A stretch of DNA of 64,000 bases. Origin: a virus (taxonomy: Duplodnaviria; Caudoviricetes). Location of the stretch: IMG/VR virus record IMGVR_UViG_3300021958_008980, positions 1 to 64,000 of that record. One strand, given 5' to 3'. The position numbers were made by a program, and so were the translations under genes. This document shows, piece by piece, positions 1-64,000 of the stretch; position 1 is the first letter of the stretch, and each line of letters starts with the position of its first letter. The notes below the pieces were generated by a model. The model was not told the origin of the DNA, ran no database searches, and worked only from the letters and a program-made list of their open reading frames with translations.

Positions 1-2
1 AG

Positions 3-695
3 TGGGCCAAGAAATACTCACAGTACAAGAATCTAGAGGACGACAACCTGATCGAGGCACTATATGAGTATGCATTCGAGCTGGGCATAGCACAATTAAC
101 ATTCGAAGTCGGCGAACTACAGGCCGCAGAAAGAGAACTTGGAAAGAAACAAGAGGACTGGGAAGACGCAGAAATAAATGCCGCAATGGAAATGTCTCCA
201 ATATCAAATGGCTTACTAGACGACTTACATAGAATTTTACCAGGCGATGCAGATTTAGAACAAAAACTTGACAGCATCAGAGGCATGCTCGAGAAGGCGG
301 GTCTTAAGGAGGACAAGTATCAACCAATGCCAGAGGGTGATGAGTTTGACATCGAAGAGGACGAGGACTTCGAAGAAGTGCTTGGTCCACTAGGTTTCCC
401 AGAAGACGAGACGGAACTGTTCGACGCAGAGTACAGGGGCAGGAAGGTTCCTCTCAACAAACCCATGCGTGGTGATGTGAAGAAATTCAAGGTGTACGTG
501 AAGGATCCAAAGACAGGCAATGTCAAGAAAGTCAACTTCGGACACGGTGGAAGTTCAGCGAGGAAGGCCGGACAGAAGACCATGAAGATCAGGAAATCAA
601 ATCCAAAGGCAAGGAAATCATTCAGGGCAAGACACAACTGTGCAAATCCAGGACCAAAGACCAAAGCGAGATATTGGTCTTGTAGGAAGTGGTAA
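3..695 (+). CDS. 5'-truncated protein: acidic region plus basic Cys/Trp C-terminal module (DUF6321-like)
   Basis: The frame of ORF 186..695 is open back to position 3. C-terminus KTMKIRKSNPKARKSFRARHNC...KARYWSCRKW is a module recognised from large aquatic phages. Confidence 0.7.
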   Translation, partial: WAKKYSQYKNLEDDNLIEALYEYAFELGIAQLTFEVGELQAAERELGKKQEDWEDAEINAAMEMSPISNGLLDDLHRILPGDADLEQKLDSIRGMLEKAGLKEDKYQPMPEGDEFDIEEDEDFEEVLGPLGFPEDETELFDAEYRGRKVPLNKPMRGDVKKFKVYVKDPKTGNVKKVNFGHGGSSARKAGQKTMKIRKSNPKARKSFRARHNCANPGPKTKARYWSCRKW

Positions 696-881
696 ATGAA
701 GATAACGGAAGTAGTTGGAATATCCGAAGCCGAATTTGAACAGTTAGCAGAGAAACAGGACGCCTGCTATCACAAGGTGAAATCAAGATACAAAGTTTGG
801 CCATCGGCCTATGCCTCTGGTGCTCTGGTTCAGTGTCGTAAAAAAGGTGCGGCCAACTGGGGTAACAAGAGCAAGAAGTAA
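696..881 (+). CDS. small basic protein (DUF5872-like), putative head-packaged
   Basis: DACYHKVKSRYKVWPSAYASGALVQCRK module; N-terminus MKITEV. Confidence 0.7.
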   Translation: MKITEVVGISEAEFEQLAEKQDACYHKVKSRYKVWPSAYASGALVQCRKKGAANWGNKSKK

Positions 882-1018
882 TGGACAGTTGTTGCACAAG
901 AACAAAAACAAAAAAAGACTACCTAGCATTACCTAAGGCGATCGGTGTTTGTGTAATCGCTCTGTCTGTCATGTTAAGCATTGAAATCAGTATATTTTAC
1001 GCTATAGGAATAATCTAA
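881..1018 (+). CDS. 45-aa predicted membrane protein (below the ORF-track cutoff)
   Basis: MDSCCTRTKTKKDYLALPKAIGVCVIALSVMLSIEISIFYAIGII; TAATG overlaps at both ends; one hydrophobic helix. Confidence 0.6.
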   Translation: MDSCCTRTKTKKDYLALPKAIGVCVIALSVMLSIEISIFYAIGII

Positions 1019-1413
1019 TGAGGATCACAGACGTAATCACAGAGAAGTGCTGGAAGGGATACGAGAAGCGGGGCATGAAGACCATGTTCGGCAAACGTGT
1101 GCCCAACTGCGTCAAGAAGGAAGACGTGGACTTCTGCGTGAACTGTGGTGAATTAGTATTCGCAGAATCACTGAACGAGGATCTAAGGAAGTGGTTCAAA
1201 CAGAAATGGGTGCGTTTCGGTCCCAAGGGCAAGATCAGGGGAGCCTGTGCTCGTGGATCAGAGAAGGAAGGCAAGCCGAAATGTTTACCAGCCAAGAAGG
1301 CGTACGCATTAGGTAAAAAAGGCAGGGCGAGTGCGGCTCAGAGAAAGAGAAGACAAGATCCAGATCCCAACAGGCGTGGTAAAGCCAAAAACGTCAAAAC
1401 CAAAAAAAAATGA
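1018..1413 (+). CDS. basic Cys-containing multi-module protein, putative head-packaged
   Basis: KCWKGY...KRVPNCV module, CVNC, and EDLRKWFKQKWV...KPKCLP module; N-terminus MRITDVITE. Confidence 0.7.
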   Translation: MRITDVITEKCWKGYEKRGMKTMFGKRVPNCVKKEDVDFCVNCGELVFAESLNEDLRKWFKQKWVRFGPKGKIRGACARGSEKEGKPKCLPAKKAYALGKKGRASAAQRKRRQDPDPNRRGKAKNVKTKKK

Positions 1414-2018
1414 AGATCAAAGACATCACAGAAGGTCCTCATGATCCTTACACCCACAAGGCAATTTTTTTCGCTGGGTCTCCCGGTGCGGGCAAGACGT
1501 ATGTTGCCAGGAGATTAGCAGGCACATTTCAAGGATTGAAACAGGTGAACATGGATATCTGGTTCAAGCGTCTCATGACAAAGAAAAACCTGTCTTGGAA
1601 AATGCCTCCCGAAGAAGAACCCGAGAGAGAAAGACAAAGGCAAAGATCAAAAGAATTGGTCGCCAAACAGCAACAGTCACACACCAAGAGTGGCCTGGGC
1701 TTGTTGATCGATTCAACCGGCAGATCATACGAAACCGTGCGAGATATCAACAAAGAGCTCGAGGACAAAGGATATGAAACGACCATGGTTTTCGTCAACA
1801 CAGATCTACAGACCGCACTGCGTAGGAACAAAGAAAGGGAACGTACATTACCAGATGAACTGATACATCGGAATTTCAAAACCATTACACAAAATCTGGG
1901 AAGGTTCCGGCGTTTGTTTGATGATTTACACGTGATCAATAACTCCGATGATGACAGAGACACAGTGGATGACCAAATAGCACAAGTGGAAAAAGACCTT
2001 CGAAGGTTCTTGCGGTAA
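1410..2018 (+). CDS. P-loop kinase, zeta-toxin/AAA_33-like
   Basis: Walker A GSPGAGKT, LLIDSTG, and VFVNTDLQTALRRNKERER lid motif. Confidence 0.75.
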   Translation: MKIKDITEGPHDPYTHKAIFFAGSPGAGKTYVARRLAGTFQGLKQVNMDIWFKRLMTKKNLSWKMPPEEEPERERQRQRSKELVAKQQQSHTKSGLGLLIDSTGRSYETVRDINKELEDKGYETTMVFVNTDLQTALRRNKERERTLPDELIHRNFKTITQNLGRFRRLFDDLHVINNSDDDRDTVDDQIAQVEKDLRRFLR

Positions 2019-2045
2019 AATACTAGGCCACCAAGAAAAAATAAT

Positions 2046-2074
2046 TTGCATTCATTGTAAATCTGTTATATACT
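2046..2074 (+). promoter_or_regulatory. sigma70-type promoter
   Basis: TTGCAT-N17-TATACT, followed by an AGGAG RBS before ATG 2098. Confidence 0.7.
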
Positions 2075-2097
2075 GTTGACAACAACAGGAGAAACAA

Positions 2098-2355
2098 ATG
2101 GCAGTAAGAAACTTCAATGACGCAGAAAAGCAGAAATTGATCCAGATCATTTCCCAGGGTTCACAGGTACTAGGTGAGGTTGAGGACTTGAAGGGTGGAT
2201 TGAAAGACACCGTGAAAGCAATCGCAGAAGAACTGGAACTTAAACCAGCACTCATCAACAAAGCGATATCCGTTGCACACAAGGGCAACTATCAGAACAT
2301 CGCGGACGAGATGGACACACTGGAAAGCATACTAAACACAGCCGGCAAACTTTAA
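2098..2355 (+). CDS. small helical DNA-binding protein, T4 DsbA/GapR-like
   Basis: 85 aa; LKDTVKAIAEELELKPALINKAISVAHK pattern; lies just upstream of the polymerase. Confidence 0.5.
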   Translation: MAVRNFNDAEKQKLIQIISQGSQVLGEVEDLKGGLKDTVKAIAEELELKPALINKAISVAHKGNYQNIADEMDTLESILNTAGKL

Positions 2356-2639
2356 TGTTAGACAAAGTCAGAACATTCTGGCTTCGTAGTTTTGAGAGTG
2401 ATAGGACAGCGTTCTATTTTGAACTTGTCAGTTTCATATTCACAGTTGGAGCCAGCCTAACACTTGCGATAACGGCCGCAGACCCAGACATGACGATTAT
2501 ATACCCTGGATTCTTCATAGGAGCGATAACACAATGCTATGCCGCATACAGGAGGAACGCCGCTTTCGTTATGATGATCACTGGCTATTTCTCGATCATA
2601 AATGTCTACGGCTACGGCGTAGCAAGTTATTGGTGGTAG
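2355..2639 (+). CDS. small multi-pass membrane protein (PnuC-like fold possible)
   Basis: About three hydrophobic segments in 94 aa. Confidence 0.6.
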   Translation: MLDKVRTFWLRSFESDRTAFYFELVSFIFTVGASLTLAITAADPDMTIIYPGFFIGAITQCYAAYRRNAAFVMMITGYFSIINVYGYGVASYWW

Positions 2640-2640
2640 G

Positions 2641-5304
2641 ATGAGTTACATAGACGCACTATACAAAAAAGACGAAGACAAGATTTACGTGGTAGAACGT
2701 GATCCAAAGAAGGGCAGGATATTCACTGAATACGATGCCAGGTATGTGTTCTACTATCCAGACGCAAGGGGCAAACACAGGGGCATGACAGGTGAGCCTC
2801 TACAGAGAGTGATATGTTCCACAAACAAAGAATTCATAAAGGAGCAACGTATAAGGTCGAACAAGCAACTTTATGAGCATGATATCAATCCCGTGTTCAG
2901 ATGTTTGGAAGAGAATTACTTGGGTAAGGAGACTCCAAAACTGAACGTGATGTTTTTTGATATCGAGGTGGACTTCGATCCAGATCGAGGTTATTCCACA
3001 ACAGATGATCCGTTCATGCCCATTACTGCCATAAGTTGTTACATGAGCTGGACGGATCAACTGGTCACACTTGCAGTACCACCCAAGACCATAAGCATGG
3101 CGGACGCTGAAGAACTTACAAAGAGATTTGAAAACACGATGTTGTTTGAGAAAGAGAAGGACATGCTGGACGCTTTCCTACAACTTGTTGAAGACGCAGA
3201 CATACTGTCAGGTTGGAACAGTGAGGGTTACGATATCCCATACACTGTGGGTAGGATACAGAAAGTGTTGAGTGGTGATGACACAAGGAGATTGTGTTTC
3301 TGGGGCGAGAAGCCAAAGAGGAGAGTGTTCGAGAAGTACGGCAGAGAACAGTTGAGTTTCGACTTGGTAGGACGTGTACACTTGGACTTGCTAGAACTGT
3401 ACAGGAAATACACGTATGAAGAAAGGCACAGTTTCAGACTAGACGCCATAGGCGAACACGAACTGGGCGAGAAGAAGACTGTGTATGAAGGTTCACTTGA
3501 CAACTTGTACAAGAATGATTTTGGACTATTCATAGAATACAACAGGCAGGATACGGCACTGCTGGCCAAACTTGAGAAGAAATTGAAGTTCATAGAACTT
3601 GCGAACGAGATAGCACACCAGAACACCGTGCTTCTACAGACAACCATGGGTGCTGTTGCGGTTACAGAACAGGCAATCGTGAACGAGGCTCACAGACGTG
3701 GAATGCAGGTGATGGGAAGAAAATACAAAAAAGAGGGAGAAGAGAACCAGCCAGCGGCAGGTGCCTATGTGGCAACACCCACAAAAGGCATTCACGACTG
3801 GATTGGTTCCATTGATATCAACAGTCTGTATCCTAGTGTGATTAGGGCACTGAACATGGGACCTGAAACCATAGTGGGACAGATACGACCGGTCATAACA
3901 TCAGCAGAAGTAAACAGAGCCAAACATGCCAAGAAATCATTTGCGGCGGCCTGGGACAGTCAATTCGGAAGTTGGGAGTATCAAGCAGTGATGAATCAAG
4001 AGAAAGGCACAGAGATAATTGTTGATTGGGAGGACAAGACCAGTGTGCGTATGAGTGCGGCACAACTTTATGAGATCGTATTTGACGGCAACAACAAGTG
4101 GATGTTGAGTGCAAACGGAACAATATTCACCTATGAGTATGAGGCAATCATTCCAGGACTACTGAAACGTTGGTACGCAGAACGTCAAGAGATGCAACAG
4201 AAAATGCGAGAGTGTGGTGACAACGAGATCGAAAGAGAATATTGGGACAAGAGACAACTTGTAAAGAAGATTAATCTGAACAGTCTGTATGGAGCAATAT
4301 TGAATCCAGGATGTAGATTCTTTGACATCAGGATAGGTCAATCAGTGACACTTACTGGTAGATGTATAACAAAACATATGGCGAGCAAGGTAAACGAGAT
4401 TGTAGCAGGTGCATATGATCACAAGGGCGAGAGCGTGGTTTATGGTGACACTGACTCTGTGTATTTCACCGCACACAAGACACTGCAAAAAGAAATCAAC
4501 GAAGGCGTGATCCCATGGACAAAAGATTCTGTGGTTGCGTTGTATGACAAGATATCCGAAGAAGTTAATGGCTCGTTCAAAGCATTCATGACAAAGGCTT
4601 TCCACACGCCAAGCACACGTGGAGAGGTGATAAAAGCAGGTCGGGAACTTGTCGCTTCAAAAGGATTGTTCATCACGAAGAAGAGATATGCAGTTCTTTA
4701 CTATGACAAAGAGGGTAAACGTACTGACACGGAAGGTAAGGAAGGAAAGATGAAAGCGATGGGTCTTGACTTGAAACGTTCCGATACTCCAGTTTATGTA
4801 CAAGACTTTTTAAGTGATTTGCTATACATGGTACTGACTGGAAAGACTGAAACAGAAGTACTAGCAAAAATCAGCGAATTCCGTGCAGAGTTCAAGGCAA
4901 GGCCAGGTTGGGAAAAAGGATCGCCAAAGCGAGCAAACAACATGACCAAGTACACGGAAGAGGAAGAGAAGAAGGGCAAAACAAACATGCCGGGACACGT
5001 GAGAGCCAGCATGAACTGGAACAAGTGCAGGGAGATGTATGGCGACAAATACAGTATGCCCATCACTGACGGCGCAAAGGTTATTGTTTGCAAACTAAAA
5101 AGTAATCCTTTAGGCTATACCAGTATCGCCTATCCGGTGGATGAACTGCGTATACCGGAATGGTTCAAGGAATTGCCGTTCGACGGTGATGCCATGGAAA
5201 GCACGATACTTGACCAAAAGATAGATAACCTTATAGGTGTGTTAGGTTGGGACGTGCAATCAACAGAAACCACGAACACGTTCAACAAATTATTTGAATT
5301 CTAA
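2641..5304 (+). CDS. polB: family B DNA polymerase (T4 gp43-like) with 3'-5' exonuclease
   Basis: ExoI FFDIEVD, ExoII GWNSEGYDIPY, ExoIII YNRQD, region II SIDINSLYPS, region III KINLNSLYG, region I YGDTDS, KKRY. Confidence 0.97.
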   Translation: MSYIDALYKKDEDKIYVVERDPKKGRIFTEYDARYVFYYPDARGKHRGMTGEPLQRVICSTNKEFIKEQRIRSNKQLYEHDINPVFRCLEENYLGKETPKLNVMFFDIEVDFDPDRGYSTTDDPFMPITAISCYMSWTDQLVTLAVPPKTISMADAEELTKRFENTMLFEKEKDMLDAFLQLVEDADILSGWNSEGYDIPYTVGRIQKVLSGDDTRRLCFWGEKPKRRVFEKYGREQLSFDLVGRVHLDLLELYRKYTYEERHSFRLDAIGEHELGEKKTVYEGSLDNLYKNDFGLFIEYNRQDTALLAKLEKKLKFIELANEIAHQNTVLLQTTMGAVAVTEQAIVNEAHRRGMQVMGRKYKKEGEENQPAAGAYVATPTKGIHDWIGSIDINSLYPSVIRALNMGPETIVGQIRPVITSAEVNRAKHAKKSFAAAWDSQFGSWEYQAVMNQEKGTEIIVDWEDKTSVRMSAAQLYEIVFDGNNKWMLSANGTIFTYEYEAIIPGLLKRWYAERQEMQQKMRECGDNEIEREYWDKRQLVKKINLNSLYGAILNPGCRFFDIRIGQSVTLTGRCITKHMASKVNEIVAGAYDHKGESVVYGDTDSVYFTAHKTLQKEINEGVIPWTKDSVVALYDKISEEVNGSFKAFMTKAFHTPSTRGEVIKAGRELVASKGLFITKKRYAVLYYDKEGKRTDTEGKEGKMKAMGLDLKRSDTPVYVQDFLSDLLYMVLTGKTETEVLAKISEFRAEFKARPGWEKGSPKRANNMTKYTEEEEKKGKTNMPGHVRASMNWNKCREMYGDKYSMPITDGAKVIVCKLKSNPLGYTSIAYPVDELRIPEWFKELPFDGDAMESTILDQKIDNLIGVLGWDVQSTETTNTFNKLFEF

Positions 5305-5307
5305 ATA
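5302..5307 (+). promoter_or_regulatory. putative late promoter core TAAATA
   Basis: TAAATA-N5-ATG(5313); resembles the T4 late element TATAAATA and recurs before other genes. Confidence 0.45.
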
Positions 5308-5312
5308 ACCAT

Positions 5313-6125
5313 ATGCTGAGCATAGAAGAAATCAAACTTTTAATAGAAAAACTTGAGAAATTAAAAAAACAAGACGTCCAAGGACTAATCGATTTCAGTT
5401 TAAAAACTCTCAAAACCTTGGCAAACACAATCGATATACAGAATTCGGATCAGATAAACAGATTAGACAAAACCTTGAGTTGGTTTGCAATGGACAATTA
5501 CAAAAAGAGATTAGAACCTGTGGTTGACGAATTGACTAGAAGGCAAATACAAACTAAAATATTCCAATTTGGTAAAAACAGTGCCTTCAACAGCCTGGAG
5601 ATAGGCCCCGGAAATGGCATGTTTTCAAAAGATTTCCGAGCATGGAGGTTAAATTACTTCCTTGATGTGCTGAACGCAAGTTATGAAAGCAACGTTGAAA
5701 GAATCATACGTAAAAAATTTCCCCCTGCACACCAGAAATATCTAAAATTCTACATGACAGACAGAACCGACTGCTCCAGTATTCCTAGTAAAAGTTGTAA
5801 TTTTGTTTTTAGTTGGGACACATTCGTATTCTTCACACAGGATCATATCTATCAATATTTGTGGGACATCAAACGAGTGCTGTTGGATGGAGGCTATGTG
5901 TTTCTACAGTACGCTGATTGCCATTATGATTTTGATCTCAAACAGGCCAAGAGAGGTTATTGGAACTACAATACCAAGACAGCAATGGAAAAAATTATCA
6001 CAAAGACAGGTTATGAAGTAGTCGAAATGAATCAGTTCAAGCCTGGTGCCAATTATGCCATTTTTCGTACACGTGGTAAACAAAATCCAGTCGTGTACAA
6101 AGTTTCTGAAATAACACTAGACTAA
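5313..6125 (+). CDS. class I SAM-dependent methyltransferase with N-terminal coiled coil
   Basis: LEIGPGNG motif I; FVFSWDTF; DIKRVLLDGG. Confidence 0.85.
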   Translation: MLSIEEIKLLIEKLEKLKKQDVQGLIDFSLKTLKTLANTIDIQNSDQINRLDKTLSWFAMDNYKKRLEPVVDELTRRQIQTKIFQFGKNSAFNSLEIGPGNGMFSKDFRAWRLNYFLDVLNASYESNVERIIRKKFPPAHQKYLKFYMTDRTDCSSIPSKSCNFVFSWDTFVFFTQDHIYQYLWDIKRVLLDGGYVFLQYADCHYDFDLKQAKRGYWNYNTKTAMEKIITKTGYEVVEMNQFKPGANYAIFRTRGKQNPVVYKVSEITLD

Positions 6126-6146
6126 GACCTAAATATCATATACAAT
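6118..6146 (+). promoter_or_regulatory. sigma70-type promoter with TAAATA inside the spacer
   Basis: TAGACT-N17-TACAAT; TAAATA at 6130-6135; ATG 9 nt after the -10 box. Confidence 0.55.
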
Positions 6147-6155
6147 TAGAACATT

Positions 6156-6893
6156 ATGATAGACATCTTGAAAGACATCGTTAAACATACGCATGGACTG
6201 GGATTCTTGGATCTTGTCAAGATCACTGGGGACGATAAGGAAACTTCGATCGACTCAATGGCCGAAGACAGATCTGTGATCCTACAGGGGTCTTTCCACA
6301 AGCCACAGACGGAGATGACGGGTACGTTTGGTATGCCACAGATGGGCAAACTAGACATACACTTGAAGTGTCCGGAGTACAAGGAGAAGGCGAACATAAC
6401 TGTGTTGTCCGGCGAGAGAAACGGTGCGACCATTCCCACAGGGATCCATTTCGAGAATGAAAAGGGTGACTTCAAGAATGACTACAGATTTATGAATGCT
6501 GAGATCATCAATGAGAAACTTAAGACTGTGAAGTTCAAAGGTGTTAAGTGGGACGTTGAGATCGAACCTAGCGTGGCAAGTGTGCAGAGATTCAACTTCC
6601 AAGCAACTGCAAACACAGAACACAACTCATTCGTTGTGAGAACCGAGGATGGGAACTTGATTTTCACTTTCGGTGATCAAGCATCGCATGGTGGTGAGTT
6701 CGTGTTCGCAACTGACGTTAAGGGAACGCTTAACAAGGGTTGGAGTTGGCCGGTAGGACAGGTGCTACAGATACTTAAACTATCAGACTCGGCAAAGGTC
6801 ACATTACACTTCTCTAACGAGGGTGCGATGCAGGTCTCTGTTGATTCAGGATTGGGCAAGTATCAATACATCATACCAGCACAGGCGCAATAA
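6156..6893 (+). CDS. DNA polymerase sliding clamp (T4 gp45-like)
   Basis: 245 aa alpha/beta two-domain pattern (AEDRSVI...FGMPQMGKL...DSGLGKYQYIIPA) recognised from large-phage clamps; near polB. Confidence 0.7.
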   Translation: MIDILKDIVKHTHGLGFLDLVKITGDDKETSIDSMAEDRSVILQGSFHKPQTEMTGTFGMPQMGKLDIHLKCPEYKEKANITVLSGERNGATIPTGIHFENEKGDFKNDYRFMNAEIINEKLKTVKFKGVKWDVEIEPSVASVQRFNFQATANTEHNSFVVRTEDGNLIFTFGDQASHGGEFVFATDVKGTLNKGWSWPVGQVLQILKLSDSAKVTLHFSNEGAMQVSVDSGLGKYQYIIPAQAQ

Positions 6894-8341
6894 TGACGAC
6901 AGATAATAGTAAGCAAGAACATCTAGGAGACTTGAGCAGAGACTTTGCGGTGTTCTTGCCTGCTATATCTAACTTCTACAACACGTTTATCAGCAAACAG
7001 AGAGTTTCAGAAGGCAAACACATTTCGGAAGACAGGATTCCACAAGGTTTCGAGAATGGTGTAGAAGGATTGAACTTCATCAATCCAAAAGAAGGAATGT
7101 TCACATACCCAACAGCACTGTACTCGGCTGGACATGCCTGCTTGGACATGGAGAAGGTCAATGACAGGGATCACATGTTCGTAAACAGAGACAGAGAGTT
7201 CAGCACAATAGTAGGTGATTCCGGTGGATATCAGATAGGTAAGGGTGTAATAAAATTTGATTGGAAAGATTTTGAAGGTAACAAAGCAAATAAAGTGAGA
7301 TCAGATATACTGAACTGGCTTGAACTCACAAGTGACTGGGCAATGACACTAGACGTACCCACGTGGGCGGCAGATGATCTCAACTCACCAAAGACAGGAT
7401 TAACAAGTTTCCAAGACACACTGGACGGAACAATATACAACAACAAGTTCTTCCAGAAGAACAGACTGGGACAAACAAAACTATTGAACGTGCTTCAAGG
7501 TGATGACTGGAACACTGCACAGATATGGTACGACGCTGTCAAAGACTTTGAATTTGAAGGATGGGCAATGGGTGGTATCAACATGTGTGACATGGAAGTC
7601 ATGCTTAAACGTCTAATCATAATGAGAGATGAGAAGAAACTGGACGGTAAGGACTGGATGCACGTACTAGGTACGTCACAGATGGATTGGGGTTGTTACC
7701 TAACGCAGGTACAAAGGCAAGTTAGAAAACATATAAATCCTAACTTCACAATAAGTTTTGACAGTGCATCAGCATTCTTATCAACTGCTAATGGACTTGT
7801 ATACACGCACAACTCATTCACTCCAGACAGATGGTCGTTTGTGATGGACAAGGCACCAGATGATAAAACATTAAAGGGTTCAGACATACAGTTTCCGTTC
7901 GACAGTGGCATAGGACGTAGGCTTAAGATGAAAGATGTCTGCTGGTATGGTGAGCAGGACGTCAACAAGAATGGTAAAATTGGTGCTACAAGTTGGGACA
8001 GTTTCAGTTATGTGCTGATGATGGCACACAACGTATATAATCAGATCAGAGCAATACAGATAGCAAACGATTTAAACGACATAGAATCAAGGAAATACAG
8101 ACCAGAAGTAAAACACTGGAGAAAAACAAAGGCAAGTGACAAGACAGACGAACCTAGCATATACGTTCCTAGGAACATATTGTATTTCAACACACTTGTT
8201 GAAGAAGTATTCACCAGCGAGAAACCAATGGAAGTCATAAGCAACGCATCAAGTTATCTGGCAGACATCCGAGGCAACAGATGGGCCAGAGCTACAGGTG
8301 GTGGTAAAGGCACAAACAATTTCAGTTCTTTATTTGAATAG
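6893..8341 (+). CDS. TGT-fold guanine transglycosylase (DpdA-like)
   Basis: DSGGYQ (TGT DSGGFQ), MTLDVP, VLQG, GWAMGG, HVLG, SFDS in TGT order; no CxCxxC zinc site. Confidence 0.8.
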   Translation: MTTDNSKQEHLGDLSRDFAVFLPAISNFYNTFISKQRVSEGKHISEDRIPQGFENGVEGLNFINPKEGMFTYPTALYSAGHACLDMEKVNDRDHMFVNRDREFSTIVGDSGGYQIGKGVIKFDWKDFEGNKANKVRSDILNWLELTSDWAMTLDVPTWAADDLNSPKTGLTSFQDTLDGTIYNNKFFQKNRLGQTKLLNVLQGDDWNTAQIWYDAVKDFEFEGWAMGGINMCDMEVMLKRLIIMRDEKKLDGKDWMHVLGTSQMDWGCYLTQVQRQVRKHINPNFTISFDSASAFLSTANGLVYTHNSFTPDRWSFVMDKAPDDKTLKGSDIQFPFDSGIGRRLKMKDVCWYGEQDVNKNGKIGATSWDSFSYVLMMAHNVYNQIRAIQIANDLNDIESRKYRPEVKHWRKTKASDKTDEPSIYVPRNILYFNTLVEEVFTSEKPMEVISNASSYLADIRGNRWARATGGGKGTNNFSSLFE

Positions 8342-8350
8342 GAGGACAAC

Positions 8351-8551
8351 ATGGTAACAAAAAGAAAAAATAAAAAACTCAAGAAACTACAAGACGAGCA
8401 CCAGTATCTCGACAGGAAAGTGGCACAACTTACCAAGGACAGACTTAAGGACAGGAGTACCGAGAGCAAAGAAGTTCTCTCCAGATTAAAGAGGACAAAG
8501 TTGATGATCAAAGATGCAATCGCTAGGGCAAAAGCCACGTTGACAAGTTGA
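8351..8551 (+). CDS. small coiled-coil protein (DUF465/YdcH-like)
   Basis: LQDEHQYLDRKV...LKRTKLMIKDAI; GGAGG RBS. Confidence 0.55.
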   Translation: MVTKRKNKKLKKLQDEHQYLDRKVAQLTKDRLKDRSTESKEVLSRLKRTKLMIKDAIARAKATLTS

Positions 8552-8568
8552 TTAAACAGTAATATAAT
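8540..8568 (+). promoter_or_regulatory. consensus sigma70 promoter, probably producing a leaderless mRNA
   Basis: TTGACA-N17-TATAAT-N6-ATG(8575); no Shine-Dalgarno. Confidence 0.85.
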
Positions 8569-8574
8569 AATAAC

Positions 8575-9111
8575 ATGGATCGAGATTACAAGACAGGCAA
8601 AAGTGACAGTGTAGGTATATTTTCAGGATTAGAAATAGAACACACACCCGCACTTGGTAAACAAACATTATTCCTTGCGAGGAATGATTTACTGTTTGAT
8701 CGGATAATAGAATTAGCAGAACAGGTCAATGCCGAAGCAATTTACTTCGGTGCCAACAGAAGTTTCATGCACAATATAGCCAACACATCACAACTGATAA
8801 AAAGATTAATGGACAGCGGTTACTGGTGCACAATAGACTATCAACACAGTGTACACGCAGAAGTCAAGGAGAGATTCAAGGACATATGGAAGGAAGAAAA
8901 GTTTATACCATTCTGTTCTGTGATATTCCCTAGTTCAGAGGAGGATGATAATCTATGTATAAAAGTAGATGACGTAGATTTCAATGCAACAGGACCAGGT
9001 GTGTGGACAATGAGCATGAACCATTTCAAACAAAGTGCAGGATTCACATCGTGGGATGAATACAAACAGGATGAACCAATAGAGGAGAACAATGCCAAAA
9101 AAGCAGTCTAA
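8575..9111 (+). CDS. hypothetical protein heading the queD-like transcription unit
   Basis: 178-aa globular-looking ORF; no family recognised. Confidence 0.75.
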   Translation: MDRDYKTGKSDSVGIFSGLEIEHTPALGKQTLFLARNDLLFDRIIELAEQVNAEAIYFGANRSFMHNIANTSQLIKRLMDSGYWCTIDYQHSVHAEVKERFKDIWKEEKFIPFCSVIFPSSEEDDNLCIKVDDVDFNATGPGVWTMSMNHFKQSAGFTSWDEYKQDEPIEENNAKKAV

Positions 9112-9286
9112 AGAAGATCTTGAGTACAAGGAAGGTGTTGCTGTTTTCAACCAATGGAACAGACACAATAAAAAACTGGAGAAAATGGGATTGCATGGCA
9201 CGGACTACTACGTGAGAAGGGTCGAAGAACTAGAAGCAAAAGTAAAAAGATTAGAAGCAAGACTAAAAACAAAGGGGAAAAAATGA
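9092..9286 (+). CDS. small hypothetical coiled-coil protein
   Basis: 64 aa; overlaps both neighbours; GAGGAG upstream. Confidence 0.6.
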   Translation: MPKKQSKEDLEYKEGVAVFNQWNRHNKKLEKMGLHGTDYYVRRVEELEAKVKRLEARLKTKGKK

Positions 9287-9708
9287 GTACTGAGGAAATG
9301 AGAGATCAAGCATTGACAGAACAGGCCAACAAAGGTCATAAAATGATTTGGGTCACTTTTAGAAAAGAAGGCATCCACAAGTATCCAGCGGCACTGGATG
9401 ATCCCAAACTAGCAACAGGTGATGAGTATGATGTGAGTTTCCTAGGACATCCTCACAGACACATATTCCATTTCAAAGTTGCGATAGAAGTGTTCCACGA
9501 TGACCGAGACATTGAATTCATACAGTTCAAGAGATGGATGGAGAACATGTACGCAGATGGCACAATGAAACTAGACTACAAGAGTTGTGAGATGATATCA
9601 GATGATTTGTACGTGGCGATCGCAAAAAGATATCCAGGTAGGAAGATTGAAATAGACGTGGCAGAGGACGGTGAGAATGGCTCACACGCAGTATATGAAA
9701 GAGATTAA
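9283..9708 (+). CDS. queD: QueD/6-pyruvoyl-tetrahydropterin synthase-like T-fold protein
   Basis: FRKEGIHKY...HPHRHIFHFKVAIEV...DIEF and SCEMIS mirror the QueD F-x-A-A-H...H-G-H...DF...T-x-E pattern; folE and queE are in the window. Confidence 0.65.
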   Translation: MSTEEMRDQALTEQANKGHKMIWVTFRKEGIHKYPAALDDPKLATGDEYDVSFLGHPHRHIFHFKVAIEVFHDDRDIEFIQFKRWMENMYADGTMKLDYKSCEMISDDLYVAIAKRYPGRKIEIDVAEDGENGSHAVYERD

Positions 9709-10015
9709 ATTCAAAGAATCAAGGGCAACATCAAGGATGGGATACCTACCCATAGAAGGTGGTGGCCTGAATGCTTCATACACGACGGTGGACGCAGTGG
9801 CAAACATATGCACAACGGCGGGCAACCTGGGAATGAAGTATGGCAAGGATTTCATCTGGTCAGGCACAGACTGGGATGACAATGACGACGACTGTATCAC
9901 TCTGATGGTGAAGGAAGACAAGTATGAGTCCTTCTTACACCTGGCCCTGCAGAATGATCACAGGATTAAACACACCAACACGGGCCAAATCAAACTGATC
10001 AAGGAGAGAAAATAA
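9695..10015 (+). CDS. hypothetical protein
   Basis: Likely start ATG 9695; overlaps neighbours. Confidence 0.65.
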   Translation: MKEIKFKESRATSRMGYLPIEGGGLNASYTTVDAVANICTTAGNLGMKYGKDFIWSGTDWDDNDDDCITLMVKEDKYESFLHLALQNDHRIKHTNTGQIKLIKERK

Positions 10016-10437
10016 TGGACTTAAAAGAAAGTAAAACAGCAGAGAATCTTAAAGACGCTTTCGCAGGTGAAAGCCAAGCAAACAGAAGATACCTATACTT
10101 CGCACAGAAGGCCGACATAGAGGGAGCACCAGATGTTGCGGCGGTATTCAGAAGCACAGCAGAAGGTGAAACAGGACACGCACACGGACACCTGGAATAC
10201 TTGGAAGAAGTTGGAGATCCAGCGACAGGTGAGAAGATGGGTGAAACAGAAGACAACCTTAAAAGTGCTATCGCAGGTGAGACGCACGAGTACACAGACA
10301 TGTACCCAGGCATGGCAAGAACAGCCAGGGAAGAAGGATTTGAAGAAATCGCTGACTGGTTCGAAACACTTGCAAAAGCAGAGAAATCACACGCAGGTAA
10401 GTTCCAGAGAACACTGGACGCTTACAAAGGAGCATAA
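10015..10437 (+). CDS. rbr: rubrerythrin (ferritin-like di-iron domain, no rubredoxin tail)
   Basis: AFAGESQANRRY, EGETGH, AGETHEYTDMYP, AEKSH di-iron ligands. Confidence 0.92.
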   Translation: MDLKESKTAENLKDAFAGESQANRRYLYFAQKADIEGAPDVAAVFRSTAEGETGHAHGHLEYLEEVGDPATGEKMGETEDNLKSAIAGETHEYTDMYPGMARTAREEGFEEIADWFETLAKAEKSHAGKFQRTLDAYKGA

Positions 10438-10973
10438 TGAGAGTACCATACACCAACTTCAAGACTAGGATTGGCGACGATAACGCTATCGGTGGCTGTA
10501 CTTTCATAGGTGGTGAATGGAAAGAAGTTGATACTACGGAGATATTTGACAATAAGAAAGTTGTTGTGTTCGCCCTTCCAGGGGCGTTCACACCTACTTG
10601 TAGTTCTCAACAACTTCCTGGCTACGAAGAGAAGTATGATGAAATTAAAGCACTAGGCGTTGATGAAGTATACTGTTTGTCAGTGAATGACGCATTCGTA
10701 ATGAATGCTTGGTTCAGAGACGAGAAAATAGTAAAGGTCAAAGCAATAGGTGACGGTGAGGGCGTGTTCACGCAGGGAATGGGTATGTTGGTCAACAAAC
10801 CCAAACAAGGGTTTGGAATGAGATCATGGAGATACTCTATGCTAGTAGACAATGGAGAGGTTGTGAAAGTGTTCGAAGAATCTGGCAAGAACAACGCCAG
10901 CGACGACAACGATCCATTTGAAGTATCAGACGCTGACACAATGATCAACTACCTTAAGGAAAATGCCGGGTAG
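10437..10973 (+). CDS. peroxiredoxin (Prx5/Redoxin family)
   Basis: ALPGAFTPTCSSQQLPGY, SVNDAFVM, RSWRY. Confidence 0.93.
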   Translation: MRVPYTNFKTRIGDDNAIGGCTFIGGEWKEVDTTEIFDNKKVVVFALPGAFTPTCSSQQLPGYEEKYDEIKALGVDEVYCLSVNDAFVMNAWFRDEKIVKVKAIGDGEGVFTQGMGMLVNKPKQGFGMRSWRYSMLVDNGEVVKVFEESGKNNASDDNDPFEVSDADTMINYLKENAG

Positions 10974-11268
10974 TTGGGACGGTAAATCAAGACCATCTAA
11001 TGATTCCTACAGAAGGAATTTTGATGAAATATTTGCCAAAGAAAAAGAACTGACCGATATATCTATGAAACAGAGTATTGCAAACAAGAGAGAACGACAG
11101 CAGAAGAAGTCTTGTCCTTGCGGTAGATCACCAGTTGGTATATGTATCGGTTGGCACAGTCTGAGTAAAGAGCGTTACCAAGAAGAACTTAAAAAATGGA
11201 ATGATAAAACCGAGAAAGAAAAACAGGCCATTTATCATCCAAAGGCCATAGACGGTCTCGGAGATTAA
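10963..11268 (+). CDS. protein with CDGSH-like Fe-S/Zn motif
   Basis: CPCGRSPVGICIGWH. Confidence 0.55.
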   Translation: MPGSWDGKSRPSNDSYRRNFDEIFAKEKELTDISMKQSIANKRERQQKKSCPCGRSPVGICIGWHSLSKERYQEELKKWNDKTEKEKQAIYHPKAIDGLGD

Positions 11269-11589
11269 ATGTACAAACCATTACCAACTGGATTGACAAT
11301 CAAAATGTCAGATTTACAAGGACTTGGTCTGTTCGCTACACAAGACTTCGATGCAGATGTGGTGCTAGGCATAGTGCATATTTTAAATAAAAATTTTCCA
11401 CACGGTAGCATCAGGACTGCCTTGGGAGCATTCTATAACCATTCAGATGACCCAAACTGCAAGAACCAATCAGGATTCTGGCATCAACTGCCAGTGAAAT
11501 ACTTAACAACTATAAAACCAATCAAGGCCGGTGAGGAACTTACTGCCAAATACACCCTTTACAAAGATTTTGAGGACACTTGGTCGTAA
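11269..11589 (+). CDS. minimal SET-domain protein
   Basis: GLGLFAT (motif I), FYNHSDDPNC (NHS motif), IKAGEELTAKY (GEEL-x-x-x-Y). Confidence 0.88.
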   Translation: MYKPLPTGLTIKMSDLQGLGLFATQDFDADVVLGIVHILNKNFPHGSIRTALGAFYNHSDDPNCKNQSGFWHQLPVKYLTTIKPIKAGEELTAKYTLYKDFEDTWS

Positions 11590-11618
11590 AATTTTTTTCC
11601 ATGCTTACAGATATAATC

Positions 11619-11624
11619 TAAATA
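11619..11624 (+). promoter_or_regulatory. putative late promoter core TAAATA
   Basis: TAAATA-N4-ATG(11629). Confidence 0.45.
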
Positions 11625-11628
11625 CAGC

Positions 11629-12774
11629 ATGTCGAAAAAATTGCTTGAAAAAAATTTTTGTGTATTACCATGGACAGGATTCCAGTTAGAGCCAGATGGA
11701 TATGTCAAACAATGTATAATAAGCAAAAATAATTTGGGACATAGCCATAAAGAGAACATAGAAACAATACTCAAAAACAATCCTTTAAGAAAACAAATGT
11801 TGCACGGTGAATATCCCACTAATTGCGATGGTTGTTATCTACAAGAAAAACACCGAAATAAAGATTTTCAATCTATCAGTAGTAGATTGTACTACGCAAA
11901 AAATTTAGCAACAAAAATAAGTCCTGACCTCGTTGAACACGAGGATAATTTTGATCTCAAACATGTGGACCTACGTTGGAACAACATGTGCAATCAAGCC
12001 TGTGTTTACTGTGATCCAATTTACAGTAGTAAGTGGGCTCAAGAACTAGGAGTCAAAATTCCTAAAGATAAGCCTAGCCTAGACAGAGTAAAACAATACG
12101 TTTATGACAGGATCGAACACTTAGAAAATGTATATTTGGCAGGAGGTGAGCCACTTTTAATGAAACAGAACAAAGAATTTTTAGACCTTTTGCTTGAGAA
12201 AAATCCAAATGTCACCATAAGAGTTAACACAAACCTTAGTAAAACCGAGACCGGAGTATTCGAAACAATCTGCAAGTTTAAGAATGTACATTGGACGGTC
12301 AGTGTAGAAACAATCAAAGATGAATACGAATATATAAGATACCATGGTAATTGGGCGGATTTTTTGGCAAATCTTAAAATCATATCAAAGTTAGACCATT
12401 TGATTTCATTTAACATGCTTTATTTTGTGCTTAATCATCACAGTATCTTTGACTGCGTTAAATTTCTGCAGGGCATGGGATTTCATAACAATAGTTTTGT
12501 AATAGGACCCTTGTACAGGCCAGAACCACTTAACGTACTCAATTTACCAGCCCATTTGGTCAAAGAGTGCAAAGATAGGTTGCAGGAAGAAATTGATAAG
12601 AAGCCTGGTTTTCTTTTACAGAATGGCTTAGAAAACTGCCTAAGTTATTTGACTGATACAGAATTTAATGCTAATATAGAAGAAACAAAAAAAATATTAA
12701 AAAATATGGATTCACGTAGAAACATCGACAGTAAGAAAGTGTTTCCTGAATTATACCAAAAGGCTTTTAAATGA
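11629..12774 (+). CDS. radical SAM protein with N-terminal twitch/SPASM-like domain
   Basis: CVLPW...C...CDGC, then CNQACVYC and GGEP. Confidence 0.9.
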   Translation: MSKKLLEKNFCVLPWTGFQLEPDGYVKQCIISKNNLGHSHKENIETILKNNPLRKQMLHGEYPTNCDGCYLQEKHRNKDFQSISSRLYYAKNLATKISPDLVEHEDNFDLKHVDLRWNNMCNQACVYCDPIYSSKWAQELGVKIPKDKPSLDRVKQYVYDRIEHLENVYLAGGEPLLMKQNKEFLDLLLEKNPNVTIRVNTNLSKTETGVFETICKFKNVHWTVSVETIKDEYEYIRYHGNWADFLANLKIISKLDHLISFNMLYFVLNHHSIFDCVKFLQGMGFHNNSFVIGPLYRPEPLNVLNLPAHLVKECKDRLQEEIDKKPGFLLQNGLENCLSYLTDTEFNANIEETKKILKNMDSRRNIDSKKVFPELYQKAFK

Positions 12775-13937
12775 AAATATTTTACATGGGGCTCGAGTCA
12801 TACCAAGCAAGGTACACATATCAATTAACAGACTGGACGAAACGTGCATACGACAAACGTAAGATAGATTACGTGATTGTTCCAGGAGACACCATAGACG
12901 ATTCCGAGGCCATAGTCACAGGACAGGTGCTTGACGCACACGGCAGAAGTTATTTTGGCATGAGCCAGATGATGAACCTGGTCAAAATGCTGAAGGCAGG
13001 TGAAATCACAAACAAGGATGCAATATTTTTCGAGGACATGTTCCAACCGGGCATGGAATCATTACCCTACATTCTACAACAGACACCTGAGAAATACAGG
13101 CCAACCATATATTTGAGATGCTTGGCACAGGCCATAGACCCAGATGACTTTGTACACGTTTGGGGCATGAGCAAATGGATGAGTCTATATGAACAGATGT
13201 GTAATGAAATTCCAAATGTAATCATACTTGCAAGTAATGAAGAGATGGTGGCACACATGAGGATAGCCAACTGGAAGGCACCCATATACAACATATCAGG
13301 TCTGAGCTTTGGCAAGGAAGAAGTGCAATCGAGAGTTGAACAGAAACCTTTCATGCAGAGAAAAAACAGAGTGGTGTTTGGTGCTAGATGGGATCAAGAG
13401 AAGCAACCACAGTTTTTCTTGGACATGATACAAAAATTCAAAGAAAAACATCCTGAAACAGAGTTTGTGATATGTCAAGGTGGACCATTGAGATCCAACA
13501 ACGACTACTATGTAAAAGAAGCAAAGTATCTTGAGAAACAAGGATTGCTGACCATACATGAAAATTTAAAGAAAAACGAATACTACGAAATACTGGCTGA
13601 CTCAAGGGTGTTGTTCAATTGTGCATTACAGGACTGGACATCGAACACAGTGAGTGAAGCGGACGCATTAGGTTGCAACGTGCTGTTTCCGGCATACAGG
13701 TCATTTCCGGAAGTGTTCGCGAATGATCATACAAGAATGTATGTTCCATGGTCGCAGGAAGATGCAATGAATAAACTAGAATTACTATTAAGCAAACCAT
13801 CCCCTAGTATGGGTCAAATATCAGATTGGACCAATGGCACAATTGACAGGATGTTGGACATCATGACAGGCAAGGGCGAACAATGGAGAAGAGATGGATC
13901 CCACTACAGAACACCCGTTTCAGAATACAAATATTAA
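12771..13937 (+). CDS. GT-B glycosyltransferase (GT4-like)
   Basis: FGARWDQEKQPQFF and SEADALGCNVLFPAYRSFPE in the C-terminal Rossmann domain. Confidence 0.8.
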   Translation: MKIFYMGLESYQARYTYQLTDWTKRAYDKRKIDYVIVPGDTIDDSEAIVTGQVLDAHGRSYFGMSQMMNLVKMLKAGEITNKDAIFFEDMFQPGMESLPYILQQTPEKYRPTIYLRCLAQAIDPDDFVHVWGMSKWMSLYEQMCNEIPNVIILASNEEMVAHMRIANWKAPIYNISGLSFGKEEVQSRVEQKPFMQRKNRVVFGARWDQEKQPQFFLDMIQKFKEKHPETEFVICQGGPLRSNNDYYVKEAKYLEKQGLLTIHENLKKNEYYEILADSRVLFNCALQDWTSNTVSEADALGCNVLFPAYRSFPEVFANDHTRMYVPWSQEDAMNKLELLLSKPSPSMGQISDWTNGTIDRMLDIMTGKGEQWRRDGSHYRTPVSEYKY

Positions 13938-14925
13938 AGGTGTAAACAAAGCAGTGCTAGTGACCGGTGGTGCAGGTTACGTAGGCTCGCACACTTGCAA
14001 ATTGTTGGCAAAAAACGGATACCTTCCAGTAACAGTCGACAGACACTTCAGAGAAGGACTTAAATCCTATGGACCAAATCACAATTTGCACCTTCCACAG
14101 GAAATAGACAGACTGGATGAGATTATAAAAAGATACAACATCACAAGTTGCATACACTTCGCAGGTAGCACAAGTGTTCCGGAAAGTGTTGCAAATCCTT
14201 CGTTGTATTACAAGAACAATTTCATAGTCACACTGTCATTAGTGGACAAACTGATAGAGTGTGGCGTGAACACTTTCGTGTACAGTTCTAGTGCGGCCAC
14301 ATACGGTGACCCAGGATTTAGAAAATGCAAAGAAACAGATGTACCAAAACCCATCAGTGCTTATGGTGGCAGTAAACTCATGATCGAGATGATGTGTAGA
14401 GATTACATGACTGCGTACGGATTGAGCAGTGTTGGCCTAAGATATTTCAACGCCGCGGGAGCAGACCCAGATGGCGAGATAGGTGAGCTCAGAGAAAAAG
14501 AGACCCACATAGTGCCGCTTGCCATAGAGGCGGCGAGGCACGGTAAAACTTTTAAGATATTTGGAGACAAATATGATACCCCCGACGGTACGTGTGTGAG
14601 AGATTACGTGCATGTGATGGACCTGGCAGACGCTCACGTGAAAGCGTTGAATTACGCTTCGGAGAAATTGAGATCGGAAGTTTTCAATCTTGGTTCAGGT
14701 GCCCCGGCATCTAACCGAGAACTGCTAGATACAGTTCAAAAATACACAGGCAAAATGAATATCGAAGTACACGGAAACAGGCCAGGGGATCCTCCTTACC
14801 TAGTTGCAGACACGACAAAAGCAAAAAAAATACTAGGATGGGAGCCCACACAGAGTTCTATTGACAACGTGGTGGCAACTGCTGTACAATGGTATAACAA
14901 GACACACAAGAAGGAAATACAATAA
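13894..14925 (+). CDS. galE: UDP-glucose 4-epimerase
   Basis: VTGGAGYVGSH, HFAG, YSSSAATYG, YGGSK, LRYFNAAGA, CVRDYVHV. Confidence 0.93.
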   Translation: MDPTTEHPFQNTNIKGVNKAVLVTGGAGYVGSHTCKLLAKNGYLPVTVDRHFREGLKSYGPNHNLHLPQEIDRLDEIIKRYNITSCIHFAGSTSVPESVANPSLYYKNNFIVTLSLVDKLIECGVNTFVYSSSAATYGDPGFRKCKETDVPKPISAYGGSKLMIEMMCRDYMTAYGLSSVGLRYFNAAGADPDGEIGELREKETHIVPLAIEAARHGKTFKIFGDKYDTPDGTCVRDYVHVMDLADAHVKALNYASEKLRSEVFNLGSGAPASNRELLDTVQKYTGKMNIEVHGNRPGDPPYLVADTTKAKKILGWEPTQSSIDNVVATAVQWYNKTHKKEIQ

Positions 14926-15638
14926 TGAGCGAAGATATTTTGAAAGATAGTTGGATGCCTGAAACACCAATCAGTAAAAAGATAAAGGAGAGAATCAAAA
15001 AGGCAGGCAAGAGATTCCATTCAAATGACAACATCTCTGAATACATAGAAGATGGTGAGATGGATCTGTTACAAGCAGAGGTACAAGAAAAACTACAAGG
15101 TGTGTTAGACAGCCTTGTGATTGACACGGAAAATGATCATAACACGAACGAGACTGCGAAACGTGTGGCCAAGATGTACATCAGGGAAACGTTTGGTGGC
15201 AGGTTCAAGCCAGCACCAAGGGTTACGAGTTTCCCTAACATGGGTTACAAGAGCATGTACACCAGTGGTCCAATATCGATCAGATCAACGTGTGCCCATC
15301 ACTTCCAGAACATCGTGGGAAAAGCATGGGTAGGCATCATCCCTAATGGTGAAGTGATTGGATTGAGCAAGTTCAACAGGATCGTGCATCACATCGTGGA
15401 GAGACCACAGATACAGGAAGAAATGACAACACAGATCGCAGATGAATTGAAGAAATATGCTAAGACAGAGAATCTTGCAGTGGTAGTCAAAGCAGAACAT
15501 CACTGCATGACACACAGAGGTGTGAGAGAACACGAATCAGATATGACCACAGCGATAATGCTAGGTGCGTTCAAAGATGACCCAGCAACCAGAGACGAGT
15601 TTTATAAAATCTGTATGAGCATGAAGGGTCATGGCTAA
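14925..15638 (+). CDS. folE: GTP cyclohydrolase I
   Basis: STCAHH, GLSKFNR, RPQIQEEMT, AEHHCMTHRG. Confidence 0.96.
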   Translation: MSEDILKDSWMPETPISKKIKERIKKAGKRFHSNDNISEYIEDGEMDLLQAEVQEKLQGVLDSLVIDTENDHNTNETAKRVAKMYIRETFGGRFKPAPRVTSFPNMGYKSMYTSGPISIRSTCAHHFQNIVGKAWVGIIPNGEVIGLSKFNRIVHHIVERPQIQEEMTTQIADELKKYAKTENLAVVVKAEHHCMTHRGVREHESDMTTAIMLGAFKDDPATRDEFYKICMSMKGHG

Positions 15639-15936
15639 AAAAACAAAAAAACAATTAAAGATCGAGCAGGCTAACATGCAATCGGACAACATGGAAATGG
15701 CAGGTTGGAGTGAGGGTTTGAATACCGGTGGAGTTGTGACAACTGCCACTGTGAACATGGACATGGATCCAGACTTCTCGTACAGTTACGGAGAACTAGG
15801 TGACATGGGACAGTTGGACCTTTTTGATGAAATGGAATTGAGGGACAAGTATCCTGCACTGAACCAAGCATGGGAACACTATCGGAGTGTGCTAGAAGTA
15901 TGTAAAACAAAAGAAAAGGAAGAAAATGAGGATTAA
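15631..15936 (+). CDS. hypothetical acidic protein
   Basis: 101 aa; overlaps folE and guaC; ends KYPALNQAWEHY. Confidence 0.65.
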   Translation: MAKKTKKQLKIEQANMQSDNMEMAGWSEGLNTGGVVTTATVNMDMDPDFSYSYGELGDMGQLDLFDEMELRDKYPALNQAWEHYRSVLEVCKTKEKEENED

Positions 15937-16975
15937 CACAGAACCAAAACTTAATTTTGAGGACGTATTGCTACAGCCAAAACGTTCGACACTGTCCAGC
16001 AGGAGAGATGTGGACATGACTCGTAAGTTCACGTTCCGTAATTCAGGTAAGGTAATGGATTTCCTTCCCATATTCGCAAGTAACATGGATGGTGTTGGCA
16101 CATTCTCCATGGCAAAAGAAATGCAGAAGCACAAGATGATGACTGTGATAACAAAGACCACAACACCAGAACAGTGGAAAGAGGCCGCAGGCACAGGATT
16201 GAGAATGCAATCTGTATCAGTGTGTACAGGAACCAATGTGATGTGGGATCCAGAAGCACCTGATTGGGCGACCATGAATAAAGTTTTAGAAATGTTTCCA
16301 GATGTAAAGATGATAACTGTTGATGTAGCAAACGCATATCATCAGAACATGGTAGATTTCATAAAAAAAGTTAGAGATGAATACCCAGACAAGGTCATCA
16401 TAGCAGGTAATGTTGTCACACCTGAAATGACGGAAGAATTAATCATTAATGGTGCTGACGTGGTCAAGATAGGCATAGGACCAGGATCAGTTTGTACAAC
16501 AAGGACAATGACCGGTGTAGGAGTACCTCAATTTAGTGCAATAGTTGATTGTTCAGATGCCGCGAACGGTGTCGGTGGACACATAATGGCGGACGGTGGT
16601 TGCGTGTACCCAGGTGATATAGCAAAAGCATTCGGTGGCGGAGCACACATGGTCATGATAGGTGGCATGTTGGCAGGGCATGATGAATCAGAACAGCCGG
16701 TAGTGGATGGCAAGGTAGAATTTTATGGAATGAGCTCAGATAGGGCTCGTGAGAAACATGGTAAACGTAAAGACGGATACAGGGGCAACGAGGGAAGACT
16801 GATATCATTGCCACACAGAGGACCTGTTGAACCAACATTAGAAGACATACTGGGTGGAGTGAGGAGTGCCTGCACATACATAGGTGCGAGAAGACTCAAA
16901 GACATGGCCAAGTGTGCCAGTTTCGTTACGACCAACAACGTGATCAACAGGGTATATGAGCGATACACCAAATAA
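15926..16975 (+). CDS. guaC: GMP reductase (type 1)
   Basis: DVLLQPKRS, SNMDGVG, GIGPGSVCTTR, ADGGC, FYGMSS; 349 aa, no CBS domains. Confidence 0.93.
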   Translation: MRINTEPKLNFEDVLLQPKRSTLSSRRDVDMTRKFTFRNSGKVMDFLPIFASNMDGVGTFSMAKEMQKHKMMTVITKTTTPEQWKEAAGTGLRMQSVSVCTGTNVMWDPEAPDWATMNKVLEMFPDVKMITVDVANAYHQNMVDFIKKVRDEYPDKVIIAGNVVTPEMTEELIINGADVVKIGIGPGSVCTTRTMTGVGVPQFSAIVDCSDAANGVGGHIMADGGCVYPGDIAKAFGGGAHMVMIGGMLAGHDESEQPVVDGKVEFYGMSSDRAREKHGKRKDGYRGNEGRLISLPHRGPVEPTLEDILGGVRSACTYIGARRLKDMAKCASFVTTNNVINRVYERYTK

Positions 16976-17288
16976 CATAGAACCAATCAAAGAGAAACTG
17001 GACGACAAGATCCGGAAACTGAACTCATCAAGGGTGATCAAGAAAGTTACACCCAAGGGGGACCTCTCTTGGTACGTGAAATGGGTCTCTGTGTTCTTTA
17101 TATTAGTGGCCACGGCGGCCAGAGGTGTTGGCACCATACCACACATAGACATGTGGTTTGGACTAGTAGGCACAGTGGGTTGGGCATGGGTTGGATACCT
17201 TTGGCACGACAGGGCACTGCTGTTCCTTAACGCAATACTTGTGACATTGTTAATAATGGGTTTAATGAATTACTATTTTGGAATATGA
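16956..17288 (+). CDS. small membrane protein (DUF6552-like)
   Basis: SWYVKW...GWAWVGYLWHDRALLFLN; three hydrophobic helices. Confidence 0.65.
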   Translation: MSDTPNNIEPIKEKLDDKIRKLNSSRVIKKVTPKGDLSWYVKWVSVFFILVATAARGVGTIPHIDMWFGLVGTVGWAWVGYLWHDRALLFLNAILVTLLIMGLMNYYFGI

Positions 17289-17749
17289 GCGAAGAAGTTA
17301 AAAAGAATTATTTCACTACAGGACAGATGCGTAACGCACTGATCCAGATAGAGGACAAGATGGTTCACTCAAACTGGATGCCATCGGTCATACTTGGAAT
17401 CAATCGGGGTGGATGCATACCTGGAGTGTACCTTTCCCACAGGTTGAAGACTGCACACGAGGTGCTGGACATCAGATTGAGGGATCACACCGTCAAGCCT
17501 GACCTACGCACATTAGAAAAAGCATTCGCATTCCAAAAGAAGATATTGATCATAGACGACATAAACGATTCCGGAGCCACGTTCCAGTACATACTTGACA
17601 ACTTCGGCAAAAGAGAAGATCGTATTAGATTTGCCGCACTCATAAACAACAAGCCTAGTAAGGTCAAAGTAGATTACCACGGGTATGAGATCAACAAAGA
17701 CGAAGCACCCGCTTGGATAGTCTTCCCGTGGGAACAATGGGACAAGTAA
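17285..17749 (+). CDS. type I phosphoribosyltransferase (xanthine/guanine PRT-like)
   Basis: GINRGG, LIIDDINDSGAT PRPP loop, WIVFPWE. Confidence 0.9.
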   Translation: MSEEVKKNYFTTGQMRNALIQIEDKMVHSNWMPSVILGINRGGCIPGVYLSHRLKTAHEVLDIRLRDHTVKPDLRTLEKAFAFQKKILIIDDINDSGATFQYILDNFGKREDRIRFAALINNKPSKVKVDYHGYEINKDEAPAWIVFPWEQWDK

Positions 17750-18273
17750 TTACATCAATAGCACCAAACTTCTATAGGATCACTGATGTGTTTTCTGACA
17801 GTGTGTTAGATCAATTAAAAGCACAATTCAAAGACAGAACCAGTTGGGAGAAGCAACCAAACATCAAAGGCACAAGACTTGCATCTGTCCCAAGCCTGGA
17901 TTTACAAAAATCGCTAAAGTACGAACATCTTCTGCCGGTTAAAAAGTTTGTTGAATCTGTTTTAAGTCAACAAGTTTATTGGAATGGTCCTGTTATATGG
18001 CACGATCCAATCGGATATGTTAATCAATGCCACATGGATCAGTCGGAAAACTTGACCGTAAACCTTCAGGTTTATCTATCTGACGGTGCTGACAAGCAAG
18101 GCACACATTTCAAATACAACGACACCTGGTACTCTGTCCCGTATGAATGTAATACTGGATACATAATGTTCTACCCAACCAAGCACGAACACGGAATGAA
18201 ACATGAATCACTCGCAGTAAGGCAGTCATTGTACCAATCCTTTCGACTCACAGAAGCGGAAAAGGCTTGGTAG
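17737..18273 (+). CDS. 2OG-Fe(II) oxygenase superfamily protein
   Basis: HMD (HxD), NLQVYL, GTHF, distal HGM and RQSLY; probable start ATG 17737. Confidence 0.75.
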   Translation: MGQVITSIAPNFYRITDVFSDSVLDQLKAQFKDRTSWEKQPNIKGTRLASVPSLDLQKSLKYEHLLPVKKFVESVLSQQVYWNGPVIWHDPIGYVNQCHMDQSENLTVNLQVYLSDGADKQGTHFKYNDTWYSVPYECNTGYIMFYPTKHEHGMKHESLAVRQSLYQSFRLTEAEKAW

Positions 18274-18291
18274 TGTGTATCAAAAGTTGTA

Positions 18292-18320
18292 TTGACCTTA
18301 TTCCACAAAACTGCTAAAAT
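18292..18320 (+). promoter_or_regulatory. sigma70-type promoter
   Basis: TTGACC-N17-TAAAAT, then an AGGAG RBS before ATG 18354. Confidence 0.75.
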
Positions 18321-18353
18321 TACGTACATTTAAATTAACCTATAGGAGATTAA

Positions 18354-18962
18354 ATGTTTAAAAACGTAGACAAATCAATGCTGATGAAATTGGTGTTACT
18401 ACATGTTGTGGTGATCACTGTTTCAAATGCGTTAGTGGCGATCCCAGTAGAGATACTTGGAGTCAAACTGACGTGGGCGGCATTCACATTCCCATTGGTC
18501 GTTATAGCCACTGACTTGACTGTAAGACTATTGGGCAAACACATAGCCAGAGCCACAATCGCGGCGGCGTATCCATTAGCAATAATCGGATCCATCGCAG
18601 TAGTGTTGGCGGAAGGCGCACCACAATCGGTTGCTTTAAGGATTGGCTTCGCAAGTGCCACTGCTTACGCTATCGGTACTTTACTTGACGTGTACGTATT
18701 CCAATACATAAGGGAATCAAAGACATACGGCAAGAACTGGTGGATGGCACCAGCGGTATCTACTATCGCGGCCAACATAATTGACACTTACACATTCTTT
18801 GCAGTTGCATTCAACAACAGCGCCGACGAGTACATGGCGGCGAACTGGGTTGAGATCGCGGGATCGCAGGTGGTGTTGAAAATCATAGTGGGACTGGTTG
18901 TGTTCTTACCAGCATACGGATTATTGCTGAACAGACTACAGAAGACCTACAAACTCAAATAA
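18354..18962 (+). CDS. yhhQ: queuosine-precursor (preQ0/preQ1) transporter, YhhQ/VUT family
   Basis: SNALV, TWAAFTFP...ATDLTVRLLG, RIGFASATAY, LLDVYVF, IDTYTFFAVAF. Confidence 0.9.
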   Translation: MFKNVDKSMLMKLVLLHVVVITVSNALVAIPVEILGVKLTWAAFTFPLVVIATDLTVRLLGKHIARATIAAAYPLAIIGSIAVVLAEGAPQSVALRIGFASATAYAIGTLLDVYVFQYIRESKTYGKNWWMAPAVSTIAANIIDTYTFFAVAFNNSADEYMAANWVEIAGSQVVLKIIVGLVVFLPAYGLLLNRLQKTYKLK

Positions 18963-18968
18963 TCTCTA

Positions 18969-18990
18969 GGGGGGAGTTTTTTCTCCCCCC
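18969..18990 (+). terminator. hairpin, probable intrinsic terminator after yhhQ
   Basis: GGGGGGAG-TTTTTT-CTCCCCCC perfect 8-bp stem followed by ATTTAT. Confidence 0.7.
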
Positions 18991-19003
18991 ATTTATAAGT
19001 CCT

Positions 19004-19009
19004 TAAATA
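19004..19009 (+). promoter_or_regulatory. putative late promoter core TAAATA
   Basis: TAAATA-N4-GTG(19014), directly after the terminator hairpin. Confidence 0.5.
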
Positions 19010-19013
19010 CTTT

Positions 19014-19742
19014 GTGATAAACAATCCACAAATACTTGTAGTGTATGAACCTGGCATGTATGGCACTTTCCTGTGCAGTCTTTTCATGATGCAAAAACTA
19101 TGGGGTGGTGCAGACTTGGACCAAGAATTCCCACCCTCCCCTATGTCAAGCGTAAATGCACACCATTCAGGATACAGAGACAAACTATCAAATTTCCATA
19201 CTAATCATCACATCGAAATACTATTAGAGAAAAATCATGACGAATTAAAAAAATTTTTCCTACCTTTGCAGGCAATCAAATTAGGAGTACACAGACTTGC
19301 GAGTTACAATTTTTTAAAATTAGATTATAAGAAATACTTCAATAACTTCACCATTCTATTGATCAAACCCAAGACACATAGGTTAGGTGCGTACATCCAA
19401 AGAATGGAAGAATCTACAACCAACGACTACGAAACACAATGGTGGTACAAGAATTTTAGGAAAAAAGACCTTGGAAAAATGCCAAAGTGGTTTTTGGAAA
19501 AATTAAGCATGAAAGAAAAACAGAAGTACATGGAAAAACATGTCAATATGGTTAATAATTATCTGGATAATGATCAGCAAAACATCATTGTCTTTGATCC
19601 TGACCAAATCGCTGGCCCAAACTTGTTACAGGAGATGGCCGATAAAGTTTGTGGATCTCTCGGAATAGATAATTTTAAAATACCTTCTGACAAGGTAAAA
19701 AAGTTTGTTGACAGGAATAGCAAATACTTTTCAACCGATTGA
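19014..19742 (+). CDS. AT-rich hypothetical protein, possibly P-loop sulfotransferase-like
   Basis: N-terminal LVVYEPGMYGTFL strand-loop-helix; GTG start. Confidence 0.55.
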   Translation: MINNPQILVVYEPGMYGTFLCSLFMMQKLWGGADLDQEFPPSPMSSVNAHHSGYRDKLSNFHTNHHIEILLEKNHDELKKFFLPLQAIKLGVHRLASYNFLKLDYKKYFNNFTILLIKPKTHRLGAYIQRMEESTTNDYETQWWYKNFRKKDLGKMPKWFLEKLSMKEKQKYMEKHVNMVNNYLDNDQQNIIVFDPDQIAGPNLLQEMADKVCGSLGIDNFKIPSDKVKKFVDRNSKYFSTD

Positions 19743-19768
19743 CATTTCATCTAAATACCGTATATAAT
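19739..19768 (+). promoter_or_regulatory. sigma70-type promoter with TAAATA inside the spacer
   Basis: TTGACA-N18-TATAAT; TAAATA at 19752-19757. Confidence 0.65.
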
Positions 19769-19789
19769 AAATGATAAGGAATTTACACA

Positions 19790-20185
19790 ATGGGAAACAA
19801 AACAGGTAAAATTTGGGGGGAAACAGAACTTATTCTAGCAAACAATTCGTTGGAATTTCACAGGATAGATTACAAGGCAGGCGGTGTCTGCTCCAAACAC
19901 AAACACGAATACAAGTGGAACGGTTTCTATGTGATGTCTGGAAGAATGAAAATCAAGGTATGGCAAAAAGACTACGATCTGATTGATGAAACTATACTTA
20001 ATCCAGGCGAATTCACAGCAGTCAAGCCTGGCCTATACCACACGTTCGAAGGTTTAGAGGACGGTGTTGCATTCGAACTGTATTGGGCAAATTTCTCACA
20101 CAACGACATACAGAGAGAATCTGTTGGGCATCTCAAGGATACCGACGGTAAAGTTGTAAGATTAGACAAGACCAAGAAAAAATAG
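19790..20185 (+). CDS. cupin-domain protein (sugar isomerase-like)
   Basis: CSKHKHEYKWNGFYVMSG and VKPGLYHTF cupin motifs. Confidence 0.8.
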   Translation: MGNKTGKIWGETELILANNSLEFHRIDYKAGGVCSKHKHEYKWNGFYVMSGRMKIKVWQKDYDLIDETILNPGEFTAVKPGLYHTFEGLEDGVAFELYWANFSHNDIQRESVGHLKDTDGKVVRLDKTKKK

Positions 20186-20186
20186 T

Positions 20187-21182
20187 ATGATCCCTATCAA
20201 AGGATACGCTACTTTTGATCCACTTAAACACTGCTGGATTGGATCTGCATTCCAAACAGAATGGTTCCGAGATCTCGACATCTACAAGAACAACAAGATA
20301 ATGGATCCGTTGAAACGTATAGCAGACGAAACAGAAGAGGATTATCAGACACTTGAAAAAATACTTAAGGACGCTGGTGTGCAAACATATAGAAGTTTCC
20401 TTGACATCAACAATGTAAAATCTTTAAAAAATATTTTCAGGCCGCCTGTAAATCCAAGAGATCATTTTGCAGTTGTCGGGGAAAAATTATATGCTGTATC
20501 ACATGGCGCTGAAGGCTATGCAGATGTGTTGAAACAGATAGACAGGAAAAACATAGACATCGTTACCACCGAAGGTGTAATATCGACAGCAACCATATGC
20601 CGGGTCGGCAAGGACCTATGGTGGGACATACATCCTGATACTACACAAGATATCATAGACAAATATGTAAACCTATGGACCAACGAAGGTTTTAGGGTTC
20701 ACACATCTCGAAAAGGATATCATATAGATAGTCTTTTCTGTGTTGTCAAGCCGGGCTGTATTGTGTCATTGAAGGAAACACAAGATTACAAGACCGAATT
20801 CCCAGGGTGGGACGTTTTATACCTGCCTGATCAGAGTTGGGCTAAGGTTAGTCCTTTTTTTACAATGAAAGAAAAGGTGGGAGGGCGTTGGTGGCTCAAA
20901 GGAGAGGAGCACAACGATCAATTGATCGAATTCGTAAACACATGGTTGAATGACTGGGTCGGTTACGTGGAGGAGACTGTGTTTGATGTAAACATGCTGT
21001 CCATAGACAAGGACACCATAATCTGTAACAACTACAACAAGGATGTGTTTGACCATTTCAAGAAGCACAGAGTCGAACCAATCATATTCAACTTCCGACA
21101 CAGGTACTTCTGGGATGGCGGCATACACTGCATCACACAGGACCTTTACAGAGAAGGCACACAGGAGGATTACTTTGGCTGA
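20187..21182 (+). CDS. amidinotransferase (pentein fold; Gly/inosamine-phosphate amidinotransferase-like)
   Basis: DPLK, PRD, HID, FDVNMLS, WDGGIHCITQD with catalytic Cys. Confidence 0.87.
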   Translation: MIPIKGYATFDPLKHCWIGSAFQTEWFRDLDIYKNNKIMDPLKRIADETEEDYQTLEKILKDAGVQTYRSFLDINNVKSLKNIFRPPVNPRDHFAVVGEKLYAVSHGAEGYADVLKQIDRKNIDIVTTEGVISTATICRVGKDLWWDIHPDTTQDIIDKYVNLWTNEGFRVHTSRKGYHIDSLFCVVKPGCIVSLKETQDYKTEFPGWDVLYLPDQSWAKVSPFFTMKEKVGGRWWLKGEEHNDQLIEFVNTWLNDWVGYVEETVFDVNMLSIDKDTIICNNYNKDVFDHFKKHRVEPIIFNFRHRYFWDGGIHCITQDLYREGTQEDYFG

Positions 21183-21603
21183 CATATATCACATTTGGGC
21201 AAACAAGAAACAAGGCATAAGTGATAATGATTTTGCTAATGGAATGAGACGATTCCTTAGACAACTCCAAGACGAAGGAAAGATGATTTCATTTAGGATC
21301 ACAAGGTGTAAATTAGGTTTCCGTTCCATACAGGATTTGCCCGAATGGCACATAATGATGGAGTTTCACAACATGGCGCAACTTGAGGAGGCATTTTCTA
21401 GAGTGGTTCCACAACAAGGAGAGTTGGAAGAGAAACACACTTCTTTCAACAAGTATGTTGAAAACGACATACAACACGCACTTTACCGAGACTGGCCTGA
21501 TACAGTGAACAAGTCAAAGTTGACAAAAACAAAAGAGTCATATACAATTAAGGAGTTAGCGGAGGCAACTAAAAACATAGATCCAACAATATGGAAAAAA
21601 TAA
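21175..21603 (+). CDS. DUF6614-like protein
   Basis: TTG start at 21175 behind AGGAGG; YHIWA...FRITRCKLGF...EWHIMMEF. Confidence 0.6.
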   Translation: MADIYHIWANKKQGISDNDFANGMRRFLRQLQDEGKMISFRITRCKLGFRSIQDLPEWHIMMEFHNMAQLEEAFSRVVPQQGELEEKHTSFNKYVENDIQHALYRDWPDTVNKSKLTKTKESYTIKELAEATKNIDPTIWKK

Positions 21604-22478
21604 GATATTCGGAAATATTTTACAGTGTACAGGGCGAGGGCAGATTCGTTGGTGTGCCTAGCGTGTTCTTCCGTGTGTTTGGTTGCAATTTCCACTGCCA
21701 CGGATTTGGACAAGGCAGAGACAGGAGCAAATGGTTGAAACCTGAGGAGATGCCATACGCTACCCAAGACCTTTCAGATGTTAAACACGTGAGCGAACTG
21801 CCAGTGGTAGAGATAGGTTGTGACGCTAGTGCAAGTTGGTCAAACAGATATAAACATCTAGTCAACTGGGATGATGTCAGCAAAATAGCAAAGGACGTGA
21901 CGGCGTACACTCCACAGAACAAATGGACTTGCGACAATGGACAGGATGTACACTTTATAATCACAGGTGGCGAACCTATGCTGTGGCAAAGAGAAACACA
22001 ACAACTGTTAAGGCAACCAGAATTCAATGACTTGAAAAACATCACGATAGAAACAAATTGCACACAACCATTCAAAGAAGGATTTGACAAATTCTTGCAT
22101 GGCTTGGTCAATGGTGACTACACAAAAGAACCAGTACACATCACTTGGTCGACATCACCAAAACTATCGATATCTGGAGAGGCATGGGACAAGGCCATAA
22201 GGCCGGATGTTGCTAAACAGTACGCATCTATTCCAAACACACACCTCTATTACAAATTTGTGGTGCAGGACGAACAGGACCTTGACGAAGTGAATAGGGC
22301 AAGAGATGAATATCACAAAGCGGGAGTAGACGCAGACATATGGTTAATGCCAATGGGCGCAACACAAGAGGGACAGGCTAAAACTGCCGGTCAGGTTGCA
22401 GAGATGGCGATGAAACACGGTTTCAAATATTCTCCGAGGCTACATGTTGATCTGTTCGGAAATAAATGGGGAACCTAA
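21591..22478 (+). CDS. queE: 7-carboxy-7-deazaguanine synthase (radical SAM)
   Basis: EIFYSVQGEG, FRVFGCNFHC...CD, ITGGEP, IETN, SPKL, PRLH. Confidence 0.9.
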   Translation: MEKIRYSEIFYSVQGEGRFVGVPSVFFRVFGCNFHCHGFGQGRDRSKWLKPEEMPYATQDLSDVKHVSELPVVEIGCDASASWSNRYKHLVNWDDVSKIAKDVTAYTPQNKWTCDNGQDVHFIITGGEPMLWQRETQQLLRQPEFNDLKNITIETNCTQPFKEGFDKFLHGLVNGDYTKEPVHITWSTSPKLSISGEAWDKAIRPDVAKQYASIPNTHLYYKFVVQDEQDLDEVNRARDEYHKAGVDADIWLMPMGATQEGQAKTAGQVAEMAMKHGFKYSPRLHVDLFGNKWGT

Positions 22479-22497
22479 TCAAAGTCATAATTAAAAA

Positions 22498-22506
22498 TGT
22501 TATAAT
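22498..22506 (+). promoter_or_regulatory. extended -10 promoter for tctA
   Basis: TGTTATAAT (TGn-TATAAT) about 50 nt upstream of ATG 22557. Confidence 0.5.
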
Positions 22507-22556
22507 GTTGTAACGCTCACAGGAAGTTCACAACACTAATCCCAAAAATCGATAGT

Positions 22557-23993
22557 ATGGAACTTGTTATACTCATGGCAGGTATTGTTTACGGCTTGAT
22601 CATTGGCCTAATACCTGCCGCGGGAGCAACAACAGGTCTAATCACACTATTTGGATTCATGCCCTACTTCGTGGGCGACCCCTACCTGGGCGTGATATTC
22701 TGTGTGGCAGTTGTGGCATCCTCGACAACCGGTGATTCATTCAGTGGTGTGCTGTTGGGCATACCCGGAGCCAACTCTGCGGCCGCGACAATGGTGGATG
22801 GATTTCCCATGGCCAAGAACGGAGAGGCCACACGGGCATTATCGGCCGCAATTACTTCATCAACCTTTAATGGACTGTTATGGGGATCACTGACATTTTT
22901 ATTCCTGCCATACTACACAAACGTTGTGATGTACATGGGCATACCCGAACTGTGGGCACTGGTGCTACTTGCATTTGTAACTGTTGGCTTTATATCTACT
23001 AGGAAATATGTAAGAAGCACACTGGCCATTGTGTTGGGAATCACAATAGGACTTGTAGGTGTTGATGTGAACAATGTGCCACGTTTCACAATGGGTTGGA
23101 GATACCTTGAGGACGGTGTTCAAATATTACCATTTGTGGCAGGACTATTCGCCATTCCAGAACTTTGGAACGGATGGTTCAACAGAAAGAAGACGACAAC
23201 TGTTAAAGCAGAACATGGCAGTTGGCAAGACATAACGCAAGGAGTCAAGGATACTGTCAGATGTTGGAAGGACAGCATCAGGGGAGGAGCCATAGGTTCT
23301 TTCATAGGATTGCTCCCGGGACTGGGCGGAGCAATGGCTGACTGGTTGGCCTATGGTGCCACAGTTGCCGCCAACCCCAAAGAGAAGTTTGGAGAAGGTA
23401 ATGTAAAAGGTATTGTTGGAGCGGAAGGAGCCAACAACGCACAGAAGGCCTCTTCATTTATCCCAACAGTTCTGTTTGGTATACCAGGCGCACCATTCGC
23501 CGCTATACTGATGGGATTATTTTTATACCTAGGCATCGACCTAGGATCTCCTGACACCTTTTATGACGACAAATTATTTGACAGCATGACCTACGCATTC
23601 TTGTTAGGAACATTTATTACCGCTGTCGTTTGTTATGGACTGGCTTATTTCGCAGGATGGGTGACACGTATTCCATATGTGTATTACTTTCCTTTCATAC
23701 TTGCTGTGATTGTTTGGGCAACTTTACAATACACAGGCGGATGGGAAGACCTTGCGGTACTTGTAGCGTTCTCCATATTGGGATTGCTATGTAAAAAATT
23801 CCAAGTCAGCAGGCCAGCACTGCTGATAGGGTACCTGTTGAGTGACAGGATTTACAACCTCACTTATCAACTAACAACGCTTCATTCGGTAAATGATTTG
23901 ATTACGAGACCACTCTTTATTTTTATCATGATCTGTGTTATACTTTTACTGTATTGGGGCATAACAAAAAGGAGTCGAATAGACTATGCTTAA
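22557..23993 (+). CDS. tctA: tripartite tricarboxylate transporter large membrane subunit
   Basis: GLIPAAG, LLGIPG...AATMVDGFPMAKNG, GLLPGLG, EGANNA, IPTVLFGIPG; many TM helices. Confidence 0.92.
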   Translation: MELVILMAGIVYGLIIGLIPAAGATTGLITLFGFMPYFVGDPYLGVIFCVAVVASSTTGDSFSGVLLGIPGANSAAATMVDGFPMAKNGEATRALSAAITSSTFNGLLWGSLTFLFLPYYTNVVMYMGIPELWALVLLAFVTVGFISTRKYVRSTLAIVLGITIGLVGVDVNNVPRFTMGWRYLEDGVQILPFVAGLFAIPELWNGWFNRKKTTTVKAEHGSWQDITQGVKDTVRCWKDSIRGGAIGSFIGLLPGLGGAMADWLAYGATVAANPKEKFGEGNVKGIVGAEGANNAQKASSFIPTVLFGIPGAPFAAILMGLFLYLGIDLGSPDTFYDDKLFDSMTYAFLLGTFITAVVCYGLAYFAGWVTRIPYVYYFPFILAVIVWATLQYTGGWEDLAVLVAFSILGLLCKKFQVSRPALLIGYLLSDRIYNLTYQLTTLHSVNDLITRPLFIFIMICVILLLYWGITKRSRIDYA

Positions 23994-25032
23994 GAAAACA
24001 ATAATAGCATTATTGCTAATGACAACAACGGCGTTGGCCGATTACAACTTGATCGTGCCACAGAAACCATCTGGTGGAACTTCTGTGTGGGCACAGATAG
24101 TTGTGGCGGAATGGGAGAAACATCTAGGTGAAAAAATTAACTTGATCTACAAGCCAGGTGCGAGAGACCAACTGGGACCAAACGAGTTCCAAAACAAACT
24201 GAGGTTCGACGACAAAACCATACTTGTATCACATGGTGGTAACGGTATATCATATCTTGTTGAGCCTGTTGATTACAATTATCTGGATTGGGAGTCAATT
24301 GGACAAATGAATCTAAACATCATTGTGGGTGCAAGGAACAAGGCAGACACAAAGAACGGTCCCATAAAGTTTCCCTCAGGCTCTGGTATGACACCGGAAG
24401 TGATGGCCATTGTCATGTTACTTGCAGGACCAGACAATGATCCTGTGAAAACATTTGAAGACAAAGTTGTATGGGTAAAGGGAATGAAAGGGTCCGAAAG
24501 AAGACTTGCTTTCATTAGAGGCGACTTGAATGCAACAAGGGAGAACCCTGCCGCATACAAGAAACACGTTTTACCTGTTATTGCAAAAGGTGATGCTTAC
24601 ACATGGTTCCATCATGGACTACTTGATGTCAGCACAGGCGAACACGGTGAGGATCCTAACTTCACTGAACCAACATTTGAGGCTTTGTACAAAGCAACAT
24701 ATGGAGTGGCACCAAGTGGCGACTTCTATAATGCATACAAACTTGTCAAGAGTTGGAGAGATGCACTTCAGAAAGCATTCTGGGTAAACAAAGGCAATCC
24801 AAACAGAGACAAACTGGTTGCCGCCTTGAACAAAATGATAAACGATCCAGAATCAGTTGCCGCTATCGAAAAGAAAGTGGGCAAGTATGAGTGGAGGACA
24901 GGAGCAGAAGGTGATGATGCAGTGAGAACACTGAAGTCGTTTATCACACCAGAAGCACTTAAAACTTTATCAGACTTCAAAAGCCAACAGTTAGGCTATA
25001 ACACAGTCTACAAAAAGGAACTTACTGAATAA
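23986..25032 (+). CDS. tctC: divergent TctC/Bug-like periplasmic substrate-binding protein
   Basis: Signal peptide (TALA|DY); LIVPQKPSGGTSVWAQ resembles the Bug IVP-x-x-x-GG-x-x-D motif; YKPGA; follows tctA. Confidence 0.75.
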   Translation: MLKKTIIALLLMTTTALADYNLIVPQKPSGGTSVWAQIVVAEWEKHLGEKINLIYKPGARDQLGPNEFQNKLRFDDKTILVSHGGNGISYLVEPVDYNYLDWESIGQMNLNIIVGARNKADTKNGPIKFPSGSGMTPEVMAIVMLLAGPDNDPVKTFEDKVVWVKGMKGSERRLAFIRGDLNATRENPAAYKKHVLPVIAKGDAYTWFHHGLLDVSTGEHGEDPNFTEPTFEALYKATYGVAPSGDFYNAYKLVKSWRDALQKAFWVNKGNPNRDKLVAALNKMINDPESVAAIEKKVGKYEWRTGAEGDDAVRTLKSFITPEALKTLSDFKSQQLGYNTVYKKELTE

Positions 25033-25601
25033 TGTATATCCTTCTCACTGGTGCACCGGGTTCAAAATGGAGTAGTGTGGCAGAAAGCCTAAGTCGTTCG
25101 CCAGACATAGACAAATCTGATAGCACCATTGAGAGGGCATACAACAACGGAGAGGTCAAGCACAAGGGATCATATTTTGATCCTGGAATGGAATTTGAAA
25201 ACGATCGGGAGAACTGGGACAAACCGTTCTCAGGCACAGGACATAGAATAATCAAATCACACACCTTCTCTCACAAACTAGAGGATTTAAAAAATTTATC
25301 ATATCCCATAATCATGGTCGTCAGAAGCAATTTAGAATGTTTTGACTGGTGGGTTCAGGCCGGCGGCTTTGACATAATGTATCCTAACTATTCTTACTAT
25401 GGAAATTTAGAAAAGATGAAGACACACATACAGAATCAAAACATAGATATCAACAGATTTATCCTAAACAACTTGAAAAGAATCACTTGTCCGATTGACA
25501 ATTTTGATCTTTGCAACACGTTAGAAATAAATCCACCAAGCAGGAGAGATATCATACATAACTACGCAGACAGAGATACCAAAGTATACGTATACAAATG
25601 A
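25032..25601 (+). CDS. P-loop/sulfotransferase-like protein
   Basis: ILLTGAPGSKWSS, IIKSH, IMVVR. Confidence 0.55.
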   Translation: MYILLTGAPGSKWSSVAESLSRSPDIDKSDSTIERAYNNGEVKHKGSYFDPGMEFENDRENWDKPFSGTGHRIIKSHTFSHKLEDLKNLSYPIIMVVRSNLECFDWWVQAGGFDIMYPNYSYYGNLEKMKTHIQNQNIDINRFILNNLKRITCPIDNFDLCNTLEINPPSRRDIIHNYADRDTKVYVYK

Positions 25602-26272
25602 ACAAAAAAATATTCGCACAACTACTCTCATACTCTCAAAACAATCTAAAAAAAATTACTCAGCCATATATAATGGAAACTTTTGGTGTCGCAGTGAAGC
25701 GTTGCGAAACACTTGAGGAATATAGTGATGTTATCGATGATGCTTGTCTGTCTAGATACTTTTCAAAATATTGGCACAATGACATGAAGAAATGGAAGTA
25801 CTCAGGACTTGCACTGATAGACGAAGTCAACAACATGAAACCACGTGCAGTGCTAGACGTAGGATGTGGCTACAACGAATTCAAAGGAAAAATTAAAAAT
25901 ATAATTGGAATAGATTCATATAACGATGCGGCCGACATAAAAATCAATGTGATGGATTACAGGACCAATCAAAAGTTTGACGTGATATTGTGTTTGGGTT
26001 CTGTAAACTTTGGTAATCAGGACAAGATTACGGCTGAGGTAGGCAGGTGTGTCAATCTGTTGGCAAAAGGCGGTACAATGTTCTTTAGGGTAAATCCAGG
26101 GTTACAACACGATAAACCAGAAGCGAAATGGATTGAATTTTTTGGTTGGAATGTGCCATTCATAATAAAACTGGCCGAAATGTATGATCTGGATATTTTA
26201 GATATCAGGGACGACACCAACCAAAGAAAATACTTTGTGCTTAGAAAGAAGTTGACTGATTTGGAAAAATAA
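25598..26272 (+). CDS. class I SAM-dependent methyltransferase
   Basis: VLDVGCG, GID, FDVILCLGS, LLAKGG. Confidence 0.85.
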   Translation: MNKKIFAQLLSYSQNNLKKITQPYIMETFGVAVKRCETLEEYSDVIDDACLSRYFSKYWHNDMKKWKYSGLALIDEVNNMKPRAVLDVGCGYNEFKGKIKNIIGIDSYNDAADIKINVMDYRTNQKFDVILCLGSVNFGNQDKITAEVGRCVNLLAKGGTMFFRVNPGLQHDKPEAKWIEFFGWNVPFIIKLAEMYDLDILDIRDDTNQRKYFVLRKKLTDLEK

Positions 26273-26280
26273 AGTAAAAT
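26252..26280 (+). promoter_or_regulatory. sigma70-type promoter, probably leaderless
   Basis: TTGACT-N17-TAAAAT-N6-ATG(26287). Confidence 0.75.
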
Positions 26281-26286
26281 ATACAT

Positions 26287-26613
26287 ATGAAAGTGAAAAA
26301 AACAGCAAAAACAACTATTAAGAAAAACAACAAAAAAGGTTCAAAGAAAAGCGAAGAGCCAATGGTAAAAGTTCTCAACTTGAATGTGAACCCAGAAAAT
26401 CCTAGGAACGGATTTTTTGAATTGGACTGGAATGACGAATTTGTAAACATGTTGCAACAATCTGGATATCAAGGTCAAAGCGAAGAAGAGATTGTTGACA
26501 GATGGTTCCAAACACTTTGTAGAACTATCGGAAACGAGCAAGGCATAGACGTCACTGGATCTGGATATGTACAGATCAACAGAAGAGATGACGGTAAGAC
26601 AGAGGTGTCATAA
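26287..26613 (+). CDS. hypothetical protein with Lys-rich N-terminus
   Basis: 108 aa; GFFELDWNDEFV...IVDRWF. Confidence 0.75.
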   Translation: MKVKKTAKTTIKKNNKKGSKKSEEPMVKVLNLNVNPENPRNGFFELDWNDEFVNMLQQSGYQGQSEEEIVDRWFQTLCRTIGNEQGIDVTGSGYVQINRRDDGKTEVS

Positions 26614-27599
26614 TGGCACACATACTAGTAGACACAGCAAACACATTCTTTAGAGCACGACACGTGATCCGAGGCGACACCTCCGAGAAAGTGGGAATGG
26701 CCATACATATCATGATGAGTTCAATCAAGAAGGCGTGGCAGGATTTCAATGGCACTCATGTTGTTTTCTGTCTTGAAGGTAGAAGTTGGCGTAAGGATCA
26801 CTATGCACCTTATAAAAAAAATAGGAAAGACACCATAGATGCAATGTCTGACAAAGAAAAAGAAGAAAATGAAGTGTTCTGGGAGTGCTATGATGACTTC
26901 TGTGATTTCATTAAGACAAAGACCAATGCAACTGTGCTTAGGAATGCTAGGACAGAAGCAGATGATCTTATAGCAAGATGGATAGACAAGCACCCGGATG
27001 AGAAACACGTGATCATAAGCACAGACAAAGATCTAAATCAACTTGTTGCTCAAAATGTGAAACAATATAACGGCGTCTCAGAAGTCACACTTACACACGA
27101 GGGTTGGTTTGATGCAAAAGGCAACCCTGTAATAGACAAGAAATTAAAAGCACCAAAACCTGCTCCAGACACAGAATGGATGATATTCGAAAAGGCAATG
27201 AGAGGCGATCCAAGTGACAACATATTCTCAGCATACCCAGGAGTGCGTACTAAAGGCACGAAGAACAAGATAGGATTGCAAGAAGCATTTGCGGATAGAC
27301 AGGAAAAAGGATACACTTGGAACAATCTTATGTTGAGTAAGTGGGTGGATCACGAAGGCAACGAACACAGAGTGTTGGAAGATTATGAGAGAAATAGACT
27401 TTTAGTAGACTTACACGCACAACCAGAGGCCATCATAGAAGAACTTGATCAAACGATTGCACAGGCAAAGTCTGAGAATAAAAGCATAGACCAAGTTGGA
27501 ATCAGATTCATGAGGTTCTGTGCCAAGTATGACCTAAATAGGATTAGTGAGCAGGCGCAACTGTATGTTGAGCCTTTTAATGCGAGGTTGGTATCATGA
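26613..27599 (+). CDS. rnh: T4-type RNase H / 5'-3' flap exonuclease
   Basis: LVDTAN, EGRSWRK, YKKNR, EADDLIA, STDKD, GDPSDNI. Confidence 0.93.
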   Translation: MAHILVDTANTFFRARHVIRGDTSEKVGMAIHIMMSSIKKAWQDFNGTHVVFCLEGRSWRKDHYAPYKKNRKDTIDAMSDKEKEENEVFWECYDDFCDFIKTKTNATVLRNARTEADDLIARWIDKHPDEKHVIISTDKDLNQLVAQNVKQYNGVSEVTLTHEGWFDAKGNPVIDKKLKAPKPAPDTEWMIFEKAMRGDPSDNIFSAYPGVRTKGTKNKIGLQEAFADRQEKGYTWNNLMLSKWVDHEGNEHRVLEDYERNRLLVDLHAQPEAIIEELDQTIAQAKSENKSIDQVGIRFMRFCAKYDLNRISEQAQLYVEPFNARLVS

Positions 27600-28099
27600 C
27601 AGTACGTGCAAAGACCCTAGTCAAAGGCAAGTTTTGGATAGTCGAGCAAAACGGCCAAAAATTAGGCACCCTTTCGAAACAAGCGGACAATGGTTGGATT
27701 TTCCTCAGCAAACAGGACAAGAGGCAAGTGTTCCACACGCAGGAGAGCCTGTTCACACGCTTCGGCTTTGGCATATTCGATCAATCAAAAGTACAGACAA
27801 CCGAAAGAGATGTGGAAGCGGACAACTTTGACGTACATGGTTTCCCTTGTAGTCAGCATCCTTACAACCCTATGTTTGATGTGCAGAAGCAGTTGCCGGT
27901 TTACACCAAGACACCAAAAAGCAAGAGTCAATTCTGTGCAGGTTATTACATAATCTGTTTCGAAAAAGGTTGGAGAAAAGCATACTGTCCAAAGATGATA
28001 ACACTTTCAAGGTACGAATACAAAGGACCAATCAAGACCAAACTAGAAATGCAACAGGTATTGAATAATGCAGTCAAGGAATTCCAAGATACAAACTAG
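27596..28099 (+). CDS. hypothetical protein
   Basis: 167 aa; ATGA overlap with rnh; FCAGYY...YCPK. Confidence 0.75.
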   Translation: MTVRAKTLVKGKFWIVEQNGQKLGTLSKQADNGWIFLSKQDKRQVFHTQESLFTRFGFGIFDQSKVQTTERDVEADNFDVHGFPCSQHPYNPMFDVQKQLPVYTKTPKSKSQFCAGYYIICFEKGWRKAYCPKMITLSRYEYKGPIKTKLEMQQVLNNAVKEFQDTN

Positions 28100-28325
28100 A
28101 CCCATAGAGGATCTCATAGGCAGGATCAGGACCCTGCGACAGAAGGGCGAGAGACAGATCGTGATCCCTGCGAAAGAGGCAGACCAACTGGCTGACAGTC
28201 TCACACAGGTGATGACCAGAATGGTCACAATCCAGGAGGATATCATTGAAGCATTAAAGACTGCCAAAGACGCACAAACCATTAACATCGAAATGGACGG
28301 TGGTAATTTCAGTGCTAAAGAATAA
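28068..28325 (+). CDS. hypothetical protein
   Basis: 85 aa; ends IEMDGGNF. Confidence 0.65.
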   Translation: MQSRNSKIQTRPIEDLIGRIRTLRQKGERQIVIPAKEADQLADSLTQVMTRMVTIQEDIIEALKTAKDAQTINIEMDGGNFSAKE

Positions 28326-29103
28326 TTTCAAATTAATTTTAAGCAATTCAGATAATAAAGAGCTCGATCTTGATTATGAACTGAATGATTCATTACTTGC
28401 TGAGAAATGGGCAAAAAAAATCAAGCATCTGAAGAGAGTTCCTGTTGATCCGGTTGAATCAAATATAATCGATGTCTCTGACATACAAAATATTTACAGG
28501 GAATTTTGTGAATTTGCAAATTTAGAACCTATGGATATTGAGCCATTGGATCAAAGCAAACTGAATAAATTGCACAAAATTTTCGAGGAACAGCACGACA
28601 CACTATCTAGAATCAAAAACAATGAAATACTATACAAATTCCACCACTCCATTCACTACAACGAAAATGTTTCAAAAGAAGAATCCCAAATAATTGTTGG
28701 TTGGGGCATAAATGAAGGACTATTAACCGAACAGTTTGATTGCTACTCGTACTATGCGGATAGGATAGAAAGAAATAACATATACCTTCGTTGGACAGAA
28801 CTGGGCAAGAAGCCGTTTGCATACTTCACAGACAAAGAACCAAACAATCAAAAACGTGTCAATGAATTATGTAAACCACATGTTACGTTAAGAGCTAAAT
28901 TTTTTATAAGTTTTAAAGACATAATTCCTAGCGAGTTTACACCTGACTTTTCAAAATGGTTTGATCAATACAAACAAGCATGGTTCAAAGCATATAACAT
29001 ACAAGAATACACCCCAATACATGAACACAGTGCACCTATGTTGGCACACACAAACAACAAACAGGATCTAACAGGTTTTAAATTTGTTAGGATAGAATTA
29101 TGA
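28300..29103 (+). CDS. AT-rich hypothetical protein
   Basis: 267-aa ORF; start uncertain (GTG 28300 or 28312). Confidence 0.65.
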   Translation: MVISVLKNNFKLILSNSDNKELDLDYELNDSLLAEKWAKKIKHLKRVPVDPVESNIIDVSDIQNIYREFCEFANLEPMDIEPLDQSKLNKLHKIFEEQHDTLSRIKNNEILYKFHHSIHYNENVSKEESQIIVGWGINEGLLTEQFDCYSYYADRIERNNIYLRWTELGKKPFAYFTDKEPNNQKRVNELCKPHVTLRAKFFISFKDIIPSEFTPDFSKWFDQYKQAWFKAYNIQEYTPIHEHSAPMLAHTNNKQDLTGFKFVRIEL

Positions 29104-30365
29104 TCGTTATAAAAGACGGACCAGAATTCAGTAAAATATATGCCGACAAGGCGTTTGATAAATGGGGAGCGCCTACAGAAGAAGACATCAGGATAGTGGA
29201 GGAATGGACCGATTTTGACATTCCCAGTGATGCTGAAAAAATTGATGCCAATTTATCTTATGATGCTAATTTCGATGATTACTACAACATGATAGAAAAC
29301 ACACTGTGGATTTTTAACAACGAGATGATTAAGTTAAAAACAGATGTACATATGACCGGTGGTGGTGTTCATTGGATGTTTCAAAAAGGTAATGTAAATA
29401 TCTTCGATATCAGTAAAGTTCAAGTGGCATTTATAAAGTCATTACTACAAGATTGGAATGGAGAAAATTATGGGGAATTTGTTTACAACTTCATTACGGA
29501 GAACAAAATAACACATTTCCACGTTAATCTCAACGAGACCCAAAACTCAAACAAGGACCTAATTGCCAACAAGAACGAGTTCATTGAAAAAATAAATGCA
29601 AATTTTGAGATGCTCAAAAACAAGTATGATCCAGATTGGAAATGGCATTCAGAAAAAAATGTCAAAGTACACAATGGAGATCTAATTGGACAACTGCCCA
29701 ATGTGTATTTGGGCAAAGCATTAGTTTCAAACATATTTGATTTTAAATATTACTTTGCCAAGTGCTACATTTCAAATGCATACACAATGTTATCTCCAAG
29801 CACAAGATCATTCATACAACAAAACGCACATCAGAATATAAAAACAGACAACCCTGCTTGTAGAAAAATTGAATTGAATGTTCCTGTACATGAAATATAC
29901 AACGAAATACAAGACATCAAAAAATACTTACGAATGCATCGGTCAGATTCGGGCATTGGTTGGAGAGCATTCTGCATACATGGACAGTCATACAAAAGAA
30001 CAAAAGAGGACAGTTACTATCCTGACTTTTTAGGGCATGATTGGACTCCTGAAGCATTGGAGAACATGCCGGTAACAATAAAATGGCTGAAGTCCTTGGG
30101 TTACAAAAGTTTTAAACGTGTCAGAGTGATGTGTCTACTGCCAAAGAGTTTCATAAACTTACACAGGGATCAAAATCACAGCAAGTTAGGTGCGGTTAAT
30201 ATTGCTATAAACAATCCCAAGGACTGCAAATTCTATCTACAGAATCATGGTGTGCTGGATTTCAAACCTGGCACTTCATATGAGTTGGATTTGGTTAATT
30301 ATCACGCAGTTGTTAATAACAGCAACATTCCGCGATTCCATATTATCATACACGGTTATAAGTAA
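29100..30365 (+). CDS. fusion: unknown N-terminal domain plus Asp/Asn beta-hydroxylase-like 2OG oxygenase
   Basis: C-terminal RVRVMCLLP...LHRD...NIAINNP...HAVVN...RFHIIIHG. Confidence 0.7.
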   Translation: MIVIKDGPEFSKIYADKAFDKWGAPTEEDIRIVEEWTDFDIPSDAEKIDANLSYDANFDDYYNMIENTLWIFNNEMIKLKTDVHMTGGGVHWMFQKGNVNIFDISKVQVAFIKSLLQDWNGENYGEFVYNFITENKITHFHVNLNETQNSNKDLIANKNEFIEKINANFEMLKNKYDPDWKWHSEKNVKVHNGDLIGQLPNVYLGKALVSNIFDFKYYFAKCYISNAYTMLSPSTRSFIQQNAHQNIKTDNPACRKIELNVPVHEIYNEIQDIKKYLRMHRSDSGIGWRAFCIHGQSYKRTKEDSYYPDFLGHDWTPEALENMPVTIKWLKSLGYKSFKRVRVMCLLPKSFINLHRDQNHSKLGAVNIAINNPKDCKFYLQNHGVLDFKPGTSYELDLVNYHAVVNNSNIPRFHIIIHGYK

Positions 30366-30408
30366 ACCTTTATTTTTTTGGTAAATACACATAGTAAAGA
30401 GTGAATCT

Positions 30409-30696
30409 ATGAGCAGACCAAAACCCACAGTGCTGTTGCAACACAGCAATAAGTCTACCTTCAAAATGGACGAGGTCCTAGCGGCCGAGGGCATCTGGGC
30501 GGTGTTTTACGATGGCAAACCCATCAACCTCAAGTCATCTAGTTTGGTCGCCAATTATCCAGGACCAAAATACAAGAAAGTCTCATTTTCTAATCCCGGA
30601 CACGCGGAAAATTTAGCCAAGAAACTGAACGCACAACACAACACAGACAAGTTTGGCGTGTACATTTTAAAAACCGGCGAAAAATTCTCAAGATAA
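30409..30696 (+). CDS. hypothetical protein
   Basis: MSRPKPTVLL...KYKKVSFSNPGHA; TAAATA at 30382-30387 upstream. Confidence 0.75.
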   Translation: MSRPKPTVLLQHSNKSTFKMDEVLAAEGIWAVFYDGKPINLKSSSLVANYPGPKYKKVSFSNPGHAENLAKKLNAQHNTDKFGVYILKTGEKFSR

Positions 30697-30706
30697 TTAA
30701 CTTACA

Positions 30707-31102
30707 ATGGATCGTAAAACAGCCTACACCCGAACCTTCATGGAACTATTAGAACAACCAATACATGATGAGACAATTAAAAACAATTACTACGCATGGT
30801 GGCAGAATGTACGAGAAAGTTACCAGGCGAGATCATTGAGACTTACCAAACAAGGTTTAGAAATGTTGGAGAAATTGGATCTAAAGACCTACGACATCAA
30901 ATTTCCGGCAAAAGTGATATTCACTCCACAGACGTATCTATGGCTAGACGAATTCGTTGACTGCCCTTATTACGTTGACAAGAAAAAAATCATTGTGACC
31001 ATGGAAAAAATGGCATTACAACTGATGCTTTTTGCAGGAGATATCACAAAATATGGACTTGCAAGGGCAATGAGCAAGATGGACGAACAAAAAAGTCAGT
31101 AA
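30707..31102 (+). CDS. hypothetical protein
   Basis: 131 aa; WWQN...LRLT...LDEFVDCPYY. Confidence 0.75.
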   Translation: MDRKTAYTRTFMELLEQPIHDETIKNNYYAWWQNVRESYQARSLRLTKQGLEMLEKLDLKTYDIKFPAKVIFTPQTYLWLDEFVDCPYYVDKKKIIVTMEKMALQLMLFAGDITKYGLARAMSKMDEQKSQ

Positions 31103-31117
31103 AACCGCGGTTTTTTT
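31101..31117 (+). terminator. possible weak terminator/palindrome
   Basis: AAAACCGCGGTTTT palindrome running into T7; little room for a loop. Confidence 0.3.
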
Positions 31118-31133
31118 AGCCAAATTTACCAGG

Positions 31134-31161
31134 TTGACGTATAACACAATCCTGCTATAAT
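31134..31161 (+). promoter_or_regulatory. sigma70-type promoter with extended -10
   Basis: TTGACG-N16-TATAAT with TGC before the -10 box; AGGAG RBS. Confidence 0.75.
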
Positions 31162-31194
31162 GATATTATAAACATTTAAACAGGAGTGTACTAA

Positions 31195-32298
31195 ATGGCA
31201 AGAGCTAAAAACAAAGAGGCGGCAGTAGGTTCGCAAAACAGAACAGTTTCACCCAACGAGGCGAAATCAGCATTAACACATTGTATCAAATTACAAAGAC
31301 CCATAATGATGTGGGGTGCACCAGGTATCGGTAAGTCAGATATCGTAAAACAGATTGCAGAGGCAGAAGGCAGAGAAGTGATCGATATTAGACTTCCTTT
31401 ATGGGAGCCAACAGACATCAAGGGTATTCCCTATTACAATTCAAAAGAAAACAACATGGTTTGGGCAAGTCCGGCAGAACTGCCAACAGATCCTAAATCC
31501 AAGGCGATTGTTTTCTTGGACGAGTTGAACTCGGCGGCTCCGGCTGTACAGGCGGCGGCTTATCAGTTAATCCTAAACAGAAGAGTAGGTCAGTATCACC
31601 TACCAGAAGGCGTGTCGATCGTGGCGGCGGGTAACAGAGACAGTGACAAAGGTGTCACTTACAGAATGCCGGCTCCGTTGGCAAACAGATTCGTACACGT
31701 AGAACTTAGAGTGGACTTCGAGGACTGGTTGCAATGGGCAACTAATGAACACATACACGCAGATGTCGTAGGTTACTGCACATTCGCAAAACAAGATTTA
31801 TACGATTTTGATCCTAGAGGTAGTTCTAGATCATTCGCAACTCCAAGATCATGGAGTTTCGTAAGCCAACTTCTATCAGACGACCTGCCAGAAAGTACGC
31901 TCACTGACCTCGTAGCAGGTTGCGTAGGAGAAGGACTGGCCGTTAAGTTTATGAATCATCGTAAGATTAGCGGTCAGTTGCCTAACCCATCTGATATATT
32001 GAGCGGTAAGGTCCGAGACCTTAAAACAAAGGAGATATCAGCGATGTACTCCCTAACAGTTTCTTTGTGCTATGAACTACAACAGGCACACGAGAAGAAA
32101 GACAAGACTTGGAATGAACAAGCGGACAGGTTCTTCAACTACATGATGGACAACTTTGAGACGGAGTTGGTGGTTATGGGTGCGAAGATCGCCTTAACAA
32201 ACTACAAACTTCCGTTCGATCCTAGCAAGTTGAAATCATTTGATAGGTTCCATAAGAAGTTTGGCAAGTACGTCATAACTGCTATGGAGTCTAAATAA
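31195..32298 (+). CDS. MoxR-like AAA+ ATPase
   Basis: GAPGIGKS, VFLDE, AAGN, PLANRF, TPRSW. Confidence 0.9.
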   Translation: MARAKNKEAAVGSQNRTVSPNEAKSALTHCIKLQRPIMMWGAPGIGKSDIVKQIAEAEGREVIDIRLPLWEPTDIKGIPYYNSKENNMVWASPAELPTDPKSKAIVFLDELNSAAPAVQAAAYQLILNRRVGQYHLPEGVSIVAAGNRDSDKGVTYRMPAPLANRFVHVELRVDFEDWLQWATNEHIHADVVGYCTFAKQDLYDFDPRGSSRSFATPRSWSFVSQLLSDDLPESTLTDLVAGCVGEGLAVKFMNHRKISGQLPNPSDILSGKVRDLKTKEISAMYSLTVSLCYELQQAHEKKDKTWNEQADRFFNYMMDNFETELVVMGAKIALTNYKLPFDPSKLKSFDRFHKKFGKYVITAMESK

Positions 32299-33539
32299 TG
32301 GTTGATTATCACGATCAGAAAATAATAGACAAACTGGTTACCGCAAGGATCGCCTTACTACTGAAGCATCCGTTCTTTGGCAACCTCGCAACCAGATTGA
32401 AACTTGTGAACGCAGACGACTGGTGTCCAACTGCTGGCACGGATGGCAGACACTTCTTCTACAACACTAAATTCATAGATTCACTCACACCAAAAGAAGC
32501 AGAGTTCTTGTTTGGTCATGAAGTACTTCACAATGTGTTCGAACACATGCTGGTGAGGATCGGAGACAGGGATCCGCAACTTTGGAACATCGCGGCGGAC
32601 TATGCCGTGAACCAGATATTGAAAGATTCAAACATCGGTGAGATGCCCAAGGGCAAGAAAGGCGAGAACAAAGGTTTCCAGGACGACAAGTACAAGGATT
32701 GGGCATCAGAAAGAATATATGATGACCTTTACAAGCAGGCCAAGAAGAACGGCAAGAAGATGTTGGAGAAACTTGGCGAGTTGATGGACGATCACCAGGA
32801 ATGGGGTAAAGGTGATGGTGCGGGAGAAAAAGACGAGAAAGGTGGCAAGAAGGGTGGCAAAGGCAAGCCTGTGTACACCAAAGAAGAACTGAAGAAGATC
32901 AGAGACGAAGTGAAAGAAGCAATGGTGAGTGCGGCACAGAGCACAGGTGCAAGTAATCTACCTGGTGCCTTACAGAGACTGGTAAAAGATCTCACAGAGC
33001 CTAAGATGGACTGGAGAGAAATACTCCAGCAACAGATAATGAGCACGATAAAAAGTGATTACACATGGATGAGACCCAGCAGAAAATCATGGCACACATC
33101 TGCCATACTACCAGGACAGAACAATGATGAGATGATTGACATCTGTTTGGCTCTCGATGCATCTGGATCAATCAGCAACGAACAGTGTAAAGAATTCTTA
33201 ACAGAAGTTAAAAACATAATGGACCAATACAAAGATTACAGAATACATCTTTGGAGTTTCGACACAGAGGTGTTCAACCCTGTTGTGTTCACGCCCGACA
33301 ACGCAGACGAGTTGTTGGACTACAAACTAGGTTCAGGAGGTGGTACAGAGTTTGAGTGCAACTGGAAATACATGAAGGCCAACGGCATAGAGCCCAAGAA
33401 GTTCGTGATGTTTACAGATGGTTGGCCTTTTGATAGTTGGGGTGACGAACACTACTGTGACACAATATTCTTGATCAACAATCCATACGAGAGAGACATA
33501 GAGGCTCCTTTCGGAATGACGGTGCAGTACAATGATTAG
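32298..33539 (+). CDS. DUF2201-type zincin metallopeptidase plus VWA-like domain
   Basis: HEVLH (HExxH), WNIAADYAVN, LDASGS MIDAS, GGGGTEF, MFTDG. Confidence 0.85.
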   Translation: MVDYHDQKIIDKLVTARIALLLKHPFFGNLATRLKLVNADDWCPTAGTDGRHFFYNTKFIDSLTPKEAEFLFGHEVLHNVFEHMLVRIGDRDPQLWNIAADYAVNQILKDSNIGEMPKGKKGENKGFQDDKYKDWASERIYDDLYKQAKKNGKKMLEKLGELMDDHQEWGKGDGAGEKDEKGGKKGGKGKPVYTKEELKKIRDEVKEAMVSAAQSTGASNLPGALQRLVKDLTEPKMDWREILQQQIMSTIKSDYTWMRPSRKSWHTSAILPGQNNDEMIDICLALDASGSISNEQCKEFLTEVKNIMDQYKDYRIHLWSFDTEVFNPVVFTPDNADELLDYKLGSGGGTEFECNWKYMKANGIEPKKFVMFTDGWPFDSWGDEHYCDTIFLINNPYERDIEAPFGMTVQYND

Positions 33540-33642
33540 GTTACTATGGGAGACTTTCAAAGATTGGTTCTTCAATGAGGTATCAATATCCATAATGAGT
33601 TTTGGATTACTATTGATAGCACTATGGAGTTACCTGTCATGA
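33532..33642 (+). CDS. 36-aa membrane peptide
   Basis: MIRLLWETFKDWFFNEVSISIMSFGLLLIALWSYLS; overlaps both neighbours. Confidence 0.5.
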   Translation: MIRLLWETFKDWFFNEVSISIMSFGLLLIALWSYLS

Positions 33643-33710
33643 TTAGTGCAGTCATAAAAGCGTCATTGGTTATGGCCTTGATTTTAATAATTTTGAACTG
33701 GATGTTGTAA
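33639..33710 (+). CDS. 23-aa hydrophobic peptide
   Basis: MISAVIKASLVMALILIILNWML; ATGA and TAATG overlaps. Confidence 0.4.
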   Translation: MISAVIKASLVMALILIILNWML

Positions 33711-34066
33711 TGATGTTATTTCCAAACACAAATCCATACACGGGCAAACTTGAGAAGGTAAAGAACCTACGCAACTGGATGATAGATGCCGCTACGATAC
33801 TGTTTGACGACAGCAAGAATGATCTACGGGCATTGCCAAAGACTGTGAGACTTCAGATACTTGTTACATTAAGTTTCCTATGGAGTACAGCATTCACTAT
33901 CTATTTTTGGGGCATAAGAACTGACATATGGTTGAGTTGGTTCATAGGACACATAGCAATAATATTTGTGGCCTACTACACATTCAAACAGTTCCACGGT
34001 AAAGCACACACAATGAAAGCAGACAAGACAGAGCCTCCAATGTACGATGATGTGTGGGGAGCCTAA
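33710..34066 (+). CDS. membrane protein
   Basis: Two hydrophobic helices (LQILVTLSFLWSTAF; WFIGHIAIIFVAYY). Confidence 0.7.
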   Translation: MMLFPNTNPYTGKLEKVKNLRNWMIDAATILFDDSKNDLRALPKTVRLQILVTLSFLWSTAFTIYFWGIRTDIWLSWFIGHIAIIFVAYYTFKQFHGKAHTMKADKTEPPMYDDVWGA

Positions 34067-34332
34067 TGAAAGTAAATCCAAACAACTTCTTCAAGAGAGA
34101 ACTTGACATATTACCACCACACTTCGTTAACACAGTGGTAAAGGCACACGAAGCCGATGTGGAGAAGATGAGAAAGTGGATCTACGAGAACTGCTCAGGC
34201 AGATATTCAATTACCAAAGATGTGAAATATGACGGTGGAGAATCTAGGTCTTGCACTGTGATAGGATTTGAAAATCCCGGGGATCTTACTCTGTTTGCAT
34301 TGAGTGGTGTTGCTCAGATAAATCAAACCTAA
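34066..34332 (+). CDS. hypothetical protein
   Basis: Start ATG 34066 via TAATG overlap; WIYENCSGRY...IGFENPGD. Confidence 0.7.
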   Translation: MKVNPNNFFKRELDILPPHFVNTVVKAHEADVEKMRKWIYENCSGRYSITKDVKYDGGESRSCTVIGFENPGDLTLFALSGVAQINQT

Positions 34333-34335
34333 CCG

Positions 34336-34364
34336 TTGCAATCCATAATTAATTTTAGTATAAT
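34336..34364 (+). promoter_or_regulatory. sigma70-type promoter
   Basis: TTGCAA-N17-TATAAT; TAATTA in spacer; AAGGA RBS before ATG 34410. Confidence 0.75.
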
Positions 34365-34409
34365 ATACGTATATTATATATTAATTGCAATTAATAAAGG
34401 AAATAACAA

Positions 34410-34724
34410 ATGGCAACAAAAAAGAAAAATCTAAAGAAGCCAACCAAAGCAACTGCACAACCTACCGCGGCGGCGCAACCGCAACAGGCACCTGCAGGAC
34501 AACAGGCTCCGCAACCGGATCCGACTGCTTTATCGATAGGCGACTTGAAAAACCTTTCTACCATTATTGATGTGGCATCCACTAGAGGTGCATTCAAGGC
34601 AAATGAAATGGCAGGTGTAGGAGTGTTATATAACAAACTTCAGGCGTTCTTGGCCAAAGTGGCACCAGAACCAAAACCAGAAGAGAAAAAAGCGGAAGCA
34701 CCAGCGACTGCGGAAGGAAAATAA
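34410..34724 (+). CDS. hypothetical protein
   Basis: LSIGDL...IIDVASTRGAFKANEM...VGVLYNKL core with low-complexity flanks. Confidence 0.75.
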   Translation: MATKKKNLKKPTKATAQPTAAAQPQQAPAGQQAPQPDPTALSIGDLKNLSTIIDVASTRGAFKANEMAGVGVLYNKLQAFLAKVAPEPKPEEKKAEAPATAEGK

Positions 34725-34725
34725 A

Positions 34726-35277
34726 ATGGACACACTAATGAACGTTAACGAGCAGGCAATGCCGATGGGTGACAACACTGGGCAAACCGGCGATGGTCAA
34801 ACTGGTCCAAAAAGACACTTCAAGCATATTGGAGAACTTGTGGATGGTGGAGCGAAGGTCGTTATCATGTATAGAACAGTACCAGGGGAGCCAAACAACT
34901 GTTTGGTGATAGGTACAAAATTCTTACCAGACATCTACCATAACGCATTGATGAAGGCCGTGGAGTCAGATGGTGGACAGGAGGCAGACGAGTTTGCCAC
35001 TTTCGCCAGCAGACAAACATTCCCAGATGGCACAAACATGTTGGCAATGTTACACAATGACAACTACATCAAGAAGTTCAAAACCAAAGATATCATGGTC
35101 ACGTACGGAAATACAACCGATGGCCGAATATTATTAAACAAGTTGAACGAAATGATCTCAAAAGAAAAAGGCGTGTCAGTGAAAGATCTTGCACAGGATT
35201 CTGACGCACCTGCTGAAGCACCAGCAAAGAAGACTACTAAAAAAGCGGATGCCAAAAAGACAGCCGCAAAAGAATAA
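34726..35277 (+). CDS. hypothetical phage protein
   Basis: 183 aa; YRTVPGEP...ALMKAVES...TFPDG. Confidence 0.75.
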   Translation: MDTLMNVNEQAMPMGDNTGQTGDGQTGPKRHFKHIGELVDGGAKVVIMYRTVPGEPNNCLVIGTKFLPDIYHNALMKAVESDGGQEADEFATFASRQTFPDGTNMLAMLHNDNYIKKFKTKDIMVTYGNTTDGRILLNKLNEMISKEKGVSVKDLAQDSDAPAEAPAKKTTKKADAKKTAAKE

Positions 35278-35593
35278 GACATGGGTACAACTGACAAAAG
35301 ATTTTGTCAAGGAATGGCCGGAAGTTTTAGACGGATTACAGTTTACAAACATGCCGGTCAAGTACCTGATGTACATTAACATCCTCTTAAAGAACAATAT
35401 CACAATACACTACGACATAGCCAAAGACCTAAAGACGAAGAAGCAGGAAACAATCGCAAAGTTTCTTAAAAAAACAATAGAAGACAATTACATGAAAATA
35501 AAGAGCGTGGACATGAAGTTCGACATACCTAAACTGAAACGTGATATGGAGTCCAAAACATCATTGATAATGGCTAAAACTTTTAAGAAATAG
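35249..35593 (+). CDS. hypothetical protein
   Basis: Probable start ATG 35249; EWPEVL...PVKY; last + strand gene. Confidence 0.65.
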   Translation: MPKRQPQKNKTWVQLTKDFVKEWPEVLDGLQFTNMPVKYLMYINILLKNNITIHYDIAKDLKTKKQETIAKFLKKTIEDNYMKIKSVDMKFDIPKLKRDMESKTSLIMAKTFKK

Positions 35594-36863
35594 TTTTAAA
35601 TCTTTCTTTTAACCAATCTAATTCATACGACAACATCAAAGCATCATGATCATCCTTGTGTTTTTCGTAGTATGTGACTGCGTCTGTGGCACCTTTCTGT
35701 ACAAAGTCTGCGTAATTACCTTTTCCCAACAGACACCATTTCCGTAGCCTGTACTGTGATTCCACCGTCGGTTTCATTTTGCACAACTTCAACACTTCTC
35801 TAAAAGCCACACGCCAACTTATTTCTGGTGTTTGATTGAAATGGCTAGTACCACTCAGAATCGGAACAACTGTGTGTGGTTGTGACAATGTGAAATCCAA
35901 TCCAGGATTAAGTGTCGCCAAACACAGTTGTTTGTTGTAAAGAAGCACTGCCCTGTGTCCATACTCCAATCCAGTGACCGGATTTTTAGCATGGAATATA
36001 TAGTGACACGGATTCTTTAGCCTGTCCGGTTGGAAACTGAAATCAAAACTGTCTTCTAATTCTATTGTTGGGAACACAGCGAAAAAGTAATCTGTTTCAC
36101 TCAATTGTGCCGCGGCATGGTACGCCTTAGTCCTTCCTTTGATACCTTGTATGCGTTTGGCCCTTGGGTATTTGTCTTTAAGAACTTCCCAATATTTTTC
36201 TGCACTTGGTTCATCATAGGACAAAAACACAATGTCCATTGGTTTCACATCATACTCAAGGTCATAATGCACGTGTCTATCTATTTCATAAAACTGTTCT
36301 AGGTCTTTGCCACCTGGTAACAACATAATATCTTTGGTTTCTCCCCAGGTATACATTTTTAAGTCTTCCCAAAAACTAGGATAGAAATCGGGCGTGGCTG
36401 TTTGGCAATCCTTGTTGATCAACCATGTGTAAAACTTATCAGATCCTTTGTAAGCACCCAACGGGTCTCCCAGATCGAATTCGAGTTTGCCAATGGGCCT
36501 TTGCCACAAAGTTGGTTCATAATGGTAATTTATATAATTAAAATCACGTAGGAAATTTATTTCTTTCAACTGCTTTTTGAATTCATTTGTTGGCACCAAC
36601 ATCACATTTCCTTCTTGATTCAAGCCGGCTGTGTGCCATACGTGCAATTGGTTCTCTTCGTATAATTCAGGAATGTAATCAAGATCCATTTTGGACAAGT
36701 CAACAAAATTTGAGAAGAACCAGAAATGGTCTGTCTTGACATCGTTTATGACACTTTTAAGTATTTCAAAATAACTTCCTATGAAAGGCACCACCCGAGT
36801 GTTCGCAAATGGGGATTCGATGTTCTCAACATCTTTGAACCTAACTTGGATGCTATCAAACAT
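35583..36863 (-). CDS. glycosyltransferase-like protein (two degenerate GT-A-like repeats)
   Basis: C-terminal half DIVFLSYDEP...AKRIQG...HAAA...TDYFFAV aligns by eye with 48977..49873. Confidence 0.65.
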   Translation of the reverse strand: MFDSIQVRFKDVENIESPFANTRVVPFIGSYFEILKSVINDVKTDHFWFFSNFVDLSKMDLDYIPELYEENQLHVWHTAGLNQEGNVMLVPTNEFKKQLKEINFLRDFNYINYHYEPTLWQRPIGKLEFDLGDPLGAYKGSDKFYTWLINKDCQTATPDFYPSFWEDLKMYTWGETKDIMLLPGGKDLEQFYEIDRHVHYDLEYDVKPMDIVFLSYDEPSAEKYWEVLKDKYPRAKRIQGIKGRTKAYHAAAQLSETDYFFAVFPTIELEDSFDFSFQPDRLKNPCHYIFHAKNPVTGLEYGHRAVLLYNKQLCLATLNPGLDFTLSQPHTVVPILSGTSHFNQTPEISWRVAFREVLKLCKMKPTVESQYRLRKWCLLGKGNYADFVQKGATDAVTYYEKHKDDHDALMLSYELDWLKERFKTIS

Positions 36864-37914
36864 ATATAAACTCCTTTATTTTTTCACATACATAGTCAAC
36901 TTCTCTTGTTGTCAGATGTGGATAAATTGGAAGGCTGATTGCCTTTGCACAAAGTTTTTCTGCATTTGGATACATGCCTACATTTTTTGTGTCCAATATT
37001 TTTGGGTAATGTACTTTTGTTTCTATACCTTTTGTTTCCAAGAAATTTTTTAATTCATCTCTCCTGTCAGTTAGAATAACCAATTTGTGATTGCTGGATT
37101 CGGTGTTTGGTCCTGCACACACTATTTGTACTTCTGTAAGATTTTTATGATATCTCTTACACAACTTTGCTCTAGAACTTTGTAACCTATCAAATTTTTG
37201 TAATAGCAATAATAGTTGACAAGCATGATCTTCGGATATAAGACTGTTGTAACCATAGGTGTGTTTGCCACTAACACCATGTCTTCGTAAGGACAAAACA
37301 TTATCGCGTATTTCCTTGCTGTCGGTAAGCACCATACCACCACCACCAAAACTAGGCATGTTCTTCATAGGATCAAAACTAAACACGCTGACATCTCCCA
37401 ATGCACCTGATGGTATCTTTCCGTACATGGCGCCCTGTGACTGTGCGGCGTCTTCTATGAGAGGTATCCGGTGTGTATCACAATATTTCCTCAGCCTTTG
37501 ATAGTTTGCAGGGTTTCCGAACATGTTTACATACAACACCGCGTCTGGTAATCCTTGACCTTGCCAATCACCAATGTTGCCATTTTCGTCTGTATCAACG
37601 AAATGAATATCTGCACCCAAGCGTTTTATTGCTCCTGACGTGGCAATGTAACTGAATGCTGGACAGATTATTGTGTTGTCTTTGTTCAATCCCACGGCTC
37701 TCATGGCAAAGTATAAACCATCAGTAGCACTGCCTACTCCAACTGCATACTTTCTTTTGTATTTTTTTGCAATCTTTTGCTCTAACTCTTTAAGGAATTT
37801 TCCTTGTAGCACATCACCAGATTCCCATACCGCTTTGGCTCTTCTTGCAAGACGCCAACTGTAATCGTCATACAGCCTGTCAACACCATTAAATTTTATT
37901 TTGTAACCATTCAT
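36856..37914 (-). CDS. DegT/DnrJ/EryC1/StrS PLP-dependent sugar aminotransferase
   Basis: VGSATDGL, IEDAAQS, FSFDPMKN, GGGG, LSLPIYPHL; likely ATG at 37914. Confidence 0.93.
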   Translation of the reverse strand: MNGYKIKFNGVDRLYDDYSWRLARRAKAVWESGDVLQGKFLKELEQKIAKKYKRKYAVGVGSATDGLYFAMRAVGLNKDNTIICPAFSYIATSGAIKRLGADIHFVDTDENGNIGDWQGQGLPDAVLYVNMFGNPANYQRLRKYCDTHRIPLIEDAAQSQGAMYGKIPSGALGDVSVFSFDPMKNMPSFGGGGMVLTDSKEIRDNVLSLRRHGVSGKHTYGYNSLISEDHACQLLLLLQKFDRLQSSRAKLCKRYHKNLTEVQIVCAGPNTESSNHKLVILTDRRDELKNFLETKGIETKVHYPKILDTKNVGMYPNAEKLCAKAISLPIYPHLTTREVDYVCEKIKEFIYV

Positions 37915-38839
37915 AATAATTTTCAAGTCCTTGTCTAAACGACACCTGTGGAACGTACTCTAATAGATCTTTTGCACGTGATATGTCCAGTGTTCCCCTC
38001 ATAGGGTAAAGGCTTTGCATTCCAATGTCGTTGATGTCTGATTCACTACCGGTTATATCAATAATTGTTTCCGCTAGTGTTCTCAGGCTTGATGCATTGC
38101 CGGCTGTAATATTAAAACTGGTGTTTGCCACATCAGAATTTGCCGCTCTAATTATTCCATCGGCCGCATCATCTCTGTAAGTGAAATCAACTTTGTTCTC
38201 ACCATTGTGTAAAGTGATTGTTTCATTGTTCATGGCCTTTGCAAAAAACTTAGAAACTACTCTGTCTGGAAGATCTCCAGGACCATAAACACCACTTGGA
38301 CGCACGATTATGTAATTCAACCCATCACGTTTTGCAAATAATTTTGTAAGTCTCTCTCCAGTAAGTTTTGCTTCTCCGTATATGTTTGTAGGTTTAGTAT
38401 TTGACTCTTCCCTTGTTCCGTCGACAAAATCTCCATACACCATGCTACTGCTGACGTACACAAATTTTTTTGTGTTGAATTGTGTTGCGTGCCACAACAG
38501 ATTAGTTGTTGTGCCAATCACTTTTGGTATTCCATTGATTGGATCTTGATCAACTATTTTTGCTCTAGGATATGTTGCTAGATGTATGACAATGTCAGGA
38601 TTATATTTGAAGGCCTTCAGACACACCATCCTATCTAATATGTCTCCGTCGATGATATGCACTTTGTCTTTTTTCCAATTACGTGTTCTCCATTCTATAA
38701 GTGCGTCAAGATTTTCTTTGGTTATAATATCGTAAGTGTCTTTGTTATCAATACACTGAATGCTGTGTCCTTCGTTTGAAAGTTTCTCTATTATCTTGCT
38801 TCCTATAAATCCCAGTCCGCCCGTGATCAAATATTTCAT
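37889..38839 (-). CDS. NAD-dependent sugar epimerase/dehydratase (extended SDR)
   Basis: ITGGLGFIG, HLA, YVSSSMVYG, YGEAK, VDFTY; ATG at 38839. Confidence 0.92.
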   Translation of the reverse strand: MKYLITGGLGFIGSKIIEKLSNEGHSIQCIDNKDTYDIITKENLDALIEWRTRNWKKDKVHIIDGDILDRMVCLKAFKYNPDIVIHLATYPRAKIVDQDPINGIPKVIGTTTNLLWHATQFNTKKFVYVSSSMVYGDFVDGTREESNTKPTNIYGEAKLTGERLTKLFAKRDGLNYIIVRPSGVYGPGDLPDRVVSKFFAKAMNNETITLHNGENKVDFTYRDDAADGIIRAANSDVANTSFNITAGNASSLRTLAETIIDITGSESDINDIGMQSLYPMRGTLDISRAKDLLEYVPQVSFRQGLENYYEWLQNKI

Positions 38840-38988
38840 CAAAACTCCTTCTTTATTCCTAGTTGTGGATTCTCCACACAACTGTCTTTGATTTCCTTCA
38901 TTGTTTCCTTGTTTAGATCCACGTCACAACTCGCACTGGGTTTTATTCCGCAACCTGCTAACAACACGAACATTATCAAATATTTCAT
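38839..38988 (-). CDS. 49-aa lipoprotein (below the ORF-track cutoff)
   Basis: MKYLIMFVLLAGC lipobox; ATGA overlaps at both ends. Confidence 0.7.
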   Translation of the reverse strand: MKYLIMFVLLAGCGIKPSASCDVDLNKETMKEIKDSCVENPQLGIKKEF

Positions 38989-40457
38989 CCCAATACCTTT
39001 ACACCGTATTTGTTGGTAAATGCTTTACCATCTTGTCTATCATTTACAATTGGTTGTCCTTTTATGTTCAAACTGGTGTTGAGAAGTATGGGGCAACCCG
39101 TCTGTCGTTTCCATTCCGTGAGCAGTGCGTGGAACCCTGGATTATCCGTTTTTCGCACCGTTTGTACCCTAGAAGTGTGATCGTGGTGTATTATAGCAGG
39201 AAACTCTTTACCATGCGTACACGCCGCTGTAAATTGCATATAAGGGGTGTTTTTGACTGCTTTAGGTAGCTCAAAATAGTCGTTTACATCCTCTTCCAAT
39301 ATGGCAGGAGCGAACGGTCTAAACTTCTGTCTTTTCTTTATACTGTTTACCAGATCCTTGATGTCCTCACCCCGCGGGTCAGCCAACAGTGATCTATTAC
39401 CAAGTGCCCTAGGACCAAACTCCGCCCTACCACTTGCAACTCCCACCATTTTGTTTTCCTTTAATTCTTTTATCAGCGCATCAACCGGATACTCACCTTC
39501 TATGTTGTGTCCCAGGAATGGGTGTTGCCAATCAAGATGTCTTTTCTCATGAGCGGCAATACAGCCTAGGCTGGATCCTGCGTCTCCGGGATTTGGAATT
39601 ATCCATATGTTGTCAAACATTCCCATGTTTGCCAGCACCCTGTTAGCGGCACAATTAAGTGCCACACCACCTGCATACACCAAGTTCCTACTGCCATACT
39701 TGGATGCCCTGGTCCATAGGTCTGCCAGCAGTTCTTCCGTCACTGCCTGTATGCTGGCCGCTATGTCCATTACGTCTGCGTTAGGTTCCCAATCACTGAG
39801 ACCCCTGTGTAGATTCTGTTTCAGTTTGAAGGGTGATTGTTCTACGAATTCATCATATATCTTCTGTTTGTACTTTGGTTGTCCGTATGCCGCCATGCCC
39901 ATAAGGATGTATTCCTCTTCAGCAGGTTTTAGACCACAACGATGTGTGAATGCACTGTAGAGTATTCCAATGCTGTGTGGATACTGAATTGTTTCTTTAC
40001 GTTCAATCCAAATTTTTTCAGCAGTCGATATGGACACAGTGTCCCACTCACCAATAGCATCTACTGTGAGTATTGTTGCACCTTCGTCCTTGAATGGTGA
40101 AGTGAAGTAACCGGCCGCGGCGTGTGAGTCGTGATGCTTCACGTACTCATCTATCTTTATGCCAAAGTGGTCAAGGTGCCATTGTGGCATCTCTGTGTAA
40201 CTCATTGCCAGTCCATATTGTCCTGCGTAGAACTGTCTCGCCTTCTTGAGCAAAGGTTTTTCATAGTAAACGACCTTATCGAATGGACCATGTGTCATTG
40301 CCTCGTCCACTATCATCTGATTGAGGTAATGATCATTCTTGACTTTAGAATATCTCTCTGCGTGTGCGGCCCATAATATTTTTCCTATGCCTCCGCTGTA
40401 ATCTACAACGGCCATGGCGGCATCATGATTCATGCAGTTTATTCCTAGTATTCTCAT
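38985..40457 (-). CDS. O-carbamoyltransferase (NodU/CmcH/TobZ family)
   Basis: HDAA, AERYSKVK, HHDSH, VDAIGE, GGVALN, GDAG, GPRALGNRS, RPFAP, LNTSLN; ATG at 40457. Confidence 0.95.
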   Translation of the reverse strand: MRILGINCMNHDAAMAVVDYSGGIGKILWAAHAERYSKVKNDHYLNQMIVDEAMTHGPFDKVVYYEKPLLKKARQFYAGQYGLAMSYTEMPQWHLDHFGIKIDEYVKHHDSHAAAGYFTSPFKDEGATILTVDAIGEWDTVSISTAEKIWIERKETIQYPHSIGILYSAFTHRCGLKPAEEEYILMGMAAYGQPKYKQKIYDEFVEQSPFKLKQNLHRGLSDWEPNADVMDIAASIQAVTEELLADLWTRASKYGSRNLVYAGGVALNCAANRVLANMGMFDNIWIIPNPGDAGSSLGCIAAHEKRHLDWQHPFLGHNIEGEYPVDALIKELKENKMVGVASGRAEFGPRALGNRSLLADPRGEDIKDLVNSIKKRQKFRPFAPAILEEDVNDYFELPKAVKNTPYMQFTAACTHGKEFPAIIHHDHTSRVQTVRKTDNPGFHALLTEWKRQTGCPILLNTSLNIKGQPIVNDRQDGKAFTNKYGVKVLG

Positions 40458-40888
40458 CTGTGAGGACCCATATTTCCGTGTTTGTCTTGTATGTCTTGCT
40501 TGATTAGATATGCCCACATGTTGGCTTCTTGATGTGTTACTCTAAAATCATAAGTCGAGGGTTTTTGAAACATCTTGTTTGTGTCCTCAAACCTTCCTTC
40601 CTTTATTGTGTCCATCCAAACTGTGTAATCTGCTTTGAACTGTTTCCTTGTTTCTTCAGTTGGGCACACAAAATCGGCCACAACATTTCTATTCCTGTCA
40701 ACGGCCTCTTCAGCAAGAGTCCACATGCGTAGTGATTGTCTCTTTCTACCCTCTTCCGAGAAGTCCCAATCATCTGCTTCTTTTCTCACTACATCTGCGT
40801 TAATCCATACTGCATTGAACATCGGTGCAAGTAATTTCGCCAATGTTGTTTTGCCTGATCCTGGAAGTCCCATAATTAATATCTTCAT
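40454..40888 (-). CDS. adenylylsulfate-kinase (CysC)-like P-loop kinase
   Basis: GLPGSGKT, NADVVR...DFSEEGRKRQ, VADFVCP; ATG at 40888. Confidence 0.75.
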   Translation of the reverse strand: MKILIMGLPGSGKTTLAKLLAPMFNAVWINADVVRKEADDWDFSEEGRKRQSLRMWTLAEEAVDRNRNVVADFVCPTEETRKQFKADYTVWMDTIKEGRFEDTNKMFQKPSTYDFRVTHQEANMWAYLIKQDIQDKHGNMGPHR

Positions 40889-41562
40889 TTTACTTTCAAG
40901 AATCCTTTTGCTTTTACAAGTGCTGTTTCCCAATCTTCAAGAGTTATATCGTATTCAAAGTTTTGTGTCTTATCATTTACTTGTAACTCCTTTGCTCCAT
41001 TTTTTATATGGAAGTTCCTGGCCATATCCGTCAAGGGCGAAAGCGTGATCAACCTATTGAGGTGGTTTGACTTCTTGACCATCTTGTACACTTCGTTGAC
41101 AATGGCACGTCCGCCTCCCTTTTTCTTGGCCCATACCGTGTATGCTATCGCCATCGAACCTTGCACACCTGCCCTGTGTATAGATTGCAGTGCGGCATCA
41201 TAACTCATCTCTTCCATCTCTTCCACTGTCCTTGGCACGTCATTTGTGAACGCGAAACACATTATCGCGGCTATCTCACCAACATCGTCCTTCAAGCCGT
41301 AAATCTTCCTTCCGTATGATTGTCTGAATTGTAAGTCAAGTTCAGGACGCACAGGATCTTCCTTGACGTCTATGTAAGGCAATTCAACAAGTTCATACTT
41401 GGCTTCTTTGATTTTCTGCTTGGTGTATGCTTCTAAACTTTTGTAATTTTTATTTGTGTATGATTGTAACTGTGAAAATTTCTCCAAGAGTCCAGTAACG
41501 GATGGATGTTCCTTCCATCGTTCCAAAACTTCTTTCAGTTTTTCTCTATTGAGTATTTCCAT
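40885..41562 (-). CDS. hypothetical protein, possible GNAT-like fold
   Basis: AIAYTVWAKKKGGGRAIV...LITLSP. Confidence 0.55.
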   Translation of the reverse strand: MEILNREKLKEVLERWKEHPSVTGLLEKFSQLQSYTNKNYKSLEAYTKQKIKEAKYELVELPYIDVKEDPVRPELDLQFRQSYGRKIYGLKDDVGEIAAIMCFAFTNDVPRTVEEMEEMSYDAALQSIHRAGVQGSMAIAYTVWAKKKGGGRAIVNEVYKMVKKSNHLNRLITLSPLTDMARNFHIKNGAKELQVNDKTQNFEYDITLEDWETALVKAKGFLKVK

Positions 41563-41565
41563 TTC

Positions 41566-41670
41566 TTATTTGTATATGAATGGGTCTTTCTTTTTTAGTT
41601 CTTTCAATCTTTTCCTGTACTTGATCTCTTGCTTGATCTTGTTAATAAGATTTTTTATCCAAGTGAACAT
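41566..41670 (-). CDS. 34-aa basic peptide
   Basis: MFTWIKNLINKIKQEIKYRKRLKELKKKDPFIYK; GAGGA RBS; TAATG overlap. Confidence 0.6.
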   Translation of the reverse strand: MFTWIKNLINKIKQEIKYRKRLKELKKKDPFIYK

Positions 41671-42464
41671 TATTTTCCTCCTATCAGTTTGTTAAAAGTT
41701 GGTAACATTAATTGTACGGCATCCTCGTGTGCCTTGTCAAGCGGATGTGTTGTGGCATATTCATAATGATTTAGACTGGCCCATTGGTTGAATCCCATCA
41801 TACGCTCTCCAAATGAAAACCATTTGGTAAGATCTATCTCGTCATGTAGACCTGTCATGAGAGAATCTATGTTCTTCATGTGTGCTTCGTAATCATAGAA
41901 CAGGCTGTTGTCAGCAAGAGTAAACATGTATGGAATGTTTTTCTTCTCCAAAATGTTCTGCAACCATATTATGCTCTTCCAACTGAGATAGGCTTCATGG
42001 TACATGTTGGCCGCGTACTTGTATATTGCTTCTGCGAAGGGACCGGTGCCATTGTGTTTGGCTATCTCCCTCCTTTCATTCCAAAGTTGCATTTGGTAGT
42101 CATCATTTTGCAATTTTTCAAATACCCTTCCTTGATCTTTTTCCGTATCCCAAGGCGACAGGCTGGCCCATCTTGCTGATTCAAGCGAACCATGGCGCTT
42201 CATTGCCCAGTCGTATCTTGAAAGGAAACTCCACATCACCACCACACAATCAACTTCATCCTTTGAAATTTCATGAAACACCCTACGTGCTATTCCACAA
42301 TTTCCTAATCCTCCCCTGGCTGTGTTAATAAACGTACTGCCACTGTCTCTAATTTTATGTAAGTGACTGCTCCACGTCTTTTGTGATGGCAAGCCGGGTG
42401 TGTCATCACTGAGTTCATGCCCCCAAGTGAAACTGCAACCTCCTGCTATAAATCTTTTAGTCAT
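41670..42464 (-). CDS. SGNH/GDSL-like esterase or acyltransferase
   Basis: GGCSFTWG (block I), GGLGN, VVVMWS, HPLDKAH. Confidence 0.7.
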   Translation of the reverse strand: MTKRFIAGGCSFTWGHELSDDTPGLPSQKTWSSHLHKIRDSGSTFINTARGGLGNCGIARRVFHEISKDEVDCVVVMWSFLSRYDWAMKRHGSLESARWASLSPWDTEKDQGRVFEKLQNDDYQMQLWNERREIAKHNGTGPFAEAIYKYAANMYHEAYLSWKSIIWLQNILEKKNIPYMFTLADNSLFYDYEAHMKNIDSLMTGLHDEIDLTKWFSFGERMMGFNQWASLNHYEYATTHPLDKAHEDAVQLMLPTFNKLIGGK

Positions 42465-43623
42465 ATATTTGTAAAACTTTATTTAAAAGCGGAAAAACTT
42501 CTCCAAAATTTTCTTTCCTGTACTGATCTGTTTGCAGTATACGAGACTTACGTCTTTCCCTGATGTCCGGTGTGTCTCTGTCCTGAGAATTCATAAAACG
42601 CAGTGTTGGCTGAAAATCAGTCAACATGTTGTACCTACTGTTTACTATGTTCTTAACTTGCTTAGGTAATGTTTGCACATTGAAATAATCTGGATCAAAG
42701 CATGTGTTCACATAGAAAAATTTTGGCTGGTACTGAGCCACCCATAGAGATATCTTTGCAAGATTAAAGATATTAAATATTGACACAGTAGAACATATCT
42801 GGAAGTCCATGTTAGGAGTCTGCTGTTCTTTAAATTTTACTAGGTTGGCATTAACTTCTCTCCAGTTGGCAGGATGTCTTTGATACTCGAAGGGCTCTCC
42901 AACATCGTCTATACTGAAAGCAATTTCGACATGTTTGAAATAACTCCATAGGTCAAATATTTCCTGTGGTGGGAGTTGCGTGCCGTTTGTGTTGTAATGA
43001 ATGTCTATGTTCTTGGCATATCCCTTCTCCACACAGTGCATCAATATCTTGAAGTGATCCTTGATCATGAATGGTTCACCACCAGTGAACTCGAAATACT
43101 CTACGTGCTTGAGATCTTCCTGCAACTCGTCAAAAAACTGTGGATTACGTTTTGGCCAACCGCCCTCACGCAGATTCTTCCTGGCAACTGGATTTTCCCC
43201 ATAATCAAGTTCCTCTTGAGCCCATTTTGAAGAACTCCATGATCCACAGATTCTACACTTGAGGTTACACACGTTACCTAACTTAAAGTCTATAAATTTC
43301 AGCGTTGGCTCGCTGTTAGGTGTCCAGTCCGTTAAACTTTTCTTCATTTTGTAAATTGAATTTTGTCTCTTTGAAGTTTTTCCTGCATTTTCTTCCTGCC
43401 AGCAACTTTGGCAACCTTCAGGACGTGCTCCGTCACGGAATTGGCCTCGCAGTGTTTCCATGAAATTAGAGTGCTGTATAGATTTAAGGCTCTGTTTGTA
43501 GACTTTTACATCGGGGACATTGCCCTTGTACAAACAGCATGGAGATGCGCCGCCATTTACATCGACTTCGAGATGTGTCCAAGGCAAAGGACACACATTG
43601 GATTTTATATACTTTTCCACCAT
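42457..43623 (-). CDS. radical SAM protein with N-terminal twitch/SPASM-like domain
   Basis: CPLPW...PCC...CQSC; CNLKCRIC; GGEP. Confidence 0.92.
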   Translation of the reverse strand: MVEKYIKSNVCPLPWTHLEVDVNGGASPCCLYKGNVPDVKVYKQSLKSIQHSNFMETLRGQFRDGARPEGCQSCWQEENAGKTSKRQNSIYKMKKSLTDWTPNSEPTLKFIDFKLGNVCNLKCRICGSWSSSKWAQEELDYGENPVARKNLREGGWPKRNPQFFDELQEDLKHVEYFEFTGGEPFMIKDHFKILMHCVEKGYAKNIDIHYNTNGTQLPPQEIFDLWSYFKHVEIAFSIDDVGEPFEYQRHPANWREVNANLVKFKEQQTPNMDFQICSTVSIFNIFNLAKISLWVAQYQPKFFYVNTCFDPDYFNVQTLPKQVKNIVNSRYNMLTDFQPTLRFMNSQDRDTPDIRERRKSRILQTDQYRKENFGEVFPLLNKVLQIYD

Positions 43624-45011
43624 TCTAAGATTTCCGGTTCCTTTGCTAATATTTTTTTGATGTCGGTTCCACGTATACTATCCAATCTTTCACATTCATT
43701 TTTACCGTGCCTCCAACCCTTTTCGCAGGTTTCCCTGTCGTATCTTTCATCGTTAGTGGCATGGCTCTTGATGTCATGTAGGCCTTCGAGGAATGCCATG
43801 TTGAAAACACTCTTTTTTTCATCCTTGTATTTGTGTATCAACTTATCAAGTACAAGGTTTAATAACTTTCTCGGCAACCATAAAGGGCTCATAAAAATTT
43901 CTGGACTGAATGTAAAAACTTTTTTGCACAGCAACGGTACCTGTAAATCTTTTTGTAGTTCATGCATGTTTTCCAGATCAAAAAGGCCTGGCATGGTTAC
44001 AGTCAGGTCTAGTTGCAGTTGTCTAGGATGTTTCATAAATTTTCTAGCATACCTCATATTTTCCAACCACTCGTCATACTTGAGTCCTGTTCTAATATAT
44101 TCTCCTATCTCGCCGGTGCCGTCGATGCTGGCATTTATTTGCCAATCTTTGAATTTTGATAGCACGTCATCGAACAAATTTTTCCCAAAGAATTCTATTC
44201 TGCTCATGTTCGAATTATACCTTGCAAACACACTGTCAGCATATCCAAGTTCTATTACACGTTGCATGGCTGTCCAGTGTATTTTCCACATCAAAGGTTC
44301 ACCGCCACACCAGTAAAATTCTTTAATTGTTTTGTTCTCAACTGCTTCCATAAATTCTTTGACAACGTGTTGATCATGGAATTTCTGTAATTGTTCTTTG
44401 ATGTCTTTCCTACCCCATATATCTTTTGTTTCGTACCTGTCTGCTCTCCCATGCTTTCTGTTCTCTGCCTCCCAACTGCTTGAAAGCATATCACCGCACA
44501 TTCTACATGAAAAATTACATAAATTAGAAAACCTGTAGTCCCAACTTGTAACTTTCATAGTGGTGGCACCTGTATCATCTGTTGATTCAAACGCTTCGTC
44601 TATTTGGCCAGCGTAGAACCTGTTAAAATGCTGTCTATAAACTTGAGAGTTAAGCAGTTTGTGGTTACAAGTGGCGCATTGTGGTATTTCTTTTCCGGCC
44701 AAGAGTTTTAATCTTATACTTTTCATGTACTCCGAATTCCAGTGTTCATCCAGAGTTTGCAAGTTTATTTTTCTGTTCTCTCCGTTTTTTTTAAGTTCAG
44801 AAGTGGTATCTATGTACTGTTTGAAATTTTTAGATTCTTCTCTCGAGGCACAACACAACCTTCTCTCCATCTGTGGTGATATGTAGGTGTGCGTCCACGG
44901 CGCCATACAAAATGTCTTGTTACCTTCACTTGGTTTTATCCTTTTATTTGAAGTGACAACTATTCCCTGCCTTGGCCAACGTTCTTCTGCAGTCGGAAAT
45001 CTATTTTTCAT
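43605..45011 (-). CDS. radical SAM protein with N-terminal twitch/SPASM-like domain
   Basis: CMAPW...LCC...CATC; CNFSCRMC; GGEP; likely ATG at 45011. Confidence 0.92.
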   Translation of the reverse strand: MKNRFPTAEERWPRQGIVVTSNKRIKPSEGNKTFCMAPWTHTYISPQMERRLCCASREESKNFKQYIDTTSELKKNGENRKINLQTLDEHWNSEYMKSIRLKLLAGKEIPQCATCNHKLLNSQVYRQHFNRFYAGQIDEAFESTDDTGATTMKVTSWDYRFSNLCNFSCRMCGDMLSSSWEAENRKHGRADRYETKDIWGRKDIKEQLQKFHDQHVVKEFMEAVENKTIKEFYWCGGEPLMWKIHWTAMQRVIELGYADSVFARYNSNMSRIEFFGKNLFDDVLSKFKDWQINASIDGTGEIGEYIRTGLKYDEWLENMRYARKFMKHPRQLQLDLTVTMPGLFDLENMHELQKDLQVPLLCKKVFTFSPEIFMSPLWLPRKLLNLVLDKLIHKYKDEKKSVFNMAFLEGLHDIKSHATNDERYDRETCEKGWRHGKNECERLDSIRGTDIKKILAKEPEILEWWKSI

Positions 45012-46290
45012 ATTTTTCAAATAGTTCCTTCCATTCGGGAAACACATCTAGTGTGTTTTCGTTTCGTATAGAATCATACTTTCTTGTCTGCGAAAAAAAA
45101 TTATCTAGATGTTTTTGATTGTCTGTGGCCATCATCCATTCTATTGCAGACTGATATCCTTTGGTTGCCCTGGTAAGATGATCCTGACCTTGCAACCATT
45201 TCATGTGCGATTCATATTTCTCCTTCACCGCTTGTTTGTACTCCGCTGGTAGCAAATCCATTCTCTGCCACGTGGGGTGTTGTAAAAGATTGAAATTGAA
45301 ATCCTGTGGTTTTATTAGTCCCTGATCTACCCAACTCTTATGGAAATCTGTTACGTGTAGGCTGTTTATTAATCCGACTGTCGAACTGATATAAAAATCC
45401 ACCTGTGGACATATTTCCATCATTCTTTTCCTGTTGTCAACTATTTCTTTCCACACCGTGCCTTTACGCATCAGTTCTGCACGTGGTCCTTCCGCATCTA
45501 GACTGGCTCCTATGCTTACCGAATCAAACTTGTTCCATAACTCGAACACATCTATATCTTTGAATTTGGTCCTGCTGAAATTTGTGTTGTATATCAACCT
45601 AACGTGATACATTTTTCTTTTGTCTAACTCCTTAAGTATGCGATAGTGCTCTTCCATCATTATTGGTTCACCACCCGCAAAGTAAAACTGCTCTGTGTGT
45701 TCAAACTGTTCCAACATCTGCTCCCAAAGATCGTCGGTGTGTCTTCCTACCCTCATTATTTTTGCGTGGGGAGGTGGACTGCCTGTAAGTTTTTTATGGT
45801 CCTCGTACCAATTGGAACTGAACCATGTTCCACAACTCCTGCAGGCCATGTTACATATGTTTGAGAAACGTATGTCCCAATACTTCATTACGAAATCCGC
45901 TGTGCCGTCAGGCTGTGTGTTGTTTACTAAAGGAATATTGTGACCAAAGTGTTTGTTTGAACTCAATCGCAAACTGAAAAATCCAGACTTTTCTTGGTCA
46001 TAACATTTGAGGCATTCACGCGATTTCTTATTGTTCAACATTCTTACACGCATTTCTTTCATTTTTTCTCCATTGAAGACTTCCGAAAGACTCTGTTCGT
46101 TAAGATTTCCTACAGGATAAGGATCGAAAGCAAAACAGCATGGATAGGCTCTTCCGTCCGGGTATGCATGAATGTGCATCCATGGCAACATACAGAATGT
46201 GTCACTTTCTAAAAGTAACTCCTTTTCTTTTGCAGTCATGTCGTCTATTTTAAGTTTTACGGGCTCCTTTGCCCCATACTCATATGCCAC
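45001..46290 (-). CDS. radical SAM protein with N-terminal twitch/SPASM-like domain
   Basis: CMLPW...PCC...CLKC; CNMACRSC; GGEP; GTG start. Confidence 0.92.
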   Translation of the reverse strand: MAYEYGAKEPVKLKIDDMTAKEKELLLESDTFCMLPWMHIHAYPDGRAYPCCFAFDPYPVGNLNEQSLSEVFNGEKMKEMRVRMLNNKKSRECLKCYDQEKSGFFSLRLSSNKHFGHNIPLVNNTQPDGTADFVMKYWDIRFSNICNMACRSCGTWFSSNWYEDHKKLTGSPPPHAKIMRVGRHTDDLWEQMLEQFEHTEQFYFAGGEPIMMEEHYRILKELDKRKMYHVRLIYNTNFSRTKFKDIDVFELWNKFDSVSIGASLDAEGPRAELMRKGTVWKEIVDNRKRMMEICPQVDFYISSTVGLINSLHVTDFHKSWVDQGLIKPQDFNFNLLQHPTWQRMDLLPAEYKQAVKEKYESHMKWLQGQDHLTRATKGYQSAIEWMMATDNQKHLDNFFSQTRKYDSIRNENTLDVFPEWKELFEKYEK

Positions 46291-47623
46291 GGTACCATTC
46301 TCCTATAATTGGGAAAGTTTTTTCAAAATCTTTTCCTGTTCTATTATCATATTGGCTGTAGAAAGTTTTAAAATCTTTCTGTAATTTTTCCTGTGCGGCC
46401 GCACCTGCGTGGGGTGTTTTCACAACATCCAAATAATCGATAAGTCTTTGCGTTTGATTCACTTCCATGCCCTCTAACCATTTCTCATTAGTAGTTAAGA
46501 ACTTTTGGAGGTCTCCTTTAAATTTATTCCTTAGGTCGTCTGGTAGTACAAGAGGCGATTGAAAACTAGGAAATCTCAAAATGTTCAAAGTGAAATTCAT
46601 TGTTGGTCCATAGACTTTACCTGCACCTTTGAACCATACAAGTTTCTCTAAAAACTCCGGAAGTGATTCCAAACACAATGCGTTTATTGTGGCCATGTTG
46701 TGTATTTCAGACGGCACCTTGTCTACCATCATGTGTAGAACTTGACTATGCCAATCACCATAATCTAATCCGTCTCTTATGTATTCGGCCTGACCAAATA
46801 TTGCTTCACAACTAGTGTACAAGTGAAAATTTTTAAAATTTTTTAATTTTGTTTTAAATCTATCGATGATGCTTTGCTTTGCTCCCAGATTGGAGTTTAT
46901 TGCAATACGCATTTTTGGATTCATCCTGTCACCCTGTGTTTCAATCCAATCCAGCAGTCTCCATAAATTCGGTGACATCATGGGCTCACCACCTGTGATC
47001 CTTAATTCGTCCAAACTTTTATGCAAGTCAGTCTCCCACCATTTATAGAACGCCTCAACATAGGGATTGTGTTCATCCTTCTTGTATGGTTCTGCCGATT
47101 CATGGCTGTGGGTGTAGTGATTCCTTCCATCTGATGTAAGTCCTGCGTACGGTCCATGCTGTTTTATATTGTTGGCCCAAGTAGAACTGAACGCTGGATT
47201 GCAGTATGTACAAGCAAACTGACACGTCCTATCGAAGGCGATCTCCAGTGTTTTCAGGTTACAGTCTACATCGTGGCCAGAGTCGAATGCTTCTTTAAGG
47301 TGTTCATCATCGAAAATCCTGGATTTGTACACCCTATCACTGATTGCATCACGACCTATGTCTTCAATTTTCCAGCAGTACTCACACCCTGCTGGTCTTT
47401 CTCCGTTCTGCATCTGCCTGCGCTGTTCTTTTTTTTCTTTTGTGTTGTGTATAGCACTTGGATTGTCTTTTATAGCCTGCAAATCTATCTTGTGCGGTAA
47501 CGGATGGTGACAACTTGTTGTCATTCCTGATCCCAGCCATATCGTTGCATTGTACCACTTGGCTCCACAGAAACTTGCGGATTTCGTGTCCAGTACCTGG
47601 CGTTTGTATTCTAGATCATTCAT
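46280..47623 (-). CDS. radical SAM protein with N-terminal twitch/SPASM-like domain (C-x-AKW subtype)
   Basis: CGAKW...SCHH...CEYCW; CQFACTYC; GGEP; likely ATG at 47623. Confidence 0.92.
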   Translation of the reverse strand: MNDLEYKRQVLDTKSASFCGAKWYNATIWLGSGMTTSCHHPLPHKIDLQAIKDNPSAIHNTKEKKEQRRQMQNGERPAGCEYCWKIEDIGRDAISDRVYKSRIFDDEHLKEAFDSGHDVDCNLKTLEIAFDRTCQFACTYCNPAFSSTWANNIKQHGPYAGLTSDGRNHYTHSHESAEPYKKDEHNPYVEAFYKWWETDLHKSLDELRITGGEPMMSPNLWRLLDWIETQGDRMNPKMRIAINSNLGAKQSIIDRFKTKLKNFKNFHLYTSCEAIFGQAEYIRDGLDYGDWHSQVLHMMVDKVPSEIHNMATINALCLESLPEFLEKLVWFKGAGKVYGPTMNFTLNILRFPSFQSPLVLPDDLRNKFKGDLQKFLTTNEKWLEGMEVNQTQRLIDYLDVVKTPHAGAAAQEKLQKDFKTFYSQYDNRTGKDFEKTFPIIGEWYRGI

Positions 47624-48990
47624 GAGTTCTTGCACTCCTCCCAGAACTCCTCCATCTCAGGAAATGTGTTCAAGAACCGTGTCAGACGTCTTCTGTCATG
47701 TTCGTTAAAAAATGCGTAAAAGTTTTTCTTGTTTTGCGTACTTGTGTCCGCGTTGTCGCGCCAGAAAGCGAGATTCCTTTGCATCTTCTGTATCTCGAAG
47801 TCTTTGAATATGTGCAGGCCCTTTTCCTCTCCGGAGTTGGCCTTCATGTACTCTATGTTGGCCTCATGGATGGCCTGATATGACTCTGGCAGGATGGTGA
47901 TCTGTTGCCATGCGGGCTGTCTCAACAGTGGCACGTCAAACCATACCCTCTGGTAGGTCTTTGAGTAACGTTTACGCAGTTCCATTATCTTCTCCAGCAG
48001 TCGGTCCATGCTGGTGATACTGAGGTTGTTGTAGGTGCATATGAATGTGATGGAATTACGCACAGGTATCCTGTCAAGGAACTCCTCCACGTTGTCCATC
48101 ATGTAGTTGAAATCTAGTCCGTCACGTATGTACTCTGCCCGTTTGCCATATGCATCCACGGACACGAACTGCATCATGTGTTCCACCTTCTCCTCCATGC
48201 AGATGTTCTGTGCCATGTTGAAGTATTTCTCTTTCAATTTCTTGTCGGCCGGACACATGTTGCTGGTAACGTTGAGGTGTAGGTCCTGTTTGGGGTGATC
48301 CATTACGTATTGTAGCACACGATAAGTGTTCTTGTCCATCATGGGCTCACCTCCGGTCATCCTGAAGTGCTTGAGGTTCTTGTACAGCGTTGGCCACCAC
48401 TTCCAGAACGCGGTCACGTATGGGTTCTCCTCACGGTTGGGTATCGGCCTTCTGCGACCCTGAAAATGCTCGGGAGCGTTGTGTGGAGGTGTCGTCGGGT
48501 ACTCGCCGTAGGTTTCCACCTCCTTGGCCCACGTTGTCGAGAACTGTGGCGAACAATAACTACACCTGAAGTTGCAGGCGTTGTTGAAGTTGACCTCAAC
48601 GTACCTGGGCGTGTGCCTTTCGTCTATAGGATTGTCTTTGATCTTGTCGAAGTCCTGGATTGCCCATGGTTCACCCGAACGGTAGTGCCTGTCAGACATC
48701 TCACCGGTCTTCTCTATGTTCCAACAATAACTGCAACCATCTGGTTTTTCGCCGGACAGCATCTGTTCACGCTGTCGCATTTTCTCCTGGGTGTTGTGCA
48801 GTGCCGCTGGATTGTCCTTCAATTGATCCGCATCTATCTCGTGCAGTGGCGGATGGTAGCAACTGTTGGTAAGTCCAGTGGGTAGGTGCAGTGACGTCTG
48901 GTTCCACTTGGCCAGGCACATCGTGGGTGAAACCTGCTCAAGTTTCTTCTGTGCCGCCATTGCATCACTGCTGTACTTACTTGTACTCAC
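47620..48990 (-). CDS. radical SAM protein with N-terminal twitch/SPASM-like domain (C-x-AKW subtype)
   Basis: CLAKW...SCYH...CSYCW; CNFRCSYC; GGEP; GTG start. Confidence 0.92.
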   Translation of the reverse strand: MSTSKYSSDAMAAQKKLEQVSPTMCLAKWNQTSLHLPTGLTNSCYHPPLHEIDADQLKDNPAALHNTQEKMRQREQMLSGEKPDGCSYCWNIEKTGEMSDRHYRSGEPWAIQDFDKIKDNPIDERHTPRYVEVNFNNACNFRCSYCSPQFSTTWAKEVETYGEYPTTPPHNAPEHFQGRRRPIPNREENPYVTAFWKWWPTLYKNLKHFRMTGGEPMMDKNTYRVLQYVMDHPKQDLHLNVTSNMCPADKKLKEKYFNMAQNICMEEKVEHMMQFVSVDAYGKRAEYIRDGLDFNYMMDNVEEFLDRIPVRNSITFICTYNNLSITSMDRLLEKIMELRKRYSKTYQRVWFDVPLLRQPAWQQITILPESYQAIHEANIEYMKANSGEEKGLHIFKDFEIQKMQRNLAFWRDNADTSTQNKKNFYAFFNEHDRRRLTRFLNTFPEMEEFWEECKNS

Positions 48991-49873
48991 GATCTTGCAC
49001 TCCCTTGTTTTTGTGAGGATTCATTGCGAACTTAAAGAACTTGCTGTCTTCCGCTGTGAAATCTGCGAGCGGCACATCCATTCTTTGCCTCAGGCTCTCT
49101 CCATACAGTCGGAGCGCCTGGTCTATGTCGTTTTCCTCAAAAAATTTGTTATAAACATTTTCCATGTTGTCTAAATCCCTAACGCCTAGGTGATCCAGTC
49201 CGTCCAGCACAGTGTTGTACATGCCTAACCTGGCACCCATCATGGCGTACTTGCCGTTCTCCACATCTGCACCAACGGACATCCACGTGGTGAGTGTCCT
49301 CAGGTTGGGTGGCCATATCTGCTTGGCAAAGTTGTCTGGTTGCAAAGGCCTGCCCTTCGTAGTGCTCATCTTTACACCTTCCCTGTATCCTGCCACGAAC
49401 GCCTGTCTTGGGTCAGCATTTATTACTGTGGTGGAATAGCAGTTGTGCAGGTTCTCGTGTGGTACGCCCCAGCAGAAATCAATCTGGTTCTCATCACTGT
49501 CTGCGTTTTCGTGTGTCCGCATATTGAGGCATGTCTTCTTAGACCAACCTACAAGTCCACCGTTTCCGTATACCAATCCATTTATGTTGTTCAGTGCCCG
49601 CCACCTGTGTACTGCGTTTCTGTCGGTAAGTGTAAAATCCAAAGTCTCCAATAAAAACTGTTCGTGTAATATGTTGTCACCGTCAACAGATATGAAAAAG
49701 TCCGTGTCTGCTACCTCGGCCGCGGCCTTGTGTGCGTTGTCGAAACCAACAACTCCATCAACACGCTTGGCCCATGGCACCTTGTTCCTGAGGTCCGCCC
49801 AATTCTCTTCCTTATTAGGCTCCTTGAAACTGATGTACACGAAATCTAGATCTGCAACTTTTACCTTGTCCAT
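48977..49873 (-). CDS. GT-A fold glycosyltransferase-like protein
   Basis: FVYISFKEP...FFISVDGDN (DxD); likely ATG at 49873. Confidence 0.7.
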   Translation of the reverse strand: MDKVKVADLDFVYISFKEPNKEENWADLRNKVPWAKRVDGVVGFDNAHKAAAEVADTDFFISVDGDNILHEQFLLETLDFTLTDRNAVHRWRALNNINGLVYGNGGLVGWSKKTCLNMRTHENADSDENQIDFCWGVPHENLHNCYSTTVINADPRQAFVAGYREGVKMSTTKGRPLQPDNFAKQIWPPNLRTLTTWMSVGADVENGKYAMMGARLGMYNTVLDGLDHLGVRDLDNMENVYNKFFEENDIDQALRLYGESLRQRMDVPLADFTAEDSKFFKFAMNPHKNKGVQDREYK

Positions 49874-50154
49874 GTGTAACCCCCATCTACCACATCTGTT
49901 GGCCAAAACATATTTCCCTGCAACAGTCCAAGACCTTTGTCTCCTTTTTCCAACATGGAGTATTTTGACCTGGCCTGTTGCTGTGGTCTCCTACAAATTT
50001 CACCTTTTACAATATGGTACTCTGCCTCACCGTTGTTCCTGATTTCATTGAAAAGTTTTGTCGACACCTGGTACTGCTTACCGTCTATGGTCACTTCGGG
50101 TAGTGACTTTTTATGTTCTGGCAATTTTGCGATTGACTCAAAAAATCCTGGCAT
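49861..50154 (-). CDS. hypothetical protein
   Basis: 97 aa; AAGGA RBS; overlaps neighbours. Confidence 0.65.
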   Translation of the reverse strand: MPGFFESIAKLPEHKKSLPEVTIDGKQYQVSTKLFNEIRNNGEAEYHIVKGEICRRPQQQARSKYSMLEKGDKGLGLLQGNMFWPTDVVDGGYTWTR

Positions 50155-50944
50155 AGATGTCCTTTATTGTGTGTTTGTCCACATAGTGCCATGGTCTTGT
50201 CACAGCGTATCCGCCTAAAAACAACTTATTTTCGGCCAAAGTTGGGAGCAGATAGGAATTTTGGTCTATGTGTCTATCCAGTTTGTTAACTGCTTTCTTG
50301 TTGTGTATCATTTTAAACCATGGATAGTTTATCAACTTCCGCTTCACTGGATCCATTATCCTGTATGCCAATGCATACACCATGTCGGTGCTTGGATATC
50401 TATCATGACATCCTATCAGCATCTGTTCACGTACTGTTTTCCAGTTTTTTGTCAAATATTTACAGACGTGACCAAACACCCGAGAAGAAGAACAGTGCCT
50501 GAAATAGGTCAGATCACTATACAAGTTTGGCAGTTGGTTCCTGTCATGGTGTGGCCTATATGTTCTATCCCTGACCAACTTATCTTGGTAATTGTAACAG
50601 TCCACCGAAAACACCAATTCATGCCTGCACAGGTAGTTCCACCACCAATCAGTGTTGGCTGTCCACAGCATGTCCGCGGCAAGTTTGATGGTGTGTTTGA
50701 AAGGTGACATTGTGAATGCCTTGTATTCGTTTGCCCACTTAATATCATCATTTTCGCTTTCGTCATGCCCTAGTATTTGCACTTCATCTATCAAAGGCGA
50801 ATTGATTTTGGTCTTTGAGTCTGTTATCACACACACCTTGTTATATTTGTTGTATCTTTTGATCGACTTTGCCAGTGACAGTGACAGTTCAACGTAATCT
50901 GTCTTGTCGTTATTTTGGCAGAACCATAAAAAACCCTTAGACAT
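50138..50944 (-). CDS. GT-A-like protein (GT8/GT71-like), degenerate DxD
   Basis: SPFKHTIKLAADML aligns with SPYEKTILLDIDY of the adjacent paralog. Confidence 0.65.
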   Translation of the reverse strand: MSKGFLWFCQNNDKTDYVELSLSLAKSIKRYNKYNKVCVITDSKTKINSPLIDEVQILGHDESENDDIKWANEYKAFTMSPFKHTIKLAADMLWTANTDWWWNYLCRHELVFSVDCYNYQDKLVRDRTYRPHHDRNQLPNLYSDLTYFRHCSSSRVFGHVCKYLTKNWKTVREQMLIGCHDRYPSTDMVYALAYRIMDPVKRKLINYPWFKMIHNKKAVNKLDRHIDQNSYLLPTLAENKLFLGGYAVTRPWHYVDKHTIKDIYARIF

Positions 50945-51683
50945 AGGCTACCCCTTTGTCAATAACATGCACATCGTTGTTTTCAATTTGTCCAACACGA
51001 CCTTCGTAATTCCATTTGATGTGGCTTTCTGATATTTCTGTAACAACAGCATTTCCTGGAAGTGTTGGCAGGTTGGTTGGGATGGTCTCATATCCTCGGA
51101 AACCACCAAGTTGGTGGAGAGCGATTGCGAACGCATAATCATTCCTAAAGTTCTTGAAATCTATTCTATAGAGCTCACAGAAATAATTATACCGTTGCTT
51201 TACGTACTTCACCATATCAAAAATTGCTTTCGCTCTCTGCGATTTTTTGAATATGATTGCTGTGGCCCACACCATCGGGATCATGGAATTCCTACTAAAC
51301 CTGTAACTATCATTACCAGTAATATCATGAACCTTGTCGTGTACCATGAAGTCTTGATCTGTGTTTGCCAATGTCAACAGGTATTCCGAAAAGCAAAAGT
51401 AATCTATGTCAAGCAAAATTGTTTTTTCATATGGTGAAAGTTCGTAGGCCCTGTACCTGTCTAAGTTGTGCCATGGTTTCCTGTTTATCTGATTGCCTGT
51501 TTCATTTTCTATCAGTTTGTAGTCTATAAATCCTAGGGGTGGCATACACTTGAACGTGTCTATGTTGGTAACGATTGTTATTGGTAGTCTGAGATACTTC
51601 TTCAACAAAGGCACTGTCTTGGCCGCAATTTTGTCATAGCGGTAGGTGTCGGTGTTGAAGCAATATAACAATACACCTGTCAT
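50937..51683 (-). CDS. GT-A-like glycosyltransferase (GT8/GT71-like)
   Basis: YELSPYEKTILLDIDY (DxD), VWATAIIF, RNDYAFAIAL. Confidence 0.7.
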   Translation of the reverse strand: MTGVLLYCFNTDTYRYDKIAAKTVPLLKKYLRLPITIVTNIDTFKCMPPLGFIDYKLIENETGNQINRKPWHNLDRYRAYELSPYEKTILLDIDYFCFSEYLLTLANTDQDFMVHDKVHDITGNDSYRFSRNSMIPMVWATAIIFKKSQRAKAIFDMVKYVKQRYNYFCELYRIDFKNFRNDYAFAIALHQLGGFRGYETIPTNLPTLPGNAVVTEISESHIKWNYEGRVGQIENNDVHVIDKGVAYV

Positions 51684-51688
51684 ATTGA

Positions 51689-52003
51689 CTAACCCTTTTT
51701 TATTGCTTCTTTGTAAGACTGATGATATCTGTTCAAGGCTTCCTGTTGTTTTCCTATGAGTTTATCCAAAAAATCATCTGGCTCTTCAACCTTCATTGGA
51801 TTGTCGTTACTGTCCAAAACTATAAAGTTTTGAAACTTGTCTTTAAGCACCTGTACAAGATTGATTGTTTGTGCATTGGCCTCGAACAGGTGTCCGGAAT
51901 AGGCCAAAAGCATCGATGACTTTGCTTTCTCTAATGCATTCTTTTTGTTGACTGCTATTCTGTATGATCTGTCAGAGGTATCTTTTAATGTCTGTAAGTC
52001 CAT
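51689..52003 (-). CDS. hypothetical protein heading the glycan island
   Basis: 104 aa directly after a sigma70 promoter. Confidence 0.7.
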   Translation of the reverse strand: MDLQTLKDTSDRSYRIAVNKKNALEKAKSSMLLAYSGHLFEANAQTINLVQVLKDKFQNFIVLDSNDNPMKVEEPDDFLDKLIGKQQEALNRYHQSYKEAIKKG

Positions 52004-52009
52004 ATCACA

Positions 52010-52038
52010 ATTATATTGTAATTATGGAATGATTTCAA
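52010..52038 (-). promoter_or_regulatory. sigma70-type promoter, probably leaderless
   Basis: On the - strand TTGAAA-N17-TATAAT-N6-ATG(52003); TAATTA in spacer. Confidence 0.75.
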
Positions 52039-52050
52039 CCTGAAAAAATA

Positions 52051-53007
52051 TTATGCAGTAGTATTACTTACAATCGCAGTTGAGCTTGGAGCGTACGAAT
52101 TAGCAAGGTGAGTAGAGTCAACATCCAGGGAAATAAGCCTGTGCTCGTGTACTCCGTTCCTGTATGCTGTGTTGTCTGCACTCGCGTCACTGAATGTAAA
52201 GTCAGCAGATCCGTCCGTTTCGGTGATCTTAACGGTAATTGTTACTGAAGAACCTGGTGAGGCATCCAATTTGGCCTCAAACTTGATGTTGTTGGCCGTG
52301 TATGGATAGTTTGCATCCGAAATCTGTAATAGTGTTTGATATGATGTTGTAAGATCATGGAATCCAGTTGTGTTCGCAAAGGAGTCTTGCGTTTCACCTG
52401 AACCAGATCTTAGACAATCTGTTGCCCTAATATCAAAGTTTCCAACAGCAGTGTGTATGCTGTCCCATGCTGTGTCTTTACCCGAAACACCGTCCGTACC
52501 CCCGCTACCGGTTCTCACAGGATCGATCCTGATTCTGCCTCCCGCATTGAAGAAAAATCTCATGTTTGCCGCACTTGAGAAAGTTGCAGACACTTCAGTT
52601 GTGAATGATCCGTACCAGTTCGCACTTGATGCCGGTGCCTGTAGCGATGCAGATGTTGTGGTTGCTGTGGTGTTTACACAACCGCCTGCAACCGATGCCG
52701 CTAATGTGGCAAGGTCTGCCGCAACTGCCGCCTTGATCTTGATCGGATCTCCTGCAGATACCTGTCCCCTTGCTGACAAAGTGTCTCCTGTGTGAGATGC
52801 AATAGTGTCCAGTCCTGAAAAGAAAGTATTCCAGTTAGCCGCTTTAATTGCCGCGCCAACTTCTACTGTTGGAATGTGTGTTTCGCCTAGTCCATATACG
52901 CCTGAGCCTGTGCCAGCGAAATGATTGTATCCATATGGATCAGAACTGCTGTTGACAAATGTGTTGTATTCGTCATCTAAAATTTTTTCACCTGCTACGT
53001 ATCCCAT
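52051..53007 (-). CDS. putative virion structural protein (tail/fibre-associated)
   Basis: Ser/Thr/Ala/Gly-rich beta-type composition; last gene of the tail block. Confidence 0.65.
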   Translation of the reverse strand: MGYVAGEKILDDEYNTFVNSSSDPYGYNHFAGTGSGVYGLGETHIPTVEVGAAIKAANWNTFFSGLDTIASHTGDTLSARGQVSAGDPIKIKAAVAADLATLAASVAGGCVNTTATTTSASLQAPASSANWYGSFTTEVSATFSSAANMRFFFNAGGRIRIDPVRTGSGGTDGVSGKDTAWDSIHTAVGNFDIRATDCLRSGSGETQDSFANTTGFHDLTTSYQTLLQISDANYPYTANNIKFEAKLDASPGSSVTITVKITETDGSADFTFSDASADNTAYRNGVHEHRLISLDVDSTHLANSYAPSSTAIVSNTTA

Positions 53008-53011
53008 AAAA

Positions 53012-54640
53012 TTATTTCACTCCTATCACGCACTCTGTAAGTGCCGTTTGTTCATTATATTTATGTTTAATTAGGCGGCCAATGGTGTTAAAACTGGTGC
53101 ATTCGTCTATTTGTGCCACTCTGGCCTCTCCTTTACCCGCTGATACTACACGGTCTCCTGGTTTTCCGCAACCTTTCAGTTTCACCAGTACCCGTCCTTT
53201 TAGTGCTACCATAGGGTGCGAATCGTTGTTTCCTATGTTTGCGTTCATCAAAAACGCTGGTGAATCGGATATTACACCAAAGACATCGTCTGAAAGTTCC
53301 TGATTCTCTTTGGTAATTTCAGCAGTACCACCTAATTTGACAACATCTCCAACTTCAAGTGGGCAATCAGATTCGTATCGTTCAGCCAGATCAGCGTATT
53401 GTGCCGCTGTCGATGTAGCGTGTACTATGTTTGCCCGCACATCAACCAGTGTTGGTGCTTCCAACTCAGTATCAGTCTGTGAGGCCTTGAATGCTGTCCA
53501 GGCACCACCTGCATTTCCGTGAATTGTCGTTCCGTCATCTGCGAATGTTTCATCCCATATCCAGTAAAGGTTCTGTTCCGTTGCACTTGATGTCTCACCT
53601 CTGTTGACTTTAAGACCTGTGTAATTTGGCATGCCAGCGGCCGATGATATATTCCTATTCAATTCTATGATATTGTCTTCTACGGAAAGCGTTGAAGTGT
53701 TGATTATTGTTTGTGTACCATCGACGGTCAAATCACCAACACGAAGATGTTCGATTCTACCCGATGTTCCTGTGATTCTCAGTGCCTCTCTTGTAGTTCC
53801 GCCATCATTTACTGTGAATATGATGTCTTTGTCTTGCGTTGTGTTTGCAATCGTAAAATTATCACTGCTAAGACTCATTGTGACGTCTGATCCAGCACCG
53901 ATTGTTAATCCTGTGTCATTTATAATTCCCAATGATCCTGTTGTTGTGTCATTGGTGTTTGATCTCAAGAAGTTAGCGGCCGCTACTCCTCCAAGAGTGT
54001 CTGAATCAGTTGCTGTACCTCGAAATTTGGCCGAAGACACAGACGTAGAAAGTTGTATACCTTGTGCCACTGTTGTGAAACCAGCGGCAACCAATGCGGC
54101 TCCCACCGATTCTGTTGAACTAGGAGTGAATGCCTGATTCGAAACCACACCCACAACCGCGTCATTGGTCACTAGTTTCAATATGGATCGCTTGACTCCG
54201 GTGTTGTCTTCTGGTGATTCTGTGATAACTTGCGTGACACCTGATCCTGCAACTGTGGTCGGTCCGATCAATGTCCATGCAGTGCCTGTGTAAACGTACA
54301 ACTGTGTGTTCGTTGTGTCAAACCACATGTCTCCTTGCACAGCGTTACTTGGTGCTGTAGCAGAGTTGTTTGTTGATCCCACAGGTTTCCATTTAGAACC
54401 TGTGTACACGTTAATCTGATTGTTTGTTTTGTCATACCACAACTGCCCTTGCTGTTTGTTTGACGGTGCAGATGTGTTGTTGAAATTTTCTAAAAGTTTA
54501 ATAAGGTTCTCGTTCAACTTTTCGCCGAAACCTGCATAACCTTTGCCAATGAGCGTAAGGTCTGTAGTCGCCACATCGATTGTGCCGTCTGCCAGAGTAA
54601 CCAGCAAAGTTCCAAAGGTGTTGTTGAGTTTATATGCCAT
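53012..54640 (-). CDS. tail fibre/baseplate protein with C-terminal intramolecular-chaperone (peptidase G2-like) domain
   Basis: Shared N-terminal GKGYAGFGE-x-LNENL-x-KLLENF module; C-terminal YADLAERY...GDVV...GVIS...VALKGRV. Confidence 0.75.
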   Translation of the reverse strand: MAYKLNNTFGTLLVTLADGTIDVATTDLTLIGKGYAGFGEKLNENLIKLLENFNNTSAPSNKQQGQLWYDKTNNQINVYTGSKWKPVGSTNNSATAPSNAVQGDMWFDTTNTQLYVYTGTAWTLIGPTTVAGSGVTQVITESPEDNTGVKRSILKLVTNDAVVGVVSNQAFTPSSTESVGAALVAAGFTTVAQGIQLSTSVSSAKFRGTATDSDTLGGVAAANFLRSNTNDTTTGSLGIINDTGLTIGAGSDVTMSLSSDNFTIANTTQDKDIIFTVNDGGTTREALRITGTSGRIEHLRVGDLTVDGTQTIINTSTLSVEDNIIELNRNISSAAGMPNYTGLKVNRGETSSATEQNLYWIWDETFADDGTTIHGNAGGAWTAFKASQTDTELEAPTLVDVRANIVHATSTAAQYADLAERYESDCPLEVGDVVKLGGTAEITKENQELSDDVFGVISDSPAFLMNANIGNNDSHPMVALKGRVLVKLKGCGKPGDRVVSAGKGEARVAQIDECTSFNTIGRLIKHKYNEQTALTECVIGVK

Positions 54641-54642
54641 CT

Positions 54643-54825
54643 TTAATCGTTGTTGGAAGCGTTATCTCTAACGTCCACCAAGAAACTCACATCTCCTAAC
54701 AGTTTTATCAATATGGCGGCTACTTCCGGATTCATCTTTTGATCAATCTTTGCTATCTCTTCCGTAGTCAATATAGTCTCTGCGTTAGCGTTGATGTAGT
54801 CTGCCACTTCTTGTTTTGTTGCCAT
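54643..54825 (-). CDS. small hypothetical protein
   Basis: 60 aa; AAGGAG RBS; TAAATA at 54843-54848 upstream. Confidence 0.7.
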   Translation of the reverse strand: MATKQEVADYINANAETILTTEEIAKIDQKMNPEVAAILIKLLGDVSFLVDVRDNASNND

Positions 54826-54845
54826 TTATGTCTCCTTACTTGTAT

Positions 54846-56243
54846 TTAACGTATTTGCGGATCGTATATTTCTAACCATTTTGCGTATCTTTTTTCCACA
54901 AATGGCCTGATTATAGCCCCCAGAGTCCAACAGAAACTTTCACCAATTATTCTAGTGATTATTCCCAAAGTATCTCTCGATTTCTTAACTTTCATAGCGT
55001 ACCCTAACTCGTTTGCCCTAGCCTGTGCCAACGCCCTTATTACTTTTATTACCAATAATCCAAACTTATCACCGGATTTTTCTGCCCTCGTCATGTATTG
55101 CACAAGTGGCACTGCCCAGAACCAGTAACCAATTTTGGTGTTTCTTGAGATGTACTTGACGCTGTATTCTGTGTCTACTGCCAAATCCTCCGCGGAGAAC
55201 AGTCCTCTTTCTTGTAGCCATGTACAGATCACACGACCTCCACCGCCACCGCCGGTTCCTCCGCCACCTGAACTAGCACCACCTTGTGCATCTCCAAAGC
55301 CTGCCGCTGTTTCTGTGAACGTTATTCCTGAATTGAAAAGTGCTTTCCACACACCTCCCACTTTGTAGTATCCTGCTGTAATTTTTTTCCAAGTGCCTGA
55401 AACTTTGTAGTACATGTCATTGATGCTTTTCCATGTGCCTGACACTTTGTAATTTGCTTGTACGCCGATGTTGAAAATAACAACCACTTTACCGTCACCG
55501 CCAGGAGAACTTGGTTGTCCTCCCACTGCTATGCCAGATGCATAATAACTTGAACCTGTTCCGCCAGGTGTCACACCTGATCCGTTGTCTTCTGATCCTC
55601 CCGCATTTGTGTTAGAACCAGACCTTCCGCCGGTTCCACCTGCATCACCTGATCCTGCATCACCTGAAGTTCCGCCGTTGGTTCCACCACCACCAGCACC
55701 TGCTCCACCTCCGTCTCCCGAGTGATCCTTTCCGTTCTCACCTAGTGTTCCTGGAGACTCTGCTGTTGCGGTGTTTGTGTTCACACCAGCGGTACCATTA
55801 GAAGTTTTACCTGCGCCGGCTCCCCCACCGCCGCCGCCTGATACTGCTATCTGTACTCCGTCGATCAATACCGTAGAGGCTCCGCCACCTCCGCCACCTG
55901 ATCCTGAGTATGGTGTTGGTCCTGCGTTACCGCCTTCACCACCCGAATATCCTGCTATGCTCTTTCCGTTCCGTCCACCAGCGGCTCCTCCACCTGATGA
56001 ACCACCTGCTCCGCCGCCTCCTACTGCGATCGTCATGGTCTTGCCTATCTCGGCAGTCATGTCTATAGAAGTTGCAGTAACATAGTGTCCGGCCGCGCCT
56101 GTGCCTCCAGGACCGCCCGCATCTGAGCCACCACCTCCACCTGCGCCACCCCAAAGGTGCACATCAATAGAAGTAGTGCCAGCCGGTATTACGGTCTGGT
56201 GCAAAGTACCTGTGTAGTTAAATGTCTTGACGACTGTTGCCAT
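54846..56243 (-). CDS. glycine-rich tail/receptor-binding protein with C-terminal VICT domain
   Basis: WGGAGGGGG Gly-rich repeats; three YKV(S/G)G(T/V)WK repeats; polyGly-RVICTWL...GYWFWAVP. Confidence 0.7.
   Translation of the reverse strand: MATVVKTFNYTGTLHQTVIPAGTTSIDVHLWGGAGGGGGSDAGGPGGTGAAGHYVTATSIDMTAEIGKTMTIAVGGGGAGGSSGGGAAGGRNGKSIAGYSGGEGGNAGPTPYSGSGGGGGGASTVLIDGVQIAVSGGGGGGAGAGKTSNGTAGVNTNTATAESPGTLGENGKDHSGDGGGAGAGGGGTNGGTSGDAGSGDAGGTGGRSGSNTNAGGSEDNGSGVTPGGTGSSYYASGIAVGGQPSSPGGDGKVVVIFNIGVQANYKVSGTWKSINDMYYKVSGTWKKITAGYYKVGGVWKALFNSGITFTETAAGFGDAQGGASSGGGGTGGGGGGRVICTWLQERGLFSAEDLAVDTEYSVKYISRNTKIGYWFWAVPLVQYMTRAEKSGDKFGLLVIKVIRALAQARANELGYAMKVKKSRDTLGIITRIIGESFCWTLGAIIRPFVEKRYAKWLEIYDPQIR
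55345..55454 (-). repeat. three imperfect 42-nt-period coding repeats (YKVSGTWK)
   Basis: 26-nt cores at 55345-55370, 55387-55412 and 55429-55454. Confidence 0.8.
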
Positions 56244-56249
56244 AAAGGA

Positions 56250-57647
56250 TTACGCCTCCCTTACGAACCAGAAGTCCCCGTCACTGCCGTCACCGCCTGT
56301 TGGTGCTGAAGTTGAAACAGTCTTCTCTGATCCGCCCCATTGGTCACCAAAAGTAGCAACCTGTCCAATTGTTGGAACACTCACGCTCGCAGTGTCTGAT
56401 GTTGTTATTGCTGATCCAACCGCGGCCAAATTTATGTTGGTCACTGTAAGTAGACCTGCCGCCGTTGTTCTTAAAAATCCTGAATTCTTGTTTGCATTAC
56501 CATCTGATACAGCATCTGCTTCTCTGATCAGAGCAGAGTAAGTTGCATTTTGGCCTGCCACCCATTCGTTTTCTGACACATCATAGAACAATCTCGCATC
56601 GTCAGTGTCTGTTGTCTCGACAATTATACCTGAATCTGCTTCAGAGTTGCCTGTGTTTAATTTCAAGAATGCGTCATTTACAATGTTGATCTCGCTCGAA
56701 CTGTTTTCGTACTCACCCGATACTGTGAGGTTTCCAGTTATGGTCACGTCACCACTGATGTCCACACCACCGTCTGCGCCTGTCAGTTGTAAAGGTGTTT
56801 TTGTCACGCCACCGTCATTGACTGTGAACTTAAGATCCTTGTCTTGTGATGTCTGTGCGACTGTCACATCATTGCTTGAAACTGTTATTGTCAATTCTTG
56901 TGAGTCACCAATGATGACTCCGCTGTCCGTGTCAACAGTCAGCGCACCTGTAGTAGTGTCTGCCGCGTCCGCCCTAAGGAAGTTGCCTCCCGCGATCACT
57001 GTGGCTGAAGTGTTTGTTGTGCTTGAAACATCAACTGCTGACGCTGATGTTGTTGACCCTTCAAACACTGCACTCAATGTTGAGTTCAGCGTCAGCCCTG
57101 CTTTGATTTGCGCGAAGCCCGACTGTGATGCACTTGGTGTGAACGTCTCTTTTGAAAGTATCGCCACCCTTGTGTTTCCAACGTACATCGAAGACACAAC
57201 CTTGTTTCCACCGGAACTTGCAAGTGTCTCGATCTTCCAACCTGAAAGTGTCTGTCCAGATGTGTAAACCGGGCCAACTAATTGCCATGCACTGCCTGTG
57301 TAAACGTACAACTGATCGTCGTCAGTGTCCGTCCAAAGGTCTCCTGTTGATGGCGATGTAGGTGCAGTCGCTTGTGCTTTCGCACCTCCCGTTGGCTTGA
57401 AACTTGATCCATCATACACCTTGATCTGGTTAGTGTTTGCGTCAAACCACAGCTCACCCTTCAAAGGTGCAGTTGGTGCCGATGTTGATGATGAATTTTC
57501 AAGTAATTTTACTAGGTTTTCGTTCAGTAATTCACCAAAACCCGAATAACTCTTACCAAAGAGTGTCAAACTCGTTGAGTTGTCTATGGTGCCATCTGTG
57601 ATTGTGGCAACTACTGTTCCGTCTGTTTTGTTAATTGTGTACGCCAT
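56250..57647 (-). CDS. tail fibre/baseplate protein (paralog family)
   Basis: MAYTINKTDG...GKSYSGFGELLNENLVKLLEN; GDLW-x-D repeats; ends GDFWFV. Confidence 0.75.
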   Translation of the reverse strand: MAYTINKTDGTVVATITDGTIDNSTSLTLFGKSYSGFGELLNENLVKLLENSSSTSAPTAPLKGELWFDANTNQIKVYDGSSFKPTGGAKAQATAPTSPSTGDLWTDTDDDQLYVYTGSAWQLVGPVYTSGQTLSGWKIETLASSGGNKVVSSMYVGNTRVAILSKETFTPSASQSGFAQIKAGLTLNSTLSAVFEGSTTSASAVDVSSTTNTSATVIAGGNFLRADAADTTTGALTVDTDSGVIIGDSQELTITVSSNDVTVAQTSQDKDLKFTVNDGGVTKTPLQLTGADGGVDISGDVTITGNLTVSGEYENSSSEINIVNDAFLKLNTGNSEADSGIIVETTDTDDARLFYDVSENEWVAGQNATYSALIREADAVSDGNANKNSGFLRTTAAGLLTVTNINLAAVGSAITTSDTASVSVPTIGQVATFGDQWGGSEKTVSTSAPTGGDGSDGDFWFVREA

Positions 57648-57653
57648 TTCTTA

Positions 57654-57659
57654 TATTTA
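57654..57659 (-). promoter_or_regulatory. putative late promoter core TAAATA
   Basis: TAAATA-N6-ATG(57647) on the - strand. Confidence 0.5.
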
Positions 57660-57663
57660 CCTG

Positions 57664-59364
57664 TTAACTTACTATATCATATACCGCGATATACTTCTGT
57701 GTTTCAAATGAATGCAATTCATAAAGTTGTTTTGAATTTGTTGTCGAACCGTCACCGATGGGTCTCTCACCTTGAGTCACTCCATCTATCTGATATGTGA
57801 TCTGTCTTACGTCTGCAGTCTGGGTAACGATCGTGATCCTTTTCAATGTGCCGTTCTGTGCGTTAGTAAAATTCAGTGTCACATCAGCGTTGACGTAAAC
57901 TTCAAAGAACCTTCCTGTGGACAAGTCAACTGTGGTGTTGGTTGTCACACCTGCACTTATTGTACCTGTCGAAATAACCTCACCAACTATGCTGTCAGCA
58001 GTTAGGTTTCCCTGCACCTGGAGGTCGTCTTCAATTGTTACCGCTGTAGAATCAGTTGCACTCAATGCCGTGCCTGTGATGGACAAACCATCAACCACGA
58101 CTGCACCTGTGCCTGCTCCTTTTAGAACAAGGTTGTCGTTTGATCTACTGGCTAATATCTCGTTGTCATTTATTGTGACTCCTTGGGTCTTGATCTCTGT
58201 TGCATCCAATACGTCAGAAAATGCCGTTGCGAATCTTGTTCCGTCAGTACCCAAGTTATATGTGCTGTCCGCACTAGGAAGTATTGTCTGCGAATTTACA
58301 GTACCTGATAATGTTCCACCAGTCAATAATAGGTTGAGACTCGCGGAACCAGTGACTGTTCCTGTTACATCACCTGTGACATCTCCCGTCACATCTCCTA
58401 CTACGTTTCCTGTGAGTGGACCAGTGAATGCTGTCGCGTTTACTGTGCCCGATACGTCTAGTTTGGTTGTGGGAGTAATTGTTCCTATACCAACACGTGC
58501 CACATCTCCGTCCATAGTCATCAAAGTTGTTGTCGTGCCACCGTCATTGATCTTGAACGTTATGTCTTTGTCAGATATGATGTTCTGCATTACAACACCA
58601 GTGCTGTCGACAGTCAGTGTAAGATCACTGTCCGCACCTACGATCACACCACCATCGTTGGCAACAGTCAATGTGCCTGAAGTTGTGTCGTTGGCATTTG
58701 ATCTGAGGTAATTGGCCGCCGCAACACCACCCAACTTGTCCGAGTCTGTGGCTGTGCCTGCAAACTTTAGGTCTGATATTGCTGTAGAAAGCGTGAGACC
58801 TTTTGATATTTCAGCAAATCCTGATATCGCCGCCTTGGGTGTGAATGCAATTTCGGAAATTATAGCGATAAGCGATCCGTTGTTGTACCACTTCGTTACC
58901 TTCCTGTCTGTGTCTGTATTGTCAGTGATGGTCTCGAATAAAAATCCATTTGTGGCCGTGCCTGAAGTAGAACTAGGTCCTATGAGAATGTTCGAAGTGC
59001 CGTTATAGAAATACAACTGAGAAGTGTCTGAATCTATCCAAAGATCACCTTGCACAAGATTGGATGGTGCTGTTGGGCCATATGGAACACTACTTCCAGC
59101 AGGCACAAAGTTTGATCCTGTGTATACTTTCAGTATGCTGGCATCACTGTCATACCATAACTGTCCCTGTATTGGTTTGCTGGGTGCAGTTGTGTTTGCG
59201 AAATTTTCCAAAAGGTGTAGGAAGTTTTCGTGCAACACCTCACCATATCCAGCATACCCTTTTCCAATAAAAGAAAGATCAGTCTGTGTGTTCAACACAC
59301 CGTCCTGGACGGTGTAAGAGCTCGGGGTAGCAGAACTATTTGTCTTGTCAACTGTGTATGCCAT
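57664..59364 (-). CDS. tail fibre/baseplate protein (paralog family)
   Basis: MAYTVDKTN...GKGYAGYGEVLHENFLHLLENF; VTGD tandem repeats near 58360-58410. Confidence 0.75.
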   Translation of the reverse strand: MAYTVDKTNSSATPSSYTVQDGVLNTQTDLSFIGKGYAGYGEVLHENFLHLLENFANTTAPSKPIQGQLWYDSDASILKVYTGSNFVPAGSSVPYGPTAPSNLVQGDLWIDSDTSQLYFYNGTSNILIGPSSTSGTATNGFLFETITDNTDTDRKVTKWYNNGSLIAIISEIAFTPKAAISGFAEISKGLTLSTAISDLKFAGTATDSDKLGGVAAANYLRSNANDTTSGTLTVANDGGVIVGADSDLTLTVDSTGVVMQNIISDKDITFKINDGGTTTTLMTMDGDVARVGIGTITPTTKLDVSGTVNATAFTGPLTGNVVGDVTGDVTGDVTGTVTGSASLNLLLTGGTLSGTVNSQTILPSADSTYNLGTDGTRFATAFSDVLDATEIKTQGVTINDNEILASRSNDNLVLKGAGTGAVVVDGLSITGTALSATDSTAVTIEDDLQVQGNLTADSIVGEVISTGTISAGVTTNTTVDLSTGRFFEVYVNADVTLNFTNAQNGTLKRITIVTQTADVRQITYQIDGVTQGERPIGDGSTTNSKQLYELHSFETQKYIAVYDIVS

Positions 59365-60089
59365 TAGTATCCTGTGTTACCACCTGATGTAGTTCCACTC
59401 ACTGTGTTCGAAGTTGTCAGTGCTGTAGAACTTGTTTCAGTAAATGTTGTTAAACTTTGAATTCTTAAAGTGTAATCAATTTGTATCAACCTGTTCAATG
59501 ATTTCTGCACCGGATGGAATATCACATGTGTCAACAACTTGTTGGTCGAACCGTTCTCTGTGCCTTCCCAACTTTTTAAACCAAGTTCGTCAAACACATA
59601 ATCACCATTGAAGTCAGTGGTGTTGTCGAACGCCGCCTGTCCGGTTGGTTCCCCGTAGTCCAAAGTGCAGGTGCAGACAATGTCAGTGTATTTGTTTCCT
59701 GCCGTGTGCCTCACTTCCATTTTGTTTCTTGTTGTGTCTTTGTTTGTTGCAGAGTTATCATCGATAACCTTGTAATAAGTTTGATTATATAATGTGGCAT
59801 TTGTGCCCGTTGAATTCGGTGTAAGGTAAGTTATGATTCCTGTTGGATCCACGCTGGTTCCACCATTACCAAAGGCCATTTCGTGGACAAATCCTGTTGT
59901 CTTGTTTGCCAATGAATTGGCCAGTGCCTGAGACATGTTTTCGTAATGGATTGCATTCCTTTTGTCCACTAAAACTTCACCCGTTTCCGGGTCAAAAATC
60001 TTAATATGCCCCGTCATCATAACACCTGTGTTATCCTGAGGCTTCTTGTTTTCTTCTTTTGATTCTGTTGGTTTGTTTTCCTGTTTCAT
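59364..60089 (-). CDS. putative baseplate/tail structural protein
   Basis: GHIKIFD...AFGNGG...FDELGL...THVIFHPVQKS...IDYTLRI; within the tail block. Confidence 0.65.
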   Translation of the reverse strand: MKQENKPTESKEENKKPQDNTGVMMTGHIKIFDPETGEVLVDKRNAIHYENMSQALANSLANKTTGFVHEMAFGNGGTSVDPTGIITYLTPNSTGTNATLYNQTYYKVIDDNSATNKDTTRNKMEVRHTAGNKYTDIVCTCTLDYGEPTGQAAFDNTTDFNGDYVFDELGLKSWEGTENGSTNKLLTHVIFHPVQKSLNRLIQIDYTLRIQSLTTFTETSSTALTTSNTVSGTTSGGNTGY

Positions 60090-60095
60090 CTAGTG

Positions 60096-60101
60096 TATTT
60101 A
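60096..60101 (-). promoter_or_regulatory. putative late promoter core TAAATA
   Basis: TAAATA-N6-ATG(60089), overlapping the upstream stop codon. Confidence 0.5.
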
Positions 60102-63100
60102 TTCAGGTGCGTTTGTAGGCTCATTAGCAATGAATACAGCCTGTTGAGTCGTTGAAGCCTGCAATCCTTTACCGTCAGCAGGATTACCATCTTTGGCTGT
60201 GTACCATACCTGTCCTTTCTTGTGTAATATTTTTATCTGTGTTCCAGAAGCGGGTGCAGTGCTTAAAGTCACAGCAGTAGTGCTTCCGTCAACAGAGTAG
60301 TTGATAGTTGATCCATCCTCGCTAGTGAGCAACAATCGTTGGCCACCAATGAATATGTCTAACTCACTAGCGGATGATGGTGCTTGTGATAGTGCGAACA
60401 CCACAGTGCTTCCATCACCTGTGAAGGTGTTGGTGTACACAGTGTCCGCATAAGGGATGGTTTGAGTACCAGACGCATCTACCACTTCAGTGCCTGATCC
60501 ATGCTCCTTAATTCCTGTTCCCAAAGTACCACGTCTCAGTTGCCCCAACGTGTTACCTGATTTTGTGAAGTATTCAATTCTCTCTTTGTCTATGAATATG
60601 ACTCCTGGCGTGTTACCTGCCACATCTGGTGTTGGCAACAAACTCGCGTCTTCAACTGTGATAGTCTGTGTGCCTTCTGTCATGACTAATGTTAATTTTG
60701 TTGTAGCAGTTTTAGATATACGTTTGTAGAAAGTCCTGTTCAACATGTCTTTGAATATCCTGAAACCTGTGGCACCTGTTGCCGATTCTAAGGCGAAGTA
60801 CATTACATCTAATCTATCTGATGATGTTATTGTTCTCCCTGACACAGTTATTGTGTTACCACTGACAACGTAATCTTGCCCCTGTACAAGTTGTTCTCCA
60901 TTCAACCATACATAAGTGTATCCTCCGTTCAAGGTTTCGAACCTTAATTTGAACACGCCCGATCCTCTACCTTCAAGCACTTCCCTTCTCTGTTTCATTC
61001 CCAGTGCGTTGTTGAATGTTGTGACTGATAACACGTCTGTTGCACTCAAACTGTAAGGTGAAGTTATAGCACTTGGTACTAATATTATATCAGTGCCCTC
61101 GTTGTAGTACTGATGATCTACCAAGGTTGATATGCATATGACATCCGTCGACGCTGGTACGTGTGCTGTAACAAAGTCAACGTTTTGGTTTCCAATGTCT
61201 ACAGTGTAGTGAGTGTTTAAATTTTTCTTCACACCATTTACAAAAACTTGTACTTGGCTTGCGGCTGTAATTGTTTTAGCCGGATCGACTGTTGAATCAT
61301 CCTCGAGTCCTGAAACAACTCCATACGTGTATGTGCTTCCATCACCCACGTAGTATGTGTTGTCCGGTCCTCGCAACACTCTTCCGTTCAGTTCCACTAT
61401 CGTCAAACCAGAGAAAGGACCAATCGCTCCTGCAGGATATGTCAATGTATACCTGTTTGTCGAACCATCGTAAGTTATTGTCTGATTTCTCACACTCGCA
61501 TAACTTCTTGTAGACGTTGTAGATTTGTTGAATCCAGCAAACTGTATGTACGAACTTGCCGCCGGTGCTGAATTGAATATTACTGTTATCGTGTTGGCCG
61601 CAGTCGTTGTTGTATATGCAGTGGTCGGCACTCCATCTATTGTAACGTACATGTCAGAGGATGTTGAATCTAGATTAAATTCCCCTCTTGTTGAAGTTAG
61701 GAAAGTTGTTGTACTACCGTCACCTGTGAAAGTGTTTAGTACTCTGTAATTCTCTCCTGATATAGCAAACACTTTAGTGGATATCTTGCTGTTGTTTGCA
61801 GGTGCAGATGTGAAAGTAATAGTTTTATTGGCAACGTTTATTGAATAGTTTGTTGTAAGTTTCTGAACAACACCATCAACCGATACAGTAACAGATCCTA
61901 ATGTTCCTGGATAATCTCCTACGCTGAATGTTGTCTCTGTGCCATCTCCTGTGTGAGTCATTTCACTTATGAACGGCACACCTGACTCCGGTGACGTGTA
62001 AACTTTTATATCAACAGTATCGAACATCTGTCCTGGAATCGTTTCTTCCGGAGCATAACTTGTGTCTGGTGTAACAAATCCGTCACCTTCCAATACGATG
62101 TCACTAGGCGCATGTCCTAACGCTGATGTAAACAAACCTCCCTTGATTATGGAATCTAATGTCCTATCATCTGTTGGTGTCAATACACCGTCGTCATCAA
62201 AGGGTATGAATTCAACTAGTGCGTTCGCCTCAGGTGTTTCACTGATAGTGAAGGCAACTGTTGATCCATCTCCCCTTATGACATCAGATAGTTTTCTCCT
62301 TGTGCTGTCATCCTGCGTGATATACACCTGGTACACTTCAGAACTCTTAGGCGCAGAAGCAAATGTGTAAGATGCAGTCGATCCGTCGGCCCTGAACGCT
62401 TTGATCCTAGATGAACCAGTATTGTCAAATGGGAAATCGTAGAAACCAGATTTATCCCAACCTTGCTCTTGCGTGAACAACAGACCAGTCACCATTGTGC
62501 CGCCATAGTCAACACCGGACATCAACTGTGACAACTCATTGCCTGGCATTCCAGATCCTGGTGTGTAGAAACCCTTTGTCCTATCTGCCGCCGTTAGTCC
62601 GGTCTCGTCACCATAAACCTTGTACACGCTTCCTATGTTATCATCGAAGTCAGTGCTTGAGGTAAATGGATTCGTGACCTTGTACAACTGATTTTTGTAT
62701 CTGATCAAATCGTTGTATGCGTAACTCGTTGCCGCCGCCCAGTCTACCACTCGTGAAGTGCTTGACACCCTGTCAAATTTTATTGTAGTGTCAAAATCTC
62801 TTACGAGATCGTTGCCCAGATTTGCGTATGCTTTTGCAGGATCGCTTGGCGTTGTTCCATCCTTCATACCTCCCGAAAGTACCACTGTTGGAGTGGCCGT
62901 GTAGTTGGCGCCTATGCCTGTAACGTTTATCTTGGTCACAACACCACCTTGTATAATAGCCGTGGCAGTGGCCGCTGTAGTTGCCGGTGTCACGTACATT
63001 TTGAATGCTTCTGATTTATCGCTTACTGATTCACTGGTTGATGCAGTTGGACCATAGAAAGTGTCAGCATATCCATCGAAAATGTATGTTTTGGTTGTAC

Positions 63101-63998
63101 CTGAACCACCGTTCTGGCTGTCATAGATTTCTGCCTGTTTTTTGCCTGTGAACAAAGGAAAGAAATATCCAAACTGTCCAATGGTTGTACCTGACGAACT
63201 TGTGGCCTGTATCTGGAATGGTCCAGTCGATCCCACTGTGCCGCCCAATAAAGTCACGGTTGGTGCGACTTCATACCCAGATCCACCTGCTGTGACAGTG
63301 ATTGACGAAACGTATTTTTTGTGATAATCGTTCCACATCTGCCATGGGTACTCTGTCAATTTAGAAGAATCACTAGTGACGTTAAGAGTCCTTATCTTGC
63401 CTGTAATTGGGTCATAGAATGTTGGGTTATCAAAGTCTGTGAATATTCCGTCCTGCGTTTCCAAAGTGTCATATGCAAGTTTATATTCCCTCAGTTTGGT
63501 GTGGAATGGTTTGACTTCGTTTATGTAACTTTCTATCCAACTGTCAGTTCCAGTGGTGTATGATTTCCTTTGATTCAGTTCTCTCACAGAGTTCTTAACG
63601 TTGACGAAAGACGTTTTGAACATCCAGTTCACGTATGTCTGTTCAGAAAGCACTTTTCTTAATCCTGTAAAGAAAAGTGTGTTGTATTCCACTGCTAGGT
63701 CATTGATAAAGAGGTCATCTCTCAAAGCAGTCAACACTTTCCTTGTCTCGATGCTTGGCTCTTGGTCGAAGAAGTTGTCATCAAAGTTGTCCTGCCCTGC
63801 AAAACCTGTGGCATCCTGGCTATAATCGTAAAGTTTGGTAGACAGCCTTACTGTTCCATTTTCTGTTCCAACATTTTCCCAACCGTCCGCGGTCTTCATA
63901 AACAGTTTCCAGCCGCCTGTGTCTGCACTGGTTACTTTGACATGGCTTCCTACTGCGAAGTCCAATGTGTCAAGTTCATACTGGAAAGTTACCTGCTT
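60099..63998 (-). CDS. very large baseplate wedge/tail protein, 5'-truncated by the window edge
   Basis: Frame is open to the window end (>1290 aa); repeated F-x-GDG-x-T-x-x-F beta modules; PFHTKLREY. Confidence 0.8.
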   Translation of the reverse strand, partial: KQVTFQYELDTLDFAVGSHVKVTSADTGGWKLFMKTADGWENVGTENGTVRLSTKLYDYSQDATGFAGQDNFDDNFFDQEPSIETRKVLTALRDDLFINDLAVEYNTLFFTGLRKVLSEQTYVNWMFKTSFVNVKNSVRELNQRKSYTTGTDSWIESYINEVKPFHTKLREYKLAYDTLETQDGIFTDFDNPTFYDPITGKIRTLNVTSDSSKLTEYPWQMWNDYHKKYVSSITVTAGGSGYEVAPTVTLLGGTVGSTGPFQIQATSSSGTTIGQFGYFFPLFTGKKQAEIYDSQNGGSGTTKTYIFDGYADTFYGPTASTSESVSDKSEAFKMYVTPATTAATATAIIQGGVVTKINVTGIGANYTATPTVVLSGGMKDGTTPSDPAKAYANLGNDLVRDFDTTIKFDRVSSTSRVVDWAAATSYAYNDLIRYKNQLYKVTNPFTSSTDFDDNIGSVYKVYGDETGLTAADRTKGFYTPGSGMPGNELSQLMSGVDYGGTMVTGLLFTQEQGWDKSGFYDFPFDNTGSSRIKAFRADGSTASYTFASAPKSSEVYQVYITQDDSTRRKLSDVIRGDGSTVAFTISETPEANALVEFIPFDDDGVLTPTDDRTLDSIIKGGLFTSALGHAPSDIVLEGDGFVTPDTSYAPEETIPGQMFDTVDIKVYTSPESGVPFISEMTHTGDGTETTFSVGDYPGTLGSVTVSVDGVVQKLTTNYSINVANKTITFTSAPANNSKISTKVFAISGENYRVLNTFTGDGSTTTFLTSTRGEFNLDSTSSDMYVTIDGVPTTAYTTTTAANTITVIFNSAPAASSYIQFAGFNKSTTSTRSYASVRNQTITYDGSTNRYTLTYPAGAIGPFSGLTIVELNGRVLRGPDNTYYVGDGSTYTYGVVSGLEDDSTVDPAKTITAASQVQVFVNGVKKNLNTHYTVDIGNQNVDFVTAHVPASTDVICISTLVDHQYYNEGTDIILVPSAITSPYSLSATDVLSVTTFNNALGMKQRREVLEGRGSGVFKLRFETLNGGYTYVWLNGEQLVQGQDYVVSGNTITVSGRTITSSDRLDVMYFALESATGATGFRIFKDMLNRTFYKRISKTATTKLTLVMTEGTQTITVEDASLLPTPDVAGNTPGVIFIDKERIEYFTKSGNTLGQLRRGTLGTGIKEHGSGTEVVDASGTQTIPYADTVYTNTFTGDGSTVVFALSQAPSSASELDIFIGGQRLLLTSEDGSTINYSVDGSTTAVTLSTAPASGTQIKILHKKGQVWYTAKDGNPADGKGLQASTTQQAVFIANEPTNAPE

Positions 63999-64000
63999 GT

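Follow-up and report, generated by a model that had tools for sequence, protein, structure and literature searches.

The 64,000-nucleotide stretch of DNA analyzed here (the window), from a large uncultured marine phage, carries a replication module in which a family B DNA polymerase gene (polB), a methyltransferase gene, a 245-aa ORF, and a 482-aa ORF follow one another on one strand (Table 1). This row, first proposed from sequence inspection, was borne out by ORF calls and Pfam, as was a TAATG overlap between the last two genes, where the stop codon TAA (6891-6893) and the ATG (6893-6895) have one base in common. The overlap characterizes the window's subclade, not the family as a whole, and is found in 12/82 loci, with a gap of 0-30 nt in a further 20 and of more than 150 nt in 50. 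An 86-aa ORF is annotated in such a longer gap in Pseudomonas phage PA5oct. The order of the two genes is conserved, and they adjoin each other in 82 of 84 sequences. The methyltransferase gene, with a homologue in just 8/84 sequences, is inserted in the window's subclade alone.

Table 1. Features of the replication module and of the 7-deazaguanine gene neighborhood downstream, in window coordinates.
Feature	Position	Strand	Evidence
polB, family B DNA polymerase, 887 aa	2641..5304	+	Pfam DNA_pol_B 1.2e-35; exonuclease domain 7e-18; phrog_262 2e-195
polB C-terminal peptide NTFNKLFEF (polB ends ...TNTFNKLFEF), presumed clamp-docking motif	5275..5301	+	[FY]xx[LIM]F
Class-I SAM-dependent methyltransferase	5313..6125	+	weak Methyltransf_11, 8.7e-6
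PCNA-type sliding clamp, 245 aa	6156..6893	+	AF2 and Foldseek
Zn-less TGT-fold enzyme, probable divergent DpdA-type guanine transglycosylase, 482 aa	6893..8341	+	AF2, Foldseek, VIA, hhalign, invariant D109/D290
C-terminal peptide NNFSSLFE of the 482-aa enzyme, end of disordered tail	8315..8338	+	copies polB tail
Conserved 178-aa protein between transglycosylase and DpdL	8575..9111	+	in 76/84 sequences; ACP17 gp122 homologue, E 2e-14
DpdL-type T-fold protein (QueD paralogue, LxxxHRHxF), predicted CDG decarboxylase	9283..9708	+	32% identity to phiST DpdL, E 1e-15
GT-B (group 1) glycosyltransferase-like protein	12771..13937	+	Pfam Glycos_transf_1 2.6e-9; in 60/84 sequences
FolE, GTP cyclohydrolase I, first step to 7-deazaguanines	14925..15638	+	Pfam 4.7e-47; NCBIfam FolE 3.7e-50
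GuaC, GMP reductase	15926..16975	+	NCBIfam PRK05096 1.4e-135, above cut-off
Xanthine/guanine-type phosphoribosyltransferase	17285..17749	+	Pfam Pribosyltran 1.6e-12; NCBIfam XPRT 1.1e-10; in 32/84 sequences
YhhQ-family preQ0/preQ1 (queuosine precursor) transporter	18354..18962	+	TIGR00697 2.2e-31, above cut-off; PRK11212 3.3e-57; Pfam Vut_1
Divergent QueE-like radical-SAM protein	21591..22478	+	QueE-model match confined to N-terminal 45 residues, E 5e-10, well under cut-off

The 245-aa ORF has no family match in Pfam or NCBIfam, and the label of clamp, originally a guess from its sequence, was confirmed by folding. Its AF2 model (pLDDT 93) adopts the two-domain PCNA/gp45-type clamp fold and matches yeast PCNA over the full length (Foldseek E 4.7e-12, TMq 0.70), with yeast, human, and archaeal PCNA together spanning E values of 5e-12 to 3e-10 and TMq values of 0.65-0.72.

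Structure also settled the identity of the 482-aa fold, which sequence had left unproven, the protein having no match in Pfam (including the TGT family PF01702), PHROGs, NCBIfam, or PDB sequences. The AF2 model (pLDDT 92.2) matches TGT in Foldseek with E 1.9e-8 and a probability of 1.00, all top PDB matches being TGTs, and VIA aligns 306 residues of model positions 16-431 with positions 14-357 of T. maritima TGT (Z 19.5, rmsd 4.6), so that the TIM-barrel TGT fold extends across the whole catalytic domain. The tRNA TGTs compared, namely bacterial TGT, archaeal ArcTGT, and eukaryotic QTRT1, resemble it over their whole length (Z 18-19.5, ~300 residues), and it has equivalents of their DSGGYQ, D156, and Q203 positions. 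Each of the motifs listed in the sequence-only reading (DSGGYQ, LDVP, LQG, HVLG, and FDS) is present in the protein, and in an HMM alignment to TGT its DSGG falls on D102, LDVP on D156, and LQG on Q203. Across 47 family members of 26-51% identity, D109, S110, G112, H257, and D290 never vary, and D154 comes close to this (at least 90% conserved). D109 corresponds to the general acid/base and D290, which hhalign places on the ISYDS Asp of DpdA2, to the nucleophile position; the catalytic Asp pair and the substrate Asp are both in place.

The protein differs from the tRNA TGTs in lacking CxCxxC, in escaping Pfam TGT detection, in its location within a replication module, and in its clamp-type tail. 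The reported absence of the zinc site holds throughout the family, with CxCxxC, a mark of the TGT superfamily, in 0/47 members and just four Cys in the 482-aa protein, none conserved as a cluster; the position of the fourth TGT zinc ligand, H379 (HN motif), is kept in 41/47. The long N- and C-terminal extensions previously described did not stand up, for the alignment spans residue 15-16 to 431-441, nearly a whole TGT, and an N-terminal extension is excluded because DSGG lies at residue 109 compared with 102 in Z. mobilis TGT. The extra length is instead found after the nucleophile Asp, where the zinc subdomain is replaced and helices are added, and in a ~20-residue tail (residues 464-482) that is predicted to be disordered (AF2 pLDDT under 50). 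The protein does not reach the PF01702 gathering score, and 3/47 relatives match this model, at E 0.0045 or weaker. The same model is also blank on the records of 9g and nt-1, despite the DpdA1 and DpdA2 encoded there, so such failure is usual for phage DpdAs.

The family of the 482-aa protein comprises 953 clusters at 50% identity, with members in marine jumbo-phage contigs, PA5oct (41% identical to the window's protein), Sinorhizobium phage Phosso, and Vibrio phage 2.275.O. Among named proteins, those nearest to it in profile-profile comparison are the phage DpdA2 enzymes of Vibrio nt-1 and VH7D and Acidovorax ACP17 (Hutinet 2019; Cui 2023), with an hhalign score of 97.7% (E 2.4e-12) over 179 columns and the HxLG and ISYDS motifs in common. 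A BFVD structure search likewise returned nt-1 DpdA2 (E 4e-10), as well as a "TGT" of Achromobacter phage Motura (E 3.5e-13). DpdA2 enzymes have the same Zn-less TGT core, with DSGG(L/Y/F)Q, (F/L)D, HxLG, and ISYDS(S/T) motifs, are of similar length (424-464 aa), and are co-encoded with FolE, QueD, and QueE; that of ACP17 occupies the same slot in the same module, alongside gp122 (the homologue of the 178-aa protein), the GT-like gp124, the DpdL gp125, and QueE. The two groups nevertheless differ, in that just the 179 core columns align, at ~19% identity, and in that family members nearly always lie directly after the clamp gene, most with an added acidic C-terminal extension. The suggestion of a divergent clade is upheld by the failure of the two to find each other: tblastn from nt-1 DpdA2 matched 71 phage records, none from the family (PA5oct, Phosso, and 2.275.O included), and searching nt-1 with the family HMM gave no match. 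The family consequently falls outside the operational definition of DpdA2, which is BLAST/PSI-BLAST-level retrieval from the nt-1 protein (Hutinet 2019), and phage 2.275.O was entered in that survey as being without any DpdA. The match to DpdA3 of Cellulophaga phage phiST (CGPG_00065) covers 86 columns (hhalign 39.9%, E 3e-4; Foldseek 5.7e-4). DpdA3 loci, in phiST and in Campylobacter phages, resemble those of the family in having genes for FolE, QueD, QueE, and DpdL close to the polymerase and in lacking QueC, while the DpdA3 protein is much shorter, at 259 aa.

Within a module that co-encodes 7-deazaguanine synthesis genes, an association typical of DpdA enzymes, the TGT-like gene shows the highest conservation. 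The 178-aa protein immediately downstream received no name from Pfam, PHROG, or Atlas. The DpdL-type protein contains the motif LGHPHRHIF and is 58% identical to ACP17 gp125, and its gene lies 0.5-4.2 kb from the TGT-like gene in 52 of the 53 loci whose downstream sequence reaches 3 kb or more. Further along, the GT-B-like protein is homologous to PA5oct EST35_0317 and ACP17 gp124, FolE is found in 42/84 sequences (counted in the available flanks only), and the QueE-like protein is 32% identical to a PA5oct protein annotated as QueE; its homologue in 2.275.O (AUS03059) was entered as QueE (Hutinet 2019). A zeta-toxin/AAA_33-type kinase is also encoded in the window. QueD is present in 4/5 large relatives and absent from the 76-kb record containing the window, which is itself a fragment, and QueC is found in 0/5 large relatives, including a 99%-complete 353-kb contig. 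In 2.275.O, the TGT-like homologue lies beside QueF, YhhQ, QueC, Gat, and FolE.

A role in inserting a queuosine precursor into host or phage tRNAs, and thereby in tuning translation, could be read from the nearest solved structures, which are all tRNA TGTs, and from the YhhQ precursor transporter. This role is highly improbable, given that the zinc subdomain of tRNA TGTs is gone in all 47 members, that no tRNA gene was found in the window, that the gene is set between those for the clamp and DpdL, near polB, and that DpdA2 enzymes, its nearest relatives in phages, have been shown to modify DNA. PA5oct DNA, moreover, appears to be G-modified, as seen in preprint data on its resistance to restriction (PMC12191111). 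The original preference for a DpdA-like over a tRNA enzyme is backed by the DpdA2 kinship, the 7-deazaguanine genes, the ACP17 DpdA2 in the same slot, and the reported modified G of PA5oct.

As a DNA-acting enzyme, and following the chemistry of TGT and bacterial DpdA, the 482-aa protein would use D290 to displace guanine from phage DNA, producing an intermediate in which enzyme and DNA are covalently joined, with D109 as the general acid/base, after which a free 7-deazaguanine base would attack and be installed. Gene content suggests that phage FolE, QueD (in relatives, encoded in another part of the genome), and the QueE-like protein would make 7-carboxy-7-deazaguanine, that the DpdL-type protein, encoded two genes downstream of the transglycosylase, would act as the decarboxylase it is predicted to be, and that the 178-aa and GT-B-like proteins may take part. 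The lack of QueC, together with this predicted decarboxylase, makes 7-deazaguanine or a derivative the most likely inserted base. The DpdL route itself is unproven, as ACP17 or phiST dpdA with dpdL in E. coli gave no dDG (Cui et al. 2023).

In the DpdL-type phage phiST, every G is replaced (302,000 dDG per 10^6 nt), an extent that would be hard to reach after replication and that, with the XPRT-like phosphoribosyltransferase conserved beside FolE in 32/84 sequences and the GMP reductase and kinase in the window, brings a nucleotide-pool route into consideration. Here the phosphoribosyltransferase would make a 7-deaza-GMP analogue, kinases and reductase would convert it to a dNTP for incorporation by polB, and the TGT-like enzyme would be left to deal with residual G only or would have nucleotides as its substrate instead of DNA. 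Every known modification of DNA by 7-deazaguanines has, however, been argued to be post-replicative (Cui et al. 2023). The phosphoribosyltransferase could equally recycle guanine freed by base exchange, it is the TGT-like gene that is most conserved in the module, and a tail of the clamp type would be meaningful only on an enzyme that acts on DNA, all of which leave the pool route improbable.

This tail links the enzyme to the polymerase. In T4/RB69 and in archaea, family B polymerases classically dock on the clamp through hydrophobic peptides at their C-termini. The C-terminal tail of T4/RB69 gp43 docks on the gp45 clamp, and the gp45 clients gp43, gp33, and gp55 have this clamp in common, each ending in the short hydrophobic peptide of the polymerase, carried by a flexible linker. 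The window's polB tail is presumed by analogy to dock on its clamp, and [FY]xx[LIM]F occurs within the last 12 residues of 77/78 polB homologues. The 482-aa enzyme has the features of a clamp client, a hydrophobic peptide at a disordered terminus that resembles that of the cognate polymerase. In the window, polB and the enzyme end in ...NTFNKLFEF and ...NNFSSLFE, in 2.275.O in ...NNTDLFDW and ...NNNDLFGW, and in PA5oct in ...HFDSLFGW and ...SFNSLFDV; the DpdA2 of ACP17 likewise copies its polB tail (...TLDELFE and ...SLDDLFE). The motif lies in the last 75 residues of 57/80 enzymes, compared with 0/431 75-residue windows from folded bodies, while the other 23/80 family members have degenerate versions only. 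In contrast to the gp45 clients, the motif here is NxFxxLF rather than LDFLF, and the putative client is a DNA base-exchange enzyme.

Docking on the clamp is proposed for the enzyme from the match of its peptide to that of the polymerase and from the position of its gene after that of the clamp. In most family members, unlike in polB, a ~30-residue acidic extension of the DDDELRALEE type comes after the motif, which thus lies internally. Among 456 crude gene calls in the 99%-complete relative, polB and the enzyme are the sole plausible genes to have N.[FY]..[LIM]F close to the C-terminus, the one remaining match being a low-complexity 111-aa ORF, and no ligase, FEN, or other classic client carries it. 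The partner could for this reason be other than the clamp, with an untethered DNA transglycosylase whose peptide binds SSB, helicase, clamp loader, or another common partner, or serves as a localization or degradation signal. Such an arrangement appears unlikely beside the adjacency of the clamp gene, the classic docking role of polymerase tails, and the ACP17 pair, whose LD[DE]LFE ends resemble the T4 gp43 tail. The replisome association first suggested from gene order is likewise favored by the near-universal synteny with polB and the clamp and by the copied polB C-terminus.

The 482-aa protein is accordingly assigned, with a probability of about 0.72, as a DNA guanine transglycosylase of the DpdA type, probably clamp-tethered and belonging to a divergent Zn-less subfamily that is sister to DpdA2. 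Salmonella Montevideo DpdA is also a TGT-fold DNA guanine transglycosylase, whose D95 and D256 correspond to D109 and D290; to work on DNA it depends on a helper associated with DNA, the ParB-like ATPase DpdB, and less than 0.1% of G is modified (PMC10164549). In contrast to the bacterial system, no DpdB-like gene was noted near the 482-aa gene, and the proposed helper is the replication clamp. Among the best 50 Foldseek and VIA structure matches listed for the 482-aa protein, there is no bacterial DpdA chain. No description of a DNA base-exchange enzyme as a clamp client was found in the literature searched. A clamp-docked enzyme would exchange bases on newly replicated DNA, and the sequence features of this family suggest that it probably rides the clamp, modifying phage DNA as it is being copied.

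Phages whose DNA contains 7-deazaguanine are protected against restriction and certain CRISPR nucleases, and DpdA, the DNA 7-deazaguanine transglycosylase, is treated as the signature gene of such DNA. The best-supported reading of the 482-aa protein encoded in the window (Table of features below) is that of a zinc-less, DpdA-type DNA guanine transglycosylase. Phage DpdAs from two subfamilies or more, the present one and the DpdA2 type of Acidovorax phage ACP17 among them, may further be clients of the sliding clamp through a copied polymerase C-terminal peptide, a reading to which we give roughly even odds (probability about 0.5).

Table of features in the window, with the supporting match or character of each
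Feature	Position	Strand	Evidence or remark
polB	2641-5304	+	Pfam DNA_pol_B 1.2e-35, plus exonuclease domain
Class-I methyltransferase	5313-6125	+	Weak match
Clamp, 245 aa	6156-6893	+	PCNA-type fold (structure model)
Transglycosylase, 482 aa	6893-8341	+	TGT fold (structure model)
Clamp/transglycosylase overlap	6891-6895		TAATG
178-aa protein	8575-9111		Between transglycosylase and DpdL
DpdL homologue	9283-9708		LxxxHRHxF motif (LGHPHRHIF); 32% identity to phiST DpdL, E 1e-15
Rubrerythrin	10015-10437		Auxiliary run
Peroxiredoxin-type redoxin	10437-10973		Auxiliary run
SET-domain protein	11269-11589		Auxiliary run
Twitch-domain radical SAM protein	11629-12774		Auxiliary run; NCBIfam N_Twi_rSAM 2.7e-75
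GT-B (Glycos_transf_1-like) protein	region 12771-14925		Followed by NAD-dependent epimerase/dehydratase, running into folE
GMP reductase, XPRT-like phosphoribosyltransferase, YhhQ-family preQ0/preQ1 transporter	15926-18962		Cluster after folE
QueE-like protein	21591-22478		N-terminal QueE signature kept; CNFHC then HGF
TctA tripartite tricarboxylate transporter subunit	22557-23993		Full length; Pfam 4.5e-94
Strand and skew flip	~35,500-36,000		+ genes before, - genes after

The window belongs to a linear IMG/VR virus fragment of 76,464 bases, in which the row of polB, methyltransferase, clamp and transglycosylase proposed by the sequence-only reading was recovered as four consecutive ORFs. The TAATG overlap proposed along with it is present, the stop codon of the clamp ORF and the ATG of the transglycosylase ORF having one base in common, and all five proposed catalytic motifs (DSGGYQ, LDVP, LQG, HVLG, and FDS) were located in the 482-aa protein. 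A homologue of the methyltransferase occurs in just 8 of 84 related sequences, which marks this gene as a recent insertion of the window's subclade. Neither the TGT fold nor the clamp label is confirmable from sequence: the 482-aa protein alone gave zero matches in Pfam, PHROGs, NCBIfam, and PDB sequences, the PF01702 profile found no match in the whole record, and the sole match of the 245-aa protein in the sequence libraries was an unnamed PHROG.

Both labels were borne out by structure models. The AlphaFold2 model of the 482-aa protein, built on 47 aligned, diverse relatives (26-51% identity), reached a pLDDT of 92.2 and a pTM of 0.91, and the best 50 Foldseek matches listed for it are tRNA-guanine transglycosylases throughout (E from 1.9e-8). 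VIA-align matches 306 residues (Z 19.5, rmsd 4.6), pairing model residues 16-431 with residues 14-357 of Thermotoga maritima TGT, so that the fold takes up the whole protein and the long N-terminal extension proposed earlier is absent; the added length sits instead after the nucleophile Asp, together with a disordered tail (464-482). Residues D109, S110, G112, H257, and D290 are invariant in the alignment. Against PDB sequences the family profile retrieves TGT alone, at an E value of 0.13 that is suggestive and not significant by itself, and this match pairs DSGG with TGT D102, LDVP with D156, and LQG with Q203. The absence of the zinc site holds across the aligned members, with CxCxxC found in 0 of 47 and only the fourth ligand position (H379) retained. 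The clamp model, built with 49 homologues drawn from related loci (pLDDT 93), matches yeast PCNA over its full length (Foldseek E 4.7e-12, TMq 0.70). Its homologues are annotated as a "structural protein" with ESI-MS/MS evidence in Pseudomonas phage PA5oct (EST35_0314, L001:7915-8661) and as a "virion structural protein" in Sinorhizobium phage Phosso (L003:8181-8903); either these labels mislead, or virions contain the clamp.

The enzyme family escapes every sequence library used in this analysis, and it is large: more than 5,800 of 8,000 scored candidates (90% clusters) are relatives, and 953 clusters were counted at 50% identity. Its sources include Tara samples and contigs of up to 353 kb. 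A tblastn search from the 482-aa protein reached just 13 records, namely PA5oct-like phages, Phosso, and Vibrio phage 2.275.O (the PA5oct homologue is EST35_0316; QCG76197 and AUS03049 are accessions from this family). In BFVD the best match of the model is a 596-aa protein of 2.275.O, followed by the "TGT" of Achromobacter phage Motura (3.5e-13), the DpdA2 of Vibrio phage nt-1 (4.3e-10), and a 259-aa phiST protein (5.7e-4). Profile comparison by hhalign gave 93.4% for nt-1 DpdA2 alone, 97.7% for a five-sequence DpdA2 alignment (nt-1, KVP40, pf16, ACP17, and Moby; E 2.4e-12 over 179 columns, with HxLG and ISYDS motifs in common), and 39.9% for phiST DpdA3. The link to DpdA2 is remote. The 71 phage records matched by tblastn from nt-1 DpdA2 include no member of the family, and the family HMM finds no match in the whole records of nt-1, phiST, and 9g; since these searches fail to join the two, the most fitting description is a subfamily of its own that is sister to DpdA2. 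PF01702 likewise had no match in the records of 9g, nt-1, PA5oct, 2.275.O, and Phosso, and as both HMM and PF01702 searches are blind to any phage DpdA, they are uninformative on a second DpdA in these genomes. With approximately 180 alignable core columns at ~19% identity, a tree of TGT and DpdA1-4 would be untrustworthy, and profile and structure scores were used in its place.

The genomic neighborhood was compared by tblastn across 84 sequences, comprising 80 IMG/VR loci, the window, and three isolate phages; the 80 loci were retrieved with 11 closer sequences and are thus biased to relatives of at least 51% identity, and neighbor counts are bounded by the flank length present at each locus. 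Gene order is strongly conserved, running from polB (78/84), clamp (82/84), and transglycosylase (84/84) through the 178-aa protein (76/84), a DpdL-type T-fold protein (73/84), a GT-B-like protein (60/84), and FolE (42/84) to a phosphoribosyltransferase (32/84) and a QueE-like protein (33/84). The translational coupling of clamp and transglycosylase proposed earlier is rejected as a family-wide trait, since a stop/start overlap occurs in only 12 of 82 loci; the gap is 0-30 nt in a further 20 and more than 150 nt in 50. What the family has in common is a transglycosylase gene next to the clamp gene, and the overlap is special to the window's subclade.

The base installed is most likely 7-deazaguanine or a derivative, which would be made by FolE, QueD, a QueE-like enzyme, and DpdL, a QueD paralogue predicted to act as CDG decarboxylase. 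Of the 53 loci with at least 3 kb of room, 52 have DpdL 0.5-4.2 kb downstream of the transglycosylase, and DpdL is found in PA5oct and Phosso as well. None was found in 2.275.O, whose homologue adjoins QueF, YhhQ, QueC, a Gat-type protein, and FolE instead. QueD (PF01242) is present in four of five large relatives and QueC (PF06508) in none of the five, among them a contig rated 99% complete. The QueE-like protein of the window, in which the third Cys is unusually spaced, falls far under every QueE model cut-off and is therefore a divergent radical-SAM variant common to PA5oct and 2.275.O. The 178-aa protein, a homologue of ACP17 gp122 (L095:5591-5989, E 2e-14), is unnamed in every library, the Atlas included, and is one candidate for a factor that the DpdL-type pathway still lacks; a BLAST comparison with phiST DpdL gave no similarity. 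The GT-B-like protein has homologues in PA5oct (EST35_0317) and ACP17 (gp124), and together with the adjoining epimerase gene may point to a base derivative that bears a sugar. The trio of GMP reductase, XPRT, and YhhQ could recycle guanine released by exchange, import precursors, or serve a nucleotide-level route. Entry of the base into DNA mainly via the nucleotide pool, through the conserved phosphoribosyltransferase, ranks second by weight among three rival explanations. Unusual auxiliary genes lie nearby (10015-12774), and TctA is likewise an unusual auxiliary metabolic gene in a phage. Farther on, the coding strand and both skews (GC and AT) flip together, marking either a boundary between modules or a replication-related switch.

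Phage ACP17, employed as a DpdA plus DpdL phage by Cui (2023), carries the same module as the window, made up of gp122 (178-aa family), gp123 (DpdA2), gp124 (GT-like, 37% identical to the PA5oct protein), gp125 (DpdL, 58% identical to that of the window), and QueE. By this equivalence, the 482-aa protein fills the slot of a recognized DpdA in a recognized 7-deazaguanine module. PA5oct DNA is reported to contain modified G, and the phage is targeted by END nucleases specific for G-modified phages, in a preprint that names QueE and a PTPS gene and no transglycosylase (PMC12191111); Iyer et al. (2021) credit this phage with "a deazaguanine synthesis/incorporation system" (PMC7824862). Phage 2.275.O was entered in an earlier census with FolE, QueD, QueE, QueC, and YhhQ and with the DpdA columns blank (Hutinet, 2019). 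Action of the enzyme on tRNA is the weakest rival, against which stand the loss of the zinc subdomain, the genomic context, and the PA5oct data. A tRNA scan of the window returned zero tRNA genes.

The C-terminus of the window's enzyme is disordered, and its last residues copy those that end polB (polB ...TNTFNKLFEF, enzyme ...TNNFSSLFE). The pairing recurs with lineage-specific spelling in 2.275.O (NNTDLFDW and NNNDLFGW), PA5oct (HFDSLFGW and SFNSLFDV), and ACP17, whose enzyme is a recognized DpdA2 (SLDDLFE and TLDELFE). Of 80 enzymes, 57 carry the motif [FY]xx[LIMF]F within their C-terminal 75 residues; 0 of 431 windows of equal size from their folded bodies contain it. In polB the motif falls within the last 12 residues in 77 of 78 cases. 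Apart from polB and the enzyme, no plausible gene of the window ends with F..LF, and among 456 crude gene calls of a 99%-complete 353-kb relative no other plausible gene has N.[FY]..[LIM]F close to its C-terminus. Most family members have the peptide ~35 residues ahead of the C-terminus, with an acidic DDDELRALEE-type stretch after it; this conserved, leucine-containing extension of ~30 residues, for example ...NPDDDELRALEE... (L020-L090; PA5oct L001:8998-10620), is absent from the window's clade and from polB. The gp43 polymerase tail and gp45 clamp of T4 and RB69 serve as analogy, by which the partner common to both tails is most likely the clamp encoded directly upstream, which would probably hold the enzyme on replicating DNA. 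That the shared peptide meets a partner other than the clamp is the foremost of the three rivals. No paper linking DpdA to a sliding clamp was found in the literature.

If the clamp-client reading is true, exchange of guanine for 7-deazaguanine would be tied to the replication fork instead of scanning freely after replication, very high or complete replacement in some phages would be explained, and DNA base exchange would become a novel kind of clamp-directed activity. The predicted docking of a polymerase-like tail on the clamp would offer a mechanism for base exchange to reach the whole of a 300-kb genome. The 178-aa and GT-B-like proteins are candidates for the "missing enzymes" that may lie behind failed E. 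coli reconstitution of the DpdL route. The family fills the "no DpdA" gap of 2.275.O in the 2019 census and is present in PA5oct, a cultivable phage and therapeutic candidate, where it would supply the so far unnamed transglycosylase that accounts for the reported modified G. DNA of the 7-deazaguanine deoxynucleoside (dDG) type is thereby predicted in a widespread marine phage lineage, and marine jumbo phages of a very abundant group would be marked as having 7-deazaguanine DNA.

Follow-up and report, generated by a model that had tools for sequence, protein, structure and literature searches.

Among the closest described relatives of the enzymes discussed here are the canonical SPASM and twitch radical SAM enzymes (BtrN, anSME, CteB, SkfB and BlsE), on which Grell, Goldman and Drennan reportedly wrote in 2015. 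Another point of reference is the NCBIfam family NF033640, "N_Twi_rSAM" (twitch domain-containing radical SAM protein; curated cut-off 170 bits). This family is very large: at E≤1e-30 it comprises about 8,600 clusters (50% identity). Its domain order is permuted, and tandem arrays are habitual for it in bacteria and phages alike. Its name is purely descriptive, and literature searches returned no paper, function, substrate or assayed member.

As for virus particles that carry sugars, Freeman et al. are said to have described glycosylated mycobacteriophage virions in 2023, and we know of no radical SAM enzymes in that system or in that of PBCV-1. In a 183-kb T4-like marine viral genome, 12 radical SAM genes accompany an A-type Fe-S carrier gene (Nishimura et al. 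2017, mSphere, PMC5332604).

Domain order of the five enzymes

The locus lies in an uncultured marine giant phage, in a window of 64,000 nucleotides (the whole stretch of DNA that was analysed). Five adjacent ORFs occupy positions 42457–48990 of its minus strand: R1 (42457–43623, 388 aa), R2 (43605–45047, 480 aa), R3 (45001–46290, 429 aa), R4 (46280–47635, 451 aa) and R5 (47620–48990, 456 aa). They follow one another with overlaps, as an earlier note on this DNA had observed; counted on the longest ORFs these amount to 8–47 nt, and the real starts may lie slightly further inside. All five match NF033640 over its full length, at 298–411 bits (R1, 367; R2, 316; R3, 411, its top family match; R4, 298; R5, 325), and so does a sixth protein of the window, R6 (253.5 bits).

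What sets these proteins apart from the canonical enzymes is the position of the auxiliary domain. In R1 (residues 11–75 and 115–267), R2 (47–128 and 172–357) and R3 (SPASM 33–97), the Pfam match to SPASM (PF13186) is N-terminal and precedes Radical_SAM, and residues 44–102 of R3 align to positions 269–328 of the 370 in the NCBIfam anSME model, its C-terminal SPASM region; for these two reasons the order is truly inverted. In R4 and R5 Pfam gives no significant SPASM match; the whole NF033640 model aligns to them, and the four cysteines are retained. The auxiliary domain precedes the barrel in six of six proteins, the canonical C-terminal order being found in none. This architecture, seen correctly in the earlier note, is already known: the inverted order is the defining trait of curated NF033640, and the layout of R1–R6 is already catalogued there, hence not new. 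A characterised housekeeping family of the same order, the alternative that the note had weighed, did not come to light, no characterised NF033640 member being found in the literature.

The cysteine motifs are as the note described them. The N-terminal set reads CPLPW, CMAPW or CMLPW, then CC and CxxC, in R1–R3, and CGAKW or CLAKW, then SCHH or SCYH and CEYCW or CSYCW, in R4 and R5; CX3CX2C and GGEP are found in five of five, as well as in R6, and are invariant across 85 family members. The four cysteines of the N-terminal twitch are spaced C-x18-C-x40-C-x2-C, which we take to be the spacing of the fully ligated twitch cluster of BtrN. Only four to five cysteines stand before the core (in R3, C33, C51/C52, C93 and C96). 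No cysteine lies between CxxC and the core motif, and the SPASM-type CX5CX3C...C is absent. These motifs predict the twitch class, which has a single auxiliary cluster, rather than full SPASM, which has two.

The AlphaFold2 model of R3 is a confident single body (pLDDT 93.8, pTM 0.90), with a β-hairpin (39–49) and helices (68–101) around the N-terminal cysteines and a helical C-terminal domain at about residues 349–427. Only the radical SAM core (133–392) matches solved structures (Z 12–14); for the N-terminal part, no solved structure matched in that position. Which enzymes does the core resemble? Sugar- or nucleotide-acting ones (BlsE, Z 13.7; viperin, 12.7; MoaA, 11.7) appear next to peptide-acting ones (anSME, 13.4; CteB, 12.8; SkfB, 12.5), and BlsE is the top fold match yet tied with anSME, CteB, viperin and SkfB; its profile E-value is 5e-8, versus 8e-9 for the peptide enzyme TigE (8vpo). 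Identity with viperin itself was rejected: its models reach 15–31 bits, in the core region only, against cut-offs of 180 (NF038283) and 450 (TIGR04278).

A conserved set and its neighbours

The copies have diverged strongly from one another, as had been claimed: identities among them span 18–34%, with 18–28% for paralogue pairs and 34% for R4/R5. The two proposed subfamilies are likewise recovered, R4 and R5 forming a clade with 100% SH-aLRT and the remaining copies the other subfamily. Each copy is its own orthogroup, conserved in about 80 related viral contigs. The seven cluster cysteines, said earlier to be intact, are indeed kept in 97–100% of 56–63 unique orthologues per gene: in 57 of 57 for R1, which has an additional invariant C277; in 57 of 57 for R2; in 61 of 61 for R3; in 62–64 of 64 for R4, with an additional C321 in 63 of 64; and in 58–59 of 59 for R5, which has C264 and C453 in addition. 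Because this retention holds over 35–90% identity, the array is not due to chance. Among 85 diverse NF033640 members, too, the same cysteines vary hardly or not at all. Relatives of R2 fall into discrete identity classes (~50%, 58–69% and 73–76%), and R3 homologues number in the thousands, close orthologues in marine metagenomes being 77–86% identical.

The gene order R5-R4-R3-(R2,R1) is present in all of the ~80 viral relatives with a sufficiently long locus, including relatives only ~50% identical. Natural fusions (R5-R4, R3-R1 and R1-R2) join array neighbours in array order, and the R5-R4 fusion occurs full length in four assemblies. A bacterial counterpart exists: a Bacteriovoracaceae genome carries a chromosomal eight-copy array with sisters of R1 (93% SH-aLRT) and of R2, R4 and R5 (98–100%). 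R4 falls inside a 100%-supported clade with Bdellovibrionota copies, two of them from L147, and the sister of R5 is L147 gene 10868 (98% SH-aLRT). Since the fusions match the gene order and the sisters themselves form an array, the five seem to function, and to be passed on, together. The orthogroups are separate and old, and for four of the five a bacterial array holds a sister with good support; the copies are thus not redundant duplicates of recent origin, as the reading of the earlier note requires. The Bdellovibrionota arrays are flanked by housekeeping or transporter genes, and no glycosyltransferase or fibre-like gene is among the neighbours scanned.

In the phage, the sugar-handling genes and the R array stand directly behind tail-fibre genes, all on the minus strand. 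Upstream of the module is the tail-fibre-like fib542 (53012–54640), which matches PHROG tail-fibre and virion-protein families and, weakly, the Peptidase_G2 intramolecular chaperone. Between it and the sugar genes, u318 (52051–53007), rich in Gly/Ser/Thr/Ala and with no family match, is a candidate structural protein and a possible enzyme substrate; its identity in relatives is 34–56% versus 72–87% for R3, a quicker divergence than that of the radical SAM genes. Three GT-A-like proteins follow. For u248 (50937–51683), an invariant D92-x-D94, a motif recognised by eye in the alignment, weakly suggests a possible GT-A-like protein, with no PDB or Pfam match. A GT8/glycogenin-like glycosyltransferase is probable for u268 (50138–50944), on the weak basis of a profile match to glycogenin-1 over the first 100 residues (E 0.012); it has invariant acidic residues and is conserved in both phage groups. 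The stop of u309 (48977–49906) overlaps the start of R5, which it adjoins in nearly all relatives. It has an invariant DGD and no Pfam or PHROG match, and the best Foldseek matches of its AlphaFold2 model (pLDDT 88.6) are, with few exceptions, sugar-nucleotide enzymes of the GT-A fold (HddC, WrtF, the PBCV-1 capsid glycosyltransferase, ppGalNAcT2, TarS/TarP and SunS), if weak ones (E ~5e-4, TM 0.3–0.4).

On the other flank, the start of u264 (41670–42464) overlaps the stop of R1. This SGNH/GDSL-like esterase or acyltransferase has invariant G9-x-S11, G52-x-G54-N55 and H246 blocks in 20 orthologues, and a PDB search gives just a weak GDSL match (E 0.7). Next to it, u225 (40885–41562) is possibly a GNAT-type acetyltransferase, judging by the motif KKGGGRAIVNEV seen by eye in its translation; it has no Pfam match, and a GNAT-N_Twi fusion protein, P0257, is found elsewhere. 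Then come a P-loop kinase of the APS-kinase/AAA_33 type (40454–40933; Pfam AAA_33 2.8e-9, APS_kinase 9e-9), a NodU/CmcH/TobZ-type carbamoyltransferase (38985–40517; Carbam_trans_C 8.7e-55, Carbam_trans_N 2.1e-43), with 66–95% identity in close relatives and ~50% in the distant group, an NAD-dependent sugar epimerase/dehydratase (SDR, 37889–38881; Epimerase 4.8e-43, GDP_Man_Dehyd 3.4e-33) and a DegT/DnrJ/EryC1 sugar aminotransferase (36856–37926; PF01041 4.4e-73). The known substrates of such carbamoyltransferases (Nod factors, tobramycin, novobiocin, cephamycin) offer hydroxyls of sugars or other small molecules. Across relatives, the conserved partners are the three GT-A-like proteins, the SGNH-like protein, the carbamoyltransferase and the kinase; the NDP-sugar genes (SDR and DegT) are variable extras and not core.

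The family is also found away from the array. R6 (11629–12774, plus strand; Pfam SPASM 11–70, Radical_SAM 119–271), which does not appear in the earlier note, lies within a 7-deazaguanine gene region, and a GT1 glycosyltransferase gene (12771–13937) starts in overlap with its stop. A complete 354-kb relative, G002, has seven further copies beside GroEL, FAD oxidoreductase, UvdE, DnaB and polB, not sugar genes; a QueE-like gene is also among the neighbours. This genome has at least 14 radical SAM matches and two A-type Fe-S carrier genes, one of which adjoins a weak, sub-threshold NF033640 match.

Possible substrates of the set

How would these enzymes work, and on what? Each would hold a SAM-cleaving [4Fe-4S] cluster on CX3CX2C and a second, fully Cys-ligated [4Fe-4S] cluster on the N-terminal twitch domain. 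SAM would yield the 5'-deoxyadenosyl radical, which would take a hydrogen atom from an unactivated C-H position; electrons would presumably pass through the auxiliary cluster, by analogy with BtrN and anSME. The five would form one fixed set, a pathway or a physical complex, as the natural fusions suggest, with a different step per enzyme: oxidation, epimerisation, deoxygenation or C-C/C-X bond formation. The likely substrate would be a sugar unit made by the neighbours (GT-A-like transferases, SDR, aminotransferase and putative GNAT), then carbamoylated, acyl-edited and perhaps phosphorylated, and its destination is probably the tail-fibre region of the virion.

A fixed set that sits among sugar-handling genes behind tail-fibre genes most likely edits a sugar structure made by the phage. 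Sugar or glycan tailoring by R1–R5 is our best reading, to which we would give an even chance, and part of it is that the five would be functional, non-redundant NF033640 members. Gene context suggests a radical assembly line of several steps, as the earlier note proposed, with a glycan or fibre proteins as its object. In support are the DegT, SDR, carbamoyltransferase and kinase genes, the GT-A fold of u309, the weakly glycogenin-like u268 and the coupling of R6 to its GT1 gene, together with the GT2, GT4/GT1, methyltransferase, UbiA, GDSL and carbamoyltransferase genes beside bacterial N_Twi members. Several observations count against it: the core is equally near to peptide-acting enzymes, the G002 copies are away from sugar genes, no glycosyltransferase is seen among the scanned neighbours of the Bdellovibrionota arrays, the gene that most often adjoins bacterial members encodes a PhyH dioxygenase (8 of 112), SDR and DegT are variable, and u268 and u248 are only weakly assigned as GTs. 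A bolder version, which we regard as doubtful, is a self-contained radical machine, possibly a complex, that Bdellovibrionota and giant marine phages would exchange as one block, and whose serial C-H functionalisation of a glycan or glycoprotein would give an undescribed type of sugar or cross-link.

Or is the substrate a protein? Radical cross-links, epimerisations and hydroxyl or alkyl changes would then be placed on u318 or the tail fibres, a RiPP-type chemistry on a full-length structural protein. We consider this unlikely, even with the array directly behind the fibre genes and u318, and with TigE, CteB, anSME, SkfB and SuiB among the nearest sequence or fold neighbours. Fusions of N_Twi proteins to the protein-binding repeats TPR and Sel1 occur, which fit protein substrates equally well; TPR proteins and PhyH dioxygenases are frequent beside bacterial members; and one Bacteroidota N_Twi pair lies beside a secreted, fibre-like protein that contains a Peptidase_S74 chaperone domain. 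There is a reported precedent too, in a SPASM enzyme that makes protein thioether cross-links (PMC13692751). However, u318 evolves far faster than the enzymes, R1–R5 have no RRE-type Pfam match, and no short precursor-like gene is seen, u104 and u97 being ordinary-looking small proteins. Nor is a fibre-like gene among the neighbours scanned at the Bdellovibrionota arrays, and the conserved GT-A-like and carbamoyltransferase partners point to sugars.

A very unlikely third option is that the enzymes act on nucleotides or phage DNA, producing modified or sugar-bearing bases, or altered nucleotide pools, for DNA modification or anti-defence. It would suit R6, with its 7-deazaguanine surroundings and coupled glycosyltransferase, and the G002 copies near polB, DnaB, UvdE and the QueE-like gene; the core is about as similar to viperin, BlsE, MoaA and QueE as it is to any other enzyme. 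Known thymidine hypermodification clusters bring together a kinase, a PLP enzyme, an acetyltransferase-like gene and radical SAM genes, a mix similar to the one seen here. However, function is poorly predicted by gene order in giant phages, the array shares its strand and its block with late structural genes and has fibres as neighbours, and the viperin models stay at 15–31 bits against cut-offs of 180 and 450. To our knowledge, GT-A and glycogenin-like transferases and NodU-type carbamoyltransferases are not DNA-modifying enzymes.

A free small molecule (secondary metabolite, lipid or cofactor-like), not attached to the virion and serving infection or, in bacteria, predation or competition, is very unlikely: PhyH, B12-dependent radical SAM, WelO5-type halogenase and UbiA prenyltransferase neighbours are typical of natural-product or lipid tailoring, the array stands alone in predatory Bdellovibrionota, and some relatives have a B12-radical SAM gene and an alternative oxidase inserted into it, but no scaffold-forming enzyme (NRPS, PKS or terpene cyclase) is seen in the phage module, and the linkage to fibre and GT-like genes is constant in ~80 phage contigs.

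Comparison with known systems

The tailoring of a phage sugar, the reading we prefer, can be set against what is described elsewhere. With the canonical SPASM and twitch enzymes R3 shares the core (VIA-align Z 12.5–13.7 over 133–392) and a homologous auxiliary domain, residues 44–102 aligning to the C-terminal SPASM of the anSME, StsB and DynA models. The difference is one of place: this domain comes after the barrel in the canonical enzymes and before it in R3, where the helical C-terminal domain occupies the vacated position. From NF033640 there is no structural difference, the N-terminal four-Cys twitch, the CX3CX2C core and the helical C-terminal region being common to both. A compact, conserved and abundant set of five, with defined partners and many R3 homologues, offers a practical entry point to the chemistry of this family.

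The T4-like marine genome and G002 both have an A-type carrier and many radical SAM genes, which does not imply a common lineage; part of that account counts the genes as Fe-S-related auxiliary ones and, in that part, mentions neither the N-terminal-twitch family, the five-gene set nor sugar partners (PMC5332604). If the product decorates tail fibres, it could help to explain the Fe-S carrier genes of such phages, and a new sugar or cross-link on the fibres of an abundant ocean phage could affect host recognition or resistance to degradation.

The virion glycosylation systems of PBCV-1 (A64R) and the mycobacteriophages likewise have virus-encoded GT-A-like transferases and sugar-nucleotide enzymes near structural genes, and the PBCV-1 capsid glycosyltransferase is among the fold matches of u309; in the present phage, virion glycosylation is a prediction. 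Should the product indeed reach the tail fibres, radical chemistry would join the known routes by which viruses build their surface glycans.

The array and its family

The array consists of five genes for radical SAM proteins, which the earlier note had placed back to back on the minus strand at 42457-48990, and the ORF calls bear this out: R1 (42457-43623, an ORF of 388 aa), R2 (43605-45047, 480 aa), R3 (45001-46290, 429 aa), R4 (46280-47635, 451 aa) and R5 (47620-48990, 456 aa). Called as longest ORFs, adjacent genes overlap by 8-47 nt, and every Cys and GGEP motif quoted by that note is found in their translations.

The question of membership is settled by NCBIfam, because all five proteins match NF033640 (N_Twi_rSAM, twitch domain-containing radical SAM protein) across the full 398-position model, scoring 298-411 bits where 170 bits is the cut-off. 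Pfam places an N-terminal SPASM domain (PF13186) ahead of Radical_SAM in R1-R3, and for R4 and R5 gives Radical_SAM alone, below the cut-off. These matches uphold the inverted, N-terminal position of the twitch domain. They do not uphold the array as a new architecture, since the layout is already catalogued as NF033640; the observation stands, and its interpretation holds in part only. R1-R5 belong to a known but uncharacterised kind of enzyme and are a good target for enzymology.

Judged by sequence alignment, the N-terminal domain of R3 is homologous to the usual C-terminal auxiliary domain: residues 44-102 correspond to positions 269-328 of the 370 in the anSME model, and also to the SPASM regions of the StsB, DynA and GeoRSP models. 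Only 4-5 Cys precede the radical SAM core in each protein, and therefore one auxiliary cluster (twitch), rather than two (SPASM), is predicted.

A sixth copy, R6, lies on the plus strand (11629-12774; NF033640, 253.5 bits). The R6 stop and the start of a GT1 glycosyltransferase gene overlap, and the pair of genes spans 11629-13937, within a region read as a gene set for 7-deazaguanine DNA modification. R6 could be a member of that pathway instead of the fibre-side module.

Structure prediction, proposed in the earlier note as a check, gave a confident model of R3 (AlphaFold2 with the family alignment as input, pLDDT 93.8, pTM 0.90), but its core fold carries no pointer to the substrate class. 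In the model, a beta-hairpin (39-49) is followed by helices around CxxC (68-101), then by the barrel, which starts at residue 137, and last by a C-terminal domain made only of helices (349-427). In Foldseek and in a full VIA-align sweep of 48,161 chains, matches were limited to the core, residues 133-392, and the leading VIA-align Z scores are effectively tied: BlsE 13.7, anSME 13.4, CteB 12.8, viperin 12.7, SkfB 12.5, SuiB 12.3 and MoaA 11.7. The top PDB sequence-profile match (8vpo, E 8e-9) is TigE, a cyclopropyl synthase (PMC10878394). Across the PDB sequence-profile, Foldseek and VIA-align searches, no solved structure with the N-terminal-twitch architecture was found, and only the generic radical SAM core was matched. 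Such a core fold does not discriminate between sugar, nucleotide and peptide substrates.

Five enzymes as a set

The six paralogues are 18-28% identical to one another, the R4/R5 pair reaching 34%, so that the strong divergence claimed for the array is confirmed. The two subfamilies are likewise recovered: FastTree and IQ-TREE (mixture model) agree on one clade of R4 and R5 (99-100%), with R1, R2, R3 and R6 in the remainder.

Across an alignment of 85 family sequences, C33 and C96 (R3 numbering), the CX3CX2C triad and GGEP never vary, and at least 90% of the sequences retain C52 and C93. Each orthogroup (56-63 unique sequences, with identity down to 35-54%) retains the seven cluster Cys in 97-100% of its members, and extra Cys are conserved group by group (C277 in R1, C321 in R4, C264 and C453 in R5). 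Homologues of R3 at E<=0.001 number 5,411 among the candidates scored, and the best 120 are 77-87% identical. The gene order R5-R4-R3-R2-R1 recurs on ~80 IMG/VR contigs; a distant viral group (~50% identical) has R5-R4-R3-R1-R2, at times with additional copies. Because the cluster Cys are conserved orthogroup by orthogroup and the array recurs, R1-R5 are neither redundant nor decaying.

Redundancy was an objection that the earlier note had raised against its own reading; that R1-R5 are redundant recent duplicates is ruled out by the 18-34% identity, the separate conserved orthogroups and the bacterial sisters of four of them. The only decayed family copy observed, interrupted by an in-frame TGA and an in-frame TAA, occupies the R5 end of the array in a 289-kb relative (G003:C1:193107-194384).

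Bacterial sisters and natural fusions are the strongest evidence for cooperation among the paralogues, and for a set that would be older than the phage lineage and move as a unit. A Bacteriovoracaceae contig holds 8 copies within 17 kb (L147), and this array is chromosomal because genes for Obg and ribosomal protein L21 flank it. Among its members are sisters of R5 (SH-aLRT support 98%), R2 (99%) and R1 (93%), two members within the R4 clade (100%) and one of R3 type. The fusions follow the array order of the units: R5-like with R4-like (P0122, full length in four assemblies), R3-like with R1-like (P0121 and P0124) and R1-like with R2-like (P0123). They would predict contacts between R5 and R4, R3 and R1, and R1 and R2, and the five enzymes may form a complex.

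Tandem arrays are normal for the NF033640 family. Several other contigs carry 4-5 copies, and a 354-kb viral relative (G002, 98% complete) has 12 copies above the NF033640 cut-off. Fusions of two or three N_Twi units account for 32 of the 150 top representatives, and other fusions join N_Twi to TPR, Sel1, GNAT or a subtilase fragment. When 1.84 billion representatives were searched with the family profile, 8,638 clusters matched at E<=1e-30. In bacteria, the family is sparse, and it is multi-copy wherever it occurs: 3 of 201 sampled Bacteroidota genomes and 3 of 401 Pseudomonadota genomes have a member, one of the latter being the centre MAG, on a contig that is probably phage. The six-paralogue alignment held no sufficiently conserved stretch, and a pattern was drawn from a subfamily alignment; its scan found 359 stretches in genomes of Bacteroidota, Bdellovibrionota, Elusimicrobia, Acidobacteriota and Verrucomicrobiota. 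The largest bacterial expansion encountered here is in the Elusimicrobia MAG MJ-2014_bin-0981 (L155-L189), where more than 15 contigs each carry a member.

Some contigs in bacterial bins hold the phage array or one of its type. Four short contigs binned in Verrucomicrobia, Betaproteobacteria, Rickettsiales and Flavobacterium MAGs (NHDJ01000025.1, NHCU01000062.1, NZIN01000062.1 and JAIXHM010000126.1; L088-L091) have it at 73-76% identity, and they are probably misbinned phage contigs. Two contigs of one Haliscomenobacter MAG (L134 and L135, 148 and 183 kb) each have a five-copy array of phage type, its R3-like gene being ~50% identical, and these could stem from a giant phage or prophage within the bin. 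No cultured relative of use came to light: the array had no megablast match in 50,697 phage records, and the only tblastn matches of R3, at 22-25% identity, were in Ralstonia phage RsoM2USA, Vibrio phages K566/K567 and one marine single-cell virus record. The source record (76,464 bases) covers only part of a giant phage genome, because its relatives reach 197-354 kb; the CheckV completeness of 2% is apparently too low.

Gene neighbourhood and possible substrates

What might these enzymes act on? In the window and its relatives, the gene order is fib542 (tail-fibre-like), u318 (Gly/Ser/Thr-rich, 52051-53007), u104, the GT8-like pair u248 and u268 (50138-51683), u97, u309, R5, R4, R3, R2, R1, u264, u225, a kinase, a carbamoyltransferase, an SDR epimerase/dehydratase, a DegT aminotransferase and u426. 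No Pfam or PHROGs match was found for u426, u225, u264, u309, u268, u248, u104 or u318, and PDB profile searches of u309, u264 and u248 were empty or weak. The u309 model (pLDDT 88.6) matches in Foldseek nearly only GT-A-fold sugar-nucleotide enzymes, weakly (E about 5e-4), and its DGD motif is invariant. There is an invariant DxD in u248, a weak glycogenin match for u268, SGNH blocks in u264 and, by eye, a GNAT-like motif in u225. A promoter and terminator scan of 35000-54900 did no better than shuffles (39 vs 42 promoter-like and 11 vs 14 terminator-like sites), so that operon boundaries rest on gene packing only.

Close and distant phage groups share a core made up of u318, u248, u268, u309, R1-R5 and the carbamoyltransferase; beyond it, u264 and the kinase occur in many, not all, of the distant loci, and the SDR and DegT genes vary. 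Among close relatives, conservation is far higher for the radical SAM genes (R3, 72-87% identity) and for the carbamoyltransferase (66-95%) than for u318 (34-56%) and the GT8-like pair (37-58%). The fast divergence of the latter genes would be the behaviour expected of fast-evolving, host-facing parts. Relatives also carry insertions in the array: in one, R3 and R2 are separated by an alternative oxidase (PF01786, E 9e-79), and further radical SAM enzymes have been gained, one of B12-binding type, one plain and one conventional with its SPASM at the C-terminus; the loci are, in this order, L028:11214-11891, L065:542-2002, L071:11290-12291 and L034:5484-6515.

The reading we prefer, and hold to be evenly balanced, is that five different radical enzymes, as a fixed set, putatively tailor a sugar or glycan made by the phage and probably bound for the fibre region. 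The N-terminal cluster of each enzyme would serve as an electron conduit; in BtrN and anSME, the two cluster sites lie about 12-17 A apart. Bacteroidota members of the family have as neighbours GT2, GT4/GT1, methyltransferases, UbiA, a GDSL protein and a fibre-like T9SS protein, and homologues of the phage carbamoyltransferase and SDR also adjoin bacterial members. Among 112 neighbours from ~30 bacterial loci, PhyH was counted 8 times, other radical SAM 5, GT2 and TPR 4 each, UbiA 3, and carbamoyltransferase, GT1 and GDSL 2 each.

Might the five enzymes instead modify the fibre or the u318 polypeptide itself? We regard this as rather unlikely. Nucleotide or DNA chemistry appears improbable, and that the module serves a free small molecule is a reading we find equally improbable. 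Seven scattered copies in G002 adjoin GroEL, an FAD oxidoreductase, UvdE, DnaB and polB. A sugar-gene context for all family copies was also considered; the scattered G002 copies and the Bdellovibrionota arrays, which had no glycosyltransferase among the neighbours scanned, rule it out.

Relation to known systems

Literature searches on N-terminal twitch/SPASM, NF033640 and N_Twi_rSAM found no paper, and those on radical SAM in jumbo, marine or phage contexts found nothing on the NF033640 family. Papers on twitch domain-containing radical SAM proteins deal, by their titles, with canonical C-terminal SPASM/twitch enzymes or with unrelated work.

Two points are already known: the N-terminal-twitch architecture, as NF033640, and marine T4-like viral genomes rich in radical SAM genes, for which Nishimura et al. 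2017 describe 12 such genes together with an A-type Fe-S carrier (PMC5332604). One of the two A-type carrier genes of G002 (PF01521; C1:256604-256906 and 175425-175727) adjoins a weak, sub-threshold NF033640 hit. G002, which has this pair of genes and no fewer than 14 radical SAM hits, resembles the genomes of that report.
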